This document shows positions 1 through 64,000 of a DNA stretch of 64,000 nt, piece after piece. The first letter of the stretch is position 1. Each line of letters starts with the position of its first letter. Below the pieces are notes generated by a model, which was not told the DNA's origin, did no database searches, and worked only from the letters and a program-made list of their open reading frames with translations. Both the position numbers and the translations under genes were made by a program. Location of the stretch: assembly GCA_000998135.1 (NCBI GenBank), contig LCCV01000002.1, positions 29,421 through 93,420 on the forward strand, in the 5' to 3' direction. Source of the stretch: Parcubacteria group bacterium GW2011_GWA2_42_14 (GTDB lineage: Bacteria > Patescibacteriota > Minisyncoccia > Sungbacterales > GWA2-42-14).

Positions 1-672
1 ATTTGCCAAAAAAAGATAGGTCCAGAAATAAAAATAGGCATAAAAAGAAAGGCCTAGAAAAACCGCGCAAAAAAATAAATATCTTATTTGGGATGATTTC
101 AAAAGACGGTATAAACTCAAAAGATACCCAAAAAGCAAAAGCGAACTAAACGCGGGATTGAGCGGGCGCGCGTATCTCAAAAACTCAAGGTTTTTTATTT
201 CCCACGAAAATACTGAACGCATATCGCTTGACGACAACAAAGACGGCGCAAGCAAGGTTAAGGCAGACGACATGAGTGCTAAATATTTATCGCCGAATAA
301 TTCCAAAACAAAAAAATAAAGCAAAAAAGAAAGTAAGAAACCGAAAAAGAATTTTGCAAATATATTAATTTGAACGGCATTCATGCCTAAAATTTTTCCC
401 AAATACGCGGTTGCTATTTCCAGAAACGGCGGCGGCAAATATGGCTGATTTTTCCCCTCCCAAAAATAAGTTGAACCAAGAAACAAATGGCCGTCATAAA
501 CCTCCTGAACCCGCGCTACGTAATGAGTTTCGGCGTCAGAACCAAGAACATCAACTCCCCGAAAAAAACCGCGGTCAATGGTTCTTAAATAAACGTGAGG
601 AAAAACAAAAATAAAACCGATTGCCGCGGACAATATTATTATGACCCAATGCTGTTTTAAAAAAGATTTCAT
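1..672 (-). CDS. Integral membrane protein, 5' part only (N-terminal 224 aa). It runs off the window start. Probably another polytopic glycosyltransferase or polymerase of the envelope cluster.
   Basis: Manual reverse-complement translation of 1-672 gives an uninterrupted frame with ATG at 670-672, beginning MKSFLKQHWVIIILSAAIGFIFVF and ending YAYFYFWTYLFLAN at the window edge. It is hydrophobic and rich in helices. Its ATG overlaps the stop of the upstream methyltransferase gene (ATGA overlap). The ORF track lacks it because it runs off the window edge. The + strand ORF 411..614 is its antisense shadow. Confidence 0.5.
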   Translation of the reverse strand, partial: MKSFLKQHWVIIILSAAIGFIFVFPHVYLRTIDRGFFRGVDVLGSDAETHYVARVQEVYDGHLFLGSTYFWEGKNQPYLPPPFLEIATAYLGKILGMNAVQINIFAKFFFGFLLSFLLYFFVLELFGDKYLALMSSALTLLAPSLLSSSDMRSVFSWEIKNLEFLRYARPLNPAFSSLLLFGYLLSLYRLLKSSQIRYLFFCAVFLGLSFYAYFYFWTYLFLAN

Positions 673-1445
673 TTTTTTCTCACAATAACAAAAATAGAAA
701 TGCCAAAAGGAAAAGCGATATAACGAAGAAAAAATCGTTCTAAAGAAAATATCCAGAAAAACACGGCATTCAAAAAAACATTCGGCGTTTTTACCTCGGC
801 CCCGACCAATTGCCGGGGTTCCCATATTTTAGAGGCAAGCTTTACTAAAACAATAGGCAGAAAAAGAAACGTGTTAAAATAAGTTACATTCATAGTCATA
901 AACCCTGTTTGTAAAAGAAGCTCAATAAATTGTTTTCTGCTATAACGCCGGAAATGATGCGCTCTCACGTCACTTTCGTTCCAAAGCCATTGATGCGCCG
1001 GTACGCTGAAAAATCCCATTCCACCGCTCTTAAGCGCGCGAAAGGCCTCATGTACGGCAATTTTATCATCAGCGGTATGCTCAATAACATCCATGGCAAA
1101 AACAGCATCAAACCATTCATCCGGAAAAGGAATTTTTTCAGCCGAACCGAGCAAAACCCGATTATTGCCGCCATTATTTCCGTGATGCGAAACCACTTCC
1201 TCGATAGGGTCAACTCCGAATACTTCCCCGTAATTTTTAAGCATCAGAAGCTCACTGCCAATACCGCACCCTATGGACAAAAGGCGCCTATTACCGTCCG
1301 AAGAAAGAAAATCGCCGGCGAATTGTTTAAGAATTTCCAATCTCCCGCGATACCACCAATGATTAGAGGCGCTATCCTTTAATATATGATATAACGCTTG
1401 TTCCATGTTATGATAACCAGTTATCTTTCCAAAAATGAAAGGCAA
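669..1445 (-). CDS. Class I SAM-dependent methyltransferase (Methyltransf_11-like).
   Basis: Motif I LLSIGCGIGSELLML and post-I acidic motif VFGVDPIEE, with a typical MTase size. The true start is possibly the internal Met (MEQALYHIL) at about 1406, which would remove the overlap with asnB. Confidence 0.75.
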   Translation of the reverse strand: MPFIFGKITGYHNMEQALYHILKDSASNHWWYRGRLEILKQFAGDFLSSDGNRRLLSIGCGIGSELLMLKNYGEVFGVDPIEEVVSHHGNNGGNNRVLLGSAEKIPFPDEWFDAVFAMDVIEHTADDKIAVHEAFRALKSGGMGFFSVPAHQWLWNESDVRAHHFRRYSRKQFIELLLQTGFMTMNVTYFNTFLFLPIVLVKLASKIWEPRQLVGAEVKTPNVFLNAVFFWIFSLERFFLRYIAFPFGISIFVIVRKK

Positions 1446-3288
1446 TTAACGCCCATAAAGGTTTCCGATTGTCTTTTTTACCCTGAAGATGCTCGTCAAT
1501 CAATCGCCTCACCGCCGGATAATGAAAAATGGCGCCACGGTCAATCTTTTCTTTGGATAGACAATCCAGCATAATTTCTTTCAATTCGCCGCGTAGCAGG
1601 CGGGCGGTTGGGATATTGCCCCCCCTTTTTTTGGCTGAAAGAATTTTTTGGGGAAGACGATTCTCCATCAATTTCCTGATAATGTATTTTCCGGTAAAAC
1701 CGCGCATTTTGAATCTTGGCGGCAAGGAATTAGCAAAATCAACAATGGTGTAATCAAGAAGCGGAGAACGAACCTCCAGAGAAACCGCCATGCTAGCCCT
1801 GTCAAAATACGGAAGTATATTTTCCATCATATAAAACTTCTGATAAAAATAAATCGAACGGTCAAGCGGGGACAGATTCTTAACTTCTTTAACTATGCGG
1901 TCAACCGCGGAAAAATCTTCTGTCATACCAAGTTTTATCCTTACATCTTCGGTATATAATTGGCGTTTTTCTTCGGGAGTAAACGCGCCTATCCAGATGG
2001 CATCGCGATAATCAGCGGAATATTCAAGTCCGGCGAAAAACCGCTTTATCTTATAGTCCAAACTTACTTTTCCTAAAGAAGTTGGGAAAAGATTAACTAG
2101 CGGACGAACAATGTTTCGCCGTAAAACTCCGGGGATGGCTGACGCATAGGGAACCAATCGGCCGGCTTGAAAGGTCTGATAACCCATAAAAAGTTCGTCC
2201 CCTCCCGAGCCGCTCAGGGCAACCGTAACGATATTACGAGCAAACTTTGATACGGCATAAATCAAGAAAAGGCCGGTATCAGCAATCGGCTCATCAATGT
2301 GTTTCGCCAATTCAAAAACCATATCTTTAATCTCGTTTGATAAAAGTCGTTTTTCATGATGAACCGTTCCTATCCGGGAAGCGGTAAGACGCGCATCCGC
2401 CATCTCGTCAAAATCCTTATCGGAAAACCCTATGGAAAAAGAATTAAGAGGGCGGCTTGAGAGTTCTTGGGCATAAGAACAAACCGTGCTTGAATCAAGG
2501 CCCCCGCTTAAAAATAGTCCCAAGGGAACATCAGAAACAAGCCGCAGTTTCACTGCCTCTCGAAGCTTTTCATCAAACATTTTAAGACATTCTTCAATGG
2601 TGCCGCGGGAGGGAGGTAACGCAAAAGCTTCTTCCTGGCGATAATATCGGCTTGTTTTAATTTCATCATTTTTAAAAATCAAATAGGTTGCCGGCTCAAT
2701 TTTAAAAATTCCTTGAAATATCGTGCGGGGAGACGGAACGCACTCATGAATTAAATAAAGGTTAAGCGATTCAAGGTCAAGTTCTCTTTTAACCAAGGAA
2801 TGCGATAAAACCGCTTTAAGTTCGGAACCAAAAATCAACGTCCCGCCGAAAATAGCGTAATAAAGGGGCTTTTTTCCGAAACGGTCCCGCGCCAAAATCA
2901 GTTTCTTTTTACGAACATCCCAAATGGCTATAGCAAACATGCCGTTTAATTTTTCAAACATCTTCTCGCCTTCTTCTTCATAAAGATGGACTAATACTTC
3001 CGTATCGGTTCGGGTAGTAAAACGGTGTCTGGGTTCCAAATTTTTCCTTAACTCGCGATAGTTGTAAATTTCTCCGTTGAAAATAATTGCTACGGTTTTA
3101 TCCTCGTTAAAAATCGGTTGATTCCCGGTCTTTAAATCAATTATGGAAAGCCGGCGAAAACCCAAGCCGACTTCATCAGGAACAAAAAAATAACCCTCGT
3201 CATCAGGGCCTCTATGCTTTAGGGTAGCGGCCATGCTCTCAAGTTCTTCACGCGTACCCTTACCCGCGAAACCGGTTATACCACACAA
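1408..3288 (-). CDS. asnB: Asparagine synthetase (glutamine-hydrolysing), AsnB-type.
   Basis: N-terminal Ntn amidotransferase signature LCGITGF (catalytic Cys must be residue 2). PP-loop SGGLDSS is present. Length is about 625 aa. The ORF-track start at 3384 is upstream of the catalytic Cys. The likely real start is TTG at 3286-3288 immediately preceding the Cys codon. Confidence 0.85.
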   Translation of the reverse strand: MCGITGFAGKGTREELESMAATLKHRGPDDEGYFFVPDEVGLGFRRLSIIDLKTGNQPIFNEDKTVAIIFNGEIYNYRELRKNLEPRHRFTTRTDTEVLVHLYEEEGEKMFEKLNGMFAIAIWDVRKKKLILARDRFGKKPLYYAIFGGTLIFGSELKAVLSHSLVKRELDLESLNLYLIHECVPSPRTIFQGIFKIEPATYLIFKNDEIKTSRYYRQEEAFALPPSRGTIEECLKMFDEKLREAVKLRLVSDVPLGLFLSGGLDSSTVCSYAQELSSRPLNSFSIGFSDKDFDEMADARLTASRIGTVHHEKRLLSNEIKDMVFELAKHIDEPIADTGLFLIYAVSKFARNIVTVALSGSGGDELFMGYQTFQAGRLVPYASAIPGVLRRNIVRPLVNLFPTSLGKVSLDYKIKRFFAGLEYSADYRDAIWIGAFTPEEKRQLYTEDVRIKLGMTEDFSAVDRIVKEVKNLSPLDRSIYFYQKFYMMENILPYFDRASMAVSLEVRSPLLDYTIVDFANSLPPRFKMRGFTGKYIIRKLMENRLPQKILSAKKRGGNIPTARLLRGELKEIMLDCLSKEKIDRGAIFHYPAVRRLIDEHLQGKKDNRKPLWALIAFHFWKDNWLS

Positions 3289-3293
3289 GAAAT

Positions 3294-3962
3294 TTAGCGC
3301 ACGCGGTCCTGTTCCTGTTCCTGTCGGAGCTTTAAAATGGTTTCCGATGGAACAAAACCGCGAAGCAACATATTGGGATAACAATAAACTTTTTTTCCAA
3401 GAAATGTAGCCGGCTGGGTTACGGTATTGCAGCCAAGGGAACTGTCGTCGCCGATAATCACGCCAAATTTTTCCAATCCGGTTTTCACTCCGGCAATTAC
3501 AACCTCGCTTCCGGTAACTTTAAAATTGGAAATCTTTGTTCCCGCTCCCAGATTTACTTTATTTCCCAAAATACTATGTCCTACAAACGCAAAATGCGGA
3601 GCTCTCGCGCCGTCCAAAAAAACAGAATTGCCCACTTCGCTAGCGTGTCCAATTACCACATTATTTCCGGCAATTACGTTCGCGCCCACAAAAGCGCCGT
3701 GGCGAATTTCACAATTCTCGCCTATAATAGCGGGCCCCATAATCCAGGCACCGGGCTGAACAACAGTTCCCTTACCCAAAAAAACTTTTTCTCCGACAAA
3801 CGCCCCCGGCATAACAACCCCTTCTGTAGCCGGTTTTAAATTTTTTTCTAAATATTCGGGAAGAAATTTCAAAAAATCAAAAATATAACCGCATCTTTCA
3901 AATAAGCTCTTGTGGGCAAATCGCGATAAATCAAAATAATATGAAAAATCTTTTATTTCCAT
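3294..3962 (-). CDS. Left-handed beta-helix (hexapeptide repeat) transferase, GlmU C-terminal-like (acetyl/acyltransferase).
   Basis: Multiple [LIV]-G-x-x-x-x hexapeptide repeats (GAFVGEKVFLGKGTVV, GPAIIGENCEI, GAFVGANVIAGNNVVIG, and others). Confidence 0.6.
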   Translation of the reverse strand: MEIKDFSYYFDLSRFAHKSLFERCGYIFDFLKFLPEYLEKNLKPATEGVVMPGAFVGEKVFLGKGTVVQPGAWIMGPAIIGENCEIRHGAFVGANVIAGNNVVIGHASEVGNSVFLDGARAPHFAFVGHSILGNKVNLGAGTKISNFKVTGSEVVIAGVKTGLEKFGVIIGDDSSLGCNTVTQPATFLGKKVYCYPNMLLRGFVPSETILKLRQEQEQDRVR

Positions 3963-4528
3963 AAATGTTTATATAATTTTTTAAAATCACGCAAAGCGTT
4001 TTCTTGGCTGTCAAAAGCCAGCTTGGGCAGGCGGCGGACATCAAACCATTTGCTTTCGGAAACATCGTCATAAGCTCCGGCTTTTACGCTATCAACACGC
4101 AACACATAAACAATATTCAATATATGAAATGGGTCAAATTTGGCCGGATATGTACCCGGATATATTCCAAATAATCTTTCAACTTTAGCCGAAAGCCCCG
4201 TTTCCTCCTTAATCTCGCGAAGAATCGTTTTTTGCGGATTTTCGCCTCTTTCCACAAAACCTCCGGGCAAGTCCCACCATCCTTTAAACGGCTCGCGCGC
4301 CCTTTTTGTTAAAAGAATCCTTCTGCCGTTTAAAATAAAAGCGCCGGTGGTCGGACGAGGGTTCCGATAATTAACAAAAGGACACCTTTCACACGCCAAA
4401 TTAATACCCTTATTAACCAGTTTGCTTCCGCACACTGAACAGAATCCATACCGAACCAAAGGATTTTGCTTACCATTCTTTGCGTTCTTTTGGCTATTTT
4501 TCACCGTTAATTTCTTCATAGTATTCAA
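3953..4528 (-). CDS. NUDIX hydrolase with N-terminal zinc ribbon.
   Basis: Nudix box GGFVERGENPQKTILREIKEETGL (Gx5Ex7REUxEExGU). N-terminal CxxC...CxxC (CSVCGSK...CERC). Confidence 0.8.
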   Translation of the reverse strand: MNTMKKLTVKNSQKNAKNGKQNPLVRYGFCSVCGSKLVNKGINLACERCPFVNYRNPRPTTGAFILNGRRILLTKRAREPFKGWWDLPGGFVERGENPQKTILREIKEETGLSAKVERLFGIYPGTYPAKFDPFHILNIVYVLRVDSVKAGAYDDVSESKWFDVRRLPKLAFDSQENALRDFKKLYKHLWK

Positions 4529-5459
4529 CTTCCCGCGGGGTATGGCGTATAATCAACTCTGCCAAAAGCCCCATAAGGATAAACTGGAATCCTACCATAA
4601 TAAATATGCCTATAAGAACCGGCAAGGGAGTTTTAATAAAATCAGCGTACTTTATGAATTTCAAATAAACCATCCAGCCGAATAAAAGAAAAGCTATAAA
4701 AAATGACCAAAAACCGACCGCACCAAAAAAATGCATAGGGCGCCTGCCGTACTTATAAAAAAAGTGAAAAGTTATTACGTCAAAAAATACCCGGAAAGTG
4801 CGAAGAAGCCCGTAATTGGATTTTCCGAAGGGCCTTGGTTTGAACCCTATGGGAATTTCAGTAACTTTGGCGCCCTCCTTAGACGCGTAAGCGGCAATCA
4901 TACGCTGCATATAAATACCGAGTTCGAGCCTCTCAAGAATCTGGCGGCGATATGCCTTCATGTTGCATCCGTAATCATTAAGGTAAACTCCGGTCACCCA
5001 AGAAATAAATTTATTAGCGGCCAGCGACGGAATGCGGCGCGTAAAAAATTCCCCCTCCCAGCGGTTTTTTCTCCACCCGCATACCACGTCAAAACCCTCG
5101 CCCAATTTGCCGATAAGTTTTAAAATATCTTCCGGGTCATTCTCAAGGTCGCCGTCCATGGTCACCACGATTTCTCCATGAGCTTTTCTGATGCCCGTGG
5201 CCATAGCCGTAAACTGGCCGTAATTCCGGTTTAAAAGAATAGAACGCGCCCTTAAGGTGCGTATAATTTCTCTTGTTTTGTCGGTGGAGCCGTCATCAAC
5301 CAAAATAATCTCAAACGTTTTTCCGGTTCTACTAAGAGTTTCCCGTAATTTTTGAGTTAGCGCCTGAACTGATTTTTCCTCGTTGAAAACAGGCACGACC
5401 ACCGAAATTTCAATTCTTTCCATAATCAAAATCGTACCATAAGACAAGGGTTGAGTCAA
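4494..5459 (-). CDS. GT2 polyprenyl-phosphate glycosyltransferase (GtrB/ArnC/DPM1-like) with a C-terminal TM pair.
   Basis: ISVVVPVFNEE...ILVDDGSTDKT...DGDLENDPE motifs typical of GT2 lipid-phosphate sugar transferases. Two C-terminal hydrophobic helices. Confidence 0.8.
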   Translation of the reverse strand: MTQPLSYGTILIMERIEISVVVPVFNEEKSVQALTQKLRETLSRTGKTFEIILVDDGSTDKTREIIRTLRARSILLNRNYGQFTAMATGIRKAHGEIVVTMDGDLENDPEDILKLIGKLGEGFDVVCGWRKNRWEGEFFTRRIPSLAANKFISWVTGVYLNDYGCNMKAYRRQILERLELGIYMQRMIAAYASKEGAKVTEIPIGFKPRPFGKSNYGLLRTFRVFFDVITFHFFYKYGRRPMHFFGAVGFWSFFIAFLLFGWMVYLKFIKYADFIKTPLPVLIGIFIMVGFQFILMGLLAELIIRHTPREVEYYEEINGEK

Positions 5460-5534
5460 AAAAAGTAAGGCCCCCTTGCTCCTAAATTAAGTACAAATCC
5501 TAAAAATAGAGCCGTACTGAATTAGAATAATAGA

Positions 5535-6062
5535 TTAAGAATTTGTTGTGTTATCATCCTTTGGTGTGCAGAGTGTTGGAGTAAAATATTTCTCCACCAT
5601 CACGTCAAATTTATCCAAAAGTTCTTGGAAAATACAGAACTGTTCTAAATTTTTTATCGGCTCCATTTCGCCAAAAGGATGTTTAGAAAATCTAAAATAA
5701 GGTTTTTCTTTGCAGCTTACAACCGCTATAATAACTTCCTGCCAACTATTTTTAAGCAACCAAAGCATTTTATAGTCATTATCATGCCATTTGGAATCCC
5801 ATCTAAACTTAACTTCAACCAAATAAGGACTGCCGGTTTTATCAATAACAAAGAAGTCGGGAATAGACCTTATTTTTTCACCAACTTCACTATTGCGCTT
5901 AAAAGATTCCTGAATACGAGCAAGACCCGGAAGTATTGCTTCATATCCAATTCTAAATACTTCATTTCCGGATTCTTTCAACAAATCATAAACCAAAGAT
6001 TCGGCCATACGGCCCTTTAAACTTGTTTCACGCCATTCTTGTTTTTTAGGTTGAATATCCAT
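5535..6062 (-). CDS. Hypothetical protein with a PD-(D/E)xK nuclease-fold motif (YraN/UPF0102-like).
   Basis: IPDFFVIDKTGSPYLVEVKFR contains PD...EVK spaced as in restriction-endonuclease-fold proteins. There is no other recognisable domain. Its start codon and first 9 codons lie inside repeat module R1, which is duplicated at 6554-6592. Confidence 0.4.
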   Translation of the reverse strand: MDIQPKKQEWRETSLKGRMAESLVYDLLKESGNEVFRIGYEAILPGLARIQESFKRNSEVGEKIRSIPDFFVIDKTGSPYLVEVKFRWDSKWHDNDYKMLWLLKNSWQEVIIAVVSCKEKPYFRFSKHPFGEMEPIKNLEQFCIFQELLDKFDVMVEKYFTPTLCTPKDDNTTNS

Positions 6063-6139
6063 AAATTTGTTTTATAACATACCAACATTCTCAAGTTTGT
6101 AAGGATGTTGTAAATATGTTGTTATGCTATATGCGACTA

Positions 6140-6424
6140 TTAGATGCGCTGGAATGATTTCAAAAAACTAACAAACGTTTTGCCGTACGGAGACAGAGTA
6201 TGCTCCACAAATTTACCACGATATTTTTTGTTGATAAGCCCCGCTTGATAAAGGCGCCTGGTATGTTCGCCTAAGGTTTTCTCATTTGCTCCGAGTGCCT
6301 CAACAATATCCTCAAGGGTTATACCTTCACTCCCCGCAATCAAAAGCAATATCTCAATGCGGTAATGATTCGACATTCCCTTAAGATGCCGCTCCATTTG
6401 TTTTGCCGTCTTCATTTTCATCAT
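6140..6424 (-). CDS. ArsR/SmtB-like winged-HTH transcriptional regulator (small, about 95 aa).
   Basis: HYRIEILLLIAG...LEDIVEALGANEKTLGEHTRRLYQAGLI is a classic HTH_20 layout. The ORF is open to 6559, but that N-terminal extension overlaps a palindromic repeat. The start is more likely the internal MMKMK at about 6424. It is a paralog of 33158..33427. Confidence 0.6.
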   Translation of the reverse strand: MMKMKTAKQMERHLKGMSNHYRIEILLLIAGSEGITLEDIVEALGANEKTLGEHTRRLYQAGLINKKYRGKFVEHTLSPYGKTFVSFLKSFQRI

Positions 6425-6598
6425 ATTTGTATTACACAACATCCTTATATTCTCAAGTTTGTAAGGATGTTGTGGATGTGTTGTAATATTGTATGCTACT
6501 ATCTTAAATTTGTTAGTGTATTGTTTTGATTTTGTTGCGCCAACCCGGTCCCGCTTCATTCTTGTTTTTTAGCTTGAGTATCCATAAATTTATTTAAT

Positions 6599-7756
6599 TT
6601 AAGCCAGCGCCAACTTTACATGCCCAACAATATAATCCAGTTCGGATTCTGTTAGGTCAGGAAAAAGCGGAAGGGTTATGACGCTTTTGGAAAGTTTTTC
6701 GGTTGCCGGAAGGGACTTGACCGGAAAATTCTTTTTATAAAAAGTTTGTAAATGCACCGGAGGGTCAAAGTGAACGCTTGCGCTGATCCCATTTTCCCGC
6801 AGTTTTAAAACAAGGCCGTCCCGTACTTCCGGCTTAACTTTAATAACATACATTTGCCAGACCGACTCGGCTCCGGGAAATTCACGCGGCAACTCTATCA
6901 ATCCTTCCGTTTCAAGTGAATTCAAAGATGAATTAAGATATTCCGCGTGCTTTTTTCTTTTGGCATTCAAACCCGACAGCTTCTTCATCTGCGCTACTCC
7001 GATCGCGGCCGGTATATCCCCCATCCGATAATTTACTCCGGCCATAACCGAATCGCGTTCCCATGGCCTTTCCAGTTTTTGCCGTTCATGGGTGTCGCGC
7101 GATATTCCGTGCGACATAAATGTCCGCACACGCTCGGCAAATGAATGGTCATTAGTAATAATCACCCCGCCTTCACCGGTAGTAATATTCTTGGTTGCCC
7201 AAAAAGAAAAGCATCCGGCACTTCCGAATGTTCCCGCGAATTTTCCATTCCATTTACCGCCAATACACTCCGCGGAATCCTCAATTACGTAAAGATTATG
7301 TTTTTTAGCGATTGCCGCTATCGCATCCATATCGCACGGAAACCCAGCAAAATGTACCGGCATAATGACCTCCGTTTTTTTTGTAATAAGCCCTTCAATT
7401 AAAGAAGCGTCCATATTGCCGGTCTTCCATTCAACATCACAAAAAACCGGTGTGGCACCGGCGCGAACAACCGCGTTTGCTGTCGCGGACATGGTAAAAC
7501 TCGGAATTATCACTTCCCCCCTTATGCCAAGCCCTACCAATGCCGCCTCAAGAGCCGAAGCGCAGGAATTAAGCAGAATCACTTCTTTTACTCCAAAAAA
7601 ATCAGCAAGAAGTTTTTCAAATTCTTTATTTTTGGGCCCATGCGCCACCCAGCCCGAAGCAAGCACACCCCTAACTTCTTCAAGCTCCGAACCATCAAAA
7701 GATGGCCGGCAAAGCGGAATATTCACCCCGTTAGATATTTTAAGCCGCTTTAGCAT
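6599..7756 (-). CDS. DegT/DnrJ/EryC1/StrS-family PLP-dependent sugar aminotransferase.
   Basis: Length about 385 aa. N-terminal ELEEVRGVLASGWV and the fold-type I aminotransferase pattern. Sits in a sugar-modification context. Confidence 0.85.
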   Translation of the reverse strand: MLKRLKISNGVNIPLCRPSFDGSELEEVRGVLASGWVAHGPKNKEFEKLLADFFGVKEVILLNSCASALEAALVGLGIRGEVIIPSFTMSATANAVVRAGATPVFCDVEWKTGNMDASLIEGLITKKTEVIMPVHFAGFPCDMDAIAAIAKKHNLYVIEDSAECIGGKWNGKFAGTFGSAGCFSFWATKNITTGEGGVIITNDHSFAERVRTFMSHGISRDTHERQKLERPWERDSVMAGVNYRMGDIPAAIGVAQMKKLSGLNAKRKKHAEYLNSSLNSLETEGLIELPREFPGAESVWQMYVIKVKPEVRDGLVLKLRENGISASVHFDPPVHLQTFYKKNFPVKSLPATEKLSKSVITLPLFPDLTESELDYIVGHVKLALA

Positions 7757-7840
7757 TTTATATACTAAAATCCCATTACAACATCTTTGCTTTAATTTCT
7801 AACACAATTACGATATCTAACGGGGTTCTTATTTTGTTTT

Positions 7841-8839
7841 TTATGAGTCATTTAAACTATGTATATCTTTAAGAAAATCCACGTAGCGATTAATGCCTTC
7901 TTCAAGAGAATACCGCGGTTTATATCCCAATAAGTTCCTCGCGCGCGAGATATCCAAAGCGCCTCTGGACGGTCTTTGTTCTCCTTCCGGAATTTCTTTA
8001 TACACAATTTTAGTTTTAGGAAAATGCTGTTTTACGATTTCAGCCAACTCCTCAAGAGTCCTTCCCTGGCCATATGTAATATTAAAGGTTTCATTAGCGC
8101 CTTTTTCTTCTTTGGTTGCGAGAAAAATTCCTTGAGCGGCATCATCCACAAAAGTAAAGTCAAGCTCCGATTTACCTCCACCATGAAGAACAATGGGCTC
8201 CCCCTTAATGGCGTTCTCCAAAAAAAGCTGCGTTACTCTGCGATTGCAATCGGTGGGACCATAAATTGCCGAGGGGCGAACAATGGCATAAGAAAATTTA
8301 TAACGCCTGCTATAGGTTTTGGTAAGAATTTCAGAGCCAAGCTTGGTTGAACCATAAATCCCTTTTGGCTCGGTTGAGTGCGATTCATCGCAGGGCTTAT
8401 ATTTAAAATCCCCGTAAATCATGCTTGAAGAAATCAAAACAAAACGCTTGAGCCCTAAATTTTTTGATGCCTCTAAGATATTATGCGCGCCGTTATAAGT
8501 TACGGCAACGGCTTCATGCGGGTATTTATCGGAAAGGTCGGCTATGGGAAACGCGGCGGCATGTATAATGCGGTCGGGTTTCGCGTTTCTAACCGAATCG
8601 TTAAGCAATACGTAATCCCGCACGTCCCCGTGAACTACTTCCACCTTATTTTCCAATCCTTCGTACCGTTTCTTAAAATACAGCGAATAGTTTTGGTCAA
8701 TTAAGGGCGACAAATAACTCCGAAAAGCGTCATAAACCACCACCCTGTCTCCGGCTTCAAGAAATTTACGGCAAAGCATCGCGCCCACAAATCCAAGGCC
8801 GCCGGTAATAAAAATTGTTTCTTGTTTATTTTGAACCAT
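7841..8839 (-). CDS. NAD-dependent sugar epimerase/dehydratase (extended SDR).
   Basis: Rossmann motif IFITGGLGFVGAML and catalytic YGSTK (YxxxK). Confidence 0.8.
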   Translation of the reverse strand: MVQNKQETIFITGGLGFVGAMLCRKFLEAGDRVVVYDAFRSYLSPLIDQNYSLYFKKRYEGLENKVEVVHGDVRDYVLLNDSVRNAKPDRIIHAAAFPIADLSDKYPHEAVAVTYNGAHNILEASKNLGLKRFVLISSSMIYGDFKYKPCDESHSTEPKGIYGSTKLGSEILTKTYSRRYKFSYAIVRPSAIYGPTDCNRRVTQLFLENAIKGEPIVLHGGGKSELDFTFVDDAAQGIFLATKEEKGANETFNITYGQGRTLEELAEIVKQHFPKTKIVYKEIPEGEQRPSRGALDISRARNLLGYKPRYSLEEGINRYVDFLKDIHSLNDS

Positions 8840-8851
8840 AAAATTGAAAAA

Positions 8852-9292
8852 TTATTTAAGCATATAGCGCAAAGCGAAAAACGGCCTGATTTCGTCTTTA
8901 GAATGAAAACCGCATTTGATATAAAACTTTTTAGCGTCCTCGCGCCTTGTAAAAACATCCACGAACTCCGCACTAAGCTCTTTTGCCCTTGATAGCAGGG
9001 CTTCCGTAAGCTTGTGCCCTATTCCGCTGCCCCTTAATCCTTTAGACACCACCACATCTTCTATAATAAAAACTTTTCCTCCGAGTTTTTGATACCAAGC
9101 AAGCGACGCGGTTCCCACAACGCGCTTTTCCAATTCTGCCACAAATATATCAACGCCTTCGTCATCAAGCAAACCTTCAAATATATTGGCGGATAATGGC
9201 GGATTATTGGGATAAAGCTCAAGAAGTAAATTCTTAATTTCTTCAAAAGCGGATTCATCGCCAGCGCCAATTCTCCTGATAGAAATATCCAT
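8852..9292 (-). CDS. GNAT-family N-acetyltransferase.
   Basis: Acetyl-CoA binding motif RGSGIGHKL. Size 146 aa. Confidence 0.75.
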   Translation of the reverse strand: MDISIRRIGAGDESAFEEIKNLLLELYPNNPPLSANIFEGLLDDEGVDIFVAELEKRVVGTASLAWYQKLGGKVFIIEDVVVSKGLRGSGIGHKLTEALLSRAKELSAEFVDVFTRREDAKKFYIKCGFHSKDEIRPFFALRYMLK

Positions 9293-9498
9293 AATTTCAA
9301 TAGATTATCATATTATATAATAAATAGCAAGTTTTTGACTAGAAACTGTTAAATAATTGCCAAAAAGTTATTTCCTGAGCCCGTCGAAGGATAACTTTTT
9401 AGCTTATTAAGGTAAACCCTTCGACTCGCTTCGCTCGCTCAGGGAATAATTCAAAAGGCTCGACTATTACTAATATCTGTTGTATTCTAAAAAAATCT

Positions 9499-10587
9499 AT
9501 GAAAAAAGAAATAAAAATAGAACCCAATATTTGTAACGTCTGCCAAGAACCCAGGTTACAATATGCTTTCTCCGCCCACGATTATATCACGGACGAAAAT
9601 TTTGAGTTATGGCTATGTCCCGATTGCCAAGCCATGGCAACCATGCCGCGATTAAATGACGAGGAACTGCAAAAATATTATCAAGGCGTATATTATGGCA
9701 GAAGAAAATCATTCGTTGACCAATTTATTAATAACGAAAGGGTTTGGACCATTAAAAAACTTTACAAAACTTATCTCAAAAATTACTCTTTCGGTCATTC
9801 TGCCGCCAGAGGCGAGCCTCGCCTTCGGCGGGAGCGAGGCGAAGAATCTCATGATACTCTATCAAGCGATAAACCTGAGATCCTTCACTTCGTTCAGGAC
9901 GACAATATGTCGATTTTAGATATCGGCTGCGGGAACGGTTTATTTCTAAATGGCCTTAAAAAAATAGGATGGAAAATTGCCGGAACAGAACTCGCGCCGG
10001 AAAGCCATGTGCATCCTGATATATCGCCATTCGTCTGCAACAAGCCGGTTAACGAATGTACTTTTACCGGAGAATCATTTGACATCATTACCATGTGGCA
10101 TACATTGGAACATTTCATAAATCCGTCTCTGTATCTTCGTGATGCTAACAGAATTTTAAAAAGAAGCGGAGTTTTAATTATTGAAGTTCCCAACTTCAAA
10201 TCATGGCAATTTTTGATAACAGGCAAACACTGGTTTCCACTGGAAATTCCCCGACACCGCACACATTTTTCTCCCCAAGCCATTAAAATAATTTTGGAAA
10301 AAACCGAATTTCAGATAGTGCGGATATCCTACGGAAACTTTTTTTATGATGTTTTTGGGTTCACGCAAAGCATATTAAACTCCTTGTGCCGGCAAAAAAA
10401 TATCCTTTTTAATATCTTAAACGGAAAACTTTCTGCTTCTATCAACGGAGTACGAAGCGTATTTGATGTTTTTATAACAGTAGTACTCACTCCCCCGCTT
10501 TCAATTATCGGCATAATATTGTTTTTTATAGAAATCGCGACAAAACACGGAGGAACTATGCGGATTTATTCCAAAAAAACATCATAG
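9499..10587 (+). CDS. Class I SAM methyltransferase with N-terminal Zn-ribbon. Carries an in-frame repeat-derived insert.
   Basis: CxxC...CxxC N-terminus and motif I ILDIGCGNGLF. Nucleotides about 9797-9910 (peptide GHSAARGEPRLRRERGEESHDTLSSDKPEILHFVQDD) match repeat families found elsewhere in the window. Confidence 0.7.
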   Translation: MKKEIKIEPNICNVCQEPRLQYAFSAHDYITDENFELWLCPDCQAMATMPRLNDEELQKYYQGVYYGRRKSFVDQFINNERVWTIKKLYKTYLKNYSFGHSAARGEPRLRRERGEESHDTLSSDKPEILHFVQDDNMSILDIGCGNGLFLNGLKKIGWKIAGTELAPESHVHPDISPFVCNKPVNECTFTGESFDIITMWHTLEHFINPSLYLRDANRILKRSGVLIIEVPNFKSWQFLITGKHWFPLEIPRHRTHFSPQAIKIILEKTEFQIVRISYGNFFYDVFGFTQSILNSLCRQKNILFNILNGKLSASINGVRSVFDVFITVVLTPPLSIIGIILFFIEIATKHGGTMRIYSKKTS

Positions 10588-10640
10588 CAACACCGAGTGT
10601 TGCTAAACCCATTAAGCAACACTCAGTGTTGCTTACGGCT
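10588..10640. terminator. Two tandem perfect hairpins between convergent genes (candidate bidirectional terminator).
   Basis: agcaacaccgagtgttgct and agcaacactcagtgttgct each form 7-8 bp stems. There are no strong T-tracts. The same caacaccgagtg palindrome recurs inside CDS 35352..39356. Confidence 0.35.
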
Positions 10641-12221
10641 AATTAAAAATTTTATTTTAGAAAATACAAAAACTACTCCGGTAGCTACAAAAATGAAATA
10701 AAACGGCGCAAAAGGAACACGATAACGGGCGTTTAGGGCCGCTGAAACAGGCAAGGAAACCAAAACCGTTAAAAATATCAAAGCGATGAGAAAATAAGCC
10801 ATCGCTTTTTGGTTATAAACGCCGTTTCTAACTAAAACCCAAGCTCCCAAAACCGATAAAACCCAAAAAACCAACCAAACAACGCGCATGGCATAAGGTA
10901 TAAGATACTGCCCCTTAAGATACGGCAACATATCGCGCCAGGCCGATGGCCCTTTTTGGAGTAAAAGCAAAGATAGCGGTATTGGAGGGCGCTTGGCATC
11001 GGGCAATAAACGGGAATGATTCAAAATATAAAGCAAATCATCCTGTGTAAATAACGTCTGAACCGAATTCAATTGCACCAAAATAGTTTCTTTGGGATGC
11101 TCTTTTAATATTTCAATCGTGCGCTCTTTTAAAAGCGGAATAAATTTAACATCAAATAATTCATGCTCATCGGCGCGGGAAATATACCCTTCGTTTTTTA
11201 ACTGATTCATCAGGTTCTCCAAACTTTGAATATATGACTTCTGGCTGACTGTTGCATTAACCATGGCCGCCATTCTTGTATACATATTATACCAACCGAG
11301 CGTGGAAAGAGTAAATTGTCCGGAGACCTGTTTATTCCGGTACATCCAAGGAACGACCAAGGCCAAAGCTATAAATAAAAAACAAAGTGCCGGTGCCATC
11401 ATTCTGCCGCCAGAGGCGAGCCTCGCTTTCAGCGGGAGCAATGCTAAAAATCCGGCGTCCGTTGTCGCCCTGAACGCAATGAAGGGTCTAAATAATAAAT
11501 TAAAGACCCTTCGGGCTAAACCCTCAGGATGACGTACCGCGCCAGTTCCTTCGCTAACGCCCAAGATGACGCCGTTTCGACGAACCGAAGATATTACCAA
11601 AAAAATAAAAATAAGCGGAAACGCGTAATAAAAAAACGGGCGAGTTAAGGCGGCGAATCCCGACAAAAAACCTATAACGGCGGCTTTTTTAAAACTAGGC
11701 GTTTCAATATATTGATATATTAAAACAACAGCCAGGACCGTAATAAAAACAAAAATACTTTCGGTATTAAGGGTAAGAGTATGAACCGCTATGTGATAGT
11801 CAAAAACTGTTAAAAATCCCGCTATAGCAGATGTTTTTAAATTATCCGTAATCCTTAAGCATAACCAAAATATAAAAACCGGAACAAATGAATTTAAAAC
11901 GGCCTCAAACAAAGAAGCGGGCCAATAAACGCCGAATAAATAATAAAATAATGAAAGAAAAACAGGATAGCCGGGAGTGCGAAGGGTATGCGGTTCAAAA
12001 GGCAACGAATCGCTTAAAGAAAAACCGTTTCCAAGCGATAAATTCCTGGCCAAGGCCATATAATTATTGGCGTCAATCCAGGCCAAACCGCTCCATTCGC
12101 CTAAACGGAAAAATAAAATACCAAATATAAAAAGACGGACGCCAAGCGCCGTTATAAAAATGACCAGTGCGAGACGAAAATATTTTTTGTCAGAAAAAAG
12201 ATATGAAAAAAGTCCGTTCAC
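10623..12221 (-). CDS. Polytopic membrane glycosyltransferase, ArnT/PMT-like (GT39/GT83 family). Carries an in-frame repeat insert.
   Basis: N-terminal multi-TM region with GYPVFLSLFYYLFG-type loop typical of the lipid-carrier-dependent GT-C fold. Residues GTGAVRHPEGLARRV...LASGG are encoded by repeat sequence 11395-11560. Confidence 0.6.
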   Translation of the reverse strand: MNGLFSYLFSDKKYFRLALVIFITALGVRLFIFGILFFRLGEWSGLAWIDANNYMALARNLSLGNGFSLSDSLPFEPHTLRTPGYPVFLSLFYYLFGVYWPASLFEAVLNSFVPVFIFWLCLRITDNLKTSAIAGFLTVFDYHIAVHTLTLNTESIFVFITVLAVVLIYQYIETPSFKKAAVIGFLSGFAALTRPFFYYAFPLIFIFLVISSVRRNGVILGVSEGTGAVRHPEGLARRVFNLLFRPFIAFRATTDAGFLALLPLKARLASGGRMMAPALCFLFIALALVVPWMYRNKQVSGQFTLSTLGWYNMYTRMAAMVNATVSQKSYIQSLENLMNQLKNEGYISRADEHELFDVKFIPLLKERTIEILKEHPKETILVQLNSVQTLFTQDDLLYILNHSRLLPDAKRPPIPLSLLLLQKGPSAWRDMLPYLKGQYLIPYAMRVVWLVFWVLSVLGAWVLVRNGVYNQKAMAYFLIALIFLTVLVSLPVSAALNARYRVPFAPFYFIFVATGVVFVFSKIKFLISRKQH

Positions 12222-12332
12222 TCAAGCCGTTATTGTCCGAGCTTGTCGAGGACTTTACATTTTACATTAATGTTAACTTCTCGACTCGGCTCGAAGAATA
12301 ACCATATTACGCTCGTTTTCGCAGACAAACAG

Positions 12333-13343
12333 TTAAAATAACCTATCTTTCCAAGTAGACGGCGTTTTATCATTTATTATTTCCAGAGCCATGTGATACC
12401 TGAATGGGCGCGCCCCTCTTTCTTTAATCCAATCAATCATTTCCGACAGGCCGCGGTCAAGCGTATAAGTTGTTTTATAATCCAAAAGGCGACGGGATTT
12501 TTCCGCGGAACAAGTGGCGTACTTAACCTCCATCGGCCTATCACCCACATAAACAGGTTTCAGGGATTTAAAATCCATAAGGACTGCTATTCTTTGAGCA
12601 AGTTCGTTGACGCTTACATATTCTTCATCAGGACCGACATTTATCGCCTCACCTACGACATTCGGCTGAAACCCCATTTTTACCAGAGGGTCAACTACGT
12701 CATTCACAAAAGAAAAACCTCGCTTCTGCTCTCCATCGCCATAAATAATGGGCTGCCTCCCTTGTAGCATCAAATTAATCATAATGGACGCCACATTGCG
12801 ATATGGGTCATCATATTTCTGACGGGGACCGATAATGTTATGGGGAATAGCATGCACATATTCCAAACCATGCGCCCTGCACAAACTCTCGGTAACAAGT
12901 TCAGCCGCGTATTTGGCCACGCCATAAGGGTCTTTGGGTTTGGGTGCCATGTCTTCGGTAAAGGGCAAACGCTCCTGCTCGCCGTATCTGGCCATGCTTG
13001 AACAAAAAACAACCCGTTTGACGGAATTGATAACTGCGGCGCTTACCGTGGCCACCGTAGAATTATAAGTATGCTCGGTGATAATATTAGGCGAAAATAC
13101 GGAAAGGCCCTCATGCGGAGCGGCGGCGCAGTGATACACAATATCAACCCCCTTAGTAAGGGATTTCATTTTATCAAAATCGCGGGAATCATCTTTATAA
13201 AATTCCACGTCATTGGAAACATTATCCTCATATCCGCCCAAAAGATTATCCACTCCTACAACTTTATGGCCATCGCGAATAAGCCAATCCGCAAGGTGAC
13301 TCCCTAAAAAACCGGCAACGCCTGTTATAAGAATTTTAGACAT
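12333..13343 (-). CDS. NAD-dependent sugar epimerase/dehydratase (GalE/UXS-like).
   Basis: ILITGVAGFLGSHLADWL Rossmann motif. PYGVAKYAAE (YxxxK). Confidence 0.8.
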   Translation of the reverse strand: MSKILITGVAGFLGSHLADWLIRDGHKVVGVDNLLGGYEDNVSNDVEFYKDDSRDFDKMKSLTKGVDIVYHCAAAPHEGLSVFSPNIITEHTYNSTVATVSAAVINSVKRVVFCSSMARYGEQERLPFTEDMAPKPKDPYGVAKYAAELVTESLCRAHGLEYVHAIPHNIIGPRQKYDDPYRNVASIMINLMLQGRQPIIYGDGEQKRGFSFVNDVVDPLVKMGFQPNVVGEAINVGPDEEYVSVNELAQRIAVLMDFKSLKPVYVGDRPMEVKYATCSAEKSRRLLDYKTTYTLDRGLSEMIDWIKERGARPFRYHMALEIINDKTPSTWKDRLF

Positions 13344-13385
13344 ATCTCTAAAAGATTAACGAAATATAAACAAATAGTCAATAGT

Positions 13386-13415
13386 TTGACAAATTAATAC
13401 TAAAAATGTTATAAT
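13386..13415 (+). promoter_or_regulatory. Sigma70-like promoter (TTGACA - 18 bp - TGtTATAAT, extended -10) for the downstream + strand gene.
   Basis: Perfect -35 TTGACA at 13386-13391 and TATAAT at 13410-13415 with TG at -15/-14. It lies 58 bp upstream of ATG 13474. Confidence 0.45.
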
Positions 13416-13473
13416 TTAAATAAGGTACTTGAAACTGCAATCATTCCACCAACCACAGAAGAAAGGCGGCTAA

Positions 13474-14013
13474 ATGAAGCCAACTGCGGTGTATGTACCG
13501 TCGCTCTGCCTTACCCATGATGGCTCACGCCTTACGGCGATGAATGAAACGGCTACAAGAAAAGCTGCAAAACTTGTCCGAGACGGTCAGGCAACTCACC
13601 TTATCTTCTCAACTGCTTACGATACGTGGAAACGAGAAGCTGAACTAAAAAAAGATATTGCGGTATCTCTCGATGTCAAACCCAGCGCCATACACATCAT
13701 TCCGTCTGCCACAACAACATATAACGAAACTGCTCAATTGGCAAAATTGATTAATACCCTCGGCATCAATTCACTCATACTCGTTACAGACAAATGGCAC
13801 ATGCCTCGGGCGTCCCTCGCAATACGGATAGTAGTTCCCAAGGTCCAACTCGAAAAAGTATCAATAACAACTCCGTATTATGAACGAACTCACCATCCGG
13901 CAGGAATTATTCCGCAAATTAAAAGTATCCGAGATAGTTCTATGCCATTTTGGATCTTATTTAACTTGTTCTTTTTTATTATCACGCCGATTATGATGCG
14001 GCGGCAAAAATAA
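13474..14013 (+). CDS. DUF218 (YdcF/ElyC/SanA-like) domain protein.
   Basis: LIFSTAYDTWKRE...LVTDKWHMPRA pattern resembles the DUF218 fold (HxxRA). Confidence 0.5.
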   Translation: MKPTAVYVPSLCLTHDGSRLTAMNETATRKAAKLVRDGQATHLIFSTAYDTWKREAELKKDIAVSLDVKPSAIHIIPSATTTYNETAQLAKLINTLGINSLILVTDKWHMPRASLAIRIVVPKVQLEKVSITTPYYERTHHPAGIIPQIKSIRDSSMPFWILFNLFFFIITPIMMRRQK

Positions 14014-14056
14014 TTAAACGGGGTACCAAAAACGGTACCCCGAAACTATTTATTCG

Positions 14057-14833
14057 CTACACACCATATTTTCCTAAAATATATTTAGCCATTATTCCCA
14101 AAACGTGAAACCCATATTGAATCGGCTTGACGTGGCTTACTTCATCGGCATATTGAGTAGGGATGGGAATTTCCTTGACGCGCAGTCCTTTTTTTGCGCC
14201 GACAAAAAGCATTTCACCGTCAAAATGAAAAGTATTGGAAAATTTTTGAAATGGGATTGTTTCCAATGCTTTTCGCGAATAAAGCATATAACCGGAATGA
14301 TATTCGGCAAAGTTAAGGCCATAAACAAAATTTTCAAGTGTACTTAAACCGACATTAGCAATGAATTTATAAATCGGCATTCCGCCCCTAAGAGCGGCTT
14401 TTTTATCCATCATGCGCGAGCCCTGAACAATATCCGCGGTTTCCCCCTCAAGCGGTTTAAGAAGCTCTGGAAGCATTTCCGGAGCGTACTGGCAATCAGA
14501 ATGGAGCAATATGGCGATATCCGCTCCTTCAGCAAGCGCCCTTAAAAACCCGTCCTTTTGCGCCTTGGCATATCCTTCGTTTTTTGGTTTATCAATAACC
14601 TGAATTTCCGGCCAACGGCTTTGGATTTCTTTTATTTTTTTTGCCGTATCGTCATTACTACCATCATTAACAATAATAACCACAGGAGACTTTTTCCAAA
14701 TTTCTTGAGGAATTCTTTCAAAAACCGAAACAATTTTTGAAGCGGCATTATAGGCGGGAACGATTATATATATGTTCATTATTGAATTTAGAAGCAATAA
14801 TAAACGCAAACGACTACGCAACATTAGACGCAA
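14057..14833 (-). CDS. GT2 family glycosyltransferase.
   Basis: IYIIVPAYNAASKI...VVIIVNDGSNDDT...DxD region. The likely start is the internal Met MNIYIIV. Confidence 0.8.
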   Translation of the reverse strand: MRLMLRSRLRLLLLLNSIMNIYIIVPAYNAASKIVSVFERIPQEIWKKSPVVIIVNDGSNDDTAKKIKEIQSRWPEIQVIDKPKNEGYAKAQKDGFLRALAEGADIAILLHSDCQYAPEMLPELLKPLEGETADIVQGSRMMDKKAALRGGMPIYKFIANVGLSTLENFVYGLNFAEYHSGYMLYSRKALETIPFQKFSNTFHFDGEMLFVGAKKGLRVKEIPIPTQYADEVSHVKPIQYGFHVLGIMAKYILGKYGV

Positions 14834-14841
14834 TCCTGCGT

Positions 14842-16266
14842 TTAATTTTGCGTTATAATCTTGCGTATAATTTTGCTTCTACTTAACCCAACCACTGCCG
14901 CGAGCATAATCAAGGGCTCAATCGGATATCTTACGCGCCCTTCAATTCCGAATCCGGCTCCAAAAGCCATCACGGTATAATAAACAAAAATAAGGCCGGC
15001 AAGTACCGCAAATGACTTTTGAGAATAATCGCCCGATTTATACAAGGTCCAAATTCCTAAAACGGCGGACATCGCCAAAATAAGGCGCAAAATCTTTCCG
15101 CCCAAAGAAACGAGATAATACGGAGCAGCTATAAACTTAAGCGTTCCATAAAAAGCTTCGCCGATTTTTCCCTGAAACAAAAGCTGGGTTGGCGGAATAA
15201 TATAGACAGGTTTTTCCAACACCGTAAAAAAATAGGTAAGGAAATATGAGTAATTATGAGATGACCAAAAACTTATGGTAGTAAGAATGGCAAGCTTCAT
15301 GGTACTTCCCAAATTTTGCACGGCAAATTCAACGCCCTTTTTTTGCATCACCTCGGCCAAGTTCAAATTGCTTGCCACAACAATGATATCAGTACCGGTT
15401 TCCTCTTTCCATGAATCAATTCTTATTTTCTTTCCCTCTTCGTAGCTTATGCCATCCCGCAATGAAAGGATTGAGGCGCCGTCATAAACATAAAGATTAT
15501 ATGCCTCATGAGAACTCATCTGCCAAAGACCGAAGTGATAATAATTTCTTAAAAACCAGGGGAAAATCATAGCTATAAAAACAGAAAGAAAAATGACGGC
15601 AGCCGTAAAAACCTTCTTTGTATCTGCCCTAATCAACCGCAAATAAAATATAATCGCGGCCAGATACAAAAATACCAAATAATTGGAAACTTTCACATAC
15701 GCCGCCAGCCCCAATGAAATACTTGATAACAAAATATTTGCCGTAAGACCGCTTTTCATTATTCTTGCAAAAAATAAAACGCCGGCCATAAACAAAAACC
15801 CATAAAGCGCTTCGGTCATATAAACAATGCTAAAAATTACCAAATGCGGTTCAAGAGCGCTAAGCAGCGCGCCAGCTAAATTTATTTTGGGGGAAAATTC
15901 CAAAATACGACCGATTCTTAAAATAATTACTGAAACCAGCGACGACAAAAAAATCTGCGCTATTAAAGCAGGCCAAAAACTACCGAACAAAAACATGGAT
16001 ACTGCAAGAAAAAACGGATAACCGGGAACAAAAAGCACATGCGGAGTTAATCCGCCATCACGGCTAAAACCCATTCCCGAAACAATGGAACGCGCCATAT
16101 CAATAAAACCGCCGGAATCGCTCAAATACAAAATTCCTTCGCCATGATTATAAAGGGCAAGAAATAAAGCTATCAGCCTTACTGAAAGCGCAATTCCAAA
16201 AATAATAATTTCTATTTTGTATTTCTGAAAAAAATCCTGTGAAAATGATGCCATAAGAAAAATCAT
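14842..16266 (-). CDS. Polytopic membrane glycosyltransferase, ArnT/PMT-like (GT39/GT83).
   Basis: More than 10 predicted TM helices and an N-terminal loop FVPGYPFFLAVSMFLFG. Adjacent to a GT2 lipid-sugar synthase gene. Confidence 0.6.
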   Translation of the reverse strand: MIFLMASFSQDFFQKYKIEIIIFGIALSVRLIALFLALYNHGEGILYLSDSGGFIDMARSIVSGMGFSRDGGLTPHVLFVPGYPFFLAVSMFLFGSFWPALIAQIFLSSLVSVIILRIGRILEFSPKINLAGALLSALEPHLVIFSIVYMTEALYGFLFMAGVLFFARIMKSGLTANILLSSISLGLAAYVKVSNYLVFLYLAAIIFYLRLIRADTKKVFTAAVIFLSVFIAMIFPWFLRNYYHFGLWQMSSHEAYNLYVYDGASILSLRDGISYEEGKKIRIDSWKEETGTDIIVVASNLNLAEVMQKKGVEFAVQNLGSTMKLAILTTISFWSSHNYSYFLTYFFTVLEKPVYIIPPTQLLFQGKIGEAFYGTLKFIAAPYYLVSLGGKILRLILAMSAVLGIWTLYKSGDYSQKSFAVLAGLIFVYYTVMAFGAGFGIEGRVRYPIEPLIMLAAVVGLSRSKIIRKIITQN

Positions 16267-16323
16267 ACCACAAAATAATGTTTTTACAATGAAAAAAGCC
16301 CATATTATGGGCTTTAAAATGGC

Positions 16324-16707
16324 TTAAATATGCGGATTTATCCACCAAACAAAGAAAACTGCCCCGGCAAGGTCGGCAAAAAGGTCGCCGGCCGAGTCCC
16401 CCAAAAATTCTTTAATTCGGAAATTCGCGCCAAAAACATTAAAATCATGATAAAACTGATATACTTCCCACAAAAAACCGATGGTTAAAACCATGCCGAT
16501 AATCAGCCGCGCGTCTTTAAAAAAAACCGAGAGAAGAAGGGCTATAAAAATTGACATTAAAATGTGAAAGACCTTATCAATATTGGATGATTCCGAAAAT
16601 TTATCTCCAAGCCGCCAGGAAATAAAGAATAAAATCAAAACACCGAGCAGGAATGCAAGTATTCTCAACCGGCACCTCTTTAAACTTAACCAACGCCCAT
16701 CCTGCAA
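16324..16707 (-). CDS. VanZ-like small membrane protein.
   Basis: WEVYQ...R...GDSAGDLFADLAGAVFF matches the VanZ family conserved E-x-x-Q / R / D...D...G pattern. Has 3-4 TM helices. Confidence 0.4.
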   Translation of the reverse strand: MQDGRWLSLKRCRLRILAFLLGVLILFFISWRLGDKFSESSNIDKVFHILMSIFIALLLSVFFKDARLIIGMVLTIGFLWEVYQFYHDFNVFGANFRIKEFLGDSAGDLFADLAGAVFFVWWINPHI

Positions 16708-16843
16708 GAATAGCGCCGGAAACCGATAAAGTCAAAACAAGCATTAGGCAATAGGGCCAAACTTCATTTTTAAAAAATATCCCTCTTATGCGCTTAAGCG
16801 CTTAAAAGGGATAAAATCAAAAAGGCAGAATATTAACGCTTAT

Positions 16844-18331
16844 TTATATCAAGCCGCTGATTTTTTCAAAGATTCTATCAAAATTCCTGACGACATCAAA
16901 AATGGTATTGCCGAAAAGAATGATGAAAACTAAAAATAAAATTTTAAGATTTTTATATTGACCATTTTTAATAAATTTTATAGCTTCCATAATACCTACT
17001 CCGGCAAAAATCGCGAAAAAAGCGTAAGAAGGATAACGATAGCGAGTCTCAACCACAATAAAAACAACCGGCAAAACTACGGCGGCCAGAAACGCTAATA
17101 ACCACATCTTGTTTGTGGTGAAAAACGTGTATGGTAAATCCTTCGACTTCGCTTCGCTGCGCTCAGGAAATAATTTATTGCCTGAACCTGTCGAAGGCAT
17201 ACCTTTCTTTGAACTCCAGATTGCTTCTACAATTCCGTAGAAACCGAAGGTAAAAATAATTACCGACCATAAGGAGGAAAGCGACAAAACGACCGCCTGC
17301 CAAGGACTTCCAAAAAGATACGGCCACCAGCCGGTGGGACGCGCAAAACTAAAATACATGGAAATTCTGAAAAAAGTTATTTTTATGAATTCCAGCGGAT
17401 TAAAAAGTATGAAAATGATAGCTTCTTTTGCCGCCAAACGATCCCCGGTAACCATGTCATAATCATTATATTTAGCGGTAAATTGTATGCGCGAATCGTC
17501 AAGTTCTCCGGACGAGCCGGGGTGATTTCCGGATAAAAGGTCGTCCCCAAACGTTAAACTTGTCGGAATAAAAGCGCCATACACCTTGAAATTGCGGATT
17601 GTCCAAGGAGTCATCACCGCCAGAATGACCGCCGTAAAAATCGCCAAACTGATAAACAATTTCTTTTTGTAAAAAAAATAAATAAAGGGCAAAAAAATCA
17701 AAAGCAAAGGAGTTCTCACAAGAACAGACGCGGCAAAAACAAAACCGAGAAGCGCGGCCAATTTAATGCCCGATTTATCAAGTATGCGAAAAAAAATAAA
17801 AATGGATAACAGCATTAAAAAAATAGCGAGGGTTTCGGCAAGAAGCATGGAACTGCCGATTATTAAATCGGGGTAAAAACCGAATATAACAGCCGCAATT
17901 AAAGCGGCGGCACGCACGTTTAAGGTCGGACCTTCCGCGGAAGGTCCGACCTTTCGCATAATCAAAAAAACCAAAAGAACTGACAAAGCGTGAAATATCG
18001 CCTGCAAGAACCAAACTACCTCATAATGATGCCCAAAAATAAAATAAACCCCCACCAGAAAAAATTCATAGCCCGGGCCTACCCTGCCGATAGAATTATC
18101 TTTTTCAAACGGAAGGTCAAAATTTTGGCGATAACCATGACCATTTAATATATTCACGGCAATACGGTCATAAGCTCCGGCATCAACCGAAGGTTCAATC
18201 TGAAAATAAAAAGAATGGGTCAAAGACAGCAAAAAAGAGGCAAATACAATGCCCCAAAGCAACTTTTTCCAATTCGCATTAACAAAATTCAAAGCACAAA
18301 GCACCAAATCCCAAATAAATTCAAACTTCAA
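16844..18331 (-). CDS. Polytopic membrane glycosyltransferase, ArnT/PMT-like (GT39/GT83). Carries an in-frame repeat insert.
   Basis: N-terminal ...DAGAYDRIAVNILNGHGY... loop and many TM helices. Residues MPSTGSGNKLFPERSEAKSKDLPYT are encoded by palindromic repeat 17130-17215. The annotated N-terminus (MKFEFIWDLVL) lies inside the intergenic IR element 18291-18406, so the real start is probably downstream. Confidence 0.6.
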   Translation of the reverse strand: MKFEFIWDLVLCALNFVNANWKKLLWGIVFASFLLSLTHSFYFQIEPSVDAGAYDRIAVNILNGHGYRQNFDLPFEKDNSIGRVGPGYEFFLVGVYFIFGHHYEVVWFLQAIFHALSVLLVFLIMRKVGPSAEGPTLNVRAAALIAAVIFGFYPDLIIGSSMLLAETLAIFLMLLSIFIFFRILDKSGIKLAALLGFVFAASVLVRTPLLLIFLPFIYFFYKKKLFISLAIFTAVILAVMTPWTIRNFKVYGAFIPTSLTFGDDLLSGNHPGSSGELDDSRIQFTAKYNDYDMVTGDRLAAKEAIIFILFNPLEFIKITFFRISMYFSFARPTGWWPYLFGSPWQAVVLSLSSLWSVIIFTFGFYGIVEAIWSSKKGMPSTGSGNKLFPERSEAKSKDLPYTFFTTNKMWLLAFLAAVVLPVVFIVVETRYRYPSYAFFAIFAGVGIMEAIKFIKNGQYKNLKILFLVFIILFGNTIFDVVRNFDRIFEKISGLI

Positions 18332-18406
18332 AATTCAGATATTAAAACTTATGTATTTTAAGCATTTGGATTTTGATATTATTTGGGATTTGGGATTTTA
18401 AAATTG
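18291..18406. repeat. Intergenic inverted-repeat element (family ccaaatcccaaat...ttcaaaattcaa / ttgRattttgRtattatttgggatttg), copy 1 of 4.
   Basis: Other copies are at 22511-22666, 50333-50457 and 59438-59556. Each lies between the stop of one minus-strand gene and the start of the next. Confidence 0.6.
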
Positions 18407-18413
18407 TGATTTA

Positions 18414-19109
18414 TCAACTAAATAGGTTGAATCGGATTATATGCCAAATTGCCGCTACTCCGTCTTTCCAATTTATTTTTTTTCCTTCTTCATAAGTTCT
18501 TCCGGAATAAGAAATGCCTACTTCGTAAACCCGCCATTTCTTTTTGGCGACTCGCGCGGTTAATTCAACCTCGATTCCGAATCTGTCAGACTGCAATTTG
18601 GGCAAAATTGAATCAATAACTTCTTTCCGGAACGCCTTATATCCGGTTTCAATGTCAGAAAGGTTTAAGTTGGTAAAAATATTGGAAAGAAAAGTTATAA
18701 AAATATTAGCGATATAATGATGAAAGAGAAGTACACGCCTCGGCTGATTGGTAACAAAGCGCGAACCATATACCGCATCCGCCTTGCCGTCTAAAATCGG
18801 TTTAAGCAGGATCGGGTAATCTTTAGGGTCGTATTCCAAATCGGCATCCTGAATTAAAACAATATCTCCGCCTGCCTTTTTAAAACCTGTTTTTAAAGCC
18901 GCTCCCTTTCCCTTGTTCCTCCAATGTTTTTCAACAATAATTCCGATTTCACTTTCAAGCACTTCTTTGGTTGAATCGGTTGAAGCGTCGTCCACAACAA
19001 TAATTTCCTTATCCAAACCCAAAGAATCGGCGGTTTTTACACGTTTAATAATTTCGGAAATAGTTGATGATTCGTTATAGACGGGGATAATTATAGAAAG
19101 TTTATTCAT
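18414..19109 (-). CDS. GT2 family glycosyltransferase.
   Basis: [14 protein letters not shown]...[12 protein letters not shown]...QDADLEYDP. Confidence 0.8.
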
Positions 19110-19178
19110 ATCCCCTACGAATTACGAATGTATTCGAATTACGAATTCGTAATTCGGTTTTATTCGTAATTCGTAGGA

Positions 19179-19943
19179 TTATTTTTTAAATATAAACACC
19201 GTAATCACCCCTAATCTATTCAGAAACGGAATTTTTTCCATTACAGCATTAAAAATATTAGAAAAAACAGGAATATACTTGGGGAACGGCAAATGGTATG
19301 ACATTTGCCTTAAAGATAATCCTGAATCTCGGCAAATCTCAATTAGTTCCTTAATAGAAATCCTTTCGTGCGGGCCTTCGGGCATTTTTAATTTCAATTT
19401 TTCGGCTAAATCCAGAATCGGCTCCCATAAAGGATTGGCCATGGATACAATAACTTTTGTACTGTCGGAAGCAAGTTTTGCGATATTTCGCACACTCATT
19501 CTAACATCATCCAGATGCTCAATTACATCTGCCAAAATTATATAATCAAATTTTTCTTCGGTTCGAAAATCAGCCGCCGTTGATTGAAAAAACGTTAAAT
19601 TTTTAAAATTGGCATATTTTTCTTGCGCCCTTTTTATCATTTCTCCGCTTACATCAACGCCAATCCCCAATGACGGCCTAAGTTCGGCTAAAATTTCTCC
19701 GGTACCACAGCCAATTTCCAAAACCCTTGAACCAGCCGGAATAGAACTTTTATAAATTTTTTTGACGGCATCATAATAATACCAATTCTTCCTTTTCCAA
19801 TAGTCGTAAGAAGGGGCTATTTCGTCAAAATGTTTTTGTACTTCGTCCATGCCAATTTTCTCAGCGAGGCAAGCAAGATTGCTTGCCACAGCCGAGATGT
19901 TAGAAAATTGAGCAGTTTTGTTGCTAAAATTGACAATTTTCAA
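19179..19943 (-). CDS. Class I SAM methyltransferase (paralog of the N-terminal domain of 20040..21446).
   Basis: Motif I VLEIGCGTGEILAEL. The N-terminal YDYWKRKNWYYYD... segment is shared with the neighbouring fused gene. Confidence 0.7.
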   Translation of the reverse strand: MKIVNFSNKTAQFSNISAVASNLACLAEKIGMDEVQKHFDEIAPSYDYWKRKNWYYYDAVKKIYKSSIPAGSRVLEIGCGTGEILAELRPSLGIGVDVSGEMIKRAQEKYANFKNLTFFQSTAADFRTEEKFDYIILADVIEHLDDVRMSVRNIAKLASDSTKVIVSMANPLWEPILDLAEKLKLKMPEGPHERISIKELIEICRDSGLSLRQMSYHLPFPKYIPVFSNIFNAVMEKIPFLNRLGVITVFIFKK

Positions 19944-20029
19944 TTGTCATCCTGAACGAAGTGAAGGATCTATATATCTTTTGAGATTCTTCGCCTAGCT
20001 CAGAATGACAGCACGGCTGTCAATTTTAG
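19924..20029. mobile_element. About 105-bp MITE-like palindromic element with terminal inverted repeats (ctaaaattgacaa ... ttgtcaattttag).
   Basis: TIRs plus an internal inverted pair gtcatcctgaacgaagtgaaggatc / gattcttcgcctagctcagaatgac. The core recurs inverted inside CDS at 9877-9905 and partially at 52030-52075. Confidence 0.55.
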
Positions 20030-20039
20030 ACAAAGCCCT

Positions 20040-21446
20040 TTATATAAATTTAATCTTCCTCATGGCAAAAACGACCATCTCGAGCAAAAGCCAGCCGTGC
20101 TTCCAGCGCTGAATATTGGTCTTGCCGTAAGTTCGTGCATGATACCGAACCGGCAATTCCACTATTTTTAAATTCAATTTAGCCGCTCCGAAAAGCAAAT
20201 CAAAATCGCCAAAAGGGTCAAAATCACCAAAATATGAACGCCCGGCGGCTATTTTTTCGTAATCTTTTTTAAATAAAACTTTTGTTCCGCAAAGCGTATC
20301 TTTAATGCGCTGGCCTAAAAGCCAAGAAAACATAATGCTAAAAAACTTATTTCCCAATATATTAAGAAATCTCATGGCTTGTTTTTCCATAGGATAAACC
20401 AGACGGGAACCATTTATAAACTCTCCTCTTCCCGAACGCATCGCCTCATAAAACTTAGGCAAATCTTCGGGAGCAACCGTAAGGTCGGCATCCAGTATCA
20501 TTAGTATATCGCCCTTAGCCACGGAAAAACCCTTTCTTACGGCATCTCCCTTGCTCCTCCCTTCCTGCGCCAACCAGCGAATATTTCTTTTGCCAGCATA
20601 CTTTTCTGAAACTTTTTTAATCTCGTCCAGTGTGCCGTCGCTTGAATGGCCCTCAACAAAAATTATCTCATTATAAAAGCCGAAGTGGGGCAGGCGCAAA
20701 ATTACCTGTTCTATATTACCTTTTTCATTTCTTGCCGGAATTATTATAGAAATAGAATATTCACGAGACTCGCTTGGAATTGGACGGGCAACAAAATATT
20801 GGACCAGGCATAAACGATTTAGCAAAGGAAAATTAGCGATAAAACGATTTATAAACGCAGAAATTAAAGGAATATAAATAGGAAAAATAATTTTTTTTCC
20901 GCGCTTTATAATTTCAAAACCTGCTAAATAGAGCAAATTTTCAATATCTTTCTCCGACAACCAGTGCTGAAGGGGTTGACGGAATTTCAAACCGAGAACT
21001 TCCGCCAATCTTAATATCGGCTCCCATAAATAATTAAAATAAGTGATTACCACGCGCGTTTGATCATGACTTATATTTTTCAAATTATAAAAGACCTTTT
21101 CAACATCAAAAAAATACCCAAGAACATCCGAAAGAATTATATAGTCAAATCTTTCGCCCAACCTCATTTCTTCGGCATCCATCAATACCCATTCATGTTG
21201 CGGATATTTTTTTTGGGCCAACTCCACCATTTTTGGACTTATGTCAATTCCAACACCGCGCTTAGGATTTACATGCATAAGCAAATCGCCCATTCCAGAA
21301 CCTATTTCAAGCACTGTTTCTCCCGCGGGCACCAAAAAACCAACGAGTTTCTCAATGGTTTTATGATAATACCAGTTTCGCTTTTTCCAATAATCACGGC
21401 TTTCTGCCTGCTTGTTTAGATATGCAATTAATTGTTCTTTATTCAA
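20040..21446 (-). CDS. Bifunctional protein: N-terminal class I SAM methyltransferase fused to a C-terminal GT2 glycosyltransferase.
   Basis: N-terminal VLEIGSGMGDLLMHV (motif I). C-terminal SISIIIPARNEKGNI...ILDADLTV (GT2). Confidence 0.7.
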   Translation of the reverse strand: MNKEQLIAYLNKQAESRDYWKKRNWYYHKTIEKLVGFLVPAGETVLEIGSGMGDLLMHVNPKRGVGIDISPKMVELAQKKYPQHEWVLMDAEEMRLGERFDYIILSDVLGYFFDVEKVFYNLKNISHDQTRVVITYFNYLWEPILRLAEVLGLKFRQPLQHWLSEKDIENLLYLAGFEIIKRGKKIIFPIYIPLISAFINRFIANFPLLNRLCLVQYFVARPIPSESREYSISIIIPARNEKGNIEQVILRLPHFGFYNEIIFVEGHSSDGTLDEIKKVSEKYAGKRNIRWLAQEGRSKGDAVRKGFSVAKGDILMILDADLTVAPEDLPKFYEAMRSGRGEFINGSRLVYPMEKQAMRFLNILGNKFFSIMFSWLLGQRIKDTLCGTKVLFKKDYEKIAAGRSYFGDFDPFGDFDLLFGAAKLNLKIVELPVRYHARTYGKTNIQRWKHGWLLLEMVVFAMRKIKFI

Positions 21447-21524
21447 AATAAGATTTAAGATAAGATTTAATACTTATGATTTAAGATTTAAGAATATTTT
21501 TAAAATTTTAAAACATAAAAACTT

Positions 21525-22481
<957 letters not shown>

Positions 22482-22662
22482 TTAATAAATCCTTAATCCA
22501 ATTCCAAAAAACCCCAAATTCAAAATCCCAAATTCCAAATATCAAAATTCAAATAATAAATACAAAATATATTACTGTTTGAATTTTGAAATTTTCCGCC
22601 GAAGGCGGATCCGCCTCTGGCGGAGAATTTATTTGGGATTTGGTGCTTTGGATTTTGAATTT

Positions 22663-23652
22663 TCAAACCAATCCCTTCAATCCGTTTTTCTTCATATCAC
22701 TATCCAGCATTTTTTTCACAAGCTCTTTAAATCTTACCTTCGGCTCCCAACCAAGTTCTTTTTTGGCTTTAGAATAATCGCCCTGCAATATATCGGCCTC
22801 GGTGGGTCGATAATGCTTTTCGTCAATCTCCACATATTTTTTCCAATCAAGGCCGGCAAGCCCGAATGCTTCTTCAACAAATTCTTTTACCGAGTGGGTT
22901 TCCCCCGTAGCCACTACAAAATCATCCGGACGAGAATGCTGCATCATGAGCCACATGGCTTCCACATAATCGGGGGCATAGCCCCAATCGCGCTTGGCAT
23001 CCATATTCCCCAAAATTAATTTATCTTTTTTCCCGGCAACAATATCCGCCACTCCTCTGGTGATTTTTCTGGTCACAAATGCTTCGCCCCTCCTCTCTGA
23101 TTCATGATTAAAAAGTATGCCGTTCACAATAAACATATTATAGGCCTCGCGGTAATTTTTAGAAATCCAGTAACCAAAAACCTTAGAAACGGCATAAGGA
23201 GAACGGGGATAAAACGGCGTTGTTTCTTTTTGGGGCACTTCCTGGGCCTTGCCGAACATTTCTGAAGAAGAAGCATTATAAAATTTAATAGAGTCCATCC
23301 CGGCATCTCTGATTGCCTCAAGTAATCGCAAAACCCCCAAACCGGTAACATTGGCCGTAAATTCCGGCGTATCAAAACTTAACCGCACATGGCTTTGCGC
23401 CCCCAAATGATACAATTCATCCGGCTTGACTCTCCGTATCAAATAATTTACGGAGCTTGCATCAGTCAAGTCCCCGTAATGCAGGAAAAAACGCTCATAT
23501 TTAGGATGCTTTTGCATATGGTCAATTCTTTCGGTATTGGTGGAACTGGAACGGCGTATAAGCCCATGAACTTCATAATCCTTGGAAAGCAAAAACTCGG
23601 CCAAATATGAGCCGTCTTGTCCGGTTATGCCTGTAATTAAGGCCTTCTTCAT
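22663..23652 (-). CDS. gmd: GDP-mannose 4,6-dehydratase.
   Basis: [43 protein letters not shown] is the canonical Gmd N-terminus. Confidence 0.9.
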
Positions 23653-23714
23653 AATTAACTATTTTACCATTTTAATTTAAAAAATCAATATCTTAAAGTA
23701 CGACTTCCAAAATA

Positions 23715-24869
23715 CTATGGAAGTCGGACTTCCGTAGTTATAGACGATATTATTTTTTTTGCCCTCTTTTCCCAAGTATAATTTTCAACATCACGTTTTG
23801 CTTCTTCAACTAATAATTTGGCAGTGCTCGGATTTTCAAAAATATACGCAATTCCGTCAGCCAGCGCTCTTTCATCATCCGGTTGAACGAGCCATGAGTT
23901 TTTTTTATGAACTAACACCTCTTGAATGGCGCTCGTTCCCGAAGCCACTATCGGCCTGCCTGATGCCATATACTCAAAAAGCTTCAGGGGAGAGGTAAAA
24001 TAATTGGAATGCTCGTCTTTAGCGGTCCCGGTAATAACAAGACAATCAGCCGCTTTAAGATAAAACGGAATCTCCGAATATTTTTTCTGGCCGATTAATA
24101 TTATGTTTTCAGGAAGTTTCTCTTTAAGAAGCGTGGAATCTTCGGGGGTGCCGCCGCCAACCAGCAAAACTGTTATATCTTTTGGCAAAAGGGCGGCCGC
24201 TTTAATTAATGTATCAATCCCCTTCCAGCTGTAAAAATGCCCCGTATATACCACATAACGTCCTTTAACAGCCAAACCGAGTTTACGGCGAGCATCTTCT
24301 TTGGTTATCGAAAGAGCAAAATCCTCAATGGAAACTCCATCCGGAGCCCAAACAACTTTGTCTTTCATGCCTTTTATGGACTGATATATTTCTTTAGCCG
24401 AGCGGTTGATGGCTACGGCCAATTTCAGCCGCGGAAAAAATCTCTGATATTTCTTTTCAGCAAGAAAATGAAACTCGCTAATCAGTTTTTTCTTACAGAA
24501 AATGAAAAACCAAAAAAGTATGGAGTCATGGCGAAAATATAAAAAATCATGACTATGGGTCATACTATGAAACGCCGCGGACAATGAAAAAGTAACGCTA
24601 ATCAGCCAATAAGGAATAGGGCCTAAAAAATAAAGGTAAGGAATTAAATCCAAACAAGCAAGTTTTTTAAGCTTAAAAACCCTTTCAACTTTATAATAAT
24701 CAAAAGGGTCCTCATTCATTGCTTCTGTTTTTCGCCGCGGAATAACAAGTTCAAGTTCCACGCCGTTTTTGGCCATGGCCTCGCAGGTTTTCATAATCTG
24801 CAAACCGTTGGCCCTGTCGGTGGGTATTCTTTCGTTAGCTATATATAATAATTTTATTTTTTCGCGCAT
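23715..24869 (-). CDS. GT4 family (GT-B, retaining) glycosyltransferase.
   Basis: C-terminal Glycos_transf_1 pattern (GGGTPEDST...ADCLVITG...FEYMASGRPIVAS). Confidence 0.7.
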   Translation of the reverse strand: MREKIKLLYIANERIPTDRANGLQIMKTCEAMAKNGVELELVIPRRKTEAMNEDPFDYYKVERVFKLKKLACLDLIPYLYFLGPIPYWLISVTFSLSAAFHSMTHSHDFLYFRHDSILFWFFIFCKKKLISEFHFLAEKKYQRFFPRLKLAVAINRSAKEIYQSIKGMKDKVVWAPDGVSIEDFALSITKEDARRKLGLAVKGRYVVYTGHFYSWKGIDTLIKAAALLPKDITVLLVGGGTPEDSTLLKEKLPENIILIGQKKYSEIPFYLKAADCLVITGTAKDEHSNYFTSPLKLFEYMASGRPIVASGTSAIQEVLVHKKNSWLVQPDDERALADGIAYIFENPSTAKLLVEEAKRDVENYTWEKRAKKIISSITTEVRLP

Positions 24870-26146
24870 GATTCAAAACCGGCTTTCATTTTTAATAAAT
24901 ATTCTTCCTTGGACGGCATTGAAAAAAAACTGGCAAAATCATTCACATTTTGTTTCATGTTATTATACAAATCATCTTCCGAAAATACTTTGATAAGTTC
25001 CGACGCCAAATTTTTAGGACTTATACCGACCGGTAAAATTTTGCCGGTTTTACCGTCCTTAATTACCTCGCTTGCAATACCGACATCCGTAGAAAAAACA
25101 GGAAGACCGCTGGCCAAAGCTTCAATAATTGTCCTGCCGTATCCTTCATAATTTGAGGTTAACAAAAAAAGGTCTGCGGTTTTGTAATACGAAACAAGCA
25201 TTTCGTAAGAAACTGCGTCCTCAAAAATAATATTCGAATATTTGGAAGACTGTCCGAGAACGTCATTGCGAGGGAGCGAAGCGACCGAAGCAATCTCTAA
25301 ATAAGCCGTTTTTGGATTGCTTCCCGCCACGCTCCCCTCGGTCGCTCGCGGTCGCAATGACGGAAACGACGGTTTTCGTACGTTCTGCCCCAAATTTTCG
25401 TATTTTTCTTTAAGTGTTTTTTTTAACGGCCCTTCGCCAACAATTACCAGCAAAGATTTGGAATGAACCTTTACCACTTCACCAAAAGCAAGGCACGCGG
25501 TTTCTATGTTTTTCTCCCTCGTAAGACGCGAGGCCATAAGAACAATAAAATCATGTTCAGGATATTTTTTATGAAGGTTGTATGTTACCGGCGTTTTTTT
25601 TATTTTTTCCGCGTCAATGAAAATCGGCAAAACCGAAATTTTTGAATCATAAATCTTAAGAATTGAAACAATCGAACTTTTTATTCGTTCCGAAACAACG
25701 CGAACGCAATCGGCTTTTTTTATTGTTCGGGGATAAAGCAAATAACGGATATAATTTTTCCATGATTCGCTTTTAAAAAATGGCGACAAAAAATCGGTAT
25801 GAATTTGCGCCTGAAGGGACAGGCCAAATTTCTTTTTCAAAAAAAAGGCGACAATATTGGTAAAAGCGTCTTGAGAAGTAATTAGTGAATTATGAATTAT
25901 GAATGATGAATTACGGATTATACGTTTGGCGATGCGATAGGCATTAAAAAAATAAAACAGTTTAAAAACTGTATTTGTCGGATAAACCCACGCATTTTCC
26001 GAAATTTTTCTCTCTTTAAATCCTGTATCGGTATAAACTATTATATGCAATTCTTCAGCAATACTGCCGTATTCTTTCATCCTTTCCTGCGCCTCGCTCC
26101 CGTCCCGTAAAATAGATTTATCAATGCTTAACATTATTATTTTCAT
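24854..26146 (-). CDS. GT4 family glycosyltransferase carrying an in-frame palindromic repeat insert.
   Basis: LLVIVGEGPLK...ADLFLLTSNYEGYGRTIIEALASGLPV (GT4 EX7E region). Residues PSFPSLRPRATEGSVAGSNPKTAYLEIASVASLPRNDVL are encoded by the cgtcattgcgaggg...ggtcgcaatgacgg palindrome at 25255-25385. Confidence 0.65.
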   Translation of the reverse strand: MKIIMLSIDKSILRDGSEAQERMKEYGSIAEELHIIVYTDTGFKERKISENAWVYPTNTVFKLFYFFNAYRIAKRIIRNSSFIIHNSLITSQDAFTNIVAFFLKKKFGLSLQAQIHTDFLSPFFKSESWKNYIRYLLYPRTIKKADCVRVVSERIKSSIVSILKIYDSKISVLPIFIDAEKIKKTPVTYNLHKKYPEHDFIVLMASRLTREKNIETACLAFGEVVKVHSKSLLVIVGEGPLKKTLKEKYENLGQNVRKPSFPSLRPRATEGSVAGSNPKTAYLEIASVASLPRNDVLGQSSKYSNIIFEDAVSYEMLVSYYKTADLFLLTSNYEGYGRTIIEALASGLPVFSTDVGIASEVIKDGKTGKILPVGISPKNLASELIKVFSEDDLYNNMKQNVNDFASFFSMPSKEEYLLKMKAGFESCAKK

Positions 26147-26176
26147 AATATCTCTTGTAAATTTTACTTAAACAAA

Positions 26177-27610
26177 TCAAGACCGTTGACCGGACGAATA
26201 TGCTTGCGCTACCCCCTTCTCAAGGTATTCAACCGCAAATTCCGCCTTATCGCCGACGAACTTAACCTTAATTTCTTTTAAATTTGTTTTCACGTCCGGA
26301 CCAATAACGCGCGCGTTTAATATTTTCGATAGCTTTTGGCCCATACCCTCTCTAAACCCCGTTTCGCATGAATTTAGAATGATAGTCGGATTTTTTTCAA
26401 AATACCTGCTCTTGTTTTTTGCGCGCTTGTCAATCAAATCGGATATTTTCAGACGATGCTTCGCTTCCGAACCGCCAAATTGGATACAATCCGGAGCGCC
26501 ATGTCCGCCGATAATAGCAAATTGAATCTTATGGCTTTTGCCGTATTTCCTGTCAAGCCGATGCAGCATTTTTACAATATCAATCTTGCTGTCTCCCTCA
26601 ACAACACGAAGAGCGTATTTCCCCGCTGTCTGCGAAAATAAATTCCCAAAAACATGATTTGTGCCATAAAAAGCTCCATTATGGTCATTCTTCGGATAAA
26701 ATATAACTCCATAGGGCATGGCTGTGTCTTCATATTCGTCATATTGTTTTATGAGCATGCCAGGCGGGTATCTCCCAAAGTCATATATGCCAAACTCTGA
26801 ATTTAAAAACAGCGCGATACCGGGACGTTGTCCTTCCAAATATTCCAAAGAACGCAGATTAAAAGACATGGTAGGCCCCCAAAAACTCTTTTTATCGCTT
26901 ATACTCCACGCGTCTAAAAATTTTTTGCTGTCAAGGCCATACCGGCCAATCTTTTCTTCCATTATGGACTCCGCAAACTTCCGCATGTCGGAATTAAAAC
27001 TCCGCAGACATTCACCGAGAATATGATAATCTTCTTCATTTCTCACGTAATCATGTAAAATCGAAAGAGCTTTTTTAACGTCTTCCGGCGCGCCGTTTTC
27101 AGCCACGGCTTCAATAACGTAAACATACGCGCTGCCGTGTCCCTCCCTCATATTTAAATCAATATCTTGAAAATGGCGGACAAGAAAATCAACGCCCTGT
27201 TTTTTTTGAATAGCAGTGCCGTAATCAATAAGAGAAACAGCTGCATTAAACACTTGATTATTTAGATTCCTCCGCTTGGACTCTATTTTGCCCTCAAGAA
27301 AATCAAGATTTCTGGAAAGCGCGTCTGCGGCCAATTCAGACACTTCAACAGTATTTGGGGCAGGAACCGCGAGTTCTCTTAAAAGATAGAAAGCATCGTC
27401 AAAATAGTCCTTTTCCCTAAGGCCGTCTTCAATGATATCAAGATTTTCTTCAACCGCTTTTGCCAATTCTCCCGCCTCTTCGGCGCTTAATTCTTTAGAA
27501 TTTACGAGCCTGATTATTCTCTTGATTGCCTTATTCCACCGCGCATGGTTAAATTCATCTTTTTTTTCAGAAGTTATGCGCTCTTTTTCGTTATGTGAAT
27601 ACTCGGCCAT
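26177..27610 (-). CDS. Hypothetical protein: helical N-terminal region plus a C-terminal segment with a caspase-fold-like His/Cys dyad (speculative clan CD peptidase-like).
   Basis: ...QFAIIGGHGAPD... followed 45 residues later by ...PTIILNSCETG... This beta-strand/HG and beta-strand/xSCxxG spacing resembles caspase/legumain/CHAT dyads. No other motif was recognised. Confidence 0.35.
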   Translation of the reverse strand: MAEYSHNEKERITSEKKDEFNHARWNKAIKRIIRLVNSKELSAEEAGELAKAVEENLDIIEDGLREKDYFDDAFYLLRELAVPAPNTVEVSELAADALSRNLDFLEGKIESKRRNLNNQVFNAAVSLIDYGTAIQKKQGVDFLVRHFQDIDLNMREGHGSAYVYVIEAVAENGAPEDVKKALSILHDYVRNEEDYHILGECLRSFNSDMRKFAESIMEEKIGRYGLDSKKFLDAWSISDKKSFWGPTMSFNLRSLEYLEGQRPGIALFLNSEFGIYDFGRYPPGMLIKQYDEYEDTAMPYGVIFYPKNDHNGAFYGTNHVFGNLFSQTAGKYALRVVEGDSKIDIVKMLHRLDRKYGKSHKIQFAIIGGHGAPDCIQFGGSEAKHRLKISDLIDKRAKNKSRYFEKNPTIILNSCETGFREGMGQKLSKILNARVIGPDVKTNLKEIKVKFVGDKAEFAVEYLEKGVAQAYSSGQRS

Positions 27611-27619
27611 TGCTTTATT

Positions 27620-28351
27620 CTACGACGAAAAAAACTTAATTGCCTTCTCAAGCCGTTCAAATGTCCCGCAATCAAAAAATCGGCCATCGTGTTTATAGCC
27701 CAAAAGCAGTTTCGCTTGAGCTAATTTGGGAAATAAATCTTTCTCAATCATTAAAAATTTTGAATTTCCGGACGTAGCAACGCGGGAAAAGGATTCGGGA
27801 GAAATCAGATAAAGCCCGCCGGATATGAAAGAAGACGGCGGATTTTCCGGCTTTTCCAAAAATTCCGTTATTCTTTCATTTTGCATAATGGCAACGCCAT
27901 AATCCGAAGGATTGTCAACCTTCATCAGGGCGAGTGTGGCCAAACCGGAATTTTCAACATGAAAATCATGCATTCCCGCGAGGTCAACCTCTTTTAATTC
28001 ATCGGCATTGCTCATAAAAAACGGCTCATTCCCTATCCAGTCGCGAAGATGATGATAAACGTAGCCCAAAGTGCCCATGGGTTCTTTTTCCACTTCAAAA
28101 GTAATGGAGCGCAAATCAAATCTGGTTTCATACCTTTTTCTCCACCAAAAAAAATCCTCTTTATCTGCCTCTTTAATGATTATTTTTACCTCCCGAATGC
28201 CGTATTTTTTAAAAATATCCAACAAATAATTAATAATCGGCTGTTTTTTCACGGTCAATAACGGCTTGGGAATTTCAAGCGTTATGGGGTGCAGGCGCGT
28301 ACCCTTTCCTCCGGCAAGTATTATTGCTTTTTTGGGCATTGTAGAAGCCAT
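27620..28351 (-). CDS. Sugar-1-phosphate nucleotidyltransferase (NTP_transferase domain, for example mannose-1-P guanylyl- or glucose-1-P thymidylyltransferase).
   Basis: KAIILAGGKGTRLHPITLEIPKPLL is the G-x-G-T-R-L signature of sugar nucleotidyltransferases. Confidence 0.75.
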   Translation of the reverse strand: MASTMPKKAIILAGGKGTRLHPITLEIPKPLLTVKKQPIINYLLDIFKKYGIREVKIIIKEADKEDFFWWRKRYETRFDLRSITFEVEKEPMGTLGYVYHHLRDWIGNEPFFMSNADELKEVDLAGMHDFHVENSGLATLALMKVDNPSDYGVAIMQNERITEFLEKPENPPSSFISGGLYLISPESFSRVATSGNSKFLMIEKDLFPKLAQAKLLLGYKHDGRFFDCGTFERLEKAIKFFSS

Positions 28352-28378
28352 ATTAAACGCAAACGATTTAACGCAAAA

Positions 28379-30844
28379 TTAAACGCTAATAAATTTAATT
28401 AATTCATCTATCATCCTTTTCTTAGTAAATTGTTTGGCGGTTTTTATGCCGTTTTCGCTTAATTTTGAATAAAGTCCGGAATCGGTCAACAATATTTCAA
28501 TTGCCCCTTTTATATCATTTTTACCGTTATACGCAACAAGCAAGCCGTTTTCCTTGTCCTGAATAATTTCCGCGTTGCCGCCGCAAGCCGTAGTAATAAC
28601 GGGAATTCCCGCGCCTAACGCTTCCACCAGCTGATGGGAAAAACCCTCATAAGCGGTATTTAAAATGAAAATATCGGATGCCCTTAAATATTTAAAAATT
28701 TCTTCGTGATTGATTTTTCCGAGCAAAGCAATGTGGTTTCCCAATCCCGAACCGCCGATTTTTAATTCCAAATTCCCGCGTTCGGGGCCGTCTCCTATAA
28801 TAATCAACTTCAATTGCGGCCGGTTTTTTATCAATCCGGAAAAAATATCAATTACCGCTCCAAACCCTTTCCATTTTACTATTCTACCTATAGAAATAAT
28901 TATTTTCTCTTCGGGCAAAATTTTCAATTCTCTCCTTAAAACATCCTTATTTTTATTAATCGCGTTCGCGCCAACGGAATTATATATGACCGTAATTTTG
29001 CTGTATCGGGCTCCCCAGCCGACCGCCAGATTTTTTAAATAATGGGACGGTACGATTATTTTATCGGAATGCCTCGCGATAAATGCCTGCAAGGCCCGTA
29101 AAAATTCAACGGCAATGCCGTATTTTTGCGCCTGAAACAAATCAATAGCGTCATCAACGCCGAATCTGGCCATTCCCTGTTCCCATGCATAATCCCCGGT
29201 AATTTTCAAAAAAAAATTTTTTCTTAAAAAAATGCTCGCGGCATAAGCCGGGAAACCGGCAGAAATAACGTCTTGAGCATAAAAAATATCAGTATTAAAA
29301 CCATTTTTTAAGCATTGGCAAAAATAAATAAAATGTCTCAACCCCTTAGGAATTCTTCTTGATACGGTAATAAGTTTATAGCCCGCCGTGTTTGGAATTT
29401 GCTTGCCCTCCGTAGCTTTTCCGGCCTTCGTAGCCGAGGATACTTCGGCGGAGTAGGCAGCGAAGGAGGGGGATTTCAAATCATCCGCATAAGTAATAAC
29501 CTTAATTATAAAATTGCGCTTGGCTAATTCCTCGGCGATTGTCTTTGTGTAGGTAGCCGGTCCTCCGATATCAGAAGGAAAAATTCCGGTAGCAAGCAAA
29601 ATGAGCGGCTTGGAAAATCTGTCAATCTGGGTTAAAAATAATTTTGAGAAATTTTGAGAAATTTTTTCCCAATCATATTTTTCAATTACAAGTTTTTTAG
29701 CCGCCGAAATTACTTCATTTTTATTTATTTCTCCTTTTATGACTGAAAGAATTTTTTGTGAAAGGTCGTCGGGGTCATCCACTTTCGCAAAAAAACCGGT
29801 TTTTTGGTCTTTAAGAAAATCAGGAATTCCTCCGACCGGCGTCGCGATTACCGGAATTTCCGCGGCCATGGCTTCTATGAAAGAATTTCCAAACCCCTCG
29901 GAGCGCGCCGGCCTGACAAACACATCGGCTAATTTAAGATATTTTAATAAATTTTTATGGGAAAATTCTCCGGCAAATATAATATCATCCAAAACTCCCA
30001 GAGAACGCGCCAAATCCTTTAAATTATGGGCTTCCGGCCCTACCCCCAAAATCAAAAATTTAACAGGCAATTTTTTCTCTTTTTTTCTGATTATAGCCAA
30101 GGCCCTGATAACCGTATCCAGGCCGTTTTTGGACACAAGGCGGGAAGTGGTAATAATTATTTTTTCATTGCCCTTAAGGGCAAGATGGCCCCTAACCTCT
30201 TCAATTTCTTCCGCGTTTATTTCTTTCATAAAATTGGATAAATCTACGCCGTTCGGCAACACCTTACCCATCCCTTGATAATTAAAACGATGCGCGACAT
30301 CCAAAAGATACGCGGAAATAGCCGTTACAAAATCGCACATTTTAAAAGCGTAACGAAACCCGAGAATGTTTACGAGATAAAATCTGGATTTTCTCAAATG
30401 CTCTTCGGTATCCCCTTCCTGCAATGTAAGGATATAAGGAACTTTCGGAAAAAATAATTTAAGGGTGCTTGCGGCAATGGAACCGTAAGAAGCCATGACT
30501 ACCCAAAGCACGCGGGGACGGGAGCGGAAATGAGCAAGGAGGAAACAGGAATAAAAAAAACAGGTTATTGGCAGTAAAAATTTATCCCACGGCTTGCCGA
30601 AGCCCAGCCGGATAATTCTGGCTCCTTCTTTAAATTCACGGCGGGGCAGTTCTTTCCTAAAGCGGGCAGTAAGAATAAAAAAATCAAACTCACCCTGCAT
30701 ACGCTTAACATTTTCAAGTATGGCAATTTCAGCCCCTCCGATAAACGGGTCATAGGCCGTGGTAAATACCAAAACAATGGGTTTTTTATTGTTATTTTCA
30801 GCAGTCAATAACACGATTTTAACACAATTTTCATAATTTTCCAA
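28379..30844 (-). CDS. Tandem double GT4 glycosyltransferase (821 aa) with an in-frame repeat insert.
   Basis: Two Glycos_transf_1-like C-terminal halves (...ADVFVRPARSEGFGNSFIEAMAAEIPVIAT... and ...SDIFILNTAYEGFSHQLVEALGAGIPVIT...). Residues SAEVSSATKAGKATEGK are encoded by palindrome 29395-29465. Confidence 0.7.
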   Translation of the reverse strand: MENYENCVKIVLLTAENNNKKPIVLVFTTAYDPFIGGAEIAILENVKRMQGEFDFFILTARFRKELPRREFKEGARIIRLGFGKPWDKFLLPITCFFYSCFLLAHFRSRPRVLWVVMASYGSIAASTLKLFFPKVPYILTLQEGDTEEHLRKSRFYLVNILGFRYAFKMCDFVTAISAYLLDVAHRFNYQGMGKVLPNGVDLSNFMKEINAEEIEEVRGHLALKGNEKIIITTSRLVSKNGLDTVIRALAIIRKKEKKLPVKFLILGVGPEAHNLKDLARSLGVLDDIIFAGEFSHKNLLKYLKLADVFVRPARSEGFGNSFIEAMAAEIPVIATPVGGIPDFLKDQKTGFFAKVDDPDDLSQKILSVIKGEINKNEVISAAKKLVIEKYDWEKISQNFSKLFLTQIDRFSKPLILLATGIFPSDIGGPATYTKTIAEELAKRNFIIKVITYADDLKSPSFAAYSAEVSSATKAGKATEGKQIPNTAGYKLITVSRRIPKGLRHFIYFCQCLKNGFNTDIFYAQDVISAGFPAYAASIFLRKNFFLKITGDYAWEQGMARFGVDDAIDLFQAQKYGIAVEFLRALQAFIARHSDKIIVPSHYLKNLAVGWGARYSKITVIYNSVGANAINKNKDVLRRELKILPEEKIIISIGRIVKWKGFGAVIDIFSGLIKNRPQLKLIIIGDGPERGNLELKIGGSGLGNHIALLGKINHEEIFKYLRASDIFILNTAYEGFSHQLVEALGAGIPVITTACGGNAEIIQDKENGLLVAYNGKNDIKGAIEILLTDSGLYSKLSENGIKTAKQFTKKRMIDELIKFISV

Positions 30845-30901
30845 TAAAATACCGCAACGCTTAAAAAAATCGCCTAATTAATAAGCGATTAATTTATACA
30901 A

Positions 30902-32029
30902 TTATCTCTTTTTCGCAAGGGATGCGGTAGAATATCCTTCTATGCCGGTTACTTCCCGAAGCGGATAAAAAAACGGAGGAATTTCAACCGGTTCATTTTT
31001 ATCAATCAATTCTATTTCAAGAATAGCCAACCCCTTAAGACGTTCCGGTTTTTCAAAAATATCCAGTTCAAAATATTGATTTTTCCACAAAAAATAATGC
31101 CGTCTTTTATGAATGACATTACGCGTTTCATCGCGTTCATTTTCAAAAAAATCATTGTATTCTTTGCCATTGATCCGCGATTCATCCTCTATTGCCGCGC
31201 CGGCTTCCAAACCGCTTTTTTGAGTATGGTAATACAAACTAAAACCGCCACACACACGTTTTCTTATTCTTGACATGGGTTTACCGACCTCATGTTTAAG
31301 GTAAACCTGCTCCATAAAAACCTTAACCACTTTGACATTATACGGAGCTTCAACCACCACCATGTCGGAATAACCTAAATATCCCAGTAAAAATCTGCGC
31401 TCAATCTCAAGGGACCGCGGGATTCCCGCAAAGTGCCGTATCGCTTTTAATGTATTGAGAATTTTTTCTTCAAAATCAGCGCGGCTTTCTATCACCCGTA
31501 AATGCGGACAACCAATCCATGTTTCCCGGGTTCTCCCATCAAGAGAGGCGGCTTTTTCCGGTGATTCTGTTCTTGCGGTATTATTGGCCGTAGTATAAGA
31601 ATTTTCAGCGCCGATAGCGGCGGTAACCAAATGTATTACGCCGTCATTGATATCGCGCAATTCTGATACACTAATTCCCAATTTGCGTATCATGGCTTCA
31701 AGTTGCCCGGGAGGAAGGTAAGCAGAACCGCTCATAGTGCTACGGTCTTTAAGCAAAATAACAATTTTTTTGTTTTTATACCGCTCTGCTATTCTTCTAT
31801 ACCACCTTTCTTTCTCAATTTGCATAAACAGGATATGCATTTGAAATTCTTCATTAGAAAGTCCGTACTTACCGCCAGGAGAAACTCCGGCATTAAAAAC
31901 TTCAGTAGCGGTTTCCGGCACAATAATAATGCCCACATCTTCACTCTCAAGCTCCCTGGCGCGCTTTAAAACAGAGGATTTTCCGGCACCCGGACCGCCG
32001 TCAACAACAATTTCAACAATTCTGTTCAT
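30902..32029 (-). CDS. P-loop kinase/ATPase (AAA_28/NadR-kinase-like) fused to a CYTH (CyaB/ThTPase) triphosphate-tunnel domain.
   Basis: Walker A VVDGGPGAGKSSV at the N-terminus. The C-terminal domain opens with the CYTH hallmark EIERRFLL (ExExK-type) and downstream acidic and Arg/Lys residues. Confidence 0.6.
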   Translation of the reverse strand: MNRIVEIVVDGGPGAGKSSVLKRARELESEDVGIIIVPETATEVFNAGVSPGGKYGLSNEEFQMHILFMQIEKERWYRRIAERYKNKKIVILLKDRSTMSGSAYLPPGQLEAMIRKLGISVSELRDINDGVIHLVTAAIGAENSYTTANNTARTESPEKAASLDGRTRETWIGCPHLRVIESRADFEEKILNTLKAIRHFAGIPRSLEIERRFLLGYLGYSDMVVVEAPYNVKVVKVFMEQVYLKHEVGKPMSRIRKRVCGGFSLYYHTQKSGLEAGAAIEDESRINGKEYNDFFENERDETRNVIHKRRHYFLWKNQYFELDIFEKPERLKGLAILEIELIDKNEPVEIPPFFYPLREVTGIEGYSTASLAKKR

Positions 32030-32101
32030 CCCTATCCTTTATTTTTACAAAGAACGATAATCTATAAGTATCAGAAAAAATACAAAAGTAAAACCCTCGC
32101 A

Positions 32102-32758
32102 CTATCGAAGGTTTCGGCCATGGCCAAATTCATTATTAATCGGAATGCCGCTTTCACAAAACGGGCACTCACTTTTGTCAAAATCTTCAAAACGTTTTTC
32201 AAACAGGGAAAAAAGCGGAATTCCTCCAAGATCGCCCGAAGTAACTCCACCGCGATTCCATAAGCACCCCAAACCAACAACATTCGCTCCGTAACGGTTT
32301 GCGAGCTCCGTTAATTCGTAAAATGTGCTTCCGGAAGTTAAAATATCATCAATCAAAAACACTTTCTTTCCGGAAATATGCTTTATAAAGGCCCGCGGCA
32401 AAACAAATTTTCTTAAACCGTTATCGCCGTACTGTTTCTTCGCCCACAAAGAAATCCGTTTTCCCCCGAATCGGTCCAAATGTTCTTTTAAAAATCGGGA
32501 CAATATTATGCCGCCTCCTTCCGGGCCTAAAACAACCTCAATTTCACAACCAAGCGATAAATCATATATGTCCTCAGCCATAAACCGGCACATTTGGGAA
32601 ACGGCTTTTAAAACGGTATAAATCGCGTGATGGTCAATATAAACACTGCCGTGCCTTCCAGAAACGTAAACAAAATGGCTATTTTCAATAATCGCTCCGG
32701 CTTCCTTAAAAGAACGCCAAACAAACATCCTCGTCAATTCCTTTTTGCGCGCGCTCAT
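32102..32758 (-). CDS. Type I phosphoribosyltransferase (PyrE/Hpt-like).
   Basis: PRPP-binding motif KKVFLIDDILTSGST. Confidence 0.7.
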   Translation of the reverse strand: MSARKKELTRMFVWRSFKEAGAIIENSHFVYVSGRHGSVYIDHHAIYTVLKAVSQMCRFMAEDIYDLSLGCEIEVVLGPEGGGIILSRFLKEHLDRFGGKRISLWAKKQYGDNGLRKFVLPRAFIKHISGKKVFLIDDILTSGSTFYELTELANRYGANVVGLGCLWNRGGVTSGDLGGIPLFSLFEKRFEDFDKSECPFCESGIPINNEFGHGRNLR

Positions 32759-33072
32759 TTTTCCTCCCTCTTTCTTTTTTTAAAATAAAATCGCCAGCCG
32801 GTTTTTTTATAGATGATAATACGGCTGTTCCTAATCAATTTTCTGAAAAATTTTATCTTCCTAAACAGGCGCAAATGAAACGCGACAATTGTCCTCATCC
32901 ACGGCACATCACCGAGGATTATAATTAACCCGGGAAGCCAAAAAATGAACCCTCCGGGACCCGGAAGCAATCCTACTAAAATACCGATTATGAGCAAAAA
33001 AACGCCGGAAATAATCCTTATCATCCGCAATTGCCAAAGCCGTTTCAGCACATTTATCGCCTTTATTTTCAA
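32755..33072 (-). CDS. Small hypothetical membrane protein.
   Basis: Two hydrophobic helices (ISGVFLLIIGILVGLLPGPGGFIFWLPGLIIILG). Its 3' end overlaps the PRTase start by 4 nt. Confidence 0.3.
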   Translation of the reverse strand: MKIKAINVLKRLWQLRMIRIISGVFLLIIGILVGLLPGPGGFIFWLPGLIIILGDVPWMRTIVAFHLRLFRKIKFFRKLIRNSRIIIYKKTGWRFYFKKRKREEK

Positions 33073-33157
33073 AGAACCTACAAAATCTTACTTAAATTCG
33101 TTGCATAAATTTTGGAAAAAATCAATAAAAAAGAATCTTTATTCTTCATCAAAAACC

Positions 33158-33427
33158 TTATTCCAATGTTCTTAAGAACTTGAGAATAATCCTGCCTGTC
33201 GGGCTTAAGGCATGGCGCACGGCCGCTCCCTGATTTCTTTTTAAAACCAAACCGACTAAAGCAAGACGCCTGATATGCTCGGAAGCGGTTTTGAAATTTA
33301 TACCAAGTTCATCGGCAATCTCCATAACCGAAAGTTCCGGCATTTTATCCAAAAGAGCCATTATCTCTATCCGCCTATGATTAGAAAAACCCCTTACTAT
33401 TTTTTCCAAATATCTTGGTTTTTGCAT
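33158..33427 (-). CDS. ArsR/SmtB-like winged-HTH regulator (paralog of 6140..6424).
   Basis: FSNHRRIEIMALL...VMEIADELGINFKTASEHIRRLALVGLV aligns with the 6140 paralog. The ORF-track start (TTG at 33508) is probably too far upstream. The Met at about 33427 gives an 89-aa ArsR-size protein. Confidence 0.55.
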   Translation of the reverse strand: MQKPRYLEKIVRGFSNHRRIEIMALLDKMPELSVMEIADELGINFKTASEHIRRLALVGLVLKRNQGAAVRHALSPTGRIILKFLRTLE

Positions 33428-33512
33428 AAAATTAAACTGATTAAAATTTCTATAATTAACTCTGTGCTCATACACCATGACCAATATTATATTACTATTT
33501 TTATTCAACCCC

Positions 33513-33544
33513 GCCTTATTCTAATGTTCTTGAGAACATTAGAA
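33513..33544. promoter_or_regulatory. Perfect 14-4-14 palindrome TTATTCTAATGTTC-ttga-GAACATTAGAATAA upstream of the ArsR-like gene. Candidate autoregulatory operator.
   Basis: Read directly. The arms are exact reverse complements. A degenerate copy (cttattccaatgttcttaagaacttgagaataa) lies at the 3' flank of the same gene (33148-33182). Confidence 0.5.
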
Positions 33545-33567
33545 TAACACAAAGGGATTAAAAAAAA

Positions 33568-35289
33568 TTAAAGACGGCCCAGTGAACGCAGGATAAAAAA
33601 TCCGACCGCGCCAAGAATGCCGACTAAAATGCTTGCCCCCAAAAGAAGTTTTGAATTTATTAAAAATCGACTTTGGCTGTTTAAAACAATCGGAGCGGCG
33701 GTTTGAGAATCCGGCAACTGTTCTGACACCACAATTGAAACATCCGGCATTTTTTCTTCTTTAGCCGTATCTTTAGCTGTGATGTTTCCGATTAGCAAAG
33801 AACTGTCTTTTAATTCTGACGATTCCGGTTTAACCTCTTTTGTTTTGATAACAACTTCCGTTTTAACGCTTAATTCTTTACGGCCCGAATCATCCGCTAA
33901 ACTTTGCTGAACAATTTTTGTATTTAAATTTCCCGGCGAAGGGGCGGATATTTTTATAAATTCGCTGCCTTCTCGCGCAAAACTTTCTTCAACATCCAAT
34001 ACACCTTCAAAATGCGCCGAATCAACAACTCTGCCGTTTGAAGTAACCAGCGTTAAATCGGCGGTTTTGTAGAAAATTTGCATTATGGCATTGGGAAAAA
34101 CAAGCAAGGCGTTTTTGTCCAAAATAGTTGATTGGGGTACGGAAAAAACGCCTCCTGACGCGTCTTTTATAATTAGTCCCCCGATATCAAGTTTCTGGCC
34201 GGTTTCATTTTGAAGTTCAATAAAACCGTCCTGCCCCGGCTTGGCTTCGGAAATTATAATTTTAGGAGTTAAAACTTCAACGTTAAGATAATCAGCGTGA
34301 GATTCTTCGGCAATACTGGCATTAAGGTTCACAATATATTTTCCGGGAAATAAAAAAGTGTGAGATGTAACGCGAATGCCGCTTGTTGAACCATCGCCAA
34401 AATTCCATAAAAATCTGGCATTATCAATTTGTTTGCCTTTTAGATCGGCTACTTTTCCTGAAAACACGGTTTCCTGCCCCGCAAGAACCGTTTTGTCCTC
34501 TCCGGCATAAACTTTAAATGTCTCGGGCATGGCAGATGATGATTGCGAAGGCAGATTTGAAAGCTCGTTTGTTTCCGAAGTTGTATGACCCTCCTGATTT
34601 GGCGGCGGAGGCGACGGTGGAACGTTATTAGAACCGGAAACATAAACACTGTTTTCCGACTTGGGAGTGCCGTTGATTGAATTTCCCGCCGCGTTTTTGC
34701 CGTTTATTTTTTGACCGTTATTTGTTGCCCAATTTGAAGCAATAGAACCATCAGCCAAAGGACTGATTCTTTCCATGGATGTTTCAGGACTAACTAAACC
34801 AGCACACCATTTGTTATCGCAAAGCTCCGGCGAGCTATCAACCACACTGCTATTATCAGCCAATCTTAAAATCATACCCGAATCAACCAGACCGGTTCCA
34901 AAAGCGGTAAAAATATCTGCGGCCACATCCGAAATGGTAGTGTCATCGGTTCGTTCAATAAGATAATAGCCGCCGGAAAAAATTGTGCCGGAAAGAGAAA
35001 TAATTTTTGAAGGAGAGGTTGTGGCCGGTTTGAAAAAAGACAAAGTCCAGCCGGTTAAATCAACTGCCGATGCTGAAGCATTATAAAGCTCAACCCACTC
35101 GTCAGAAGCGCTGACCACGGTACCCATCCAGCCAATTTCATTAATCACAACACCGGCAGCATGAGCCGTAAAAGAAATAGAAAAGAAAATGATTAAAATA
35201 AGAATAAAGCTTTTTCGCATACAATATCTGTTGCAAATCACAAAAAATCTGTCAATCTCAATCAATAGATACCTTATAAGTTTCAACAT
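33568..35289 (-). CDS. Secreted/surface protein with two lamin-tail domains (LTD) and a C-terminal TM anchor.
   Basis: Signal/TM at the N-terminus. LTD signatures VINEIGWMG...DEWVELYN...DLTGWTLS, and a second copy IIISEAKPG...FIELQN...GGLIIKD. C-terminal LLLGASILVGILGAVGFFIL. Confidence 0.65.
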   Translation of the reverse strand: MLKLIRYLLIEIDRFFVICNRYCMRKSFILILIIFFSISFTAHAAGVVINEIGWMGTVVSASDEWVELYNASASAVDLTGWTLSFFKPATTSPSKIISLSGTIFSGGYYLIERTDDTTISDVAADIFTAFGTGLVDSGMILRLADNSSVVDSSPELCDNKWCAGLVSPETSMERISPLADGSIASNWATNNGQKINGKNAAGNSINGTPKSENSVYVSGSNNVPPSPPPPNQEGHTTSETNELSNLPSQSSSAMPETFKVYAGEDKTVLAGQETVFSGKVADLKGKQIDNARFLWNFGDGSTSGIRVTSHTFLFPGKYIVNLNASIAEESHADYLNVEVLTPKIIISEAKPGQDGFIELQNETGQKLDIGGLIIKDASGGVFSVPQSTILDKNALLVFPNAIMQIFYKTADLTLVTSNGRVVDSAHFEGVLDVEESFAREGSEFIKISAPSPGNLNTKIVQQSLADDSGRKELSVKTEVVIKTKEVKPESSELKDSSLLIGNITAKDTAKEEKMPDVSIVVSEQLPDSQTAAPIVLNSQSRFLINSKLLLGASILVGILGAVGFFILRSLGRL

Positions 35290-35301
35290 TATAAAAATAT
35301 A

Positions 35302-35327
35302 AATTAATTAACGATCGTTAATTAATT
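35302..35327. promoter_or_regulatory. 26-bp palindromic operator-like motif AATTAATTAACGATCGTTAATTAATT, 13-38 bp upstream of the LTD-protein start.
   Basis: Perfect palindrome. Near-identical copies are at 57699-57724 and 58424-58449, each upstream of a minus-strand gene. Confidence 0.5.
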
Positions 35328-35351
35328 TTTCACTTTAAATATGGCCATATA

Positions 35352-38300
35352 CTACGGCAATAAATCCGGCGGAATGGTTTTTATGACATTGGAATCATCA
35401 TAAAAGTCAATGCCGCCGTTGTTTATGAGGTGATGCGAACTATCCACAGCCATGCCGACGCCGTTGTCGCGAAAAATCAAATTGCTTATAGTAGTGGTTG
35501 CGCTGCCGGAAATAACCAAAGCGTAATATTGCTTGCCGGGCAATAAATTGTCCCGAAAAATCGTATCCGTAACGGTGCTTGAGGCATTACTCGCGAGCCA
35601 AACGCCCTTAAACTTATTTTTTTCAATCACGGAATTTTTAATGGTAAGCGGCTCATTGCCGCCGGCCTTGATTCCGGCAAGATTATACCGCTCTTCTTCT
35701 CCTCCGGCGTATCTTATAACGGCGCCGTCAAAAACCGCTTCTCCAGAACCCCAAAAATCAATGCCCCGCCAATGCCCCAAAATCGGCTGGCTGGAAGTGG
35801 CGTCATTATTGGTATCCCCGCCGTATTCATCATCATAAAATGATGTAAAAACAACCGGCTCCTCGAGGGTGCCATTAGCCGAAAAAGCTCCGGCAATGGT
35901 CAAACCGGTATTAGGCATAAATTTAAACACCGCGCCCTTTTCCGCGGAAATATTTCCCGCAAACGTGTAATTTCCCCAATCAATAATATAAGGCAAGTCC
36001 TTGGCAAAAACATGATCATTGCCCGCGTTATTCCTGATAATAATTCCTTTAACGCCGGGGCTGTCGGAAATAACAGTGTTTCCTCCGAATAACGGCGGAG
36101 AACTTTCCGCAATGATAACATTTCCATTTTTATCAAAAGTGTTGTTGCGAACTTCTCCGCCATGTATGTCGGAGGAAAAAATTCCTCCGCCATTTTCCAA
36201 AAATGTATTATTTAAAACTTTTGGAGCAGAACCGGCTATTATCAATGCCTCAAGAGCGTTTTTATAAAATACGCTATTTTCTATGTTCGCATTGCAGTTT
36301 ATACAAGACAAACCCCTAAGCAAAGAGTGCTCAAGGCGTGAATTTTTAAACGAAAGAGCCGCGCTTGTGATATAAATCATGGCCCTTCTTTTAAACGGCA
36401 AATTATTATCCATATTTCCACCGTATCTGAAAAACGTGTTTAAAAATTCCGAACCGGAGCTTTCCAAATTAAAAGTGAATTGCCTCCAATTGCCTGCTTG
36501 AGGGCATATCGCGGTTGAAGAAGCGTTTAACGGGTCGCAAACGCCATCTTTATTGGTATCTCCGCCGTATTCATCATCATAAATGCCGGTAAAAACAATT
36601 GGCTCTTCGGGCGCGCCTCGCGAAAAGATTTTTCCGTAAACATTAATAATTGCCCAATAATCATTAGGCGGCATAATCTTTATAACCACGCCCGGCTCAA
36701 TATTAAGAACAGCGCCGTCTCTTATAGTTAAACCCGCTCTTCGGATAAGGTAAGGAGAATTTTCTTTGGTCAGAATTCTATCACCAGTCAAATTTCCGTC
36801 AACGGCAATCAAATAATTAACGCTGTTTCTGGCTTTGGGAGTACCATAAACCGGCCCGTCCTCGGCGTTTTTGTTAATATTGACTATTTCCTCTTCAAAA
36901 TAAGTCCCCCAGTTTGCCTGCGTTTCACCCGGAGCGTCCGGGTCAATTCTTTCCATAGAAAATCTTGCTAACAAAATACCTGCGCACCAGCCGGTAGGGC
37001 GCGAGCGATCCCATGGACAAAGTTCCGGGGTTCTATCAATGGTTCGGCTTGGCTCACCACTGGCGGTCGTAGAACCTTTTTCCAGTTTTAAAATCATTCC
37101 GTTGTCATCAAGCCCCGCGCCGAACGAAGCGATAAAATCGGCCTTAATAATTGATACGGCGTTATCATCATCACGCTCAATCAAATAATAACTTTTGGGC
37201 GCGATTTTACCGGAAAGATTGATTATTATTTTTGGCTCGGGCTCGCCGGGCTTAAAAAATTTCAACTGCCAACCGGTTAAATCAATTTCGGCTTCAGAAC
37301 GGCTCTTTAACTCAATCCATTCATCTTCACTGGTGGTTGCCGAATTGCCGGTTCCCGCCCAGGCGATTTCGTTTATAATGACCGGCATTTGATTTATTTC
37401 TAAGATTTTTACAATTTCAGCCGATTCATTTCCGGTTTTATCTTTGGCTTTAGCGCGAAATTCATAAAAAGTGTTTGGGGAAGCAGTAAAAATAAATGAT
37501 GTCGCAAACGGCGCGGTTGACGACGCCGTTGAGGTCGAACCTCCCATGGGAGGTTCGACCTCTATAAATTTCAGAAAATCGTCGCAATCTTGCCACGGCT
37601 GGCTTGTTTTTTGACGATAAGCGCAATTTAGGAAAAAGGACGCAATATCTTCGCTATTGGACTCCAAAAAAATCGTAAGAGTGGTTGTAGCAATAACGCA
37701 ATCAGTTTGAGAAAAACTGTCAGAACATTCCTGAATGTTCAAAGAAATGTCCGGCGGAGTAGTATCGGTCGTTGTAGTAGCAACACCGAGTGCTGCTGAC
37801 GCTTCAGCATCACTCGGTGTTGAAGCTTGAACCGGCGCAACATATTCCCCGCCCGCGCCAGCTATAAAATCACCCAAAGCATAAGGAGGAGGCGGAGGCG
37901 GAGTTGAAGTAGCAACACCGAGTGTTGGCATTGGTAGAAAAACACTCGGTGTTGAAGTGGCTGCAGGAGCCAAATCTAAAGTTTCAGAATCTATGGAGGT
38001 TGAACCTCCATAGATTTGAGGAACGGGCTCAATATCGGAGGTTTCCGAAATGGTTCGACTCGACTCACCATAAAAAGAGCCGAAATTCGCGATTTCGTCA
38101 TCAGCAACACCGAGTGCTGCCGACGCATCGGCATCACTCGGTGTTGACAACTCCGTTGTCGACTCCGTACTCGTAATAATCGCCGCTGTGTAAGAAGTGT
38201 TACTGTCTGAGCTTGCTTGCCCGTCCAAGTTTTCCGCAGAAAAGTTGGTCAGGGTCGAGAACAAACTACTTGTCCAATTCCACGCTTTCTGCCACCACGA

Positions 38301-39356
38301 GCGGTTTTTAAACCATAATTCCTTTGTTTGCTTTTCCTTTTCCACTTCGTCAAAAAAGAGCTTAACCACCCCGGCGCCGTTAATAACCGCCTGTTTTGAC
38401 AGCAAATTCCAGTAGTCGGTGAGGATGAGGTTGTCGTCGTCAGCAATAGAAAACTTGTTTTTGTTGTCTTTAGGATTCAACAAGTAATACCATCCAAAAG
38501 ATACATCCGACATTACAATATGATATTTTTTATCACTCAAAATACGATAACCAAATAATACGGATAACCCATTTGATAACTGTTCTTCTTCATAAAAACT
38601 TACATCTGGTTTAATAAATAAATCTGAAAAAATAGTATCTTTACTAAAAAAATTATTATTTGAATAGTTTGCCGTTGCATCAAAATAACTACTGATATTT
38701 GATAAAACATATGGTTTTTTACCGCTTTCTATAAGCTCGGCAACCGTATTTAAATTTTCCGGAGAAAATTTTCTGGTCCAATCTTCATAAGGACTTGAGT
38801 TTAAAACTTGAGAATGTTCAAACAGGCCAGCATGACCATCATTACGGGTATGTTCAGGCACAGTTGCGTCTTCCAAAAGATGTAATGTATGCCCCAATGA
38901 CTCCAATCCCCTATTTTTATCTACCCAGGCATAATCGTAAATCGCCCTTTCCCATGAATAATCCGAAGGCGATGAAAATAGGTCAAAAATTGAACCATAA
39001 GTTTTGTCGCGAAACACTCCGTCTTCCTGGGCTTGAGCCAAGGTGTTTTGCGACCAGTCTTTTGAGCTTTCCCAGCTCTCGCCAAGTATAGTAAGACCGC
39101 GATTATAAATCGGGTCGTAAAAATGGTGAAGCCATCTTGTCTCTTCGTCTTCATCAATGCTTCCATTCATTAAAATCGCAATCTCTTCGCTATTTAAGGC
39201 CTTTTCCTGATAATTGTGATTAAAAAAACGGCCGATTTCTTTGGTTAAAGCCGGATGAGTGGTTTGATCGTCATAGGCAAAAACAAGAATGGGCAGAAAT
39301 AAAACAAATACTGCCGCCCCAATCGCTGATATTGTGTGGGAATACTTCGATTGCAT
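35352..39356 (-). CDS. Very large (1334 aa) secreted surface protein with a lamin-tail domain, right-handed beta-helix/pectate-lyase-like repeats and Ala/Ser-rich repeated linkers.
   Basis: N-terminal signal peptide. LTD motif VIINEIAWAGTG...DEWIELKS...DLTGWQLK. Repeated NNTF-type beta-helix segments. Three repeats of PSDA[ED]ASAALGVA. Confidence 0.65.
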   Translation of the reverse strand: MQSKYSHTISAIGAAVFVLFLPILVFAYDDQTTHPALTKEIGRFFNHNYQEKALNSEEIAILMNGSIDEDEETRWLHHFYDPIYNRGLTILGESWESSKDWSQNTLAQAQEDGVFRDKTYGSIFDLFSSPSDYSWERAIYDYAWVDKNRGLESLGHTLHLLEDATVPEHTRNDGHAGLFEHSQVLNSSPYEDWTRKFSPENLNTVAELIESGKKPYVLSNISSYFDATANYSNNNFFSKDTIFSDLFIKPDVSFYEEEQLSNGLSVLFGYRILSDKKYHIVMSDVSFGWYYLLNPKDNKNKFSIADDDNLILTDYWNLLSKQAVINGAGVVKLFFDEVEKEKQTKELWFKNRSWWQKAWNWTSSLFSTLTNFSAENLDGQASSDSNTSYTAAIITSTESTTELSTPSDADASAALGVADDEIANFGSFYGESSRTISETSDIEPVPQIYGGSTSIDSETLDLAPAATSTPSVFLPMPTLGVATSTPPPPPPYALGDFIAGAGGEYVAPVQASTPSDAEASAALGVATTTTDTTPPDISLNIQECSDSFSQTDCVIATTTLTIFLESNSEDIASFFLNCAYRQKTSQPWQDCDDFLKFIEVEPPMGGSTSTASSTAPFATSFIFTASPNTFYEFRAKAKDKTGNESAEIVKILEINQMPVIINEIAWAGTGNSATTSEDEWIELKSRSEAEIDLTGWQLKFFKPGEPEPKIIINLSGKIAPKSYYLIERDDDNAVSIIKADFIASFGAGLDDNGMILKLEKGSTTASGEPSRTIDRTPELCPWDRSRPTGWCAGILLARFSMERIDPDAPGETQANWGTYFEEEIVNINKNAEDGPVYGTPKARNSVNYLIAVDGNLTGDRILTKENSPYLIRRAGLTIRDGAVLNIEPGVVIKIMPPNDYWAIINVYGKIFSRGAPEEPIVFTGIYDDEYGGDTNKDGVCDPLNASSTAICPQAGNWRQFTFNLESSGSEFLNTFFRYGGNMDNNLPFKRRAMIYITSAALSFKNSRLEHSLLRGLSCINCNANIENSVFYKNALEALIIAGSAPKVLNNTFLENGGGIFSSDIHGGEVRNNTFDKNGNVIIAESSPPLFGGNTVISDSPGVKGIIIRNNAGNDHVFAKDLPYIIDWGNYTFAGNISAEKGAVFKFMPNTGLTIAGAFSANGTLEEPVVFTSFYDDEYGGDTNNDATSSQPILGHWRGIDFWGSGEAVFDGAVIRYAGGEEERYNLAGIKAGGNEPLTIKNSVIEKNKFKGVWLASNASSTVTDTIFRDNLLPGKQYYALVISGSATTTISNLIFRDNGVGMAVDSSHHLINNGGIDFYDDSNVIKTIPPDLLP

Positions 39357-39505
39357 AAATTTATAAGTAGCAAAACACCACTAAAACGGCAAGGCCGGGC
39401 CTTTATAACGAAATCCGCTCTGCAAGCGGATTTAAGTTTAAAGATTTTGTGTCTGCGTATGTCTGCATTCTGTCTACGCCGGTCAGCGATGCGTGAAGCG
39501 CATAT

Positions 39506-39976
39506 TTATAAATCTAAAATTTTCCATTTATTGTTTACATTTTTAGCAACTAAAATTGTTAAGGCAACTTGTTTTTGGTCATTAGCAATACTAAAAGACA
39601 CCTGCCCATCAGAAATATCATTTTTATATTTCTTACGTTCTAAATCAAATGTCATTTCGGTAATTTTATTAGCGCTCTTAACATTATTTAAATTCCCTCT
39701 CCACTCCTCCTGCTTGTCCAGCACAAAGTATTTAGAGGCCAAATCAATGTCGCCGGTTTTCAGGGCCGAAATAAAAAGCTCAAGGGTTTCTTCGGGCGTG
39801 TCTCCGCCGTAAGTGTCGGCCATGTAGCGCTCTTTTTGGGCCAAAAGGTCCTGATATTTGTGGTATTCAGGCGAGGTTCTATAGCGATAATATCCTATGC
39901 CAAAGAAAATCCCGGCGCCGATAAGCACTATGACCAAAAACTGTAAAAAGTATTTAATTATGAGTTTTTTGTTCAT
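39506..39976 (-). CDS. Hypothetical membrane-anchored small protein.
   Basis: N-terminal TM helix (FLQFLVIVLIGAGIFFGIGYY), then a soluble domain with no recognised motif. Confidence 0.35.
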   Translation of the reverse strand: MNKKLIIKYFLQFLVIVLIGAGIFFGIGYYRYRTSPEYHKYQDLLAQKERYMADTYGGDTPEETLELFISALKTGDIDLASKYFVLDKQEEWRGNLNNVKSANKITEMTFDLERKKYKNDISDGQVSFSIANDQKQVALTILVAKNVNNKWKILDL

Positions 39977-40217
39977 AATATCAAATTATTATAATTGACT
40001 CAATTACTCTAAGTTACTCTGATTAAAACCAAAAGTCAAATGTCTTGTGTCTTGTGTAACTGTTGAATAATTGCCAAAAAGTTACCTCCTGAACTTTTCG
40101 CAAGACAACTTTTTGGCTTTAAATAAGGTAACCCCTCGACTCTGCTCGGGGGGTAAGAGGATTATTAATAACCTCTGTGGATAACTTTCGGTTTATTTTC
40201 GGTATTAAGGTGTTAAT

Positions 40218-41687
40218 ATGAAAATGATGCTAACTTTACGGCAAAAACAAATACTGGATTTTGTTGCCACCTACGCGCATAAACGGAAAATTGCCCCCTC
40301 GCTTGAAGAAATCAAAAGGCATTTTCGGCTAAAATCGGTTTCAAATATCCATCAGCACCTCAATGCTTTAGCGGCCAAGGGCTATTTAAACAGGTTCAAA
40401 AACCGGAAACGCGGCATTGAGCTCCCCCAATCCGAACGTCTCGTAAAAATACCGCTCTTGGGAGAAATTGCCGCAGGCAAACCGATAGAAGCAATAGAAC
40501 ATAAAGAGTTTATCGCGGTCCCCGAGTCAAAATTGGCTTCAGGCGGGGAAATTTACGCCCTTCGCGTAAAAGGAGACAGCATGATTGACGAACATATAAA
40601 TAACGGGGACACAATTTTAATAAAAAGGCAGAATGTCGCCGAAAACGGCCAAAAAGTGGTAGCGCTCCTTAACGGAAATGAAGCAACGCTTAAAACTTTT
40701 TACAAAGAAAGGGGGCAGATAAGATTGGAGCCGGCCAATAAAAATTATCAACCCCTCATAATAAAAAGGGGGCAGGAGTTTTCTTTGCAGGGCGTTTTAC
40801 TTGATGTAATAAAAACAAATGAGGATGAATGGCAAACAAAACCTTTTACATTGCCAGCCGAAGAAGGAAAAGGGCGACAAACTATTACTTTTCAAAAAAT
40901 CCCTCCTTATTTTGAAGAACGAAATTTTATTTTATATCATGGAGATTGTGTCGGCGTTCTTGCACAACTGCCGCCAGAATCGGTTGATATGATTTTTGCC
41001 GATCCTCCATACAATCTTTCCAATGATGGATTTTCGCTTCACGCCGGCAAAAGAGTTAGTGTAAATAAAGGAAACTGGGATAAGAGCAAGGGGTTTAAAG
41101 ATGACTACGATTTTCATTATCGCTGGCTCAATGCCTGCAAAAATATTCTAAAGCCCAACGGCACTCTTTGGGTAAGCGGAACATACCACTCAATTTATCA
41201 ATGCGGCTACGCGCTGCAATCTCTTGGTTATCACATATTAAATGATATTTCATGGTTCAAACCAAACGGCTCGCCGAATTTGAGCTGCCGTTATTTTACG
41301 GCCTCACACGAAACTTTGCTCTGGGCGCGAAAAGACAAAAAAGCGAAACATTTTTTCAACTATAATTTAATGAAAAAAGGGAATTGGCCGGAAGATTTTA
41401 TTAAAAAACCAAACCTGCAAATGCGTTCGGTTTGGGCGATTTATCCGCCTAAAAAGCCGGAAAAAACTTTTGGCAAACACCCAACGCAGAAGCCGCTAGA
41501 ATTATTAAAGAGAATTATCCTTGCATCAACAAACCCCGGCGCCGTCATTCTTGACCCGTTCACCGGAAGTTCCACAACGGGAATTGCCTCGGAAATAATA
41601 GGAAAAAGAAAGTTTATCGGAATTGATACTGATAAAAAATATCTCGAACTATCCGTAAAACGCTTTAAAGAGATTATGACGACATAA
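40218..41687 (+). CDS. Fusion protein: complete LexA-type repressor (wHTH plus S24 autopeptidase) fused to a beta-class (DPPY...FxGxG) N6-adenine/N4-cytosine DNA methyltransferase.
   Basis: N-terminal 200 aa: LTLRQKQILDFV... wHTH, cleavage-site region LLGEIAAGKPIEA, catalytic Ser in VKGDSMIDE and Lys in GNEATLKTFYK. C-terminal 270 aa: motif IV MIFADPPYN (41001-41012), then ...WVSGTY..., and C-terminal motif I ILDPFTGSSTTGIA. This is a single uninterrupted 489-codon ORF. Confidence 0.8.
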   Translation: MKMMLTLRQKQILDFVATYAHKRKIAPSLEEIKRHFRLKSVSNIHQHLNALAAKGYLNRFKNRKRGIELPQSERLVKIPLLGEIAAGKPIEAIEHKEFIAVPESKLASGGEIYALRVKGDSMIDEHINNGDTILIKRQNVAENGQKVVALLNGNEATLKTFYKERGQIRLEPANKNYQPLIIKRGQEFSLQGVLLDVIKTNEDEWQTKPFTLPAEEGKGRQTITFQKIPPYFEERNFILYHGDCVGVLAQLPPESVDMIFADPPYNLSNDGFSLHAGKRVSVNKGNWDKSKGFKDDYDFHYRWLNACKNILKPNGTLWVSGTYHSIYQCGYALQSLGYHILNDISWFKPNGSPNLSCRYFTASHETLLWARKDKKAKHFFNYNLMKKGNWPEDFIKKPNLQMRSVWAIYPPKKPEKTFGKHPTQKPLELLKRIILASTNPGAVILDPFTGSSTTGIASEIIGKRKFIGIDTDKKYLELSVKRFKEIMTT

Positions 41688-41703
41688 GCAATCTCTACAA
41701 ACC

Positions 41704-42279
41704 CTATCTTCTAAGGGGTAGGGCCGACTCTAACACTTCTGTATAGTGTTTTTTGCCGTCAATGTAGTCCCTTAATGTAAAGAGGAGATTTCGGAACATA
41801 TATGCACCCGGAGTCGCTTTTTCGTTTTTGGAAAAAAGTTCAATGACCGTAGCCACATAATCAAGCGAAAGGGTATAATTCTGCTCAATATGGGCATAAC
41901 GTTTGGTAATTTCTTCCACCGTTTCAAGTTTTAAATCATCTCGCTTCTTAACGGTAGTGAAAGGCGTGACACGGTCATAATAATCGATGTAATATTGTAT
42001 GATTTCTCGAACTTCTTTTCTATATTCCGGAATCTTAAGAAGTAAATCAACCACCCAATATGTATGCGGCGGGAGTACGGGTTTTTTATCGAGACCGGGC
42101 ACTAACACCTTAAGCTTAAAATCCAGTTTCGGATTCGCCCCGCGGCTACCTTGAAAAAGGGCGACAAGCGTCCCATCTTTTATTTTATATGTCTTGAACG
42201 CGCGCTCTTTGGGCGATAATTGCCAAAGATGCGTGCCGTCATAATATTTAAGATTATAAACAAGAGGAGTTTGCGGCAT
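41704..42279 (-). CDS. Hypothetical protein (191 aa), convergent with the LexA-MTase gene.
   Basis: ORF with good coding appearance. No recognised motif. It has a weak D...E-x-K-like segment (VVDLLLKIPEYRK). Confidence 0.35.
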   Translation of the reverse strand: MPQTPLVYNLKYYDGTHLWQLSPKERAFKTYKIKDGTLVALFQGSRGANPKLDFKLKVLVPGLDKKPVLPPHTYWVVDLLLKIPEYRKEVREIIQYYIDYYDRVTPFTTVKKRDDLKLETVEEITKRYAHIEQNYTLSLDYVATVIELFSKNEKATPGAYMFRNLLFTLRDYIDGKKHYTEVLESALPLRR

Positions 42280-42357
42280 AACCTCTCTAGTGTAATCTTT
42301 TCAAACGAAATGATCAACCGCCTCTCCGCTCCCTTGCTCGTTGCTCGCCCCGAATAT

Positions 42358-43176
42358 TTAGAAGACCGGCGATAAAGTAGGGAAAGTTTCAAAAAGACTT
42401 TTAATTTTGGGTAGCGGTGATCGGTTGAATGGCGGATAAGCAAAAGCGAAAAAAAATTTTGCAAGAGAACGGCGGTTTAATAAAACCGCAACCAAATTAG
42501 CAAAAGTAAGCAGGGTATTTATTCTTCCGTAATCACCCTCTGCATTCTCATGGCCCATGGTATGCATTTTTACATCTTCATTTAACGCCAAAACGTCTAA
42601 AAAATACAAATACACATCTATAGGAATGCCCTCAATTTCTGGCAATCTTTTTTTGAGAACAGCTAAGGAAATTTTCGGAGGCACATATCTCCATTTATTC
42701 TCCTTATTTTTCATATGGTCTAACATAAAAGCCATTCGATAAATCAACATTCCAAAAATTTCTAAGCCGAAGATGTCGGCGCGCATAAGATGCCCTATTT
42801 GCTCAAACATATCTCCAAACGTTAAATCCTTACCAATCTTAACTCCTGCTTGCATGATAAAAGGATTCATATCATTTTTATTATTTGTGATTTTACCTGT
42901 TTTATAATGCTTACGTTTAAAATCGGGGGCCGCTTCTTTTCCCGGCTTGCCAACAGCAACAACAAAATCATGGCTCTTATAAATCTCCGTTGTTATTCTA
43001 TGCGCCTGGTCTTTGCCCCTCGGCCATCCTATTGCCTCTTGCAGCATTTCTATTCGAAGGGGCCTGGCAGTTGAGCTTAATTTATTAAGAGTAATTAAAC
43101 AAAGTTCTTTATTAATTGCCAAAATGGTTTCTTCCGGTATGCCGAGAGCTAAATAATATTCTTCGGTTATTTTCAT
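42358..43176 (-). CDS. Hypothetical protein (272 aa).
   Basis: ORF only. No recognised domain. It has a possible Rx6H segment (RMAFMLDH) but nothing diagnostic. Confidence 0.35.
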   Translation of the reverse strand: MKITEEYYLALGIPEETILAINKELCLITLNKLSSTARPLRIEMLQEAIGWPRGKDQAHRITTEIYKSHDFVVAVGKPGKEAAPDFKRKHYKTGKITNNKNDMNPFIMQAGVKIGKDLTFGDMFEQIGHLMRADIFGLEIFGMLIYRMAFMLDHMKNKENKWRYVPPKISLAVLKKRLPEIEGIPIDVYLYFLDVLALNEDVKMHTMGHENAEGDYGRINTLLTFANLVAVLLNRRSLAKFFFAFAYPPFNRSPLPKIKSLFETFPTLSPVF

Positions 43177-43180
43177 ATTT

Positions 43181-44041
43181 TTATTTTTTTAGCGCGTCAA
43201 TCTCTGCTGCGACTGCCTTATTATGGGGGTCTAAAGCAAGGACTTTTTGGTAATACTCAAGGGCTTTGGGGAAATTGCCCTGTTCTTTATAAAAACGGGC
43301 GAGGTAGCTTAAAAGGGTTTGGTTGTCGGGGTTGGCGGCGAGACCGGATTCAATTATTTTTATAATTTTGTTGCTTCTCGACTCGCCTGCGGGTTCGCTC
43401 GAAGAATATAAATCGGCAAGGGCTGTATATGGATAAATATCGCCCGGAGCATTCTCTATGGCCTTCTTATAGCTTAATTCGGCCTTAGGATAGTCCTTAA
43501 GATATAAAGCGTATAATCCACCCAGATTAGCAAAAGAGGTGGAATTTTGGGGCCTGATGAGTGAGGCATACTCCCAGGCGTCCCGCGCTCCCAAATAATC
43601 GCCGAAAAATTTCTTAATTACCCCGGCTCTTAACCAATTATCAAGATTATCCGGGCTTTCGGAAACGAATTTGGCAATGTCCAAAAGTTCATTTCTTAGC
43701 TTGGTTTTGACATCTTCAGGATAAGCTAAAACGACGCTTTTATCTTCGTTTACGGTTCCGATTGGGGCGCCATTGTATTGAGGAAGCGTAGGTAATTCTG
43801 TTGGTTTTACAACTTCACCGGACAAGTCACGACCTTCTTTGCGGACAAGGTCGGGACTTGATTGACCGACAAGACCCGGTCTTTTTTCCTCAAGGTCGGG
43901 CCTTAAAACGTCACCGAAAAAATAATAGCCGGAGGCGATAAAGGCCAAAAATAATAAAATAACGAGGTCGCGGAGGAGTAGATTTTTTGTTGAATTGGAC
44001 ATGTTTTTATTAATAGGTATGACTTCGACGAAATCAGGCAA
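43181..44041 (-). CDS. TPR-repeat protein with N-terminal TM anchor.
   Basis: N-terminal hydrophobic helix. C-terminal TPR-like repeats (WEYASLIRPQNSTSFANLGGLYALYLKDYPKAELSYKKAIE...ALEYYQKVLALDPHNKAV). Confidence 0.6.
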   Translation of the reverse strand: MPDFVEVIPINKNMSNSTKNLLLRDLVILLFLAFIASGYYFFGDVLRPDLEEKRPGLVGQSSPDLVRKEGRDLSGEVVKPTELPTLPQYNGAPIGTVNEDKSVVLAYPEDVKTKLRNELLDIAKFVSESPDNLDNWLRAGVIKKFFGDYLGARDAWEYASLIRPQNSTSFANLGGLYALYLKDYPKAELSYKKAIENAPGDIYPYTALADLYSSSEPAGESRSNKIIKIIESGLAANPDNQTLLSYLARFYKEQGNFPKALEYYQKVLALDPHNKAVAAEIDALKK

Positions 44042-44384
44042 TAAAATGATACTCCCTAAGCGAGCCCTGCGAGTCGAAGGGTTTCCTTGAATGTATGCCT
44101 TCGACCCGCTTCGCCAAAGCTTCAGCGAGGCGAGTCAGCGAGGCGAGCAAGCTCGAAGAATAAGCAGAGATTACTTCGTCGGTACGCCTCCTCGCAATGA
44201 CGCCGGAATAGTACCTTATAAAAATTATCATTAATAAAGAGATAAATCAATGGTCGTCATCATATATTGCCTGAACTTGTTGAAGGCATACCTTAATGGT
44301 AAACCCTTCGACTCGGCTCAGGGAATAATATTTATAAACAGACCGTCCGAAAACTATAGAACTTCAAAAAACTCGAACAATAAT

Positions 44385-44416
44385 AAAACCAGCCCCGAAA
44401 GGGGGCTGGTTTTATT
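44385..44416 (-). terminator. Rho-independent terminator downstream of the 1205-aa surface-protein gene.
   Basis: ccagcccc-gaaa-gggggctgg makes an 8-9 bp GC-rich stem, flanked by an A-tract on + and a T-tract on - (ggttttattattgttcgagtttttt in the gene sense). It lies 45 bp past the stop. Confidence 0.6.
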
Positions 44417-44460
44417 AGAATCGTCTAGAGAGGCCACAAGACTCTTAAGACGTTCAGAGG

Positions 44461-47400
44461 TTAGTAGGAAACAACTTCAGCTGCCATGTTCGTCGCGGGC
44501 AGACCTACCACGCCAAATCCATTGGTCCAGTCCTTGCTGGAAAGCGCAGCGGTAGTCGTAGCGTTTGGAGACCAGATTAAGTCATTATGGGTTTGATCAG
44601 CTATACCCGCAGTTGAAGGAGTAGTTGATGCCTGACCCATAATCGGGTTGGTAGCAGACGGTGTTCCGGGTATCAATCCAGGATATGCTCCATCACCTTC
44701 AAGTTGTGTTGATACGGATGAGTTGGTGGAAACCGAGGAAACGGTTGCCACAACATCAAAGTATCTGGTTGCGCCCGCGGGAACTTGAATAACATCTGTA
44801 GGTACTCCTAGAACACTTCCTGACTGAGTTACCGGGTCAAAGTAGACGCTAAACTGGTTACCACCGCCATACAAAACGTTATCCTCAGTTCCAGCGCTAA
44901 ACCATTCTTTCTTATTTTGAACCGGAATCGCGGTATTGTTCAACAAACCGGAATTGGCATAAGCCGCGATTGAGAAGAGAATATCGCTATAACCATACAC
45001 ACGCAAATTCTGCACAGTTGCCGAAGTCGTTGACATCACAAAGGTGAATTTAGCCAATCCTATATCGCCGTGGGAATCCGCGGTTACCTTGAACCTCAAC
45101 AAACTGACAGTACCTGCGGCGAGTTTATTCGTCGACAAGGAAACTTTAGCAAATGTCGGGTAGGACTTGAACATCCTTACGCCGTTGGAAGCTGTGCTTG
45201 AAACCGCGGCAGTATCAGCGGTCTTTGTCTGAATGGTAGAACCGGATGATTGCCCAACGCCTTCCGTTCCCCTGCTGCCTCCGTCAAAATCAACTACAAC
45301 CAAAGCTCCTTCAGTTCCAACCTGCGAAGTGCCGATTGCGCTCAAATCGCCTTTTACGGTCAGAGTCTTATCCCCATCTTTGGGAATCACGAAATCGGCC
45401 GTAAGGGTTGAAGTTGAATAATCGGTACCGGTAAACAAACCTTCTCCGACCTTGGTTGAACCGTCCCACAAAGTATATTTCACAATATCCGCGGGAGCGT
45501 TATTGGTCGTGGAAGAAAGTTTCAATGCAAGTTTTTGAAGCGTAATGGCTTCGTTGGTCGCGTGTAAGTTGAGTAACGCCAACGGAACATCCGTAGTGTT
45601 TCCGGCAACTATCGCGTAAGTCGGACTTGAAGCGCTAAGCGATACGGACAATGAGCCACCTGCAACCAAAGTCATTTCATTCTGATCGTCGGTGGAAGCG
45701 AGATGAGTTACGGTTGCCGCTTGCCCTGATGTAACACCAGTCGCGGAAAGAGTACTTGCCGCAATCTGCCATTCTGCCTGATTACTAGCAGTCAAGTTTG
45801 CAGGAATATTGCACTTGATGGCCAAGGTCTTGGTTGTTCCTTTGGGAATAATCAAGTGGCTATCAAGCGTAAAGGTTTTTGCTCCTTCAGTAGCTATATC
45901 AACAACATTGGTGCCGGTATTCAGGGCGGTTGCTCCGTCCCAAACTTGGCAACCAGTCAAATCTGTCGTATCTGCTCCGGTATCATCCGCAAACGTAAAG
46001 CTAAGGGTGGTAAAACGAATATCCTCGCCGGAAGCCGTTGCGTCAAACACCGGCTTGGCAAAGGTAAATCCTTGTATACCCATAACTACGTTTTGCGCGG
46101 GCGGGTCGGAAGACAAAGTAACAGTAACAACCGCGCTTTTTACAGTCATAGTATTTCCGGTAACTTGTCCAGCTGGAGTCGGGGTAACCGCTGTTCCGGT
46201 AACGGCACCGGTTCCGTTCCTCCAATCCGTTCCCGGAGTGGTGGAAGCGATAATAGTGTCATTATTTTCAAAACCGGAAGTCGCGGCTAATTTGCCCTTT
46301 AAGGTATAAAGGCCTTTTCCAATGGGGAAAGTAATGGAATCGGTAAAGGTTACATATCCATGAGCAACTAAGCTGTTTACGGTATTTCCCGCTTGTCCGT
46401 CAACAGGACCGGCAACAACCGCTCCTGACGGGCCAACCAATACTATATTGTCAATGTCGTCAACATCAATTTCCGCTCCTCCGTCAGAATCAGAAAGAGT
46501 AAAGCGGAAAGAAGTTTCTGGAATCGTTACCGCCTCTCCCTTTACTTCCACATCAAATCCACCCAAGGGCTGGTCAGCAAGAGTTACAGCAACATTTTGC
46601 GATGCTACCGCTGTTGATTTGGATACAACTATGGAGCCAGCGCCGATATTAATGGCATTGGCATTATAAGCCGGGCTAGCTGAATCAAATCCAGCTGTGC
46701 CAGTATCGGCAGGCAATAAGCCATATCCATACTGGGCTCCGACTACATAAAGGTCGTCATGGCGGTAAATGTCAAAATCAACTGTTCTCGCGGAACCGGA
46801 AACAATATCGCCTTTTACGTAAATTTCAGCGGTATTGCCTTTCAAAACTTTGACTCCAGTTCCAAAAACAGAGGTGTAATATTTTCCATCAGAACTTACG
46901 GTCGTGTCATAAGCAGTTCCGGCAACATAAACCTTGACATTAGCAAGGTCGGCCGTGGCCGCGGAACCGGATTGGTTGAATTTGACTGATTTAATCCAGA
47001 TGTCCTCCCCTGCTCCTGCTGTTCCTTTAATAGAAGAGAACACATAACCGGTTGTTCCAACTTCTTTGGTAATACCGGTTGTTGAAGGATCAAGCGGACC
47101 CCTGATAAGGTCAAATCCACCTACAAGGCCTGATGTTTCGTTCATGGTCTGACCGGTGCCTGCAACCGGAAGTCCGGTAACTGTGGCTGAACCAGCGCTC
47201 ACCGCCACAACTGTCAAGCGGATAACCTGTCCGGAATAACCGGTGGTTGCTCCGCGATTAGCGGCAATAGTCATGGTTTTAGAAGTTCCTGCTTTTACGG
47301 TGAAGGGCTCGGTCAAGACCGCCTGATGAAGGGAATTCAAGGTCTTGGAAAGACCTAATTGAAGTCCGTCTTCACCAAGAATAACGATTCCGGAAAGAGC

Positions 47401-48078
47401 CGCATCCTGTCCAATGCCCTGACGTTCAACTGTTACGGAGCTGACAGTTACATCACCGTCAGAACCGGCAGTAAACACTACACTGGTAAATGGAACGCGA
47501 GTTACACTCAACGGAACCAAGGCCGCGGCAGGCTGTGCACCTGCTGATACGCTAAGACCTGTTCCTGATGGAACTGTTGGCGTTGTTGGTGTTTCTGTGG
47601 TTGGCGTTGTTGGTGTTTCTGTGGTTGGCGTTGTTGGAGTTGTTGGAGTTGTTGGAGTTACCGGAGCCACTGCCATTGAATTATACTTTGCCTGGGAAAT
47701 TGGACCAAAGTATCCGACGGCCGGAGAAACCCCGTTTGCCGCCTGCCAAGCAGCTACTGCCGCTTGAGTGACAGAACCGAAATATCCGGTGGCACCCCCC
47801 GCATAAGTGAAGTGACCTGTTGAAGTTAAATAATTCTGCAAGCATGTTACAGCATCCCCTCTTGAACCGACTGTAAGAGCGCTAGTGAAACCGCAAGCGG
47901 CTCCGCCGCCACCTCCTCCGCCGGAAAGGGCGACGAGTTGTGCTTGAAGGGCCGTGATTTGAGCTTGCAACTGGGCAATGAGATCTGCCGTTGACTGTTG
48001 CGCCAATGACGCGACAGGGGTCAGAACCAAAGCTCCGGTAAGCCAAACCGCGGCTGAGGTTGAAATAAATTTATTCAT
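44461..48078 (-). CDS. Giant (1205 aa) secreted cell-surface protein with an N-terminal peptidoglycan-binding-like domain, a PTT-repeat linker and long Thr/Gly/Val-rich beta-repeats.
   Basis: Signal peptide MNKFISTSAAVWLTGALVLTPVASLAQ. A Gly run. PG_binding_1-like GSRGDAVTCLQNYLTSTGHF...GYFGSVTQAAVAAWQAANGV. (PTTPTTETPTT)n linker. The remainder is Ig-like beta-rich. Confidence 0.65.
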   Translation of the reverse strand: MNKFISTSAAVWLTGALVLTPVASLAQQSTADLIAQLQAQITALQAQLVALSGGGGGGGAACGFTSALTVGSRGDAVTCLQNYLTSTGHFTYAGGATGYFGSVTQAAVAAWQAANGVSPAVGYFGPISQAKYNSMAVAPVTPTTPTTPTTPTTETPTTPTTETPTTPTVPSGTGLSVSAGAQPAAALVPLSVTRVPFTSVVFTAGSDGDVTVSSVTVERQGIGQDAALSGIVILGEDGLQLGLSKTLNSLHQAVLTEPFTVKAGTSKTMTIAANRGATTGYSGQVIRLTVVAVSAGSATVTGLPVAGTGQTMNETSGLVGGFDLIRGPLDPSTTGITKEVGTTGYVFSSIKGTAGAGEDIWIKSVKFNQSGSAATADLANVKVYVAGTAYDTTVSSDGKYYTSVFGTGVKVLKGNTAEIYVKGDIVSGSARTVDFDIYRHDDLYVVGAQYGYGLLPADTGTAGFDSASPAYNANAINIGAGSIVVSKSTAVASQNVAVTLADQPLGGFDVEVKGEAVTIPETSFRFTLSDSDGGAEIDVDDIDNIVLVGPSGAVVAGPVDGQAGNTVNSLVAHGYVTFTDSITFPIGKGLYTLKGKLAATSGFENNDTIIASTTPGTDWRNGTGAVTGTAVTPTPAGQVTGNTMTVKSAVVTVTLSSDPPAQNVVMGIQGFTFAKPVFDATASGEDIRFTTLSFTFADDTGADTTDLTGCQVWDGATALNTGTNVVDIATEGAKTFTLDSHLIIPKGTTKTLAIKCNIPANLTASNQAEWQIAASTLSATGVTSGQAATVTHLASTDDQNEMTLVAGGSLSVSLSASSPTYAIVAGNTTDVPLALLNLHATNEAITLQKLALKLSSTTNNAPADIVKYTLWDGSTKVGEGLFTGTDYSTSTLTADFVIPKDGDKTLTVKGDLSAIGTSQVGTEGALVVVDFDGGSRGTEGVGQSSGSTIQTKTADTAAVSSTASNGVRMFKSYPTFAKVSLSTNKLAAGTVSLLRFKVTADSHGDIGLAKFTFVMSTTSATVQNLRVYGYSDILFSIAAYANSGLLNNTAIPVQNKKEWFSAGTEDNVLYGGGNQFSVYFDPVTQSGSVLGVPTDVIQVPAGATRYFDVVATVSSVSTNSSVSTQLEGDGAYPGLIPGTPSATNPIMGQASTTPSTAGIADQTHNDLIWSPNATTTAALSSKDWTNGFGVVGLPATNMAAEVVSY

Positions 48079-48079
48079 A

Positions 48080-49453
48080 ATTTTTTATCTAAGTTAATTA
48101 TAACTTTTCCAAAAATTTTTTCCGTGGTTCGATAAACTCACCACGAGAAGAAAAAGATGGAAAAGAAATTTACAATCACGATTCATAACCTCTTCGACTT
48201 TACCCGATATTCCAAAGGAAAATTTAGGGTAAAAAAGATTTAAATCGTGAATAACAAAATCAAATTAATAATAATCAATGTTTTGGAGTCAAGTCACCCT
48301 CATGCGTCTTGAATCATGAATCTTGAAACTTGAAACATGAATTACGAAACATGAGATGGTCCGCTCCATCTTGTCATATTTAAATATTTTAATATTTAAA
48401 TATTCAAAGCGGGAGGGTCGACCGGACTTTAAAACTCCTAAATCAAAAACAAATTAAGAATTTACTAATTTTTTCTTTTGCATCCGAACCTAAACCAAAA
48501 CCATCATCAAACAGAAAAGTAATTTTTAATTATCAAGGTTCTTGCCGTTCAGAATCATGAAACATGAAACATGAAATTTCAATCGTTTACAACCAAATTT
48601 CGAAATTAAAGCAACCAAGTTATACTATCAATTCCGAAATTTAATTGCAAATTATATTGTGAATAATGGTGGTTCGATAAACTTACCATAAATTCGGTTT
48701 GCTCACCGCAAGTGTTAAATAACTACAAACAAGCCAAAAATTGGCTCATTTAATTTAAAAAAATTAAGTCATAACTATCTTAAATTATTATATATCTCCG
48801 CAAATGGTTCAACTCTGCTTACCACAAGTATATTATAAACCCACTAAAAATCACTTGCAAATAGGCATTGTGGATAAGTGCTACAGCTTCAAAACCAAAA
48901 TATAGTACTTATATTGCTTAATTTTCAAGCATTTTTGCCATTTCGGCAATAACAGCAATTTAACGGCAAAAAACCAACTTATCTGATATCTGATATTATT
49001 ATTATAAATCATATAAAAAAGCAAATAAACTCTGTTGTGGATAAGTTAATTCTATACAAAAATGGCATAAAAAACCCCATTTGCAACTATCCTTTTTACC
49101 TTTCACGGCATTCAAAGCTCATAGGAGCAGATTTCACGCGAATATTAACACTGATTAACGCGGAAATAAATAACCGGGAATGGCCAAAATCTATCTTAAA
49201 GCCTTAAAAAATAGCTTATTTTATTAAAATTAACCTAATTATTCTGATAAATTCACCTAATTCCTAATTACCTAATTCACCTAATAAAATTTCTAATGCA
49301 CTAATACTTAATTCTTAATTTAAAATTTTGGAATTTGGTTATTTTATTAGAAATTAGGTGAATTAGACAATTAGAAATTCTTTAAGCAAACTCAAAAATC
49401 AGCAAAATTTATCCTTCGACAAGCTCAGGCAATAACCATTTTTGATATGGGTT
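48080..49453. other. 1.37-kb gene-free AT-rich region with short tandem repeats, two perfect DnaA-box nonamers and two covarying hairpins.
   Basis: No ORF of 60 aa or more on either strand. tgtggataa occurs at 48869-48877 and 49036-49044. ggttcgataaact loops sit at about 48125-48150 and 48668-48695 with different stems. catgaaa heptad repeats are present. Confidence 0.5.
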
Positions 49454-50323
49454 CTAAACAATGCTCTCCAAATGTTCTCTAAAACCTTTTTTCACTTCCG
49501 GATGACGAAGACCGAAATCCACGACAGCCTTAAGGAGGCCGAGTTTATCTCCGCAATCATATCTGATTCCTTTGAATTCATAACCGTATAAATTTTCACC
49601 TTTGGCAAGCATTCTTTCAAAAGCATCAGTTAAAAATAATTCCTTACCGGGTTCATATTTTACTTTGGCAAGTTCGTCAAATACCGCGGGCGTCAAAATA
49701 TATTTTCCAACGATTGACAGATTAGACGGAGCCTCCTCTATTGTAGGTTTCTCAATTATTTTCTCTACTTCGTATGTCCTTGATGAAATTTTTTTGCCGC
49801 CAATAACACCGTATTTGTAAACCATTTCTTTGGGAACCCGTTCTAAAGCAAATACCGGCTTATTAAATTTTTCAAAAACGACAGCAAGCTGTTTAAGACA
49901 TGGTATCTTTGAATATACGACATCATCTCCATAAAGGACAGCGACAGGTTCATCGCCAATTAAATGACGGGCCTGCAACAAAGCGTCACCAACCCCAAGC
50001 GGTTCTTTCTGACGGACAAAAGCAAAACGAGCAAGTGATGAAATTTTTCTTATTTCTTTAGCCAAACCATGTTTACCTTTCTTTGTCAGAAAAAATTCCA
50101 GCTCTCCGGCATGGTCAAAATGATCCTCAATAGCGCGCTTGCCCCTGCCGGTAACAAATATGATTTCCTTTATTCCGGAATCAACAGCTTCCTCAACCAA
50201 ATACTGAATAACCGGCTTATCCACAATAGGAAGCATTTCTTTTGGCTGGGCTTTGGTGGCAGGAAGAAAGCGGGTGCCGAAACCAGCTACAGGGATGATG
50301 ACTTTTTTGATTTTAGAAACCAT
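49454..50323 (-). CDS. galU: UTP--glucose-1-phosphate uridylyltransferase.
   Basis: KKVIIPVAGFGTRFLPATKAQPKEMLPIVDKPVIQYLVEEA is the canonical GalU N-terminus. Confidence 0.85.
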   Translation of the reverse strand: MVSKIKKVIIPVAGFGTRFLPATKAQPKEMLPIVDKPVIQYLVEEAVDSGIKEIIFVTGRGKRAIEDHFDHAGELEFFLTKKGKHGLAKEIRKISSLARFAFVRQKEPLGVGDALLQARHLIGDEPVAVLYGDDVVYSKIPCLKQLAVVFEKFNKPVFALERVPKEMVYKYGVIGGKKISSRTYEVEKIIEKPTIEEAPSNLSIVGKYILTPAVFDELAKVKYEPGKELFLTDAFERMLAKGENLYGYEFKGIRYDCGDKLGLLKAVVDFGLRHPEVKKGFREHLESIV

Positions 50324-50520
50324 TTAAATCTAATAAATCCAAATCTCAAAATCCCAAATAAATTCAAACTTCAAAATTCAAGTATAAAAACTTAATTCTT
50401 TAACAATTTGGATTTTGGTATTATTTGGGATTTGATGCTTTGGATTTTGAATTTTTAAACCCGGTTTGTCGCTTATAAACGACACCTGAAATGTCGCTTA
50501 TAATAATGTCGTTTATAAAT

Positions 50521-51375
50521 CTATGCCTTAATTTTATATATTGCCCATCTCTTATCACCCCGTCTTTCAATCGTATTATTACCCATAAGAGCGGCCAGGT
50601 CGCGCTGTAAAGTTTTAATGCTGAATTTGTTGGAAAAAATCTGGGACAAATCAACTGATTTTACCGCTTGATTTTGACGTATGTAATCAAGAATAGTTTG
50701 CCGTCTTTCATTAAAACCGTTTGTTTCTTTATTGACAATACTTTTATGGTTATTTTGCTCAATTCCGTTACCATACCCATTGGAAAGACTATTGCCATTA
50801 CCATTACCGTTTCCATTTCCATTTTCCAAAGATACCTTTTGGCTGTTCACTCCGTTAGAAGTCCACTTTGCAAAAGTATGCATACTATTTGAATGCCCTG
50901 TATAATTACCGTTTCCAACAACATGATTATTATTTTTACTTCTAACGGGGTAAATTATGCTTCTTTCCACTTTGGGCTTGCGGATATTTTTGATGGAAGT
51001 GGAAGCGGTCTGGATTTGAGGAATTGACTTATTCTTTTCCTCTTCTTCTGCTATTTTTTCCGTAAAACACGCCAACTCTCTCTCAAAAAAATTAGCAAAA
51101 AATTCATATTCTCTGTCCAAAACTGCCGTATTAACGGCTTTTACCAGATTACTGAAACGCGCGACTCCAAAATAAGTGCGGATTGCCTGAATTTTTGCAA
51201 GCAGAAACCTGGCATTATTTTCCCCTATTTTTCTGTCATATTCGCAAACCGAAGACAATATTTCATTCGCTTTTTCGCGTATTTGGCGTTTAAGCACTTC
51301 ATCCTTAGGGAATATATCTGTAACACGATATACTGCGAGAGTCAATTCAAATATTTTTTTGTTTAATTCTCCCAT
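50521..51375 (-). CDS. Hypothetical regulator: N-terminal four-helix-bundle (Avd/23S-IVS-protein-like) domain, low-complexity NG repeats, and a C-terminal DeoR-type HTH.
   Basis: IFELTLAVYRVTDIFPKDEVLKRQIREKANEIL resembles four-helix-bundle family proteins. (NG)n run. C-terminal VDLSQIFSNKFSIKTLQRDLAALMGNNTIER is HTH-like. Confidence 0.4.
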   Translation of the reverse strand: MGELNKKIFELTLAVYRVTDIFPKDEVLKRQIREKANEILSSVCEYDRKIGENNARFLLAKIQAIRTYFGVARFSNLVKAVNTAVLDREYEFFANFFERELACFTEKIAEEEEKNKSIPQIQTASTSIKNIRKPKVERSIIYPVRSKNNNHVVGNGNYTGHSNSMHTFAKWTSNGVNSQKVSLENGNGNGNGNGNSLSNGYGNGIEQNNHKSIVNKETNGFNERRQTILDYIRQNQAVKSVDLSQIFSNKFSIKTLQRDLAALMGNNTIERRGDKRWAIYKIKA

Positions 51376-51552
51376 TTAAAGGCGACTCCAATATACGAAT
51401 TTCACTCTAATGACTCTAATAAATTCGGGGCATTCGAGTGTTTGATTTGAATCATTCGAGTCGCATTATAACAACCTTATTGAATGTACAAAATCCAACA
51501 ACCGCTTGTCAACAAAAAACTATTAACAGTAGTAAATATCAAAAGCTGACAT

Positions 51553-51578
51553 AAAAAAACGCGCGGTAAACCGCGCGA
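51553..51578 (-). terminator. Rho-independent terminator after the small secreted-protein gene.
   Basis: cgcgcgg-taaa-ccgcgcg stem-loop, followed in the gene sense by ttttttt. Confidence 0.55.
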
Positions 51579-51597
51579 TTATTATTACATTGAAGAT

Positions 51598-51867
51598 TTA
51601 ATTATCGCCCAAAACAACACCAGCTTTACATAATTCATAATCCGAACGGGCGTCTCTGGCTTTTTGGGAAAACCAAAATAAGTTAGGAAAAGTAATTGAG
51701 TATCTCTTTTCAGCTTCATACGCATATAGAGCAGCGTTTTTATAAAATCTTTCATCAAAAATATATTTTTCACAATCCTGCGAGCCAGCATTATTTACGT
51801 TTTCGTGAGCAAAAACTGGCGTAATCAAGAAAAAACCTAAAATCAATACTGCTGAAAAAATCTTCAT
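51598..51867 (-). CDS. Small secreted hypothetical protein (89 aa).
   Basis: Signal peptide MKIFSAVLILGFFLITPVFAHE. Cys-containing mature part. Confidence 0.4.
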   Translation of the reverse strand: MKIFSAVLILGFFLITPVFAHENVNNAGSQDCEKYIFDERFYKNAALYAYEAEKRYSITFPNLFWFSQKARDARSDYELCKAGVVLGDN

Positions 51868-52076
51868 ACTTTCTTATCCTTTTAGGTTTTCAAAAAACCG
51901 TATTTTATCGGTTGCACATCTTAGAATCTATGTCAAGACCTCAAAAACCCCCATCGGTTTACAATGGGAATTTTTTTCTTTCTTTTACTTATTTTTAATT
52001 AAAAGAGATACTTCATGTAGTTTACCTTGAGATTCTTCACAAAGTTAAGAATGACAATCAAAAGGATCAAAATGAC

Positions 52077-54773
52077 TTAAGCCCTAATAGCCTCCCGCCC
52101 CCTTACTCCATTAAAAACTTTGTTTCTGGCCGGAAAGGAAAACACCACCTGCCCCTCTTTAACATCAACCGTTAATTCGTCTCCGGCTTTAATGCGCCCG
52201 GCAATTAATTCTTCCGCTAATTTATTCAGCAAATACGACTGTATGGCCCGTTTTATAGGCCTGGCTCCGTAATGCTCATTATAACCTTTTTCCATTATAT
52301 ATTTTTTGAGAGAATCGCCGAAAACAATGGAAATTTCCTTTTCAGCCATTCTCTGTTTAACTTTTTCCAGCTGCTGTTCCACAATTTTTACAATAACTTT
52401 TTGGGTCAGGCTGTTGAAAATAATCACTTCGTCCAGTCGGTTTAAAAATTCCGGCCGGAAATGACGCTCCAGGGCCTTGCGGATTTTTTCTTTCAAATCC
52501 TCTTCTTTTTTTTCACGAGATTCTTCGGCTTCGCTGGAAAAACCGAGGTCAGCCATCTCCTGCATAAATTCGCTTCCAATATTGGAAGTCATTATTATAA
52601 TGGTATTTTTAAAATTTACTGTCCTGCCTTTGGCATCAGTAAGGCGACCGTTATCAAAAATCTGGAGCATTATATTGAAAATTTCAGGATGAGCTTTTTC
52701 AATCTCGTCAAAAAGAATCACCGAATAAGGACGGTGTTTTATTTTCTCGGTCAATTGCCCTCCTTCTTCATAGCCCACATAGCCGGCAGGAGAGCCGATG
52801 AGTTTGGAAACAGTATGCCGTTCCATATATTCTGACATATCATAACGAACAAGGGCTTTATCGTCATTAAACATAAATTCGGCAAGTGTTTTGGCCAATT
52901 CAGTTTTTCCAACCCCTGTCGGCCCCAAAAACATAAAAGAAGCAATGGGACGATCTTCATCCTGAATGCCGGCGCGGGAACGCCTGACCGCATTGGCAAC
53001 TTTAGAAATCGCTTCATCCTGCCCTATAACGCGACGGGTTAAAACCTCTTCGAGTTTCATCAGTTTTTGCGATTCTGATTCAAGCATTTTGGTTACCGGG
53101 ATATTAGTCCAGCGCGCCACCACCTGGGCAATTTCTTCCTCACCGACTTCCTCCTTAAGCAGTTTTCTTGATGACTGGAGATTTTTTAACCCAGCTTCGG
53201 CTTCGCGCAATTTATTTTCGTTTTGCGGCAAAAGTCCGTATCTTATTTCAGCCACCCTCTCAAAATTTCCTTCCCTTTCAACTTTATCGGCTTCCTGCGC
53301 CAAATCATTCATTTGTTTTTTAAATTCTCCTATCTGATTGATTAAGCCGCGTTCTTCTTTCCACTTAGTGTTCAATTTTTCAAACTTATCTTTAGCTTTA
53401 ACGATTGTTTTTTCAAGAATTTTTAGCCGATTTTTTTGTTTCTTATGCAAAGCCAAATTGCTTTCCGGCTCCTTTTTTAACACCTCTTTCTCAATTTCCA
53501 GCCGAGAAAGTTCTTTCTTTGTCTCATCCACGTCTTTAGGCAAAGAATCCATATCAATTCTCAAAGAAGAAGCGGCCTCGTCAATAAGGTCAATGGCTTT
53601 ATCTGGCAAAAATCTATCGGCTATATAGCGCGAAGAAAGCTGGGCCGCGGCAATCAAAGACGCGTCCGTAATTCTGACGGCGTGGTAAAGTTCGTATTTA
53701 TGTTTCAATCCCCGCAAAATAGCAATAGTTTCCTCAACAGTCGGCTCATCAATATAAACCGGCTGAAAACGCCTAGCCAAAGCCGGGTCCTTTTCTATAT
53801 ATTTATGATATTCTTTCAGGGTTGTGGCCCCGATTGCCCTTAACTCCCCTCTTGCCAAAGCCGGTTTTAACATATTAGAAGCATCAATAGCGCCTTCCGC
53901 GGCCCCGGCTCCTACAATAGTATGAAGTTCATCAATAAAAATCATAAACCTGCCCTTGGCTCTTTCTATTTCACGCAAAATCGCCTTAAGCCGGTCTTCA
54001 AATTCACCTCTATATTTTGTTCCCGCCACAATAGCGCCTATATCAATAGAAATGAGTTCCTTTTCTTTTAATGGTTCAGGTACTTCACCAGAAACAATTC
54101 TTTGGGCAAGACCTTCAGCAATGGCTGTTTTCCCCACACCTGCCTCCCCTATTAAAACAGGATTATTTTTTGTGCGGCGCGATAAAACCTGCATAACCCT
54201 GCGGATTTCGTCATCCCTGCCTATAACCGGGTCAAGTTTTTCCTCGCGAGCCAGTTTAGTTAGATTGCGGGCATATTTTTCCAATACATTATATTTATGT
54301 TCCGGCTCGGGGTCGGTTACTCTTTGCGAACCGCGTAGTCCGGCCAGGGCTTTTAATATATTCTCATGTCCAATATTAATTTCCACCAATACATCTTTGG
54401 CTCTTGAAGGCACTTCGGAAAGCGCTAAAAACAAATGCTCGGTTGAGATAAATTCGTCTTTTAACTGCCCAGCTTCTCTTTGCGCCTGTTCCATAACGCG
54501 CGCCAAATCCTGAGATAAATAAAGGGAAATAACCGGAGAAAGGACGTTTACGCGCGGCAAACCATCCAGTTTTTGAAGCAGTTTATCAACCAAAGAAGAA
54601 ACATTGATTTCAAGCTTTTCCAAAATCGCTTCCACTGTTCCGCCCTCCTGCAAAACCAGGGCGGTAAGCAAATGCAGGGGCTCAATTTGCTGATGAGACC
54701 GCTCAATTGCCAAGTCATGGGCTTTTTTAAGCGCTTCCTGCGCTTTAATTGTGAAGTTGTTGAATGGAGTCAT
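52077..54773 (-). CDS. clpB: ATP-dependent chaperone ClpB.
   Basis: Clp_N repeats, two AAA+ modules ([15 protein letters not shown] and [15 protein letters not shown] Walker A motifs), a long coiled-coil M-domain. Length 898 aa. Confidence 0.9.
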
Positions 54774-55168
54774 TTTTTAGACGCAGTTTTAAACGCAAAC
54801 TATTACGCAATTTTAAACGCAATTTGCGTATAATTTTGCATTTTACTTAGCGTTTAGTTTTGCTTCTACTTAAAATTATAGCAAAATTTTTGAAAGAAAT
54901 CAAACAAAAGAAAAAGCCGTAGAAATTACGACAGTATCTTCATTTTTAAAATCTTCAAAGGATTATCAAACAGCCAATTTAATTCTTTCCAGCAATGTTA
55001 TTTTATTGTGCCTTGATAGTATGTTCTATCGTCTTTTTTCGCGCGGAACAAACACATAAACAACCGCTAAATTAGTAAATTTTTCATTTTCACGCATTGC
55101 AACTGTGTACAAAAGAACCATTTTACGCTCCTGTGCAATCTGATATACTATAACTATACACTATTTTT

Positions 55169-57181
55169 ATGAAAAAAGCAAATTTAATAGCAATCTTAAT
55201 ACTTTCCTTCCAATTTATTCTAATGCTTGCTTCTTCATGGAACGATTCGGCCATTATGGACGAACTGGCGCATATTCCGGCGGCTTACTCTTATGTTTCC
55301 AAAATGGATTACCGGCTAAATCCAGAACATCCTCCGCTAATAAAAGACCTCTCGGCTCTTCCTCTTCTTTTTTTCAGGCCTAATTTTCCTACAGATGTCA
55401 AATCCTGGACAAGGGATAATAACGGCCAATGGACACAGGGCGCGATTTTTCTTTACGAATCAGGAAACAATCCCGATAAAATTATTTTTTGGTCGCGCCT
55501 GCCGATAATGCTTTTATCTGTATTCATGGGCTGGCTGATTTTTTCATTCATCAAAAAAAGATATAACGATAAAATAGCCCTGATGACCCTTGTTTTGTTC
55601 GCTTTTTCCCCGACTTTTCTCGCGCATTCCCGTTTTGTCACCACCGACTTGGCGGCCGCTTTCGGATTTTTCATAGGCATTATCGGCCTCATAATGTTTC
55701 TTGAAAAACCAACTTTGAAAATGACTATGATTGCGGGAATATTTTTTGGCGTCGCCCAACTTCTTAAATTTTCTTTAATACTGCTTATCCCGATTTTTTT
55801 AATAATTATTTTAATTTGGTTCTTCGTTGAAAAATCATATTATCGCGGAATTATCAAATTTCCTTTTTTTATCATACAAATTCTTGGAAAAACTGTTTTA
55901 ATATTTGCCGTTGGCGGCGTGGTTATTTATGGAGTATACGCAATTCATGTAATAAATTATCCGGCTTCCTCAATTGAACCGGATGGGAGGATTTGGACCA
56001 AAAAAGAATTAACCGAGGTTGTGCGATTACCGGAACCGCAAAGAACAGAAAAAATCGCAACCGTTCCACTTTCCCAAATGCGCGATACCGTTTATATATT
56101 GTCATCTTTTGCCGGAGGACCGGATCCGGAAGAATTTGCCTGCGACCCCAAATCAAACGCCGACCTAAAACGAAGAATAAGGTGCCTTGCGGAATTTACC
56201 ATCTGGGCAACGGATAAACCCCTTTTCCGACCCATGGCCCAATTCCTTCTCGGAATAGAAATGGTAATGCAGCGCTCTTCAGGAGGAAATACCGCATACT
56301 TCTTGGGTAAAGTTTCAGCCGGAGGGTGGAAACACTACTTCCCGGTTCTATATATATTGAAAGAGCCGTTAGCGCTTCATATCTTAACCTTAACCGCCCT
56401 GCTTTTTGCAACTTGGCGGGTTTTCAAAGGAAACAAATCATTACGGACGCTTAAAGAATGGATTCATGAAAACTTTTTTGAATTTGTTTCCTTGTTTTTT
56501 ATCGCGTTTTACTGGCTGTATTCAATTCAAAGCCCTTTGAATATCGGAATAAGGCACGTTCTTCCCACATTTCCCTTTATTTATTTTTTGGTGTCCAAAG
56601 AAATTTTTAGATGGCTCTCACTTCAAAAAAATGCCTCTCCTGAAACATGGTTTGAATGGCTCATTACAATTTATAAAAAATATATTGCCTCAATTCCAAA
56701 ATATATTTTTATTTCAACAATGCTTTTATGGCTGGTTTTTGACACTGTTTTTGCCTTCCCTAATTATCTTTCTTATTTTAATGAATTAGCCGGTTCTTGG
56801 AGTTCCAAAAAGATTACCCTGAACATCAAAACAGCCATTGCCAATGGACACGAAATTGCCGTTGATTCCAATTACGATTGGGGACAAGATTTAAAACGGC
56901 TGGCAAAATACGCCGAAGACCACCGCATAAAAAAAATCGCCTTGGATTATTTTGGCGGAGGTTCTCCACGATATTATTTAGGAGATAAATTTGAACCGTG
57001 GTGGTCTGCCAAAGGGCAATCGCACGGCTATTTCGCGATTTCAGCAACATTTTTACAGGGAGCGCACGGAAAACCAGCCAACGGATTTATCCGCAACCCG
57101 CAAGATTCCTACGAATGGCTAAGGCCCTTCCGGCCGATTGACCGAGCGGGAGAGTCAATATTTATTTATAAATTACCTTAA
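55169..57181 (+). CDS. Polytopic membrane glycosyltransferase, PMT/ArnT-like (GT39/GT83).
   Basis: N-terminal loop with DELAHIPAAYSY (DE motif of GT-C enzymes). More than 10 TM helices and a large C-terminal soluble domain. Confidence 0.65.
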   Translation: MKKANLIAILILSFQFILMLASSWNDSAIMDELAHIPAAYSYVSKMDYRLNPEHPPLIKDLSALPLLFFRPNFPTDVKSWTRDNNGQWTQGAIFLYESGNNPDKIIFWSRLPIMLLSVFMGWLIFSFIKKRYNDKIALMTLVLFAFSPTFLAHSRFVTTDLAAAFGFFIGIIGLIMFLEKPTLKMTMIAGIFFGVAQLLKFSLILLIPIFLIIILIWFFVEKSYYRGIIKFPFFIIQILGKTVLIFAVGGVVIYGVYAIHVINYPASSIEPDGRIWTKKELTEVVRLPEPQRTEKIATVPLSQMRDTVYILSSFAGGPDPEEFACDPKSNADLKRRIRCLAEFTIWATDKPLFRPMAQFLLGIEMVMQRSSGGNTAYFLGKVSAGGWKHYFPVLYILKEPLALHILTLTALLFATWRVFKGNKSLRTLKEWIHENFFEFVSLFFIAFYWLYSIQSPLNIGIRHVLPTFPFIYFLVSKEIFRWLSLQKNASPETWFEWLITIYKKYIASIPKYIFISTMLLWLVFDTVFAFPNYLSYFNELAGSWSSKKITLNIKTAIANGHEIAVDSNYDWGQDLKRLAKYAEDHRIKKIALDYFGGGSPRYYLGDKFEPWWSAKGQSHGYFAISATFLQGAHGKPANGFIRNPQDSYEWLRPFRPIDRAGESIFIYKLP

Positions 57182-57221
57182 TAATTTTTTTACCTGAGTT
57201 AATCCTATATGAATGCAACTG

Positions 57222-57247
57222 TTATGATGTTTTGAAACATCATAACA
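57222..57247. terminator. Perfect 11-bp stem / 4-nt loop hairpin between convergent genes (candidate bidirectional terminator).
   Basis: gttatgatgtt-ttga-aacatcataac. Only weak T-tracts flank it. Confidence 0.35.
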
Positions 57248-57305
57248 ATAATAAATTATTAAATCATAAAAACAAAAACTACCCGGCTATGGGCAGTATA
57301 TTTTT

Positions 57306-57614
57306 TTATCCGGATTCTCCGCCTTCGTCATTAGAACCATCAAGTTCTTTGGGTTCTTCTTGTTGAACAATAAGTTCACGGGGGTCACAATCTTCCACTC
57401 GCGCAATTTCGCGTAAATTATCCACCATCATAGATTTGTAAGGATGAACCAATTTTTTAATTGCCGCAACAACTTGCCTTGGGGTAAGACCGTCAGGCAT
57501 CAAGCAAATTTCGTCAGGTTTTGGGTGCCGTTCTAACCACCGTGCCCAAGCCGCAATAATTTCTTCGTCCGTTCGCTCAACGTAGGCCATGTTGCATCTC
57601 TCCCTTATTTTCAA
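57306..57614 (-). CDS. Small hypothetical protein.
   Basis: ORF only. The likely start is the internal MAYVERTDEE. Palindromic motif 57699-57724 is upstream. Confidence 0.35.
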   Translation of the reverse strand: MKIRERCNMAYVERTDEEIIAAWARWLERHPKPDEICLMPDGLTPRQVVAAIKKLVHPYKSMMVDNLREIARVEDCDPRELIVQQEEPKELDGSNDEGGESG

Positions 57615-57698
57615 AGATACTCTTCAAACATAAGATTGAGAAATAAAAAAGTCAAACACCTAACCCAAAAGAAAAGTGTTTTAAACATTTTTTAAAAA

Positions 57699-57724
57699 AA
57701 TTAATTGACGATCGTTAATTAATT
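57699..57724. promoter_or_regulatory. 26-bp palindromic operator-like motif AATTAATTGACGATCGTTAATTAATT.
   Basis: Copy 2 of the motif family (see 35302 and 58424). Confidence 0.5.
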
Positions 57725-57779
57725 TTTAAATATCTCCATATACATATACCGATTAACTCACACCATCAAACCGCTATTA

Positions 57780-58406
57780 TCAAACCAGCAAACCGAAAAA
57801 TTTACGGACTTTTATTTCGCTAAAACCAAGATCATCACTTACAACATATTGAACATATCTTTCAACATCAAAAAAGCGAGTTACAAAATCAATTTCATCC
57901 CGGCATTCATAAGGAAGCACAAATACGCTTTTTTGCAAAGGATAAAAACCAAGTTTAGACATTTTTTCGCGCAAAGCATTGCGGCTTTTCTTGTTTTTTT
58001 CCGGGATATCAAAAAAAACTATATGCCATCTCTCATTCCATTTCTCCGGCTTCAGAATTTTAATATCCTCGATATCAAATCTGCGAAGCGCGGATTTTCC
58101 TTCCTTCGTAATAACAATAAAAGTTTCTTTGCCGCGTTCTAAATACTTAACCAACCGCCGTTGGCGAAGACGTTCAACCGCCAAACGAAGTTTTCTCTGC
58201 TCTACTTCCCATTCTCTTTTGTCCCTATCCTCAAAATATTCAAGAAGCGGTTTTAGGGCTATGGGGAGACCAGGAACAACCACAAAGACGGCCAACGCGA
58301 CACCGGTCGCCGCGCATCCGGCAATAATCTTTAAAGCATGATAAGCGGGCGAGCCAAAAACCACGCTTCCGGCCTTTCTTCCTTTTTTATTCGCTGGTTT
58401 ATGCAT
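57780..58406 (-). CDS. Membrane-anchored winged-helix protein. Its C-terminal region has a Cas2/PaaX_C-like beta-alpha pattern (speculative).
   Basis: N-terminal TM helix. RRLVKYLERGKETFIVITKEGKSALRRF is wHTH-like. HIVFFDIPEKNKKSRNALREKMSKLGFYPLQKSVFV resembles the Cas2/PaaX C-domain core. Palindromic motif lies 18-43 bp upstream. Confidence 0.35.
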   Translation of the reverse strand: MHKPANKKGRKAGSVVFGSPAYHALKIIAGCAATGVALAVFVVVPGLPIALKPLLEYFEDRDKREWEVEQRKLRLAVERLRQRRLVKYLERGKETFIVITKEGKSALRRFDIEDIKILKPEKWNERWHIVFFDIPEKNKKSRNALREKMSKLGFYPLQKSVFVLPYECRDEIDFVTRFFDVERYVQYVVSDDLGFSEIKVRKFFGLLV

Positions 58407-58423
58407 TAATAAGCATTATAAAA

Positions 58424-58449
58424 AATTAAAAGACGATCGTCAATTAATT
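58424..58449. promoter_or_regulatory. 26-bp palindromic operator-like motif AATTAAAAGACGATCGTCAATTAATT.
   Basis: Copy 3 of the motif family. Confidence 0.5.
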
Positions 58450-58494
58450 TATAAAACGAAATACACTTAAAATTCAGAACAGAAAATTTAAAAA

Positions 58495-59385
58495 CTATCG
58501 TTTGAATTTATAGAAAATCTTGCTTCCGAAACGTAAATCAACGTAATCCAAATCGCCGATACGGGTTTTTATTTTAGAATCAATTATGGTTTTCAAATTA
58601 GCAGACCAGTCGGACGGCAAAACGTCCCTTGGCACAATTAAAAACCACCCGAAATTCGTTCCCAATATATAATCTTTGGAAATATCTTTGGAAATCGTAA
58701 GCGAAGACAAAGTAAATCCGGTTTTTTCCTTAAGAGCGGAATTCGCCTCTTCAAAAAAATTCAAAACCTCGCGGGATATAGCGGGCTTCCCCACCACAAA
58801 ATCCATATCCTCGTCATTTTCAATAATCGGAAAAACAGTTCCGGCAAAACTTATTGATAATTCAAAAATTACTCCCCCGCGATCAATATAAAAGCATTTG
58901 GAGCCGCTCTTTGTTTCAATAGCCGCCTCTTCTGCCAGAGCGATTGTGGTAGAACCCTTATTAACCGCGGGACAATAAATAGCAAAAACCTTTCTTTCTT
59001 CAACAACCACCGTTAAAATATCCGGAAATTTTTTTTCAACGCTTACCTGGCCGATTTTGGCAAATTTATTTTTAACGTGTTCGGAAATTTCCTCTTCGGG
59101 AAGAAAAAAATACTGACTTTTGGGAATGAACTTCCAAATATATCCGTCAAGCGGTTCCTGGATAGCCGCATATAATTCATCCTGCTCAATAATTTCAAAG
59201 CCGGTTACGGAAATATTCTTAATCTGCCAATAAGGCATATTGGCAAGTGAAAAAATGCCGTAGGCGATTACGGCAACGCCGATTAAAACTGCCAGAGAAA
59301 TTAAAATTACGGGGCGGAAATTCCTCCGTTTCTTTTTTTTATACAATAAACGGCTTTTAAAATATGTATCTACCATTGGTTTCAA
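58495..59385 (-). CDS. FtsQ/DivIB-like cell division protein (TM plus POTRA).
   Basis: Basic N-terminus, single TM helix, then IKNISVTGFEII typical of an FtsQ POTRA start. Confidence 0.45.
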   Translation of the reverse strand: MKPMVDTYFKSRLLYKKKKRRNFRPVILISLAVLIGVAVIAYGIFSLANMPYWQIKNISVTGFEIIEQDELYAAIQEPLDGYIWKFIPKSQYFFLPEEEISEHVKNKFAKIGQVSVEKKFPDILTVVVEERKVFAIYCPAVNKGSTTIALAEEAAIETKSGSKCFYIDRGGVIFELSISFAGTVFPIIENDEDMDFVVGKPAISREVLNFFEEANSALKEKTGFTLSSLTISKDISKDYILGTNFGWFLIVPRDVLPSDWSANLKTIIDSKIKTRIGDLDYVDLRFGSKIFYKFKR

Positions 59386-59553
59386 TATAACACAGGTAGA
59401 AAACTAAAAAAATAAGCCTAGTTATAAAGGCTAAAACAAATTCCAAATCCCAAGCACCAAATCCCAAATTCAAACTTCAAAATTCAAATCTAAAAAATTT
59501 TTAACATTTAAATTTTGATACTATTTGGGATTTAAGATTTTGAAATTGGGATT

Positions 59554-60600
59554 TTAAAGACTTATTATTTCCTCCCACGGCAGTCCCTCTTTGCCGAAAT
59601 GGCCGTAAGAAGCGGTTTGAAAATAAATGGGACGCCTTAAATTCAATTTTTCAATAATTGCCTGCGGACGGAAATCAAATGCCACTTTGACAAATCCACT
59701 TAAATCTTTACCTTTTTCATCTTCAGCATAAACCATCAACGGCTCGGCTCTGCCTATGGCATAAGCTACGGAAACCAAGCAATTTTTGGCGAATCCATTG
59801 GCAACCAGATTTTTTGCAACGAAACGAGACATATACGCGGCCGAGCGGTCCACTTTGGTCGGGTCTTTGCCGGAAAAAGCTCCTCCGCCATGCGGAAACA
59901 TTCCTCCATAAGTATCAACCATTATTTTTCTGCCGGTGAGTCCGGTATCGGAAGCAAACCCGCCGATAACAAATTTACCGGTGGGATTTACCAAAATTTC
60001 CACTTCTTCTAAATTACCGACTACGGGGCCAATAAGTTTTTTAATCAAATAATCTTTAATTTCCGGCTGGGCTATTTTTTCGTCATGCTGACAGGAAACC
60101 AGAACGGTATTAATTCTTCCGTCATGAATTGTAACCTGGGCCTTACCGTCGGGCCCAAGCCAATAAAAATCTTTATCGTTCCTGCGGAGATTTTCCAATC
60201 CTTTAGTAAGTTTATGAACCAACGAAACAGCCAAGGGTAAAAATTCTTTAGTTTCATCGGTCGCGTAACCGTACATAATTCCCTGGTCTCCCGCCCCGCC
60301 GGTATCCACCCCCTGCGCGATATCGGGAGATTGCTGGACAATATTGGTAATAATATTAAGATTATCCGAATATCCGATATCTTTATAAACGTTTCTCGCG
60401 ATTTCTCCCGCGTCAATTTTTCCTTTGGAAGTTACCTCCCCGCCCACAACCAAAAGATTATGAGAACCGAAAGTTTCCACGGCAACGCGCGAATAAGGGT
60501 CCTTTTCCAGATAAGCGTCAAGAATCGCGTCACTAATTTCGTCGCAAACTTTGTCCGGATGACCGGAGGTGACAGATTCGGCTGTGTAAGTATTATTCAT
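59554..60600 (-). CDS. metK: S-adenosylmethionine synthetase.
   Basis: TAESVTSGHPDK, GGGAFSGKDPTKVDRSAAY and other MetK signatures. The start is probably the Met of MNNTYTAESV (about 60600), not the ORF-track start at 60627. Confidence 0.9.
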   Translation of the reverse strand: MNNTYTAESVTSGHPDKVCDEISDAILDAYLEKDPYSRVAVETFGSHNLLVVGGEVTSKGKIDAGEIARNVYKDIGYSDNLNIITNIVQQSPDIAQGVDTGGAGDQGIMYGYATDETKEFLPLAVSLVHKLTKGLENLRRNDKDFYWLGPDGKAQVTIHDGRINTVLVSCQHDEKIAQPEIKDYLIKKLIGPVVGNLEEVEILVNPTGKFVIGGFASDTGLTGRKIMVDTYGGMFPHGGGAFSGKDPTKVDRSAAYMSRFVAKNLVANGFAKNCLVSVAYAIGRAEPLMVYAEDEKGKDLSGFVKVAFDFRPQAIIEKLNLRRPIYFQTASYGHFGKEGLPWEEIISL

Positions 60601-60665
60601 ATGCATGAAACATGGAACATGCAACATGGAACATGAAAACTATAAACATGCCACTTGCCGCACGC

Positions 60666-60842
60666 CGCTTGTTATTAAAAACACCGCTTATGAGCGGGTC
60701 TTAGATAAAATATTTTATCTTTCCCCGTTCGGTCTTCCTTCGCACGAAGCTTCGGAGGACGAGGATGGATTTAGCACCACATTAACACCTTTTGTTAATA
60801 GGCTGCTGGCGGTTCATTGAGCCAAAACTCTCCCCGCGCTCT
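60666..60842 (-). ncRNA. SAM-I (S-box) riboswitch with terminator in the metK leader.
   Basis: Minus-strand sequence: tttatcaagag (P1 5') ... ggggagagttttggctcaatgaacc ... gtggtgctaaatcc (conserved GUGCUAAAUCC) ... cgaagcttcgtgcgaagg (P4 hairpin) ... aaagataaa (P1 3'). It is followed by hairpin cccgct-cata-agcgg plus a T-tract. Confidence 0.6.
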
Positions 60843-61181
60843 TGATAAATTATTCAATTTTTATAAAACCATCATACTATGAAACGCGAAATGCGCAAGA
60901 AAAGTTATCCACCCCGTTAGAAGTTCGAAAATACACATTGATTTAAAAAATGACACAAAGCGAAAGCGGCTTACCCCGTTAGAAATCCAGCAACATGTCA
61001 ATTACGGCATAACGACGCGGAGCGAAACGGCTCCGCCTTACGTCTTTCTGAATAAAATAAGCTTTTTAAAGATTTCTAACGGGGCTTACGCCTTATGCCT
61101 GTGTCTGAATATGGCCACCCTTAAACCTCTAACGGAGTAAACAAAAACAAAAGGCCCCGAAATGAGGCCCAAGACAAATTA

Positions 61182-62120
61182 TTATACCAAACGAAGCTTA
61201 GCCAAAAACCGGCTTTCGGTCCTAACACGGTAACGAACAGTTGCTAAAAAGAAATCCGTACAATCAAGGACGGCGTAAAACAAGGTACGGTGCTCTCCGC
61301 TTTCAAATTCGGGAAATTCGTTATCAAGAATCAAGATAAGCCGATGAGCCGAAAAAGGAAGATTATTTAAACGCCGAAAATATTTTTCCCAAACAGATAG
61401 CGCCCGGCACAAACGCTCAAAATACAACCGGGGTTTTGGATTTTTACCGTCCTTAACATCTCTGATTATATTTCTGTAAATCTTTACCAAACTTTCTTTC
61501 TTGGGTAATTCGTTAACATTTGTTTCAGAAATTTCCGGCTGTCTTAGAACCAACCCTCCGGATTCAACACTCTCATCCAGTTCCAAGTGAACTTGTTCGT
61601 TCAAGAGAATAAAATTGTTTGCCTCTCTCAAACCACGGGGAATTTTATCATAAACAATTACAGATACGCGTTTACCCGCTTCTTTTAATCCGTTTACGAT
61701 TTTAGGAAAAGGATCCTGTCCGTCGCCGGAGCACAAAAATACTTCTTCAACTTCCGCATCTTCTTTGGTTTCACGCGCCAATTTTTCAAGCAGAAAATCA
61801 GCCGCGTTATAGGAAGAAGATTTAACCATAACTTCAAAACCGTTATCAACGAAAACCTGTATCACATCCGCCATATCTTTTCTAACCCTATACTTTCCGC
61901 TTTCGTCAATATCGGGGTTTGATGAAACATGCGGCAAAGAAACAGCCCCGAGCAAGTACTTAAGCCGGCCCCTTCCTCCAGCAAATTTAAGAATAATTCC
62001 ACACAACACCTCAGCAATATCCTTGGCTCCCGCCCTAACATTCTTATTTTTCAAATCTTTTCTGACGGCTATAAATAAATTTTCAATGTCCAGAAGAACA
62101 GCGGATTTCAGCGCTTCCAT
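61182..62120 (-). CDS. NYN/LabA-like (PIN-fold) domain protein.
   Basis: VLLDIENLFIAV...AADFLL...LCSGDGQDPF matches the LabA/NYN pattern D-x-E-N ... D ... SGDxD. Confidence 0.55.
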   Translation of the reverse strand: MEALKSAVLLDIENLFIAVRKDLKNKNVRAGAKDIAEVLCGIILKFAGGRGRLKYLLGAVSLPHVSSNPDIDESGKYRVRKDMADVIQVFVDNGFEVMVKSSSYNAADFLLEKLARETKEDAEVEEVFLCSGDGQDPFPKIVNGLKEAGKRVSVIVYDKIPRGLREANNFILLNEQVHLELDESVESGGLVLRQPEISETNVNELPKKESLVKIYRNIIRDVKDGKNPKPRLYFERLCRALSVWEKYFRRLNNLPFSAHRLILILDNEFPEFESGEHRTLFYAVLDCTDFFLATVRYRVRTESRFLAKLRLV

Positions 62121-62325
62121 TAGCAGAAAACCACCTTTCTACCGCTTCGGGCGGGCGCCTTCCTAGATCGTTCGTGCGCGAACACACGGACTAGCTAGGT
62201 GCCTTAGCTTCTTTTAAGCGGTTATTTATATAATAACATAATATCTAAAAATATGCAAATTTGACATAAAAACTATTATTTGATACCATTTAGAAAGCTC
62301 CCGAACAACCAAAAAAGAGAAAAAT

Positions 62326-63411
62326 ATGGCCTTTTTAATCAGCGCCGTAATTCTCGTTGTGTTGATTTTCCTCCTCAAATACCTGCCGGTAAAATCCGGG
62401 GTACTCATTGAGGGTGTTTTCAAAAAAATGGAATGCGGCAGTGATTTCAACGGAAGAGAATCAACCGCCTACTGGTTTGAAAACTACTGCAAAGATTGTT
62501 TTGAACGCAGAAATTTTGAAAATAATTCAATCTACGGCAAGTGCCTGGCAACGGTCCCGACGCGCGCCTGGAATAGAAGCACTTTTATTCCCGAGGCGGG
62601 AGATTCCATAAAAATCATTGCCCGGAAAAACATTTTTGGCACGATTAAAATATACAAAATCGTAAAAACCGATTTTCTTGAAACATACAGACCCAAACAG
62701 CGGGCTCTATACGAAGAACATTTCAGGAAACTTGGAGAGGCCCTAGACAAAAGAGGGGCTTTAGAAAAAGGCATGAGCGTTGAAGAATACCGCGAATCCA
62801 AAAGAGAAGAAACCATCCGCTATGCCATGGAAGAACTTGGGATGTCCAGAGAGGAAGTCATCAAAAATGGTATGCATGAATGGGGATATGGATCTATTCA
62901 TAACGAAGCGCGAAGACGGAAATTAATCGCAGAATTAGGCAGAGAAGCAACTCACGAGGACGTCTTGGAAGAAGACAGAAAGATAATGCAGAAAGTAGCA
63001 TCAAATTATCCCAACCAGGAATGTCTTGAACCTTATGAGATTGAGGAATACGGAGAAACAGGCACTCTTCCCGAGAACAGACTATTACATCTTAATGGAT
63101 GTACCAGTTGCTATATTCAAGCATCCATTAATAGAAACAATTGGGTTCTAACCCACACTCCGCCCGGACCGGAATGTTTTTCAAAAAATGAACTCCATAT
63201 TATTCACGAAACCGGAACACTTCCAAAAGAAAGACTCGAACACACAAAGAACTGCAAAAAATGCAAGTACGATTTTGATGTAAACAAAACCACTTATCTT
63301 GAACGCGTTGCGCCAATACCCCGCGAACATTGTCCCAGCATTGTTTTTACGCTTGACCCAAAGGATATTAAGGCGTTTTACGCCAGAAAGGCCGAACTGT
63401 TAAAGTTATAA
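62326..63411 (+). CDS. Hypothetical membrane-anchored Cys-rich protein with an internal repeat.
   Basis: N-terminal TM helix. Duplicated ETGTLP[EK]xRLxHxxxCxxCxY segments. No known domain was recognised. Confidence 0.35.
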   Translation: MAFLISAVILVVLIFLLKYLPVKSGVLIEGVFKKMECGSDFNGRESTAYWFENYCKDCFERRNFENNSIYGKCLATVPTRAWNRSTFIPEAGDSIKIIARKNIFGTIKIYKIVKTDFLETYRPKQRALYEEHFRKLGEALDKRGALEKGMSVEEYRESKREETIRYAMEELGMSREEVIKNGMHEWGYGSIHNEARRRKLIAELGREATHEDVLEEDRKIMQKVASNYPNQECLEPYEIEEYGETGTLPENRLLHLNGCTSCYIQASINRNNWVLTHTPPGPECFSKNELHIIHETGTLPKERLEHTKNCKKCKYDFDVNKTTYLERVAPIPREHCPSIVFTLDPKDIKAFYARKAELLKL

Positions 63412-63540
63412 ATTAAAAATTGCCGCCGGATTTAGCCCCGCGGTTTTTTTATACAAAGTACTTTATAATTTTGTGGCGTGAACAAAAACATTCTAATATT
63501 CTCCTTCCAGAGGCGGGCAGGCAAGAATATTAGAATGTTT

Positions 63541-64000
63541 TTAGGAACTTTTTTTGAAGCGTGGAAACCGAAAGGATGATGGACACAATTTGCTCAAAGG
63601 GCATAAATCACAACGAGGGTCTTTGGCGGTACAAATAGCGCGGCCGTGGTCAATCAAACGATAAGTTGTTTTGAACCATTCTGATTTTGGCAAAAGTTTC
63701 ATTAAATCCTGTTCAATTTTTACGGGGTCATCTTTTTCAGTCAGACCGAGCCGTTGGGAAAGACGGCGAACATGAGTATCAACAGCAATCCCCTCAACCA
63801 CGCCGTAGGCGTTTCCCAAAACCACATTAGCGGTTTTTCGCGCAACCCCTTTCAGAGTTAACATTTCCGGCATGGTGCGCGGGAGTTTACCGCCAAATTT
63901 ATCACGGATAATTTTTGCCGTTTCCAGAATATTTTTTGCTTTGGCGCGATAAAACCCAGTTGACCTAATCATTTTTTCAAATTTTTTCAAGGGAAGCGCG
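63541..64000 (-). CDS. nth: Endonuclease III (Nth), 3' part only. The gene continues past the window end.
   Basis: HhH-GPD region LPGVGRKTANVVL-like (LKGVARKTANVVLGNAYG) and C-terminal [4Fe-4S] loop CTAKDPRCDLCPLSKLC. The reading frame is open to position 64000 with no start in the window. Confidence 0.8.
   Translation of the reverse strand, partial: ALPLKKFEKMIRSTGFYRAKAKNILETAKIIRDKFGGKLPRTMPEMLTLKGVARKTANVVLGNAYGVVEGIAVDTHVRRLSQRLGLTEKDDPVKIEQDLMKLLPKSEWFKTTYRLIDHGRAICTAKDPRCDLCPLSKLCPSSFRFPRFKKSS

What the first reader, a model, noticed from the sequence alone, without database searches (positions are those of the whole stretch)
6029..6600. ArsR-like regulator cassette flanked by duplicated R1/R2 modules. 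R1 duplicates the start of the PD-(D/E)xK gene.
Module R1 is about 35 bp (cattcttgttttttagNttgaNtatccataaattt). Module R2 is about 55 bp (attctcaagtttgtaaggatgttgt...tatgctactat). R2 contains the 12-bp inverted repeat ACAACATCCTTA-N14-TAAGGATGTTGT. The order is R1-R2 at 6032-6140 and R2-R1 at 6447-6592, bracketing the ArsR-like gene. R1 carries the ATG and first codons of the nuclease-fold gene (MDIQPKKQE). Its second copy encodes a truncated pseudo-start MDTQAKKQE-stop just downstream of the DegT gene. This looks like an insertion or duplication footprint. It also provides the same palindromic operator upstream of both the regulator and the nuclease-like gene, suggesting co-regulation.
Basis: seen in the sequence. 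Interest (0 to 1): 0.55.

Follow-up and report, generated by a model that had tools for sequence, protein, structure and literature searches.

The report
Regulator promoter copied onto neighbouring nuclease gene
The repeats are real: the longer one is the promoter and binding site of a small, very conserved DNA-binding regulator of Parcubacteria, copied in front of the neighbouring nuclease-like gene, and the shorter one is a leftover gene start at the edge of a 1.2-kb insertion into a sugar-synthesis operon.

Summary
R1 (42 nt, 90% identical) and R2 (81 nt, 77% identical) each occur twice and nowhere else in the 64 kb.

R2 is not a simple insertion footprint. It holds a 34-bp dyad, AACATCCTTAC-AAACTTGAGAAT-GTAAGGATGTT. 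Among 82 loci with a homologue of this 94-aa ArsR-type gene (83-95% identical, more than 2,100 homologues), 78 carry the dyad upstream and 72 carry it downstream.

The upstream dyad is usually followed by TATAAT at -12 to -7 from the ATG. This predicts a leaderless mRNA with the operator lying over the promoter.

The window's downstream copy is unusual. It is an ~80-bp duplicate of the regulator's own promoter, placed at -47 from the ATG of an Hjc-like PD-(D/E)xK gene. Co-regulation of the two genes is therefore plausible, although one arm of that dyad is degenerate.

Three relatives have DegT directly next to the glycosyltransferase. So window 5425-6626, which holds both the regulator and the nuclease gene, is a lineage-specific, low-GC insert.

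R1' lies at the left edge of that insert. It is a dead stub of a nuclease 5' end and most likely a recombination scar.

No binding or transcript data exist. Overall this is a new variant of a known kind, of moderate interest.

The parts
6599..7756 (-). DegT/DnrJ/EryC1-type aminotransferase. It is the left flank of the insert, and homology to relatives ends near 6627.
   Evidence: Pfam PF01041 E=1.4e-114. DNA homology to L148, L151 and L152 runs up to window 6627-6660.
5425..6626 (-). Lineage-specific ~1.2-kb segment inserted between DegT and the GT2 glycosyltransferase. It holds R1', the spacer, R2', arsR, R2, R1 and the nuclease gene.
   Evidence: Three relatives have DegT-GT2 adjacent. Homology stops at about 6627 and resumes at 5424. 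GC is 35.8%, against 43-46% in the flanking genes.
6557..6598 (-). R1': a dead copy of the nuclease gene start. It has 13 nt of native upstream context followed by ATG GAT ACT CAA GCT AAA AAA CAA GAA TG, which then runs into TGA.
   Evidence: 42 nt, 90% identical to 6034-6075 (D3). It translates as MDTQAKKQE*. The context AAATAAATTTATG is shared with nuclease homologues in L011, L017, L062 and L063.
6503..6556 (-). 54-nt spacer without a repeat partner.
   Evidence: No repeat family covers the spacer as a whole (only short chance-level pairs, I16 and I17, touch it). It has no significant fold (z=+0.9).
6425..6502 (-). R2': promoter-operator of the ArsR-like gene. It contains the 34-bp dyad at 6438-6471, perfect 13-nt arms at 6435-6447 and 6462-6474, an extra half-site at 6474-6484, and a degenerate -10 (TAATAC) at about 6429-6434.
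   Evidence: (D1, I13, I18). RNA/DNA hairpin z=-3.9.
6140..6424 (-). ArsR/SmtB-type winged-helix regulator of 94 aa, with no cysteine. The annotated 139-aa ORF 6140..6559 is an over-extension.
   Evidence: Pfam HTH_5 scores 30.2 bits against a cutoff of 22. Closest solved structures are YgaV, ArsR, CadC and HlyU. More than 2,100 homologues of 83-95% identity and about 94-100 aa start at the same Met.
6063..6139 (-). R2: duplicate of the regulator's promoter-operator, filling the whole arsR-nuclease intergenic region. The dyad at 6076-6109 has 8 of 11 arm complementarity. A -10-like TATAAA lies at about 6071-6076, and the ATG is 13 nt after the dyad.
   Evidence: D1, 77% over 81 nt. One search shows both dyads start at -47 from their ATG, and that this one starts 30 nt after the arsR stop, unlike 44 of 60 family members, where it abuts the stop.
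6034..6075 (-). R1: the live start of the nuclease-like gene (13 nt upstream plus the first 29 coding nt).
   Evidence: D3. The N-terminal KQEWRET is conserved in homologues.
5535..6062 (-). 175-aa PD-(D/E)xK (Hjc-like) nuclease-fold protein of unknown function.
   Evidence: Invariant E21, P68-D69 and E83-V-K85 in 25 homologues. AlphaFold pLDDT 83. Best Foldseek hits are archaeal Hjc resolvases, probability about 1.0, E about 1e-3. No Pfam or PADLOC hit.
4494..5459 (-). Family-2 glycosyltransferase. It is the right flank of the insert and is adjacent to DegT in relatives.
   Evidence: Pfam PF00535 E=1.1e-32..

Best explanation
R2 and R2' are two copies of the promoter-operator module of a small ArsR-type winged-helix repressor that is very conserved in Parcubacteria.

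How the module is built:
- It is a 34-bp dyad (AACATCCTTAC / AAACTTGAGAAT / GTAAGGATGTT) followed by a -10 hexamer.
- The hexamer lies at -12 to -7 from the A of the ATG, so transcription should start at the start codon, giving a leaderless mRNA.
- A bound dimer, or pair of dimers, would cover the -35 and spacer region and shut the promoter off. This is autorepression.

Family-wide pattern:
- A second dyad normally abuts the regulator's stop codon.
- There it probably acts both as an operator for whatever lies downstream and as a 3' hairpin.

What happened in this genome:
- The downstream site is instead an ~80-bp duplicate of the regulator's own promoter.
- It is fused at the same distance (-47) to an Hjc-like PD-(D/E)xK gene, which puts that gene under the same control.
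- The pair sits in a ~1.2-kb low-GC segment inserted between DegT and a glycosyltransferase.

R1':
- It lies at the left edge of the segment and is a non-functional stub of a nuclease 5' end.
- It was probably left when the regulator-promoter segment was joined in front of the nuclease gene.
- The likely route is recombination anchored in the nuclease gene: a single crossover of a circular fragment, or homology-facilitated illegitimate recombination.

Shown: the repeats, the family-wide architecture, the empty site, and the fold.
Inferred: binding of the protein to the dyad, repression, leaderless initiation, and the recombination route.
For: Family-wide architecture:
- Among 80 metagenome loci plus L030 and the window, the dyad is found upstream in 78 of 82 and downstream in 72 of 82.
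- The upstream dyad ends 15 nt before the ATG in 46 of 66 distinct loci.
- In those 46, T-A-T-A-A-T at -12 to -7 is present in 46, 46, 41, 42, 41 and 46 sequences respectively.
- The downstream dyad starts at -2 to +1 from the end of the stop codon in 44 of 60.

Regulator and dyad change together:
- Paralogues at 63% identity (L068, L123) carry AACATTCCGAC...GTCGGAATGTT on both sides.
- Paralogues at 35% identity (L034, L050) carry a TTTTGCAAAA-core dyad on both sides. In L050 it also lies upstream of the adjacent nuclease homologue.

Dyad symmetry and other targets:
- Symmetry is kept in 81-86% of cells, and positions 6/29, 8/27, 9/26 and 11/24 covary above shuffles.
- 27 further dyads lie within a few kb of the regulator in 318 kb. 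Many of them lie 10-15 nt before the ATG of another gene.
- A looser scan of 492 kb of nuclease and DegT loci found clear dyads (centre match of at least 9 of 12) only at arsR flanks and at two L064-type sites. One shuffled control gave 1 hit, which was not checked for centre match.

This window:
- Both dyads start at -47 from their ATG, and the repeat extends about 30 nt 5' of the dyad.

Empty site. GC of the insert is 35.8%.

Protein assignments:
- Regulator: HTH_5 above the gathering score; YgaV, ArsR, CadC and HlyU are the closest solved structures.
- Nuclease.

R1' keeps the native nuclease start context AAATAAATTTATG seen in homologues.
Against: - No experimental binding, transcript-start or expression data exist for any member.
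- The window's own -10 elements are degenerate: TAATAC for arsR and TATAAA/TAAAAC for the nuclease gene.
- One arm of the nuclease-side dyad matches only 8 of 11, so repression there may be weak or lost.
- The variable arm positions covary although the protein is about 90% conserved. A pure protein-contact model does not require this, and it hints at a hairpin or cruciform role.
- Downstream dyads show more top-strand G-U-compatible mismatches (40 against 15) than upstream ones (42 against 35), which suggests an RNA-level role as well.
- In 21 of 60 loci the crude ORF scan found no same-strand start within 60 nt after the downstream dyad. So operator for the next gene cannot be its only role.
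- Most nuclease homologues are not next to the regulator: only 3 of 48 genome loci are.
- The route that created R1' cannot be reconstructed from one lineage.
Confidence: 0.68

Rival explanations
1. The dyads are boundaries of a mobile or recombinogenic palindromic element. The unit dyad-arsR-dyad, or the dyad alone, moves or recombines, as REP sequences flank RAYT genes, as pdif modules do, or as integron cassettes do. On this view the R1/R2 pattern is the footprint of such a movement.
For: - The regulator gene sits in very many different gene contexts with the dyads always attached.
- The upstream neighbour can be conserved while the downstream one changes exactly at the dyad, as in L093, L105, L127 and L137.
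- Hybrid dyads that mix the two common arm types are frequent.
- Five dyad copies lie in frame inside TspO genes and are absent from TspO relatives that are 76% identical.
- L134 has a downstream copy that duplicates the promoter plus the first codons of arsR, a pseudo-start like R1'.
- Two assemblies, L009 and L010, break inside R2.
Against: - No recombinase or transposase is in the window locus or is recurrent next to the gene.
- There is no attL/attR-like arm swap: within-site complementarity is 1060 against 1029 for cross-site.
- The dyad keeps fixed distances to the -10 hexamer, the ATG and the stop codon, as expected of a regulatory site.
- Copies are few and cluster near the regulator rather than being dispersed.
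- arsR DNA is only about 78% identical between lineages where the protein is 80% identical, so the gene is old rather than recently spread.
Confidence: 0.14
2. The dyads act mainly at the RNA level. The downstream copy is a terminator or stabilising 3' hairpin of the regulator mRNA, and the upstream copy terminates the preceding gene. The similarity between R2 and R2' would then reflect a shared hairpin rather than a shared operator.
For: - The hairpin is stable: -17.3 kcal/mol, z=-3.9 for R2'.
- The downstream dyad abuts the stop codon in 73% of loci.
- A T-run follows in 10 of 60.
- There is an excess of top-strand G-U-compatible mismatches in downstream copies, 40 against 15.
Against: - No terminator-like site is scored in the window.
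- 50 of 60 downstream dyads lack a T-run.
- The upstream dyad has a fixed phase to TATAAT and the ATG, which a terminator does not need.
- The centre AAACTTGAGAAT and outer AACAT/ATGTT are conserved in sequence, not only in pairing.
- Regulator paralogues carry their own dyad types.
- Rfam has no match.
Confidence: 0.1
3. This is a dedicated controller-plus-toxic-nuclease pair, comparable to a C-protein with a restriction endonuclease or to an antitoxin-toxin pair. The regulator would exist to delay or limit expression of the nuclease after the module enters a new host.
For: - A small HTH autoregulator lies directly upstream of a PD-(D/E)xK gene with a shared dyad and predicted leaderless transcripts. 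This resembles C-protein/C-box control (my own knowledge of C.PvuII and C.AhdI systems).
- The pair arrived as a low-GC insert.
- Regulator-nuclease proximity recurs in L030, L034, L050 and L075.
- Other neighbours include a DUF559/MTES_1575 endonuclease and an EEP nuclease.
Against: - There is no methyltransferase or other partner gene.
- The regulator is ArsR-type, not Xre-type.
- The regulator family is mostly next to unrelated genes such as TspO, a SWIM-like protein, MnmA and membrane proteins.
- 45 of 48 nuclease loci lack it.
- There is no PADLOC hit for the nuclease.
Confidence: 0.06

Closest known systems
ArsR/SmtB-family autorepressors (SmtB, CzrA, CadC, ArsR, E. coli YgaV) binding imperfect 12-2-12-type inverted repeats over their own promoters
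   Same: - Winged-helix domain of the same Pfam family (HTH_5).
- Small size.
- Dyad-symmetric site overlapping the gene's own promoter.
- The closest solved relatives by sequence are YgaV, ArsR, CadC and HlyU.
   Different: - No cysteine and no alpha-5 His/Asp/Glu site, so it is not a recognisable metal sensor.
- Below the NCBIfam metalloregulator cutoff (35.8 against 55).
- 34-bp dyad.
- A second dyad abutting the stop codon in most loci.
- Predicted leaderless mRNA.
- 83-95% identity across more than 2,100 homologues from many Patescibacteria lineages.
Controller (C) proteins of restriction-modification systems with C-box operators
   Same: - Small HTH autoregulator.
- Palindromic boxes next to the -10.
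- Often leaderless transcripts.
- A nuclease gene downstream (this comparison rests on my own knowledge).
   Different: - The HTH is of a different class (Xre-type in C proteins).
- No methyltransferase.
- The regulator is not specific to nuclease genes.
- The nuclease is Hjc-like with no sign of being a restriction enzyme.
REP sequences flanking RAYT genes (REPtrons), and Rickettsia palindromic elements
   Same: - A gene bracketed on both sides by the palindrome that also occurs elsewhere.
- In-frame palindrome copies inside a protein-coding gene (TspO), as with Rickettsia palindromic elements.
   Different: - The bracketed protein is a 94-aa winged helix, not an HUH transposase.
- Copies are few, local and promoter-phased.
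- No evidence of transposition.
Homology-facilitated illegitimate recombination, or Campbell-type single crossover, as the source of short direct duplications at insert borders
   Same: A 42-nt direct repeat of a gene start brackets the newly joined DNA. One copy is intact and the other is truncated at the junction.
   Different: Only inferred. No donor arrangement (arsR-R2-R1-nuclease elsewhere) and no intermediate (DegT-nuclease-GT2) was found.
Archaeal Holliday junction resolvase Hjc (PD-(D/E)xK)
   Same: - Best structural matches.
- Catalytic-type E...PD...ExK residues are invariant.
   Different: - TM-scores are only 0.32-0.50 and E about 1e-3.
- It has an extra N-terminal helix and a C-terminal helix.
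- No Pfam family.
- Activity is unknown.

Membership tests
ArsR/SmtB family (winged-helix repressors) | Winged helix-turn-helix domain matching the family profile | tested here: met
   Pfam PF01022 HTH_5 E=4.2e-07, 30.2 bits against a cutoff of 22. PDB sequence hits to YgaV, ArsR, CadC and HlyU, E 6e-4 to 3e-3.
ArsR/SmtB family (winged-helix repressors) | Curated metalloregulator subfamily score (NCBIfam NF033788) | tested here: not met
   35.8 bits against a cutoff of 55.
ArsR/SmtB family (winged-helix repressors) | Metal or metalloid ligand residues (alpha-3 Cys pair, or alpha-5 Asp/His...His/Glu) | tested here: not met
   The 94-aa sequence has no cysteine, and only one His (H75) in the C-terminal helix region (read from the translation).
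ArsR/SmtB family (winged-helix repressors) | Dyad-symmetric operator overlapping the gene's own promoter | tested here: met
   A 34-bp dyad ends 13-15 nt before the ATG, with TATAAT at -12 to -7, in 46 of 66 distinct loci. This is a comparative inference only.
ArsR/SmtB family (winged-helix repressors) | Demonstrated DNA binding released by an effector | not testable with these tools
   Needs EMSA or footprinting. The effector is unknown.
PD-(D/E)xK nuclease superfamily (Hjc-like) | Catalytic motif E ... PD ... (D/E)xK | tested here: met
   E21, P68-D69 and E83-V84-K85 are invariant in 25 homologues of 42-86% identity.
PD-(D/E)xK nuclease superfamily (Hjc-like) | Restriction-endonuclease-like alpha/beta core fold | tested here: met
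   Model pLDDT 83 and pTM 0.80. Foldseek top hits are Hjc 2eo0, 2wiw and 2wcw, probability 0.99-1.0, E 1e-3 to 5e-3, TM 0.32-0.50. Support is moderate.
PD-(D/E)xK nuclease superfamily (Hjc-like) | Nuclease activity | not testable with these tools
   No biochemical data.
Restriction-modification C-protein control units | Xre-type C protein plus a methyltransferase plus a restriction endonuclease in one unit | tested here: not met
   The regulator is ArsR-type. The neighbours are glycan-synthesis genes, with no DNA methyltransferase.
Mobile cassettes bounded by recombination sites (integron attC, pdif modules, REP/RAYT) | Cognate recombinase or transposase associated with the sites | tested here: not met
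   None in the window locus or recurrent in 80 loci.
Mobile cassettes bounded by recombination sites (integron attC, pdif modules, REP/RAYT) | Hybrid left and right sites, as after site-specific integration | tested here: not met
   Arm complementarity within sites is 1060 against 1029 across sites in 58 distinct loci.
Mobile cassettes bounded by recombination sites (integron attC, pdif modules, REP/RAYT) | Presence/absence polymorphism of the element at orthologous sites | tested here: inconclusive
   In-frame dyads occur in some TspO genes and are absent from close relatives. arsR lies in variable contexts. No clean orthologous empty site was found for arsR alone.
Intrinsic (rho-independent) terminator | GC-rich stem followed by a T-run | tested here: not met
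   0 terminator-like sites in 5400-6700. A T-run follows only 10 of 60 downstream dyads.

The most novel reading that the evidence does not exclude
The 34-bp dyad may be more than an operator. It may be a self-propagating or recombinogenic palindromic element of Parcubacteria.

On this reading:
- It carries a ready-made leaderless promoter and can even insert in frame into genes such as TspO.
- The ArsR-like protein is its dedicated binding and silencing factor.
- Hjc-like or other structure-specific nucleases, found repeatedly nearby, cut the extruded cruciform and so drive copying and gene shuffling at the dyads.

The R1/R2 pattern in this window would then be a fresh example of such an event.
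Probability: 0.1. Interest if true: 0.8.

Novelty: new variant of a known kind. Interest (0 to 1): 0.45.

Why it matters
Almost nothing is known about gene regulation in the candidate phyla radiation. These organisms are uncultivated and their genomes hold few regulators.

This work yields a concrete, testable pair. The protein is a 94-aa regulator, 83-95% identical in more than 2,100 sequences. Its predicted site is a 34-bp dyad, and its promoters share one simple design: the dyad, then TATAAT, then six bases, then the ATG.

That design allows several direct tests. The protein can be tested on the dyad in vitro. The regulon can be predicted from sequence alone. Groundwater metatranscriptomes can be used to test whether these mRNAs are leaderless.

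For this window, the result shows how an accessory nuclease gene was wired to that regulator by copying a promoter. It also shows that the pair is a recent insert in a cell-surface glycan operon. The insert itself is ordinary genome evolution.

Tried and rejected
Not found. Relatives have DegT-GT2 instead.
- **attL/attR-like swapped arms between the upstream and downstream dyads.** One locus (L087) looked like this, but across 58 loci there is no excess.
- **Known RNA family at R2.** Only a sub-threshold chance hit.
- **Terminator scan of the window.** None.
- **Defence-system models for the nuclease.** None. The regulator hits only the HTH part of Csa3/CARF proteins.
- **PDB sequence search with the nuclease profile.** It gave borderline hits to engineered LAGLIDADG I-OnuI proteins (E=1e-3). 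I regard these as spurious, because the invariant E/PD/ExK residues and the fold search point to Hjc-like PD-(D/E)xK.
- **Fixed promoter geometry between the downstream dyad and the next gene.** Seen in only a subset. My ORF-start caller is crude.
- **Operators upstream of nuclease homologues in general.** Most have none. Only L050 has one, with half-site remnants in L052 and L064 and unrelated long palindromes in L037 and L040.
- **Literature searches.** Searches for a described Parcubacteria ArsR/palindrome system or for leaderless promoters in CPR found nothing relevant.
- **Leaderless versus Shine-Dalgarno starts across the window.** The crude count was too noisy to use.
Full report
**Source and layout**

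The window comes from a Candidatus Sungbacteria (Parcubacteria, candidate phyla radiation) population. The 175-aa protein is encoded identically on GCA_001820775.1 contig MHQY01000018 and on 18 other contigs read. All genes in this part of the window lie on the minus strand.

In coding direction the order is:

| Feature | Window coordinates |
|---|---|
| DegT aminotransferase | 7756..6599 |
| R1' | 6598-6557 |
| Spacer (54 nt) | 6556-6503 |
| R2' | 6502-6425 |
| ArsR-like gene | 6424..6140 |
| R2 | 6139-6063 |
| R1 | 6075-6034 |
| Nuclease-like gene | 6062..5535 |
| Family-2 glycosyltransferase | 5459..4494 |

Yes.
- R1 is a 42-nt direct repeat, 90% identical. R2 is an 81-nt direct repeat, 77% identical.
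- The two R2 copies are in register with the two start codons, so what is duplicated is the whole stretch upstream of an ATG.
- The perfect inverted repeat (13-nt arms, 14-nt gap) exists only in R2'. In R2 one arm has diverged to TTGGTATGTT.
- R1' reads MDTQAKKQE-stop.
- Eight contigs from separate samples (L001-L008) span the stretch and agree at 99.7% identity or better. Two short assemblies end inside R2, as expected of a repeat.

**What R2 is**

The regulator has more than 2,100 homologues at 83-95% identity in many Patescibacteria lineages, including Sungbacteria, Uhrbacteria and Minisyncoccia. I fetched 80 metagenome loci and read the flanks.

The same 34-bp dyad, consensus AACATCCTTAC AAACTTGAGAAT GTAAGGATGTT, lies upstream in 78 of 82 loci and downstream in 72 of 82.

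Upstream dyad:
- It ends 15 nt before the ATG in 46 of 66 distinct loci.
- In those 46 the six bases at -12 to -7 from the A of the ATG are T, A, T, A, A, T in 46, 46, 41, 42, 41 and 46 sequences.
- A sigma-70 -10 hexamer normally lies about 7 nt upstream of the transcription start (established knowledge). The transcript should therefore begin at the start codon, giving a leaderless mRNA, and the dyad covers the -35 and spacer region. This is the classic position for an autorepressor.

Downstream dyad:
- It starts within -2 to +1 of the end of the stop codon in 44 of 60 distinct loci. Often the TAA forms part of AACAT.

**Why I assign the dyad to this protein**

The link is by association, but it is strong, because regulator paralogues carry different dyads in the same places.
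- The 63%-identity paralogues in L068 and L123 carry AACATTCCGAC...GTCGGAATGTT.
- The 35%-identity paralogues in L034 and L050 carry a TTTTGCAAAA-core dyad, followed by TACAAT or TATAAT, six bases and the ATG. A second copy overlaps their stop codon.

Dyad symmetry is kept in 81-86% of cells. Positions 6/29, 8/27, 9/26 and 11/24 covary above shuffled controls in both the upstream and downstream sets.

The invariant bases are C7, A10, A12, C15, A19, G20 and T25. T16 and G28 are invariant in one of the two sets and nearly so in the other, and the outer AACAT/ATGTT is nearly invariant. These are the likely contacts.

**Other targets**

Within the 318 kb of regulator loci there are 27 further distinct dyads. 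Many lie 10-15 nt upstream of the ATG of another gene, some with a TATAAT-like hexamer between.

A looser scan of 492 kb of nuclease and DegT loci, including the window, found clear dyads only at arsR flanks and at two sites in the L064 lineage.

Recurrent neighbours are TspO, a SWIM-like 243-aa protein, a membrane-anchored HTH_11 protein, MnmA, YdjM, an EEP nuclease and a DUF559/MTES_1575 endonuclease. This looks like a small local regulon.

**What is special in this window**

The downstream dyad does not abut the stop codon. It starts 30 nt after it.

The similarity between R2 and R2' extends about 30 nt 5' of the dyad, and 3' up to the ATG (D1). Both dyads start at -47 from their ATG.

R2 is therefore a local ~80-bp duplicate of the regulator's own promoter-operator, fused to the nuclease gene. 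A -10-like TATAAA lies 8 nt before that ATG.

However, the nuclease-side dyad is a hybrid: left arm CCTTAC-type, right arm GTTGGT-type. Such hybrids are common in the family.

**The insert**

The closest DegT relatives all show epimerase-DegT-GT2 with nothing in between:

| Relative | DegT identity to the window |
|---|---|
| L148-150 | 82% |
| L151 | 78% |
| L152-153 | 64% |

DNA homology to the window ends near 6627 and resumes at 5424. The 1.2-kb stretch between has 35.8% GC, against 43-46% for its neighbours.

Both genes are therefore an insertion into a glycan-synthesis operon.

**R1'**

R1' sits at the left edge of the insert, directly after the DegT stop.

It keeps the upstream context AAATAAATTTATG that nuclease homologues have in other genomes (L011, L017, L062, L063). 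It differs from R1 at 4 of 42 positions. Similarity stops exactly at GAATG, where a TGA arises.

It is most simply a dead stub of a nuclease 5' end, left by recombination anchored in the nuclease gene. One route is a single crossover of a circular fragment carrying spacer-R2'-arsR-R2-R1. Another is homology-facilitated illegitimate recombination. Either gives the observed order R1'-...-R1.

A duplication followed by a deletion would also work. I cannot tell these apart.

A comparable pseudo-start exists in L134, where the downstream copy repeats the promoter and first codons of arsR. Recombination at these dyads therefore seems to recur.

**The two proteins**

Regulator:
- It matches HTH_5 above threshold, and weakly matches YgaV, ArsR, CadC and HlyU.
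- It has no cysteine and falls below the NCBIfam metalloregulator cutoff.
- It is an ArsR-type fold, but probably not a metal sensor.

Nuclease-like protein:
- It has no Pfam or PADLOC hit.
- Its homologues keep E21, P68-D69 and E83-V-K85 invariant.
- The model (pLDDT 83) is closest to archaeal Hjc resolvases.
- Its homologues sit in many different contexts: NYN, PDDEXK_1, ResIII/TnsA-like, zeta toxin.
- Only 3 of 48 genome loci have an ArsR-like gene nearby. One of the 80 regulator loci, L075, also has a nuclease homologue.

**Rivals**

- **Mobile or recombinogenic palindrome.** This reading is not excluded. Evidence for it includes variable contexts, hybrid dyads, and in-frame copies in TspO that are absent from 76%-identical relatives. 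Against it, there is no recombinase, no att-like arm swap, and the copies are few and promoter-phased.
- **RNA hairpin role for the downstream copy.** This is likely as an additional function. Evidence for it includes the stop-codon position, T-runs in 10 of 60, and a G-U bias of 40 against 15. It does not explain the sequence conservation or the promoter phasing.
- **C-protein-like controller of a toxic nuclease.** This fits the local picture but not the family-wide one.

**Verdict**

This is an uncharacterised but conventional type of system, an autoregulated winged-helix repressor with its operator. It has an unusual bracketing architecture, plus a local promoter duplication and a recombination scar inside a small insert.

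I found no description of it in the searched literature.

Noticed in passing
L077:3549-3582; also L081:4639, L087:4590, L124:3730, L129:224: A copy of the 34-bp dyad lies in frame inside TspO/MBR genes and encodes a loop, QHPYILENVRML. TspO relatives up to 76% identical (L118, L117, L080) lack it and have a loop 7 residues shorter. This looks like an insertion, or an intragenic operator.
   Followed up: partly
L081 about 3325-3365; also L107, L114, L124, L123:3305, L131:1832: A conserved GC-rich hairpin, AATACGCCAG-n5-CGGCGTATT, follows the dyad in several unrelated loci. Its function is unknown, and it was not checked against RNA families.
   Followed up: no
L134:341-420: The downstream dyad copy repeats the regulator's whole promoter and its first codons (ATGGCGAAAAG...), giving a short pseudo-ORF. 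This parallels R1' in the window.
   Followed up: partly
window 6140-6559 (minus strand): Gene callers annotate a 139-aa ORF that reads through the dyad and starts at an ATG created at the R1' junction. Homologues and the promoter geometry show that the real protein is 94 aa, starting at 6424.
   Followed up: yes
window 6093 and 6430: There is population variation inside the regulatory modules. L003 has T>G at the dyad centre, which is the other common family variant (AAACTGGAG). L005 has a 3-nt AAT insertion between the -10 and the ATG of arsR.
   Followed up: partly
L037:3916-3961 and L040:3930-3958: Nuclease homologues in two other lineages are preceded by long perfect palindromes (16-nt and 14-nt arms) that are unrelated in sequence to R2.
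   Followed up: no
L052:3965-3985 and L064:5085-5100: Half-site remnants of the R2 dyad (AACAACATCCTAAG and ACGACAACCATCCTAA) lie just upstream of nuclease homologues that have no regulator next to them.
   Followed up: no
L064:4221-4254 and 5635-5668: Two dyads of related type are each followed by GTAAAATAAnTTT and an ATG. They precede an 84-aa ORF and a 39-aa ORF and flank a block that contains the nuclease homologue and lies next to a zeta-toxin gene.
   Followed up: partly
L127 and L093: In L127 the regulator lies between the 3' end and the 5' start (MKTFTELFN...) of genes of the same 320-aa family that lies upstream of arsR in L093. This suggests rearrangement or tandem paralogues at the dyads.
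   Followed up: no
window 35296-35329: An AT-rich near-perfect palindrome, AATATAAATTAATTAACGATCGTTAATTAATTTT, unrelated to R2.
   Followed up: no
L148:12074-12720: In the relative that shows the empty site, a nucleotidyltransferase/HepT-like toxin-antitoxin pair lies downstream of the conserved glycan genes. This is another small accessory insert in the same operon region.
   Followed up: no

What the first reader, a model, noticed from the sequence alone, without database searches (positions are those of the whole stretch)
9797..9910. In-frame insertion of two palindromic repeat modules inside a methyltransferase CDS (RPE-like selfish DNA)
The MTase ORF stays open through about 110 nt that encode GHSAARGEPRLRRERGEESHDTLSSDKPEILHFVQDD. 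Those nucleotides consist of module A (ctgccgccagaggcgagcctcgccttcggcgggagc, also at 11398-11436 and in degenerate form at 22590-22625) and module B (agatccttcacttcgttcaggacgac, the inverse of the core of the intergenic MITE at 19948-19975). The same elements therefore exist both intergenically and inside genes without breaking frames. This is reminiscent of Rickettsia palindromic elements.
Basis: seen in the sequence. Interest (0 to 1): 0.6.

Follow-up and report, generated by a model that had tools for sequence, protein, structure and literature searches.

The report
Nested hairpin repeats inside a methyltransferase gene
A 110-base hairpin-forming repeat, carrying a second 30-base palindrome inside it, sits in frame in a floppy linker of a methyltransferase of a groundwater Parcubacteria (Sungbacteria) bacterium; it belongs to a repeat family found across many bacterial phyla that elsewhere flanks small GIY-YIG nuclease genes, so it is a new example of known kinds of selfish repeat DNA.

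Summary
ORF 9499-10587 stays open through the insert, and both modules recur in the window where shuffles predict none. The anatomy needs correcting. 9794-9903 is one doublet: two inverted ~27-nt hairpin units (GTCATYCT-GARC..GYGA-AGRATC) separated by a 26-nt spacer, with a 30-nt GC-rich palindrome (module A, 9802-9831) nested at the stem/loop junction of the left unit.

- **Orthologs.** One has nothing at this site (L001). The closest has only a solo right unit (L204).
- **Structure.** AlphaFold puts the insert in a disordered linker before motif I.
- **Neighbouring genes.** The PMT gene holds the same family in three states: empty, simple doublet, and nested with module A at the same junction. 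A third membrane-protein gene also carries a doublet.
- **Family.** The unit shows compensatory stem changes. Its 25-mer occurs in at least 15 phyla. It flanks single-domain GIY-YIG genes on both sides in 7 loci examined. This is the architecture of the Ssn/SRM system (Chenal 2025), although the published SRM search pattern does not match it.

Verdict: an RPE-like in-frame insertion of an SRM-like repeat, a new member of known kinds. How it moves is inferred, not shown.

The parts
9499..10587 (+). Host gene: class I SAM-dependent methyltransferase (N-terminal Cys4 zinc-ribbon-like region, long helix, Rossmann domain)
   Evidence: ORF list. Pfam Methyltransf_23/11 E=1.7e-24. AF2 mean pLDDT 88.5. 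All family-invariant residues are retained.
9794..9903 (.). The insert: 110-nt doublet of two inverted GTCAT-type hairpin units with a nested palindrome. It encodes about residues 100-135.
   Evidence: Sequence. Right unit hit by CM R1 at 9876-9905 (E=4e-5). ssDNA fold -25.3 kcal/mol, z=-3.4. Absent from orthologs.
9794..9801 (+). Left unit, 5' part (GTCATTCT), cut off from its remainder by module A
   Evidence: Read. Compared with the uninterrupted units in A3.
9802..9831 (.). Module A: 30-nt GC-rich palindrome GCCGCCAGAGGCGAGCCTCGCCTTCGGCGG nested at the stem/loop junction (CT^GAGC) of the left unit. It is open in all six frames.
   Evidence: Hairpin -13.8 kcal/mol, z=-2.65.
9832..9850 (+). 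Left unit, 3' part (GAGCGAGGCGAAGAATCTC)
9851..9876 (.). 26-nt AT-rich spacer (the loop of the doublet)
   Evidence: Typical spacer is ~27-29 nt in PMT orthologs and across phyla.
9877..9903 (-).
   Evidence: (I12, 97% complementary).
11398..11570 (.). Second in-frame insert, in the PMT_2 glycosyltransferase gene 10623..12221 (-): a degraded outer doublet that has been invaded twice
   Evidence: Orthologs L204-L206 carry the simple doublet and L207 carries none.
11406..11435 (.). Second copy of module A (28/30 identical), at the same junction of a unit
11464..11533 (.). Complete inner doublet inserted into the spacer of the outer doublet
   Evidence: CM hits 11462-11492 (+) and 11501-11535 (-). 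Absent from the L204-L206 spacers.
17134..17204 (.). Third intragenic doublet (TTATT-type units) in membrane glycosyltransferase-like ORF 16844..18331 (-); peptide ..GSGNKLFPERSEAKSKDLP..
   Evidence: The homolog alignment shows the loop is extra relative to homologs of 48% identity or less.
9367..9450 (.). Intergenic doublet just upstream of the MTase. It lies within a ~127-nt insertion (about 9342-9468) that is absent from ortholog L001 and is flanked by a GACTA direct repeat.
12229..12302 (.). Intergenic doublet
   Evidence: fold z=-3.9.
19944..20011 (.). Intergenic GTCAT-type doublet, the closest uninterrupted relative of the MTase insert
40126..40157 (-). Intergenic unit; its weak partner arm lies near 40085
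   Evidence: (D14).
44015..44087 (.). Intergenic inverted pair of units
44263..44329 (.). Intergenic doublet
   Evidence: fold z=-4.4.
49406..49436 (-). Solo unit just after a stop codon
52027..52057 (-). Solo GTCAT-type unit just after a stop codon
22590..22626 (.). Module-A-like double mini-hairpin, present as a 37-nt insertion in one of four copies of an AT-rich inverted-repeat element
   Evidence: fold z=-4.0.

Best explanation
The segment 9794-9903 is a non-autonomous hairpin-repeat doublet. It consists of two inverted ~27-nt units, each itself a small hairpin (GTCAT, a 5-bp variable stem, the loop GARC..GYGA, the stem complement, then ATC), separated by a 26-nt spacer. It entered the linker of the methyltransferase gene after the split from the L001 lineage. 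A separate 30-nt GC-rich palindrome (module A) later inserted at the stem/loop junction of the left unit.

The gene tolerates the insert for three reasons. The insert lies in a disordered surface linker. Its net length keeps the reading frame. The units have no stop codon in two of three frames in either orientation, and module A has none in any of the six frames.

The units belong to a repeat family spread across many bacterial phyla. In other genomes this family flanks, on both sides, ~95-aa single-domain GIY-YIG nuclease genes. That is the architecture described for Ssn-related motifs, where the nuclease binds the hairpin as single-stranded DNA and cuts just upstream of it. The most likely way such repeats multiply is single-strand, hairpin-directed cutting and copying by such a nuclease supplied in trans, with selection retaining only in-frame copies in tolerant loops.

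Shown here: the anatomy, the copy census, stem covariation, empty/simple/nested states in orthologs, the disordered location, and the GIY-YIG association in other genomes. Inferred: the mobilising enzyme, the single-strand mechanism, and whether this genome encodes the nuclease.
For: - **Recurrence beyond chance.**
- **Unit family and covariation.** 17 arms align into one family. The 5-bp stem is 89% paired against 71% in shuffles, all five pairs show compensatory changes, and 0/500 shuffles reach the observed score.
- **Census.** The CM search finds about 20 units in 11 clusters. Eight clusters lie in the 12% of the window that is non-coding (p=5e-6) and three lie in CDS.
- **Presence/absence in the MTase.**
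- **PMT gene.** The site is empty in L207. L204-L206 carry a simple 80-nt doublet. The window copy carries the same doublet plus an inner doublet in the spacer plus module A in one arm, at the same junction as in the MTase.
- **Timing of module A.** Its two nested copies are 28/30 identical, whereas the adjoining arm is 13/17 identical. This suggests later, independent insertion at the same junction. Module A is also an insertion in one of four AT-rich elements.
- **Structure.** AF2 gives the insert pLDDT 43-54 with no secondary structure; the rest of the protein is confident.
- **Spread.** 84/133 units have an inverted partner within 150 nt, against 5/106 in the background control.
- **GIY-YIG association.** Unit-first: 4 strong and 1 weaker GIY-YIG genes in 839 kb, against 1 weak in 552 kb of control loci. 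In L004, L009 and L015 the gene is flanked by inverted units on both sides. Protein-first: in 4 of 4 loci chosen by GIY-YIG homology alone (Deltaproteobacteria, Chloroflexota, Nitrospirae, Caldilineales), GTCAT-type units flank the gene. The proteins are single-domain PF01541.
- **Published system.** PMC11893778.
Against: - No GIY-YIG ORF lies in this 64-kb window, and the rest of the genome could not be searched.
- The published degenerate SRM pattern matches none of the window units, nor the cross-phylum consensus.
- An isolated unit is a weak hairpin as naked ssDNA (-1.9 kcal/mol, z=0.2).
- Ssn nucleases have been shown to cut DNA. They have not been shown to transpose it; Chenal et al. only raise the IS-like analogy.
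- No clean target-site duplication could be read at the MTase site, because the linker is too diverged.
- Most intergenic copies in the window are of the TTATT-type subfamily, which lacks the GTCAT flank. Its link to GIY-YIG genes was not tested.
- Gene conversion between copies could mimic 'insertion at the same junction'.
Confidence: 0.7

Rival explanations
1. The repeats are kept for a host function at the DNA level, not purely as selfish DNA. They would act as recognition sites that let an Ssn-type nuclease restrict recombination or transformation around particular genes, as NTS repeats do around surface-protein genes in Neisseria. The intragenic copies would be part of that marking.
For: In PMT orthologs the arms are 78-93% identical, whereas the flanking transmembrane coding sequence is 60-74% identical and the spacer 37-48% at unchanged length. 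This indicates DNA-level constraint or concerted evolution on the arms. Four clusters lie within 3 kb of a surface-glycan gene cluster of epimerases, DegT, MTase and PMT-like transferases. NTS repeats cluster near membrane-protein genes and modulate transformation (PMC11893778).
Against: Only three or four orthologs were compared. Gene conversion from other copies would also keep the arms similar. The window copy of the PMT doublet is degraded and has been invaded. Competence or transformation is not known for this organism, and no nuclease gene was found in the window.
Confidence: 0.2
2. The hairpins act at the RNA level (mRNA stability, translational pausing, termination), and the coding copies are selected for that role.
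For: Doublets fold significantly better than shuffles (z from -3.2 to -4.7 in four of five; -1.9 for 19940-20014). Several lie directly after stop codons.
Against: No doublet is followed by a T-run or is flagged as an intrinsic terminator. No Rfam family matches. Units occur in both orientations relative to transcription. SsnA does not bind RNA (PMC11893778). Orthologs function without the insert.
Confidence: 0.07
3. The elements are REP/REPIN-type repeats mobilised by a RAYT (Y1, IS200/IS605-like) transposase, or classical MITEs derived from a DDE insertion sequence.
For: The architecture of two inverted small palindromes forming a longer hairpin matches REPINs. One intergenic insertion is flanked by a 5-nt direct repeat, GACTA.
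Against: The conserved 5' flank is GTCAT, not GTAG. The gene found between inverted units is a GIY-YIG nuclease in 7 loci. Only one possible target duplication was seen.
Confidence: 0.05
4. The segment is an ancestral linker or domain of the methyltransferase, or an assembly artefact.
For: None beyond the open reading frame.
Against: The segment is absent from all aligned homologs. Its nucleotides recur intergenically. The sequence is identical in independent assemblies. The region is predicted to be disordered.
Confidence: 0.02

Closest known systems
Ssn-related motifs (SRM; NTS/dRS3 of Neisseria) with SsnA GIY-YIG single-strand nucleases (Chenal et al., Nat Commun 2025, PMC11893778)
   Same: Both are oriented hairpin repeats with a GTCAT 5' flank, a stem, a short loop, the stem complement and an ATC 3' flank. 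NTS is CGTCATTCCCGCGMAVGCGGGAATCYRG; the unit here is TGTCATTCTGAGCGAAGCGAAGAATCTC. Both occur in many copies. Both flank a ~94-aa single-domain GIY-YIG gene on both sides. Both are spread across phyla.
   Different: The published degenerate SRM pattern does not match. The stem here is AT-richer, with a tandem G.A step. Inverted doublets with a ~27-nt spacer are the usual form. 3 of 11 clusters lie inside genes, against 2% of NTS copies in N. meningitidis. No nuclease gene lies in the window. cd10448 membership of the associated proteins was not testable.
Rickettsia palindromic elements (RPE; Ogata et al. 2000, as summarised in PMC10969869)
   Same: Both are palindromic repeats of about 100-150 bp inserted in frame in unrelated genes, adding a peptide segment without destroying the protein. 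Copies also occur intergenically.
   Different: The host phylum differs (Parcubacteria/CPR). Sequence relatedness to the RPE families was not tested. The element here is modular: unit doublets with nested insertions. Chenal et al. report more than 300 SRM copies in Rickettsia but do not equate them with RPEs.
REP/BIME and REPIN elements with RAYT transposases
   Same: Both are small imperfect palindromes with covarying stems. Pairs in inverted orientation form a longer hairpin. Both are mostly extragenic. Single-strand hairpin recognition is the presumed mechanism.
   Different: There is no GTAG head. The associated gene is a GIY-YIG nuclease, not a Y1 transposase.
Intragenic MITEs (ERIC/RU elements, Nezha, Correia)
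   Same: Both are short non-autonomous inverted-repeat elements that can create in-frame fusions.
   Different: No DDE-type parent insertion sequence is evident. No consistent target-site duplication was seen. The units are themselves hairpins.

Membership tests
SRM/NTS - Ssn system (PMC11893778) | Oriented hairpin repeat of 20-50 nt with a conserved 5' flank (HGTCWY) and 3' flank (RNCY) | tested here: met
   GTCAT-type units show this layout: GTCAT, then stem ATTCT/ATCCT/GCCCT, loop, stem complement, then ATCT. The TTATT-type units of the window lack the GTCAT flank.
SRM/NTS - Ssn system (PMC11893778) | Match to the published degenerate search sequence HGTCWYN(0-2)YYVSBRHN(0-5)WNVSBRGN(0-2)RNCYNB | tested here: not met
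   There are 0 matches in the window. None of 7 GTCAT-type units matches, nor does the cross-phylum consensus. The NTS control does match.
SRM/NTS - Ssn system (PMC11893778) | Repeats flank a small single-domain GIY-YIG gene on both sides | tested here: met
   Met in other genomes: L004, L009, L015 and L208, L209, L210, L211. Pfam gives PF01541 only, 93-131 aa. No such gene lies in the window, so this is not shown for this genome.
SRM/NTS - Ssn system (PMC11893778) | The associated protein belongs to CDD cd10448 (Ssn clade) | not testable with these tools
   No CDD library and no SsnA sequence were available. There was no PDB relative and no NCBIfam relative above cut-off.
SRM/NTS - Ssn system (PMC11893778) | The nuclease binds the hairpin only as ssDNA and cuts a few nucleotides upstream | not testable with these tools
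   This is a biochemical property.
Rickettsia palindromic elements | In-frame insertion of a ~100-150 bp palindromic repeat into ORFs, at positions compatible with the protein fold | tested here: met
   The 110-nt insert leaves the ORF open. It is absent from orthologs. It lies in a disordered linker. Two further genes carry such inserts.
Rickettsia palindromic elements | Sequence similarity to one of the RPE families; Rickettsia host | not tested
   No RPE consensus sequences were at hand. The host is Candidatus Sungbacteria, so membership in the named families is unlikely.
REP/REPIN - RAYT | Conserved GTAG head and an associated Y1 (RAYT) transposase | tested here: not met
   The head is GTCAT or TTATT. 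The gene found between inverted units is GIY-YIG. A systematic search for Y1 genes was not run.
Classical MITE | Terminal inverted repeats plus a target-site duplication, with a parent IS carrying the same ends | tested here: inconclusive
   Inverted arms are present. One possible 5-nt duplication (GACTA) flanks the intergenic insertion at 9342-9468 relative to L001. None could be read at the coding sites.

The most novel reading that the evidence does not exclude
A single horizontally spreading hairpin/GIY-YIG element family, missed by the published SRM search pattern, has colonised most bacterial phyla, including CPR. Its small hairpin units would be insertion targets as well as cargo: new palindromes land at the stem/loop junction or in the loop of existing hairpins. 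That would indicate a single-strand, hairpin-guided insertion mechanism. Its arms would be held under DNA-level constraint even inside protein-coding genes, so that host proteins carry obligatory repeat-encoded linkers.
Probability: 0.25. Interest if true: 0.75.

Novelty: new member of a known kind. Interest (0 to 1): 0.5.

Why it matters
It extends two known phenomena to the Candidate Phyla Radiation: in-frame 'protein-coding palindromes' (RPE-like) and Ssn-type hairpin repeats. These genomes are small, yet this one carries such repeats inside three of about 51 ORFs taken as gene proxies in 64 kb.

The ortholog series (empty, then simple doublet, then doubly invaded doublet) records stepwise nesting at defined hairpin positions. 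That gives a concrete, testable hint about how these repeats insert.

The family's 25-mer is conserved across at least 15 phyla, and its GIY-YIG partner is 67-75% identical between phyla. If biochemistry confirms the link, this points to a very successful inter-phylum mobile element and a large reservoir of sequence-specific ssDNA nucleases.

For annotation, peptides such as HSERSEES, VILSEAKNL, EILRFAQND and RFFASLRMT in predicted proteins mark these repeats rather than conserved protein motifs.

Tried and rejected
- **Two equal adjacent modules.** Rejected. Module B is the right arm of a doublet whose left arm hosts module A.
- **DNA of P0002 by exact look-up.** Not on record. A near-identical ortholog was later obtained through the neighbouring PMT gene (L204).
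- **Metagenome scan with the MTase alignment.** It was useless for orthologs and was reused as a control set.
- **First module A pattern.** The spacing was wrong and it found nothing. A regex replaced it. Module A was not found in the ~200 other loci.
- **Published SRM regex.** No match.
- **Rfam.** At gathering threshold and at E<=1, nothing relevant; a sub-threshold miRNA hit lies on the 10586-10633 palindrome.
- **Intrinsic-terminator scan.** No doublet was flagged.
- **PDB and NCBIfam for the GIY-YIG protein.** No informative match. No supplementary files of the paper are held.
- **Literature.** Searches for the motif string and for CPR palindromic intragenic repeats found nothing specific. 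One preprint could not be opened.
- **Hammerhead-like reading of CUGA...GAA.** Considered from the sequence and dropped: the core does not fit and Rfam has no match.
- **Naming a Sungbacteria GIY-YIG.** None of the 120 best hits was labelled Sungbacteria.
Full report
**1. The observation**

ORF 9499..10587 (+) encodes a 362-aa class I SAM-dependent methyltransferase and reads straight through 9797-9910 with the quoted peptide.
- The 36-nt module A is exact at 9800-9835 and recurs at 11404-11439 with 2 mismatches.
- The 26-nt module B is exact at 9878-9903 and recurs inverted at 19946-19971 with 1 mismatch.
- Shuffled sequence gave no matches for either.
- A degenerate relative of module A lies at 22590-22626.
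- Two other assemblies of close strains (L002, L003) carry the insert without a single difference. The identical protein is deposited from three MAGs of Candidatus Sungbacteria / Parcubacteria.

**2. Anatomy**

Aligning 17 repeat arms from the window shows one family of ~27-30-nt units. Each unit has a short AT-rich head (GTCAT in one subfamily, TTATT in another), a 4-8 bp stem, a conserved loop GARC-N3-12-GYCGA / GYGA, and the stem complement.

The stem differs between copies but stays complementary: ATTCT/AGAAT, ATCCT/AGGAT, GCCCT/AGGGT, TGCCT/AGGCA, CTTC/GAAG, CCCC/GGGG. It is 89% paired against 71% in shuffles, all five pairs show compensatory changes, and 0/500 shuffles reach the observed score.

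Units usually occur as inverted pairs (doublets) that fold into a longer hairpin as single-stranded DNA; four of five doublets fold at z = -3.2 to -4.7.

Read this way, 9794-9903 is one doublet:
- left unit: 9794-9801 plus 9832-9850
- spacer: 9851-9876 (26 nt)
- right unit: 9877-9903 ('module B')
- nested palindrome: module A, 30 nt, 9802-9831, inserted exactly at the stem/loop junction (CT^GAGC) of the left unit

The whole segment folds at -25.3 kcal/mol, z = -3.4.

**3. Census in the window**

A covariance model of the unit finds about 20 units in 11 clusters.
- Intergenic: 9367-9450, 12229-12302, 19944-20011, 40126-40157, 44015-44087, 44263-44329, and solo units at 49406-49436 and 52027-52057.
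- Inside ORFs: the MTase, the PMT_2 gene (11398-11570) and ORF 16844..18331 (17134-17204).

Eight of 11 clusters lie in the 12% of the window that is non-coding (p = 5e-6). The units therefore strongly prefer intergenic DNA, but 3 of 11 clusters are intragenic. None is followed by a T-run or flagged as an intrinsic terminator. Rfam has no matching family.

**4. Orthologs: insertion, not ancestral sequence**

*Methyltransferase.*
- None of 16 aligned homologs has the segment.
- The syntenic ortholog L001 (66-73% identity) has no trace of it. It also lacks the ~127-nt intergenic insertion at about 9342-9468, which in the window is bracketed by a GACTA direct repeat.
- The closest ortholog (L204, 327 aa) has only a solo right unit (AAAAGATTCTTCGCTGACGCTCAAAATGACGAG) at the same site.
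- AlphaFold2 on a 56-sequence alignment gives a confident model (pLDDT 88.5, pTM 0.85). In it, residues ~101-137 have pLDDT 43-54 and no secondary structure. They lie between helix 72-100 and beta-1, which carries motif I.

*Neighbouring PMT_2 gene.* It shows three states at one site:

| Locus | State |
|---|---|
| L207 | empty |
| L204, L205, L206 | simple 80-nt doublet: GTCATCCTGAGCGCTAGCGAAGGATCT, 27-nt spacer, AGATTCTTCGCTCTGCTCAGAATGAC (peptides VILSASEGS...RFFALLRMT) |
| window | the same doublet, degraded, with a complete inner doublet (11464-11533) in its spacer and module A (11406-11435) in one arm, at the same junction as in the MTase |

*Third gene (16844..18331).* It carries a doublet in a loop that is short in homologs of 48% identity or less, while closer relatives carry related repeat-derived peptides.

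**5. Two inferences from these comparisons**

First, between PMT orthologs the arms are 78-93% identical. The flanking transmembrane coding sequence is 60-74% identical, and the spacer is 37-48% identical at constant length. The arms are therefore held by something acting on DNA: either constraint or gene conversion. The sample is small.

Second, the two nested module A copies are 28/30 identical, whereas the adjoining arm segment is 13/17 identical. Module A is also a 37-nt insertion in one of four copies of an unrelated AT-rich inverted-repeat element. This suggests module A is an independently spreading mini-palindrome that lands in existing hairpins, although short-tract conversion cannot be excluded. 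It is open in all six frames, and the GTCAT unit is open in two of three frames in each orientation. This helps explain why in-frame survivors exist.

**6. Wider family and associated gene**

The hosts include:
- CPR lineages: Saccharibacteria, Parcubacteria, Gracilibacteria
- Acidobacteriota, Nitrospirota, Nitrospinota
- Bacteroidota, Ignavibacteria, Chlorobi
- Chloroflexota, Firmicutes
- Omnitrophota, Gemmatimonadota, Verrucomicrobiota, Armatimonadota, Calditrichota
- Proteobacteria

Of those units, 84/133 have an inverted partner within 150 nt, against 5/106 in the background control. The median distance implies a spacer of ~29 nt.

Evidence for a linked GIY-YIG gene:
- In L004 a unit ends 7 nt before the start codon of a 93-aa ORF, and the inverted unit follows its stop codon.
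- A profile search found 4 strong and 1 weaker GIY-YIG ORFs in the 839 kb of unit-selected loci, against 1 weak in 552 kb of control loci. Pfam gives single-domain PF01541.
- A protein-first test took four homologs chosen only by protein similarity, from Deltaproteobacteria, Chloroflexota, Nitrospirae and Caldilineales. All four genes are flanked by GTCAT-type units, including a further compensatory stem, ATGCT/AGCAT.
- These proteins are 67-75% identical to the Saccharibacteria query across phyla, which suggests horizontal spread.

**7. Comparison with what is known**

*Ssn/SRM.* Chenal et al. 2025 (PMC11893778) described NTS/SRM hairpin repeats (NTS = CGTCATTCCCGCGMAVGCGGGAATCYRG).
- The repeats flank ssnA, a 94-aa single-domain GIY-YIG nuclease.
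- SsnA binds the hairpin only as ssDNA and cuts a few nucleotides upstream.
- The authors note the IS-like NTS-ssnA-NTS layout and the REP/RAYT analogy.
- They report only 2% of NTS copies inside genes, and more than 300 SRM copies in Rickettsia and Wolbachia.

The GTCAT-type unit here has the same layout and the same gene association. However, the published degenerate SRM pattern matches neither the window units nor the cross-phylum consensus. cd10448 membership could not be tested. No GIY-YIG gene lies in the window.

*RPE.* In-frame insertion of palindromic repeats into genes is the hallmark of RPEs (PMC10969869). Sequence relatedness to RPE families was not tested.

**8. Verdict**

It is best filed as a new member of known kinds: an SRM-like hairpin-repeat doublet, with a nested lineage-specific mini-palindrome, inserted in frame RPE-style in a disordered linker of a CPR methyltransferase.

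The mechanism of spread (single-strand, hairpin-directed, by an Ssn-like GIY-YIG nuclease) is the most likely one, but it is inferred. The more novel possibilities need genome-wide data and biochemistry: hairpin-targeted nesting, DNA-level constraint on arms inside genes, and an inter-phylum mobile element missed by the published pattern.

Noticed in passing
window 18284-18412, 22509-22669, 50323-50460, 59431-59561: Four intergenic copies of an AT-rich ~140-nt inverted-repeat element built from ~14-nt periodic AAATCCCAAATTC-like motifs. Only the 22509-22669 copy carries the module-A-like 37-nt insertion.
   Followed up: partly
window 37781-37822, 37913-37954, 38105-38146 (inside ORF 35352..39356) and 10586-10633 (between the convergent MTase and PMT genes): Another palindrome family (CAACACCGAGTG...CACTCGGTGTTG). 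Three copies lie in frame in a 1334-aa protein (peptides STPSDA.ASAALGVA). One intergenic copy looks like a bidirectional terminator with a T-rich tail.
   Followed up: no
window 37531-37562, 17922-17953, 43823-43860, 23696-23731: Further short GC-rich perfect palindromes (GAGGTCGAACCTCC..., AAGGTCGGACCTTC...). Three lie wholly inside ORFs, giving peptides such as EVEPPMGGSTS and KVGPSAEGPTL; the fourth (23696-23731) straddles the 3' end of ORF 23715..24869. This genome tolerates several palindrome families in coding DNA.
   Followed up: no
window 9342-9468 versus L001 590-600: The intergenic doublet upstream of the MTase is part of a ~127-nt insertion absent from the ortholog and bracketed by a 5-nt direct repeat, GACTA (a possible target-site duplication). 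Its left extension, AACTGTTAAATAATTGCCAAAAA, recurs at 40058-40119.
   Followed up: partly
protein P0143 (764 aa): A homolog fuses the methyltransferase domains and the PMT_2 domain in one protein. The adjacent MTase and PMT genes of the window therefore probably work together.
   Followed up: no
window 60712-60851 (-): SAM riboswitch (RF00162, 63.6 bits) upstream of ORF 59554..60627.
   Followed up: no
window 47576-47665, inside ORF 44461..48078: 24-nt and 9-nt tandem repeats (GTTGGCGTTGTTGGTGTTTCTGTG; GTTGGAGTT) in a GC-richer stretch (47-50% GC against ~40% elsewhere).
   Followed up: no
L119 3076-3891: A GIY-YIG domain fused to a YgjP-like metallopeptidase domain near a GTCAT-type unit.
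   Followed up: no
L205 and L206, just after the right arm of the PMT doublet: An extra ~24 nt (..tttaa..aaaatgac..) ends in a partial copy of the arm terminus (AAATGAC). It may be the remnant of a further arm.
   Followed up: no
window 6034-6140 and 6422-6598: Direct repeats of 42 nt (90% identical) and 81 nt (77% identical) at the 5' ends of, and upstream of, the two small ORFs 5535..6062 and 6140..6559. They suggest a duplicated promoter or leader region.
   Followed up: no

What the first reader, a model, noticed from the sequence alone, without database searches (positions are those of the whole stretch)
11395..11560. ArnT/PMT-like membrane glycosyltransferase carries an in-frame palindromic insert of the same family
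Nucleotides 11395-11560 (tctgccgccagaggcgagcctcgctttcagcgggagc ... cgaaccgaagatatt) encode GTGAVRHPEGLARRVFNLLFRPFIAFRATTDAGFLALLPLKARLASGG inside the 532-aa ORF. The first 40 nt are the module A repeat seen in the neighbouring MTase gene (9797-9835). The reading frame is intact.
Basis: seen in the sequence. Interest (0 to 1): 0.5.

Follow-up and report, generated by a model that had tools for sequence, protein, structure and literature searches.

The report
Nested hairpin repeats inside a glycosyltransferase gene
A membrane sugar-transferase gene of an uncultured Parcubacteria-like bacterium carries about 170 bases of nested, GC-rich hairpin repeats that stay in frame. This is a new example of a known kind of event (like the Rickettsia palindromic elements), but one 30-base module in it looks like an undescribed element found across several phyla.

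Summary
A 54-nt stretch (11399-11452) repeats 9795-9848 at 89% identity, with 0 matches expected by chance. It lies in frame in a 532-aa GT-C/PMT_2 glycosyltransferase ORF (10623-12221, minus strand).

Homologues show a real, layered insertion. Three relatives have a short, R/K-rich loop at this site. Three closer relatives carry one inverted hairpin dimer there, and a fourth carries a decayed one. The window has that dimer, a second dimer nested in its loop, and a 30-nt palindrome ("A", 11407-11436) nested in one arm.

The dimer arms (YGTC-AT..AT-C) fit the architecture of CGTC/TGTC-tagged REPs, the class that includes Rickettsia RPE-4/-6 and Neisseria dRS3/NTS. The same arm type flanks Ssn-family GIY-YIG ssDNA-nuclease genes in four cyanobacterial genera.

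The host gene is under purifying selection (dN/dS 0.10-0.15). AlphaFold models the fold well except for the insert, and the loop is probably cytoplasmic.

The main finding is therefore a new member of a known kind. Module A matches nothing in Rfam or the papers searched. It occurs in roughly 37 contigs from several phyla, often in frame in housekeeping genes, and its mobiliser is unknown. That is the novel part.

The parts
10623..12221 (-). Host gene: 532-aa GT-C fold (PMT_2/ArnT-like) membrane glycosyltransferase
   Evidence: ORF. Pfam PMT_2 and PMT. AlphaFold pLDDT 84.3, pTM 0.85. Foldseek top hits are all GT-C enzymes. dN/dS 0.10-0.15 against L002, L004 and L005.
11398..11570 (.). Whole composite insert (about 173 nt, GC 53% vs 39% for the rest of the gene). 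It encodes roughly residues 218-275 between two transmembrane helices.
   Evidence: Homologue alignments. GC content. Nested-hairpin fold, -64.9 kcal/mol, z -2.5. pLDDT 42-62 across the insert.
11544..11570 (-). Outer dimer C1, arm with tag on the minus strand (cGTCATCTTGGGCGTTAGCGAAGGAACT). It encodes VILGVSEGT.
   Evidence: nhmmer arm profile, E 1e-4. Orthologous to the arm GTCATCCTGAGCGCTAGCGAAGGATCT in L002, L004 and L005.
11398..11453 (+). Outer dimer C1, second arm (ATCATTCTG / AGCAATGCTAAAAATCC), interrupted by module A
   Evidence: With A removed it reads ATCATTCTGAGCAATGCTAAAAATCC. Compare L002 GTCATTCTGAGCAGAGCGAAGAATCT.
11407..11436 (+). Module A: 30-nt GC-rich palindrome CCGCCAGAGGCGAGCCTCGCTTTCAGCGGG. 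It encodes LPLKARLASG in the gene.
   Evidence: It differs from the methyltransferase copy by a compensatory C..G to T..A pair in the 3' hairpin.
11464..11489 (+). Inner dimer C2, plus-strand arm (tGTCGCCCTGAACGCAATGAAGGGTCT)
   Evidence: nhmmer E 7e-4. The dimer 11464-11533 folds with z -4.7.
11490..11503 (.). AT-rich loop of inner dimer C2
11504..11533 (-). Inner dimer C2, minus-strand arm (cGTCATCCTGAGGGTTTAGCCCGAAGGGTCT). It encodes RHPEGLARRV.
   Evidence: nhmmer E 6e-3 and fold.
9499..10587 (+). Neighbouring convergent class I SAM methyltransferase gene (362 aa) with the sister insert
   Evidence: Pfam Methyltransf_23, E 1.7e-24. The L002 orthologue is 35 aa shorter and keeps only one solo arm at the site. 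L003 has none.
9794..9903 (+). Insert in the methyltransferase gene: arm GTCATTCTG[A]AGCGAGGCGAAGAATCTC (9794-9850), loop, and arm 9878-9903. Module A lies at 9803-9832.
   Evidence: (fold z -3.4).
19946..20009 (.). Intergenic copy of the same C-type dimer, lying between two genes on the minus strand
   Evidence: The arm 19943-19971 is 97% complementary to 9878-9906 (I12).
52030..52055 (-). Solo C-type arm, intergenic, next to the clpB stop codon

Best explanation
The insert is a pile-up of small selfish or recombinogenic DNA hairpin repeats that landed in, and were tolerated by, a permissive loop of a GT-C glycosyltransferase in a Parcubacteria-like (Sungbacteria-related) genome.

Step 1 (shown by comparison). 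An inverted dimer of about 27-nt arms (C1) entered the short, positively charged loop between two transmembrane helices. This happened in the ancestor of the window gene and of P0002-P0005. More distant homologues lack it.

Step 2 (shown). In the window lineage a second dimer of the same type (C2) took the place of C1's loop. A 30-nt GC palindrome (A) was inserted without target duplication into one C1 arm, between CTG and AGC. The same A sits at the same position in a C arm in the adjacent methyltransferase gene.

Step 3 (inferred). Only copies that kept the frame and had no stop codon survived, because the host gene is under purifying selection. The extra ~55 residues are translated as a poorly structured, fast-evolving, probably cytoplasmic loop.

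The arms have the architecture of CGTC/TGTC-tagged REPs, also called Ssn-related motifs: a YGTC tag, a stem beginning with AT, a GAGCGNAGCGA core containing the GCGNAGC mini-hairpin, and a C after the palindrome.

Their spread most likely goes through single-stranded DNA hairpins handled by an Ssn-type GIY-YIG nuclease encoded elsewhere in the genome, or through recombination between copies. This is inferred. Mobility of this class has never been demonstrated.

The two A copies 1.6 kb apart arose either by site-specific insertion into hairpin loops or by gene conversion between the two neighbouring C arms. This is unresolved.
For: Repeat statistics. Homologues with no dimer, one dimer or a decayed dimer at the identical site, seen at protein and DNA level. 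The same pattern in the methyltransferase gene: full insert in the window, a solo arm in L002, nothing in L003.

C-type arms also occur intergenically in the window. They occur in at least 120 IMG/VR contigs and in plasmids of cultured cyanobacteria, Bacteroidota and Acidobacteriota. Positions 6 and 22 of the arm covary (ATYCT..AGRAT).

All 8 Ssn-homologue genes inspected carry tagged or tag-like hairpin arms in their flanks. In the four cyanobacterial genera these include C-type arms or close variants of them.

The described class is documented in PMC3733652 (tags, AT-start stems, dimers, intragenic clusters encoding 43-82 aa, RPE-4/-6 as members) and PMC11893778 (Ssn nucleases and their flanking motifs).

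Host integrity: dN/dS 0.10-0.15 outside the insert, against pN 0.34 inside it. Only the used frame is open. AlphaFold pLDDT is above 90 on both sides and 42-62 in the insert. The fold is GT-C. Loops of insert-less homologues read RIIEWRRR and KTKTRKK, which suggests a cytoplasmic position. The insert is identical in two other records.
Against: No Ssn/GIY-YIG gene lies in the 64-kb window, and the rest of the genome could not be searched. The published SRM degenerate pattern does not match the window's arms. The arm's stem and loop geometry (5 bp + G.A/A.G + 2 bp, 3-nt loop) differs from the four CGTC families, which have 8-9 bp stems and 4-5 nt loops. The C1 arms are now poorly complementary, so the evidence that C1 is an element rests on orthology with L002, L004 and L005. 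Module A has no tag of either REP superfamily and no associated gene. The C-arm/A junction is found nowhere else in the metagenome collection apart from this genome, so its mode of duplication is undetermined. Expression of the insert as protein is not shown.
Confidence: 0.75

Rival explanations
1. The extra loop is a native, lineage-specific linker that diverged in place. Its resemblance to repeats elsewhere is coincidental or due to codon and composition effects.
For: The loop between these helices varies in length among homologues. The C1 arms are degenerate.
Against: The 54-nt match with the methyltransferase gene has 0 matches expected by chance. The L002, L004 and L005 arms are clean inverted repeats with the same consensus as intergenic copies. 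GC is 53% against 39% for the rest of the gene. The same 25-mer is found in hundreds of unrelated contigs.
Confidence: 0.03
2. The hairpins are retained because the mRNA or DNA structure itself is useful. It might act as a translational pause that helps membrane insertion of the next helix, as an mRNA stabiliser, or as a recombination or uptake signal as proposed for Neisseria NTS. On this view they are not merely tolerated.
For: The insert folds better than shuffles (z -2.5, and -4.7 for the inner dimer). The two A copies differ by a compensatory pair. The element has persisted at the same site across homologues of 75-84% identity. REPs are reported to affect mRNA fate (PMC3733652).
Against: The C1 arms have decayed to poor complementarity. 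L006 has lost recognisable arms yet keeps the gene. Insert-less homologues exist. The insert's amino-acid sequence evolves about 3-4 times faster than the host. Hairpin conservation is also what a recent insertion would show.
Confidence: 0.12
3. The glycosyltransferase (and the methyltransferase) are pseudogenes inactivated by the insertions.
For: About 55 extra residues, including hydrophobic stretches (FNLLFRPFIAF, GFLALLPL), lie between two transmembrane helices and could disturb topology.
Against: The 532-codon ORF is intact and only the used frame is open across the insert. dN/dS is 0.10-0.15. All family-invariant residues are retained (D50, R81-P86, R194, W292, N296). The AlphaFold model is confident around the insert. 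No 19-residue window within the insert reaches the hydropathy threshold of 1.5 used for a transmembrane helix.
Confidence: 0.07
4. The insert is removed after transcription or translation (an intron, an intein or translational bypass), so the mature protein lacks it.
For: It is a discrete, structured, GC-rich block in an otherwise AT-rich gene.
Against: No Rfam family, including group I and II introns, matches it even at E up to 10. It has no intein-like length or motifs. It is in frame without stops, so removal is not needed. Rickettsial RPE-bearing proteins are reported to be expressed in vivo (PMC3733652).
Confidence: 0.02
5. It is an assembly or chimera artefact.
For: Repeats can mislead assemblers.
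Against: The sequence is identical in a JGI metagenome contig and in a separate record. L001 differs from the window only in its last 19 bases, and L170/L172 have 7 SNPs, none in the inserts. Related inserts sit at the same site in four other contigs from other samples.
Confidence: 0.01

Closest known systems
CGTC/TGTC-tagged REPs (Di Nocera et al. 2013, PMC3733652), which include Rickettsia RPE-4/RPE-6 and Neisseria dRS3
   Same: A 5' YGTC tag, a stem starting with AT, and a short tail beginning with C. They are mostly arranged as inverted dimers. They are found both intergenically and inside ORFs, where clusters encode 43-82 aa. They occur across several phyla.
   Different: The arm geometry differs: 5 bp + tandem G.A + 2 bp with a 3-nt loop and a conserved GAGCGNAGCGA core, against 8-9 bp stems with 4-5 nt loops. 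The host is a Patescibacteria-like genome, which that survey did not cover. Nesting here is three levels deep.
Ssn-related motifs (SRM/NTS) and Ssn GIY-YIG ssDNA nucleases (Chenal et al. 2025, PMC11893778)
   Same: The tag-hairpin-C architecture, including the GTC and the post-palindrome C that are critical for cleavage and binding. C-type arms flank Ssn homologues in Planktothrix, Lyngbya, Coleofasciculus and Anabaena.
   Different: The published degenerate SRM pattern does not match C-type arms. No Ssn gene was seen in the window. The paper does not discuss intragenic, in-frame copies.
Rickettsia palindromic elements (RPE-1 and others; from my own knowledge: Ogata et al. 2000, 2002)
   Same: Palindromic repeats inserted in frame in otherwise conserved genes. 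They are translated, tolerated at permissive surface positions, and have no known transposase.
   Different: RPE-1 is a single element of about 100-150 nt specific to Rickettsia. Here there are several smaller units nested within one another, and the unit types are shared across phyla.
REPIN/RAYT systems (Bertels and Rainey 2011; Nunvar 2010)
   Same: Inverted doublets of tagged hairpins. A single small nuclease gene is flanked by the repeats. The biology runs through ssDNA hairpins.
   Different: The tag is GTAG and the enzyme is an HUH Y1 transposase. REPINs are mostly extragenic and lineage-specific.
Yeast mitochondrial GC clusters (from my own knowledge)
   Same: Short GC-rich palindromes in an AT-rich genome. 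They nest or form tandems, are sometimes in frame in a coding gene (VAR1), and have no element-encoded enzyme.
   Different: They occur in organelles, have a different sequence, and show an AG/TAG target duplication. No duplication is seen for module A.

Membership tests
CGTC/TGTC-tagged REP superfamily (PMC3733652) | Unpaired 5' tag CGTC (or the variants TGTC, CCTC) | tested here: met
   cGTCATCT (11570 downward), cGTCATCC (11533 downward), tGTCGCC (11463-), tGTCATCC (19945-) and gGTCATTC (9793-). One arm has a degenerate ATC (11398).
CGTC/TGTC-tagged REP superfamily (PMC3733652) | The stem begins with complementary A-T residues and is followed by a short tail | tested here: met
   ATYCT...AGRAT followed by C. 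Y and R covary in 151 instances.
CGTC/TGTC-tagged REP superfamily (PMC3733652) | Stem of 8-9 bp and loop of 4-5 nt (families CGTC-1 to CGTC-4) | tested here: not met
   The C arm folds as 5 bp + a 2x2 internal loop + 2 bp with a 3-nt loop. It would have to be a further family.
CGTC/TGTC-tagged REP superfamily (PMC3733652) | Many copies per genome, mostly as inverted dimers | tested here: inconclusive
   About 9 arms in 64 kb, in 4 dimers plus 1 solo arm. The whole genome is not available.
Ssn-related motif (SRM), PMC11893778 | Matches HGTCWYN(0-2)YYVSBRHN(0-5)WNVSBRGN(0-2)RNCYNB | tested here: not met
   The regex gives 0 hits in the window and fails on the C-type consensus and on the Planktothrix and Spirosoma arms. 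It does hit the Nm NTS, Azospirillum and Rhizobium arms.
Ssn-related motif (SRM), PMC11893778 | Flanks genes for single-domain GIY-YIG (cd10448) Ssn nucleases | tested here: met
   C-type arms, or close variants sharing the GAGCGAAGCGA core, flank Ssn homologues in 4 of 4 cyanobacterial genera. Related tagged arms flank them in Spirosoma, Rhizobium, Azospirillum and Novosphingobium. This tests the arm type, not this genome.
Ssn-related motif (SRM), PMC11893778 | A cognate Ssn gene is present in the same genome | not testable with these tools
   None in the window. Other contigs of the genome could not be retrieved.
Rickettsia palindromic elements | Palindromic repeat inserted in frame in conserved ORFs, absent from orthologues | tested here: met
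Rickettsia palindromic elements | Sequence similarity to the RPE-1..RPE-8 consensus sequences | not tested
   Only the literature statement that RPE-4/-6 are CGTC REPs (PMC3733652).
MITE | Terminal inverted repeats with a target-site duplication, derived from an IS element | tested here: not met
   There is no duplication at the A junctions (TCATTCTG^AGCG in both genes; CCGCCAG^AGGCGG in L014, L021 and L023). Possible 7-nt duplications appear in only 2 of about 37 loci (L027, L038).
Known structured RNAs, introns and riboswitches (Rfam 15) | Covariance-model match | tested here: not met
   No hit on either insert at gathering score or at E up to 10.
GT-C glycosyltransferases (PMT_2/ArnT-like), for the host protein | Pfam PMT_2 above the gathering score, a GT-C fold, and an acidic residue in the first external loop | tested here: met
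   PMT_2 35.8 bits against a cut-off of 26.1. Foldseek hits STT3/AglB/PglB/ArnT/Pmt. D50 is nearly invariant.

The most novel reading that the evidence does not exclude
Module A (gCCGCCAGAGGCGAG-CCUCGC-N-loop-N'-GCGGGa, about 30 nt) is an undescribed family of mini hairpin elements shared almost verbatim by Patescibacteria, Omnitrophota, Elusimicrobia, Planctomycetota, Bacteroidota and MAGs labelled Gammaproteobacteria. It inserts without target duplication into the single-stranded loops of other hairpin repeats, nesting up to five deep. It also inserts in frame into housekeeping genes: DNA ligase, ArgRS, Rho, Lnt and a thiolase-like gene. That would imply a still unknown enzyme, or a horizontally moving agent that writes the same 10 codons into proteins across phyla. 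A second, smaller point: C-type arms extend the Ssn/SRM system to a motif variant that the published pattern misses, to candidate-phyla genomes, and to coding regions.
Probability: 0.45. Interest if true: 0.65.

Novelty: new member of a known kind. Interest (0 to 1): 0.45.

Why it matters
For annotation, these blocks inflate and disguise proteins in candidate-phyla genomes. They also generate recurrent spurious peptides such as VILSEAKDL, RFFASLRMT, AARGEPRLRR and PPEASLAKGG. Recognising them allows cleaner gene models and alignments.

For biology, the locus is a clear three-layer record of how hairpin repeats colonise a permissive loop of a membrane enzyme under purifying selection. It ties a Patescibacteria-like genome to the recently discovered Ssn nuclease and hairpin-motif system.

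If module A is a real cross-phylum element, it offers a tractable case for two open questions. How do enzyme-less mini palindromes move? How does identical DNA come to sit inside essential genes of unrelated bacteria?

Tried and rejected
1. Rfam at gathering score and at E up to 10 found nothing on either insert.

2. A literature search by sequence strings returned only unrelated primers. Searches for palindromic elements in candidate phyla found nothing relevant.

3. I tested whether the C-arm/A junction is a propagating unit. The metagenome scan found only this genome's own two sites plus one chance hit.

4. The A core is absent from IMG/VR contigs. In plasmids and phages of cultured organisms it gives only chance-level hits.

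5. I looked for a GIY-YIG gene next to C arms in 120 viral loci and in the window. None was found with phmmer or with a 5-sequence HMM. The association is only visible from the gene side.

6. I looked for a gene associated with module A. Two weak GIY-YIG hits lie within about 1.2 kb (L009, L017), but both sit next to tRNA genes and are flanked by other hairpins, so I judged this unconvincing.

7. A Kyte-Doolittle scan alone miscounts helices. Topology was instead inferred from AlphaFold helices plus the positive-inside rule.

8. A Pfam enrichment run on about 170 ORFs near A sites was prepared but not carried out.
Full report
**Observation.** None of 100 shuffles gave a match. Extended, the shared stretch is 54 nt (9795-9848 vs 11399-11452, 89% identity, D17). 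The quoted string really spans 11403-11595, so the stated coordinates are slightly off. The peptide is read on the minus strand inside the 532-aa ORF 10623-12221. That ORF hits Pfam PMT_2 and PMT above their cut-offs. Its AlphaFold model (pLDDT 84.3, pTM 0.85) matches only GT-C enzymes in the PDB: STT3/AglB/PglB, ArnT, Pmt, Emb and AftA. The neighbouring convergent gene 9499-10587 is a class I SAM methyltransferase. The nearest named ClpB relatives of the window (66-70% identity) are Candidatus Sungbacteria, Parcubacteria and Patescibacteria.

**It is an insertion, and it is layered.** A homologue search found 16 relatives. In the alignment, P0006, P0007 and P0008 have a short basic loop (RIIEWRRR; KTKTRKK) between the helix ending FIFLV and the helix ALCFLFIALALVVPWMYRN. 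P0002-P0005 have 23-31 extra residues there, and the window has about 54.

The DNA of five homologue contigs shows the following:
- L002, L004 and L005 carry a single clean inverted dimer at this site: GTCATCCTGAGCGCTAGCGAAGGATCT, a loop, then AGATTCTTCGCTCTGCTCAGAATGAC.
- L006 carries a decayed version.
- L003 has nothing.

In gene orientation the window reads as follows. First comes the C1 arm (11570-11544). Then comes the inner dimer C2 (11533-11504, loop, 11489-11464) in place of C1's loop. Last comes the second C1 arm (11453-11398), which is interrupted by a 30-nt palindrome A (11407-11436). With A removed, that arm reads ATCATTCTGAGCAATGCTAAAAATCC.

The methyltransferase gene tells the same story. 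The window has a full dimer with A at the same arm position (GTCATTCTG^AGCGAGG). L002 keeps only a solo arm (RFFADAQND) at the site, and L003 has none. The 173-nt block folds as nested hairpins (-64.9 kcal/mol, z -2.5). The inner dimer alone has z -4.7.

**The host gene is alive.** Outside residues 205-280, dN/dS against L002, L004 and L005 is 0.10-0.15. Inside that zone pN is 0.34, against 0.08-0.13 outside. Only the used frame of six lacks stops across the insert. Family-invariant residues are kept. pLDDT is above 90 on both sides and 42-62 in the insert.

I inferred topology from the AlphaFold helices, the position of the conserved acidic loop (D50), E154 and R194, and the positive-inside rule. 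The result places the site in a cytoplasmic loop between TM6 (195-217) and TM7 (264-300), with the 301-436 domain periplasmic. This is an inference, not a measurement. The insert is identical in two other public records.

**What the C arms are.** The same arm type occurs intergenically in the window, as a dimer at 19946-20009 and a solo arm at 52030-52055. A degenerate 25-mer, GTCATYCTGARCGNAGYGAAGRATC, hit at least 120 IMG/VR contigs of 32-70% GC. Most hits are solo arms, and positions 6 and 22 covary, so each arm is itself a small hairpin. The arm also occurs in plasmids of cultured Planktothrix, Calothrix, Oscillatoria, Hymenobacter and Granulicella.

In the Planktothrix plasmid a 94-aa GIY-YIG gene is flanked on both sides by these dimers. 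All seven further homologues of that gene that I inspected also have tagged or tag-like hairpins in their flanks:
- Spirosoma, Rhizobium, Azospirillum (between sufB and sufC) and Novosphingobium.
- Lyngbya, Coleofasciculus and Anabaena, which carry C-type arms or variants sharing the GAGCGAAGCGA core with compensating stem changes.

This matches two published descriptions. The first is the CGTC/TGTC-tagged REP superfamily, with AT-start stems and dimers. It includes Rickettsia RPE-4/-6 and Neisseria dRS3. Its intragenic clusters encode 43-82 aa, and it has "no dedicated transposase" (PMC3733652). The second is the Ssn family of single-domain GIY-YIG site-specific ssDNA nucleases, whose genes are flanked by hairpin "SRM" motifs. 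In those motifs the GTC upstream of the palindrome and the C after it are critical (PMC11893778).

Membership is not perfect. The published SRM pattern does not match C-type arms, and the stem and loop geometry differs from the four CGTC families. I therefore call them a variant of that class. No Ssn gene is present in the window.

**Module A.** The 20-nt core CCGCCAGAGGCGAGCCTCGC occurs in 41 genome contigs. About 37 of these are low-GC MAGs of Patescibacteria, Omnitrophota, Elusimicrobia, Planctomycetota, Saprospiraceae, Clostridia and "Gammaproteobacteria". The four from high-GC genomes lack the 3' half and look like chance matches.

In about 36 of 42 instances the core is followed by a hairpin closed by GCGGG (or a one-base variant), and in most of these the inner pairs covary (C/G, T/A, CC/GG, TC/GA, TCAC/GTGA, TCCT/AGGA). 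The two window copies differ by exactly such a compensatory pair.

A is found nested inside A-like elements, always after CCGCCAG (L014, L021, L023, L040; five-fold in L045). It shows no target duplication there or in the window.

A lies in frame inside genes confirmed by Pfam:
- Lnt (L014)
- ATP-dependent DNA ligase (L030)
- a thiolase-like gene (L041)
- Rho (L044, two copies)
- ArgRS (L043)
- another PMT_2 glycosyltransferase (L036)

It has no GTAG or CGTC tag and no Rfam match. No paper in the library contains its sequence. It has no hit in viral contigs and only chance-level hits in plasmids and phages of cultured organisms. The C-arm/A junction exists only in this genome. The two copies therefore arose either by site-specific insertion into the arm's internal loop or by gene conversion between arms 1.6 kb apart. 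I cannot decide between these.

**Verdict.** The main phenomenon, translated REP/RPE-like hairpin repeats in a permissive loop, is a new member of a known kind. Its value lies in being a clear nested example in a candidate-phyla genome and in the link to the Ssn system. The part that may be new is module A.

Noticed in passing
L002 (P0002), near the C-terminus of the glycosyltransferase orthologue: A second lineage-specific insert of about 33 aa (HPVRSPAKSIFEMKPEGEAGLRLPSSLNYAQPPTSNGAS). Its PEGEAGLRLP segment resembles a translated A-like palindrome. It is absent from the window and from the other homologues.
   Followed up: no
P0008 (764 aa, NCBI/JGI, contig 101,791 nt): In a distant homologue the GT-C glycosyltransferase is fused to a Methyltransf_23-type methyltransferase. 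The two genes are neighbours in the window and in L002, L003 and L004, which suggests a functional pair.
   Followed up: partly
window 9344-9448, 12272-12301, 17152-17205, 40058-40156, 44015-44092, 44259-44328, 49404-49441: Further families of intergenic hairpin repeats with related cores (TTCCTGAGCCCGTCGAAGGA; CCCTTCGACTCGCTCGCTCAGGGAAT). These are probably sister sub-families of the C-type arms (D13, D14, D18, I5, I6, I21, I25).
   Followed up: no
window 18284-18419, 22509-22669, 50323-50461, 59431-59561: An AT-rich palindromic repeat family built from AAATCCCAAAT / ATTTGGGATTT units, at four loci (D1, D2, D4, I1, I2, I4, I8).
   Followed up: no
window 37779-38147: Three copies of a 45-nt palindrome, AGCAACACCGAGTGCTGC...GCATCACTCGGTGTTGA, within 370 nt. 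A weaker copy overlaps the glycosyltransferase stop region at 10615-10659 (D3, I3).
   Followed up: no
window 60712-60851 (-): A SAM-I riboswitch (RF00162, 63.6 bits). It is the only Rfam gathering-score hit in the window.
   Followed up: no
window 47576-47665: A tandem 24-nt and 9-nt repeat (GTTGGCGTTGTTGGTGTTTCTGTG ...). It may be a repetitive coding segment (D7).
   Followed up: no
L178 (Azospirillum lipoferum 4B plasmid AZO_p3, 255,506-255,799): An Ssn-type GIY-YIG gene with its two hairpin dimers sits between sufB and sufC, inside an essential operon.
   Followed up: partly
L009 4783-5120 and L017 3304-3740: Small, divergent GIY-YIG genes lie directly next to tRNA genes in an Omnitrophota MAG and a Curtissbacteria MAG. 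In L009 the tRNA is followed by a 400-nt mosaic of GC-rich hairpins that includes module A.
   Followed up: partly
L045 about 905-1010; L025 322-390: Five consecutive CCGCCAG half-sites precede one A element (serial nesting). Separately, there is a tandem array of [14-nt spacer + A].
   Followed up: no
L183 (Coleofasciculus) downstream of the Ssn gene; L168 (Planktothrix) on both sides: Tandem arrays of the bare tag plus a few bases (…ccacTCAGAATGACagtattggatt… x7; tgtcattctgagt… x2-3). These look like repeated partial copies made at the tag.
   Followed up: no
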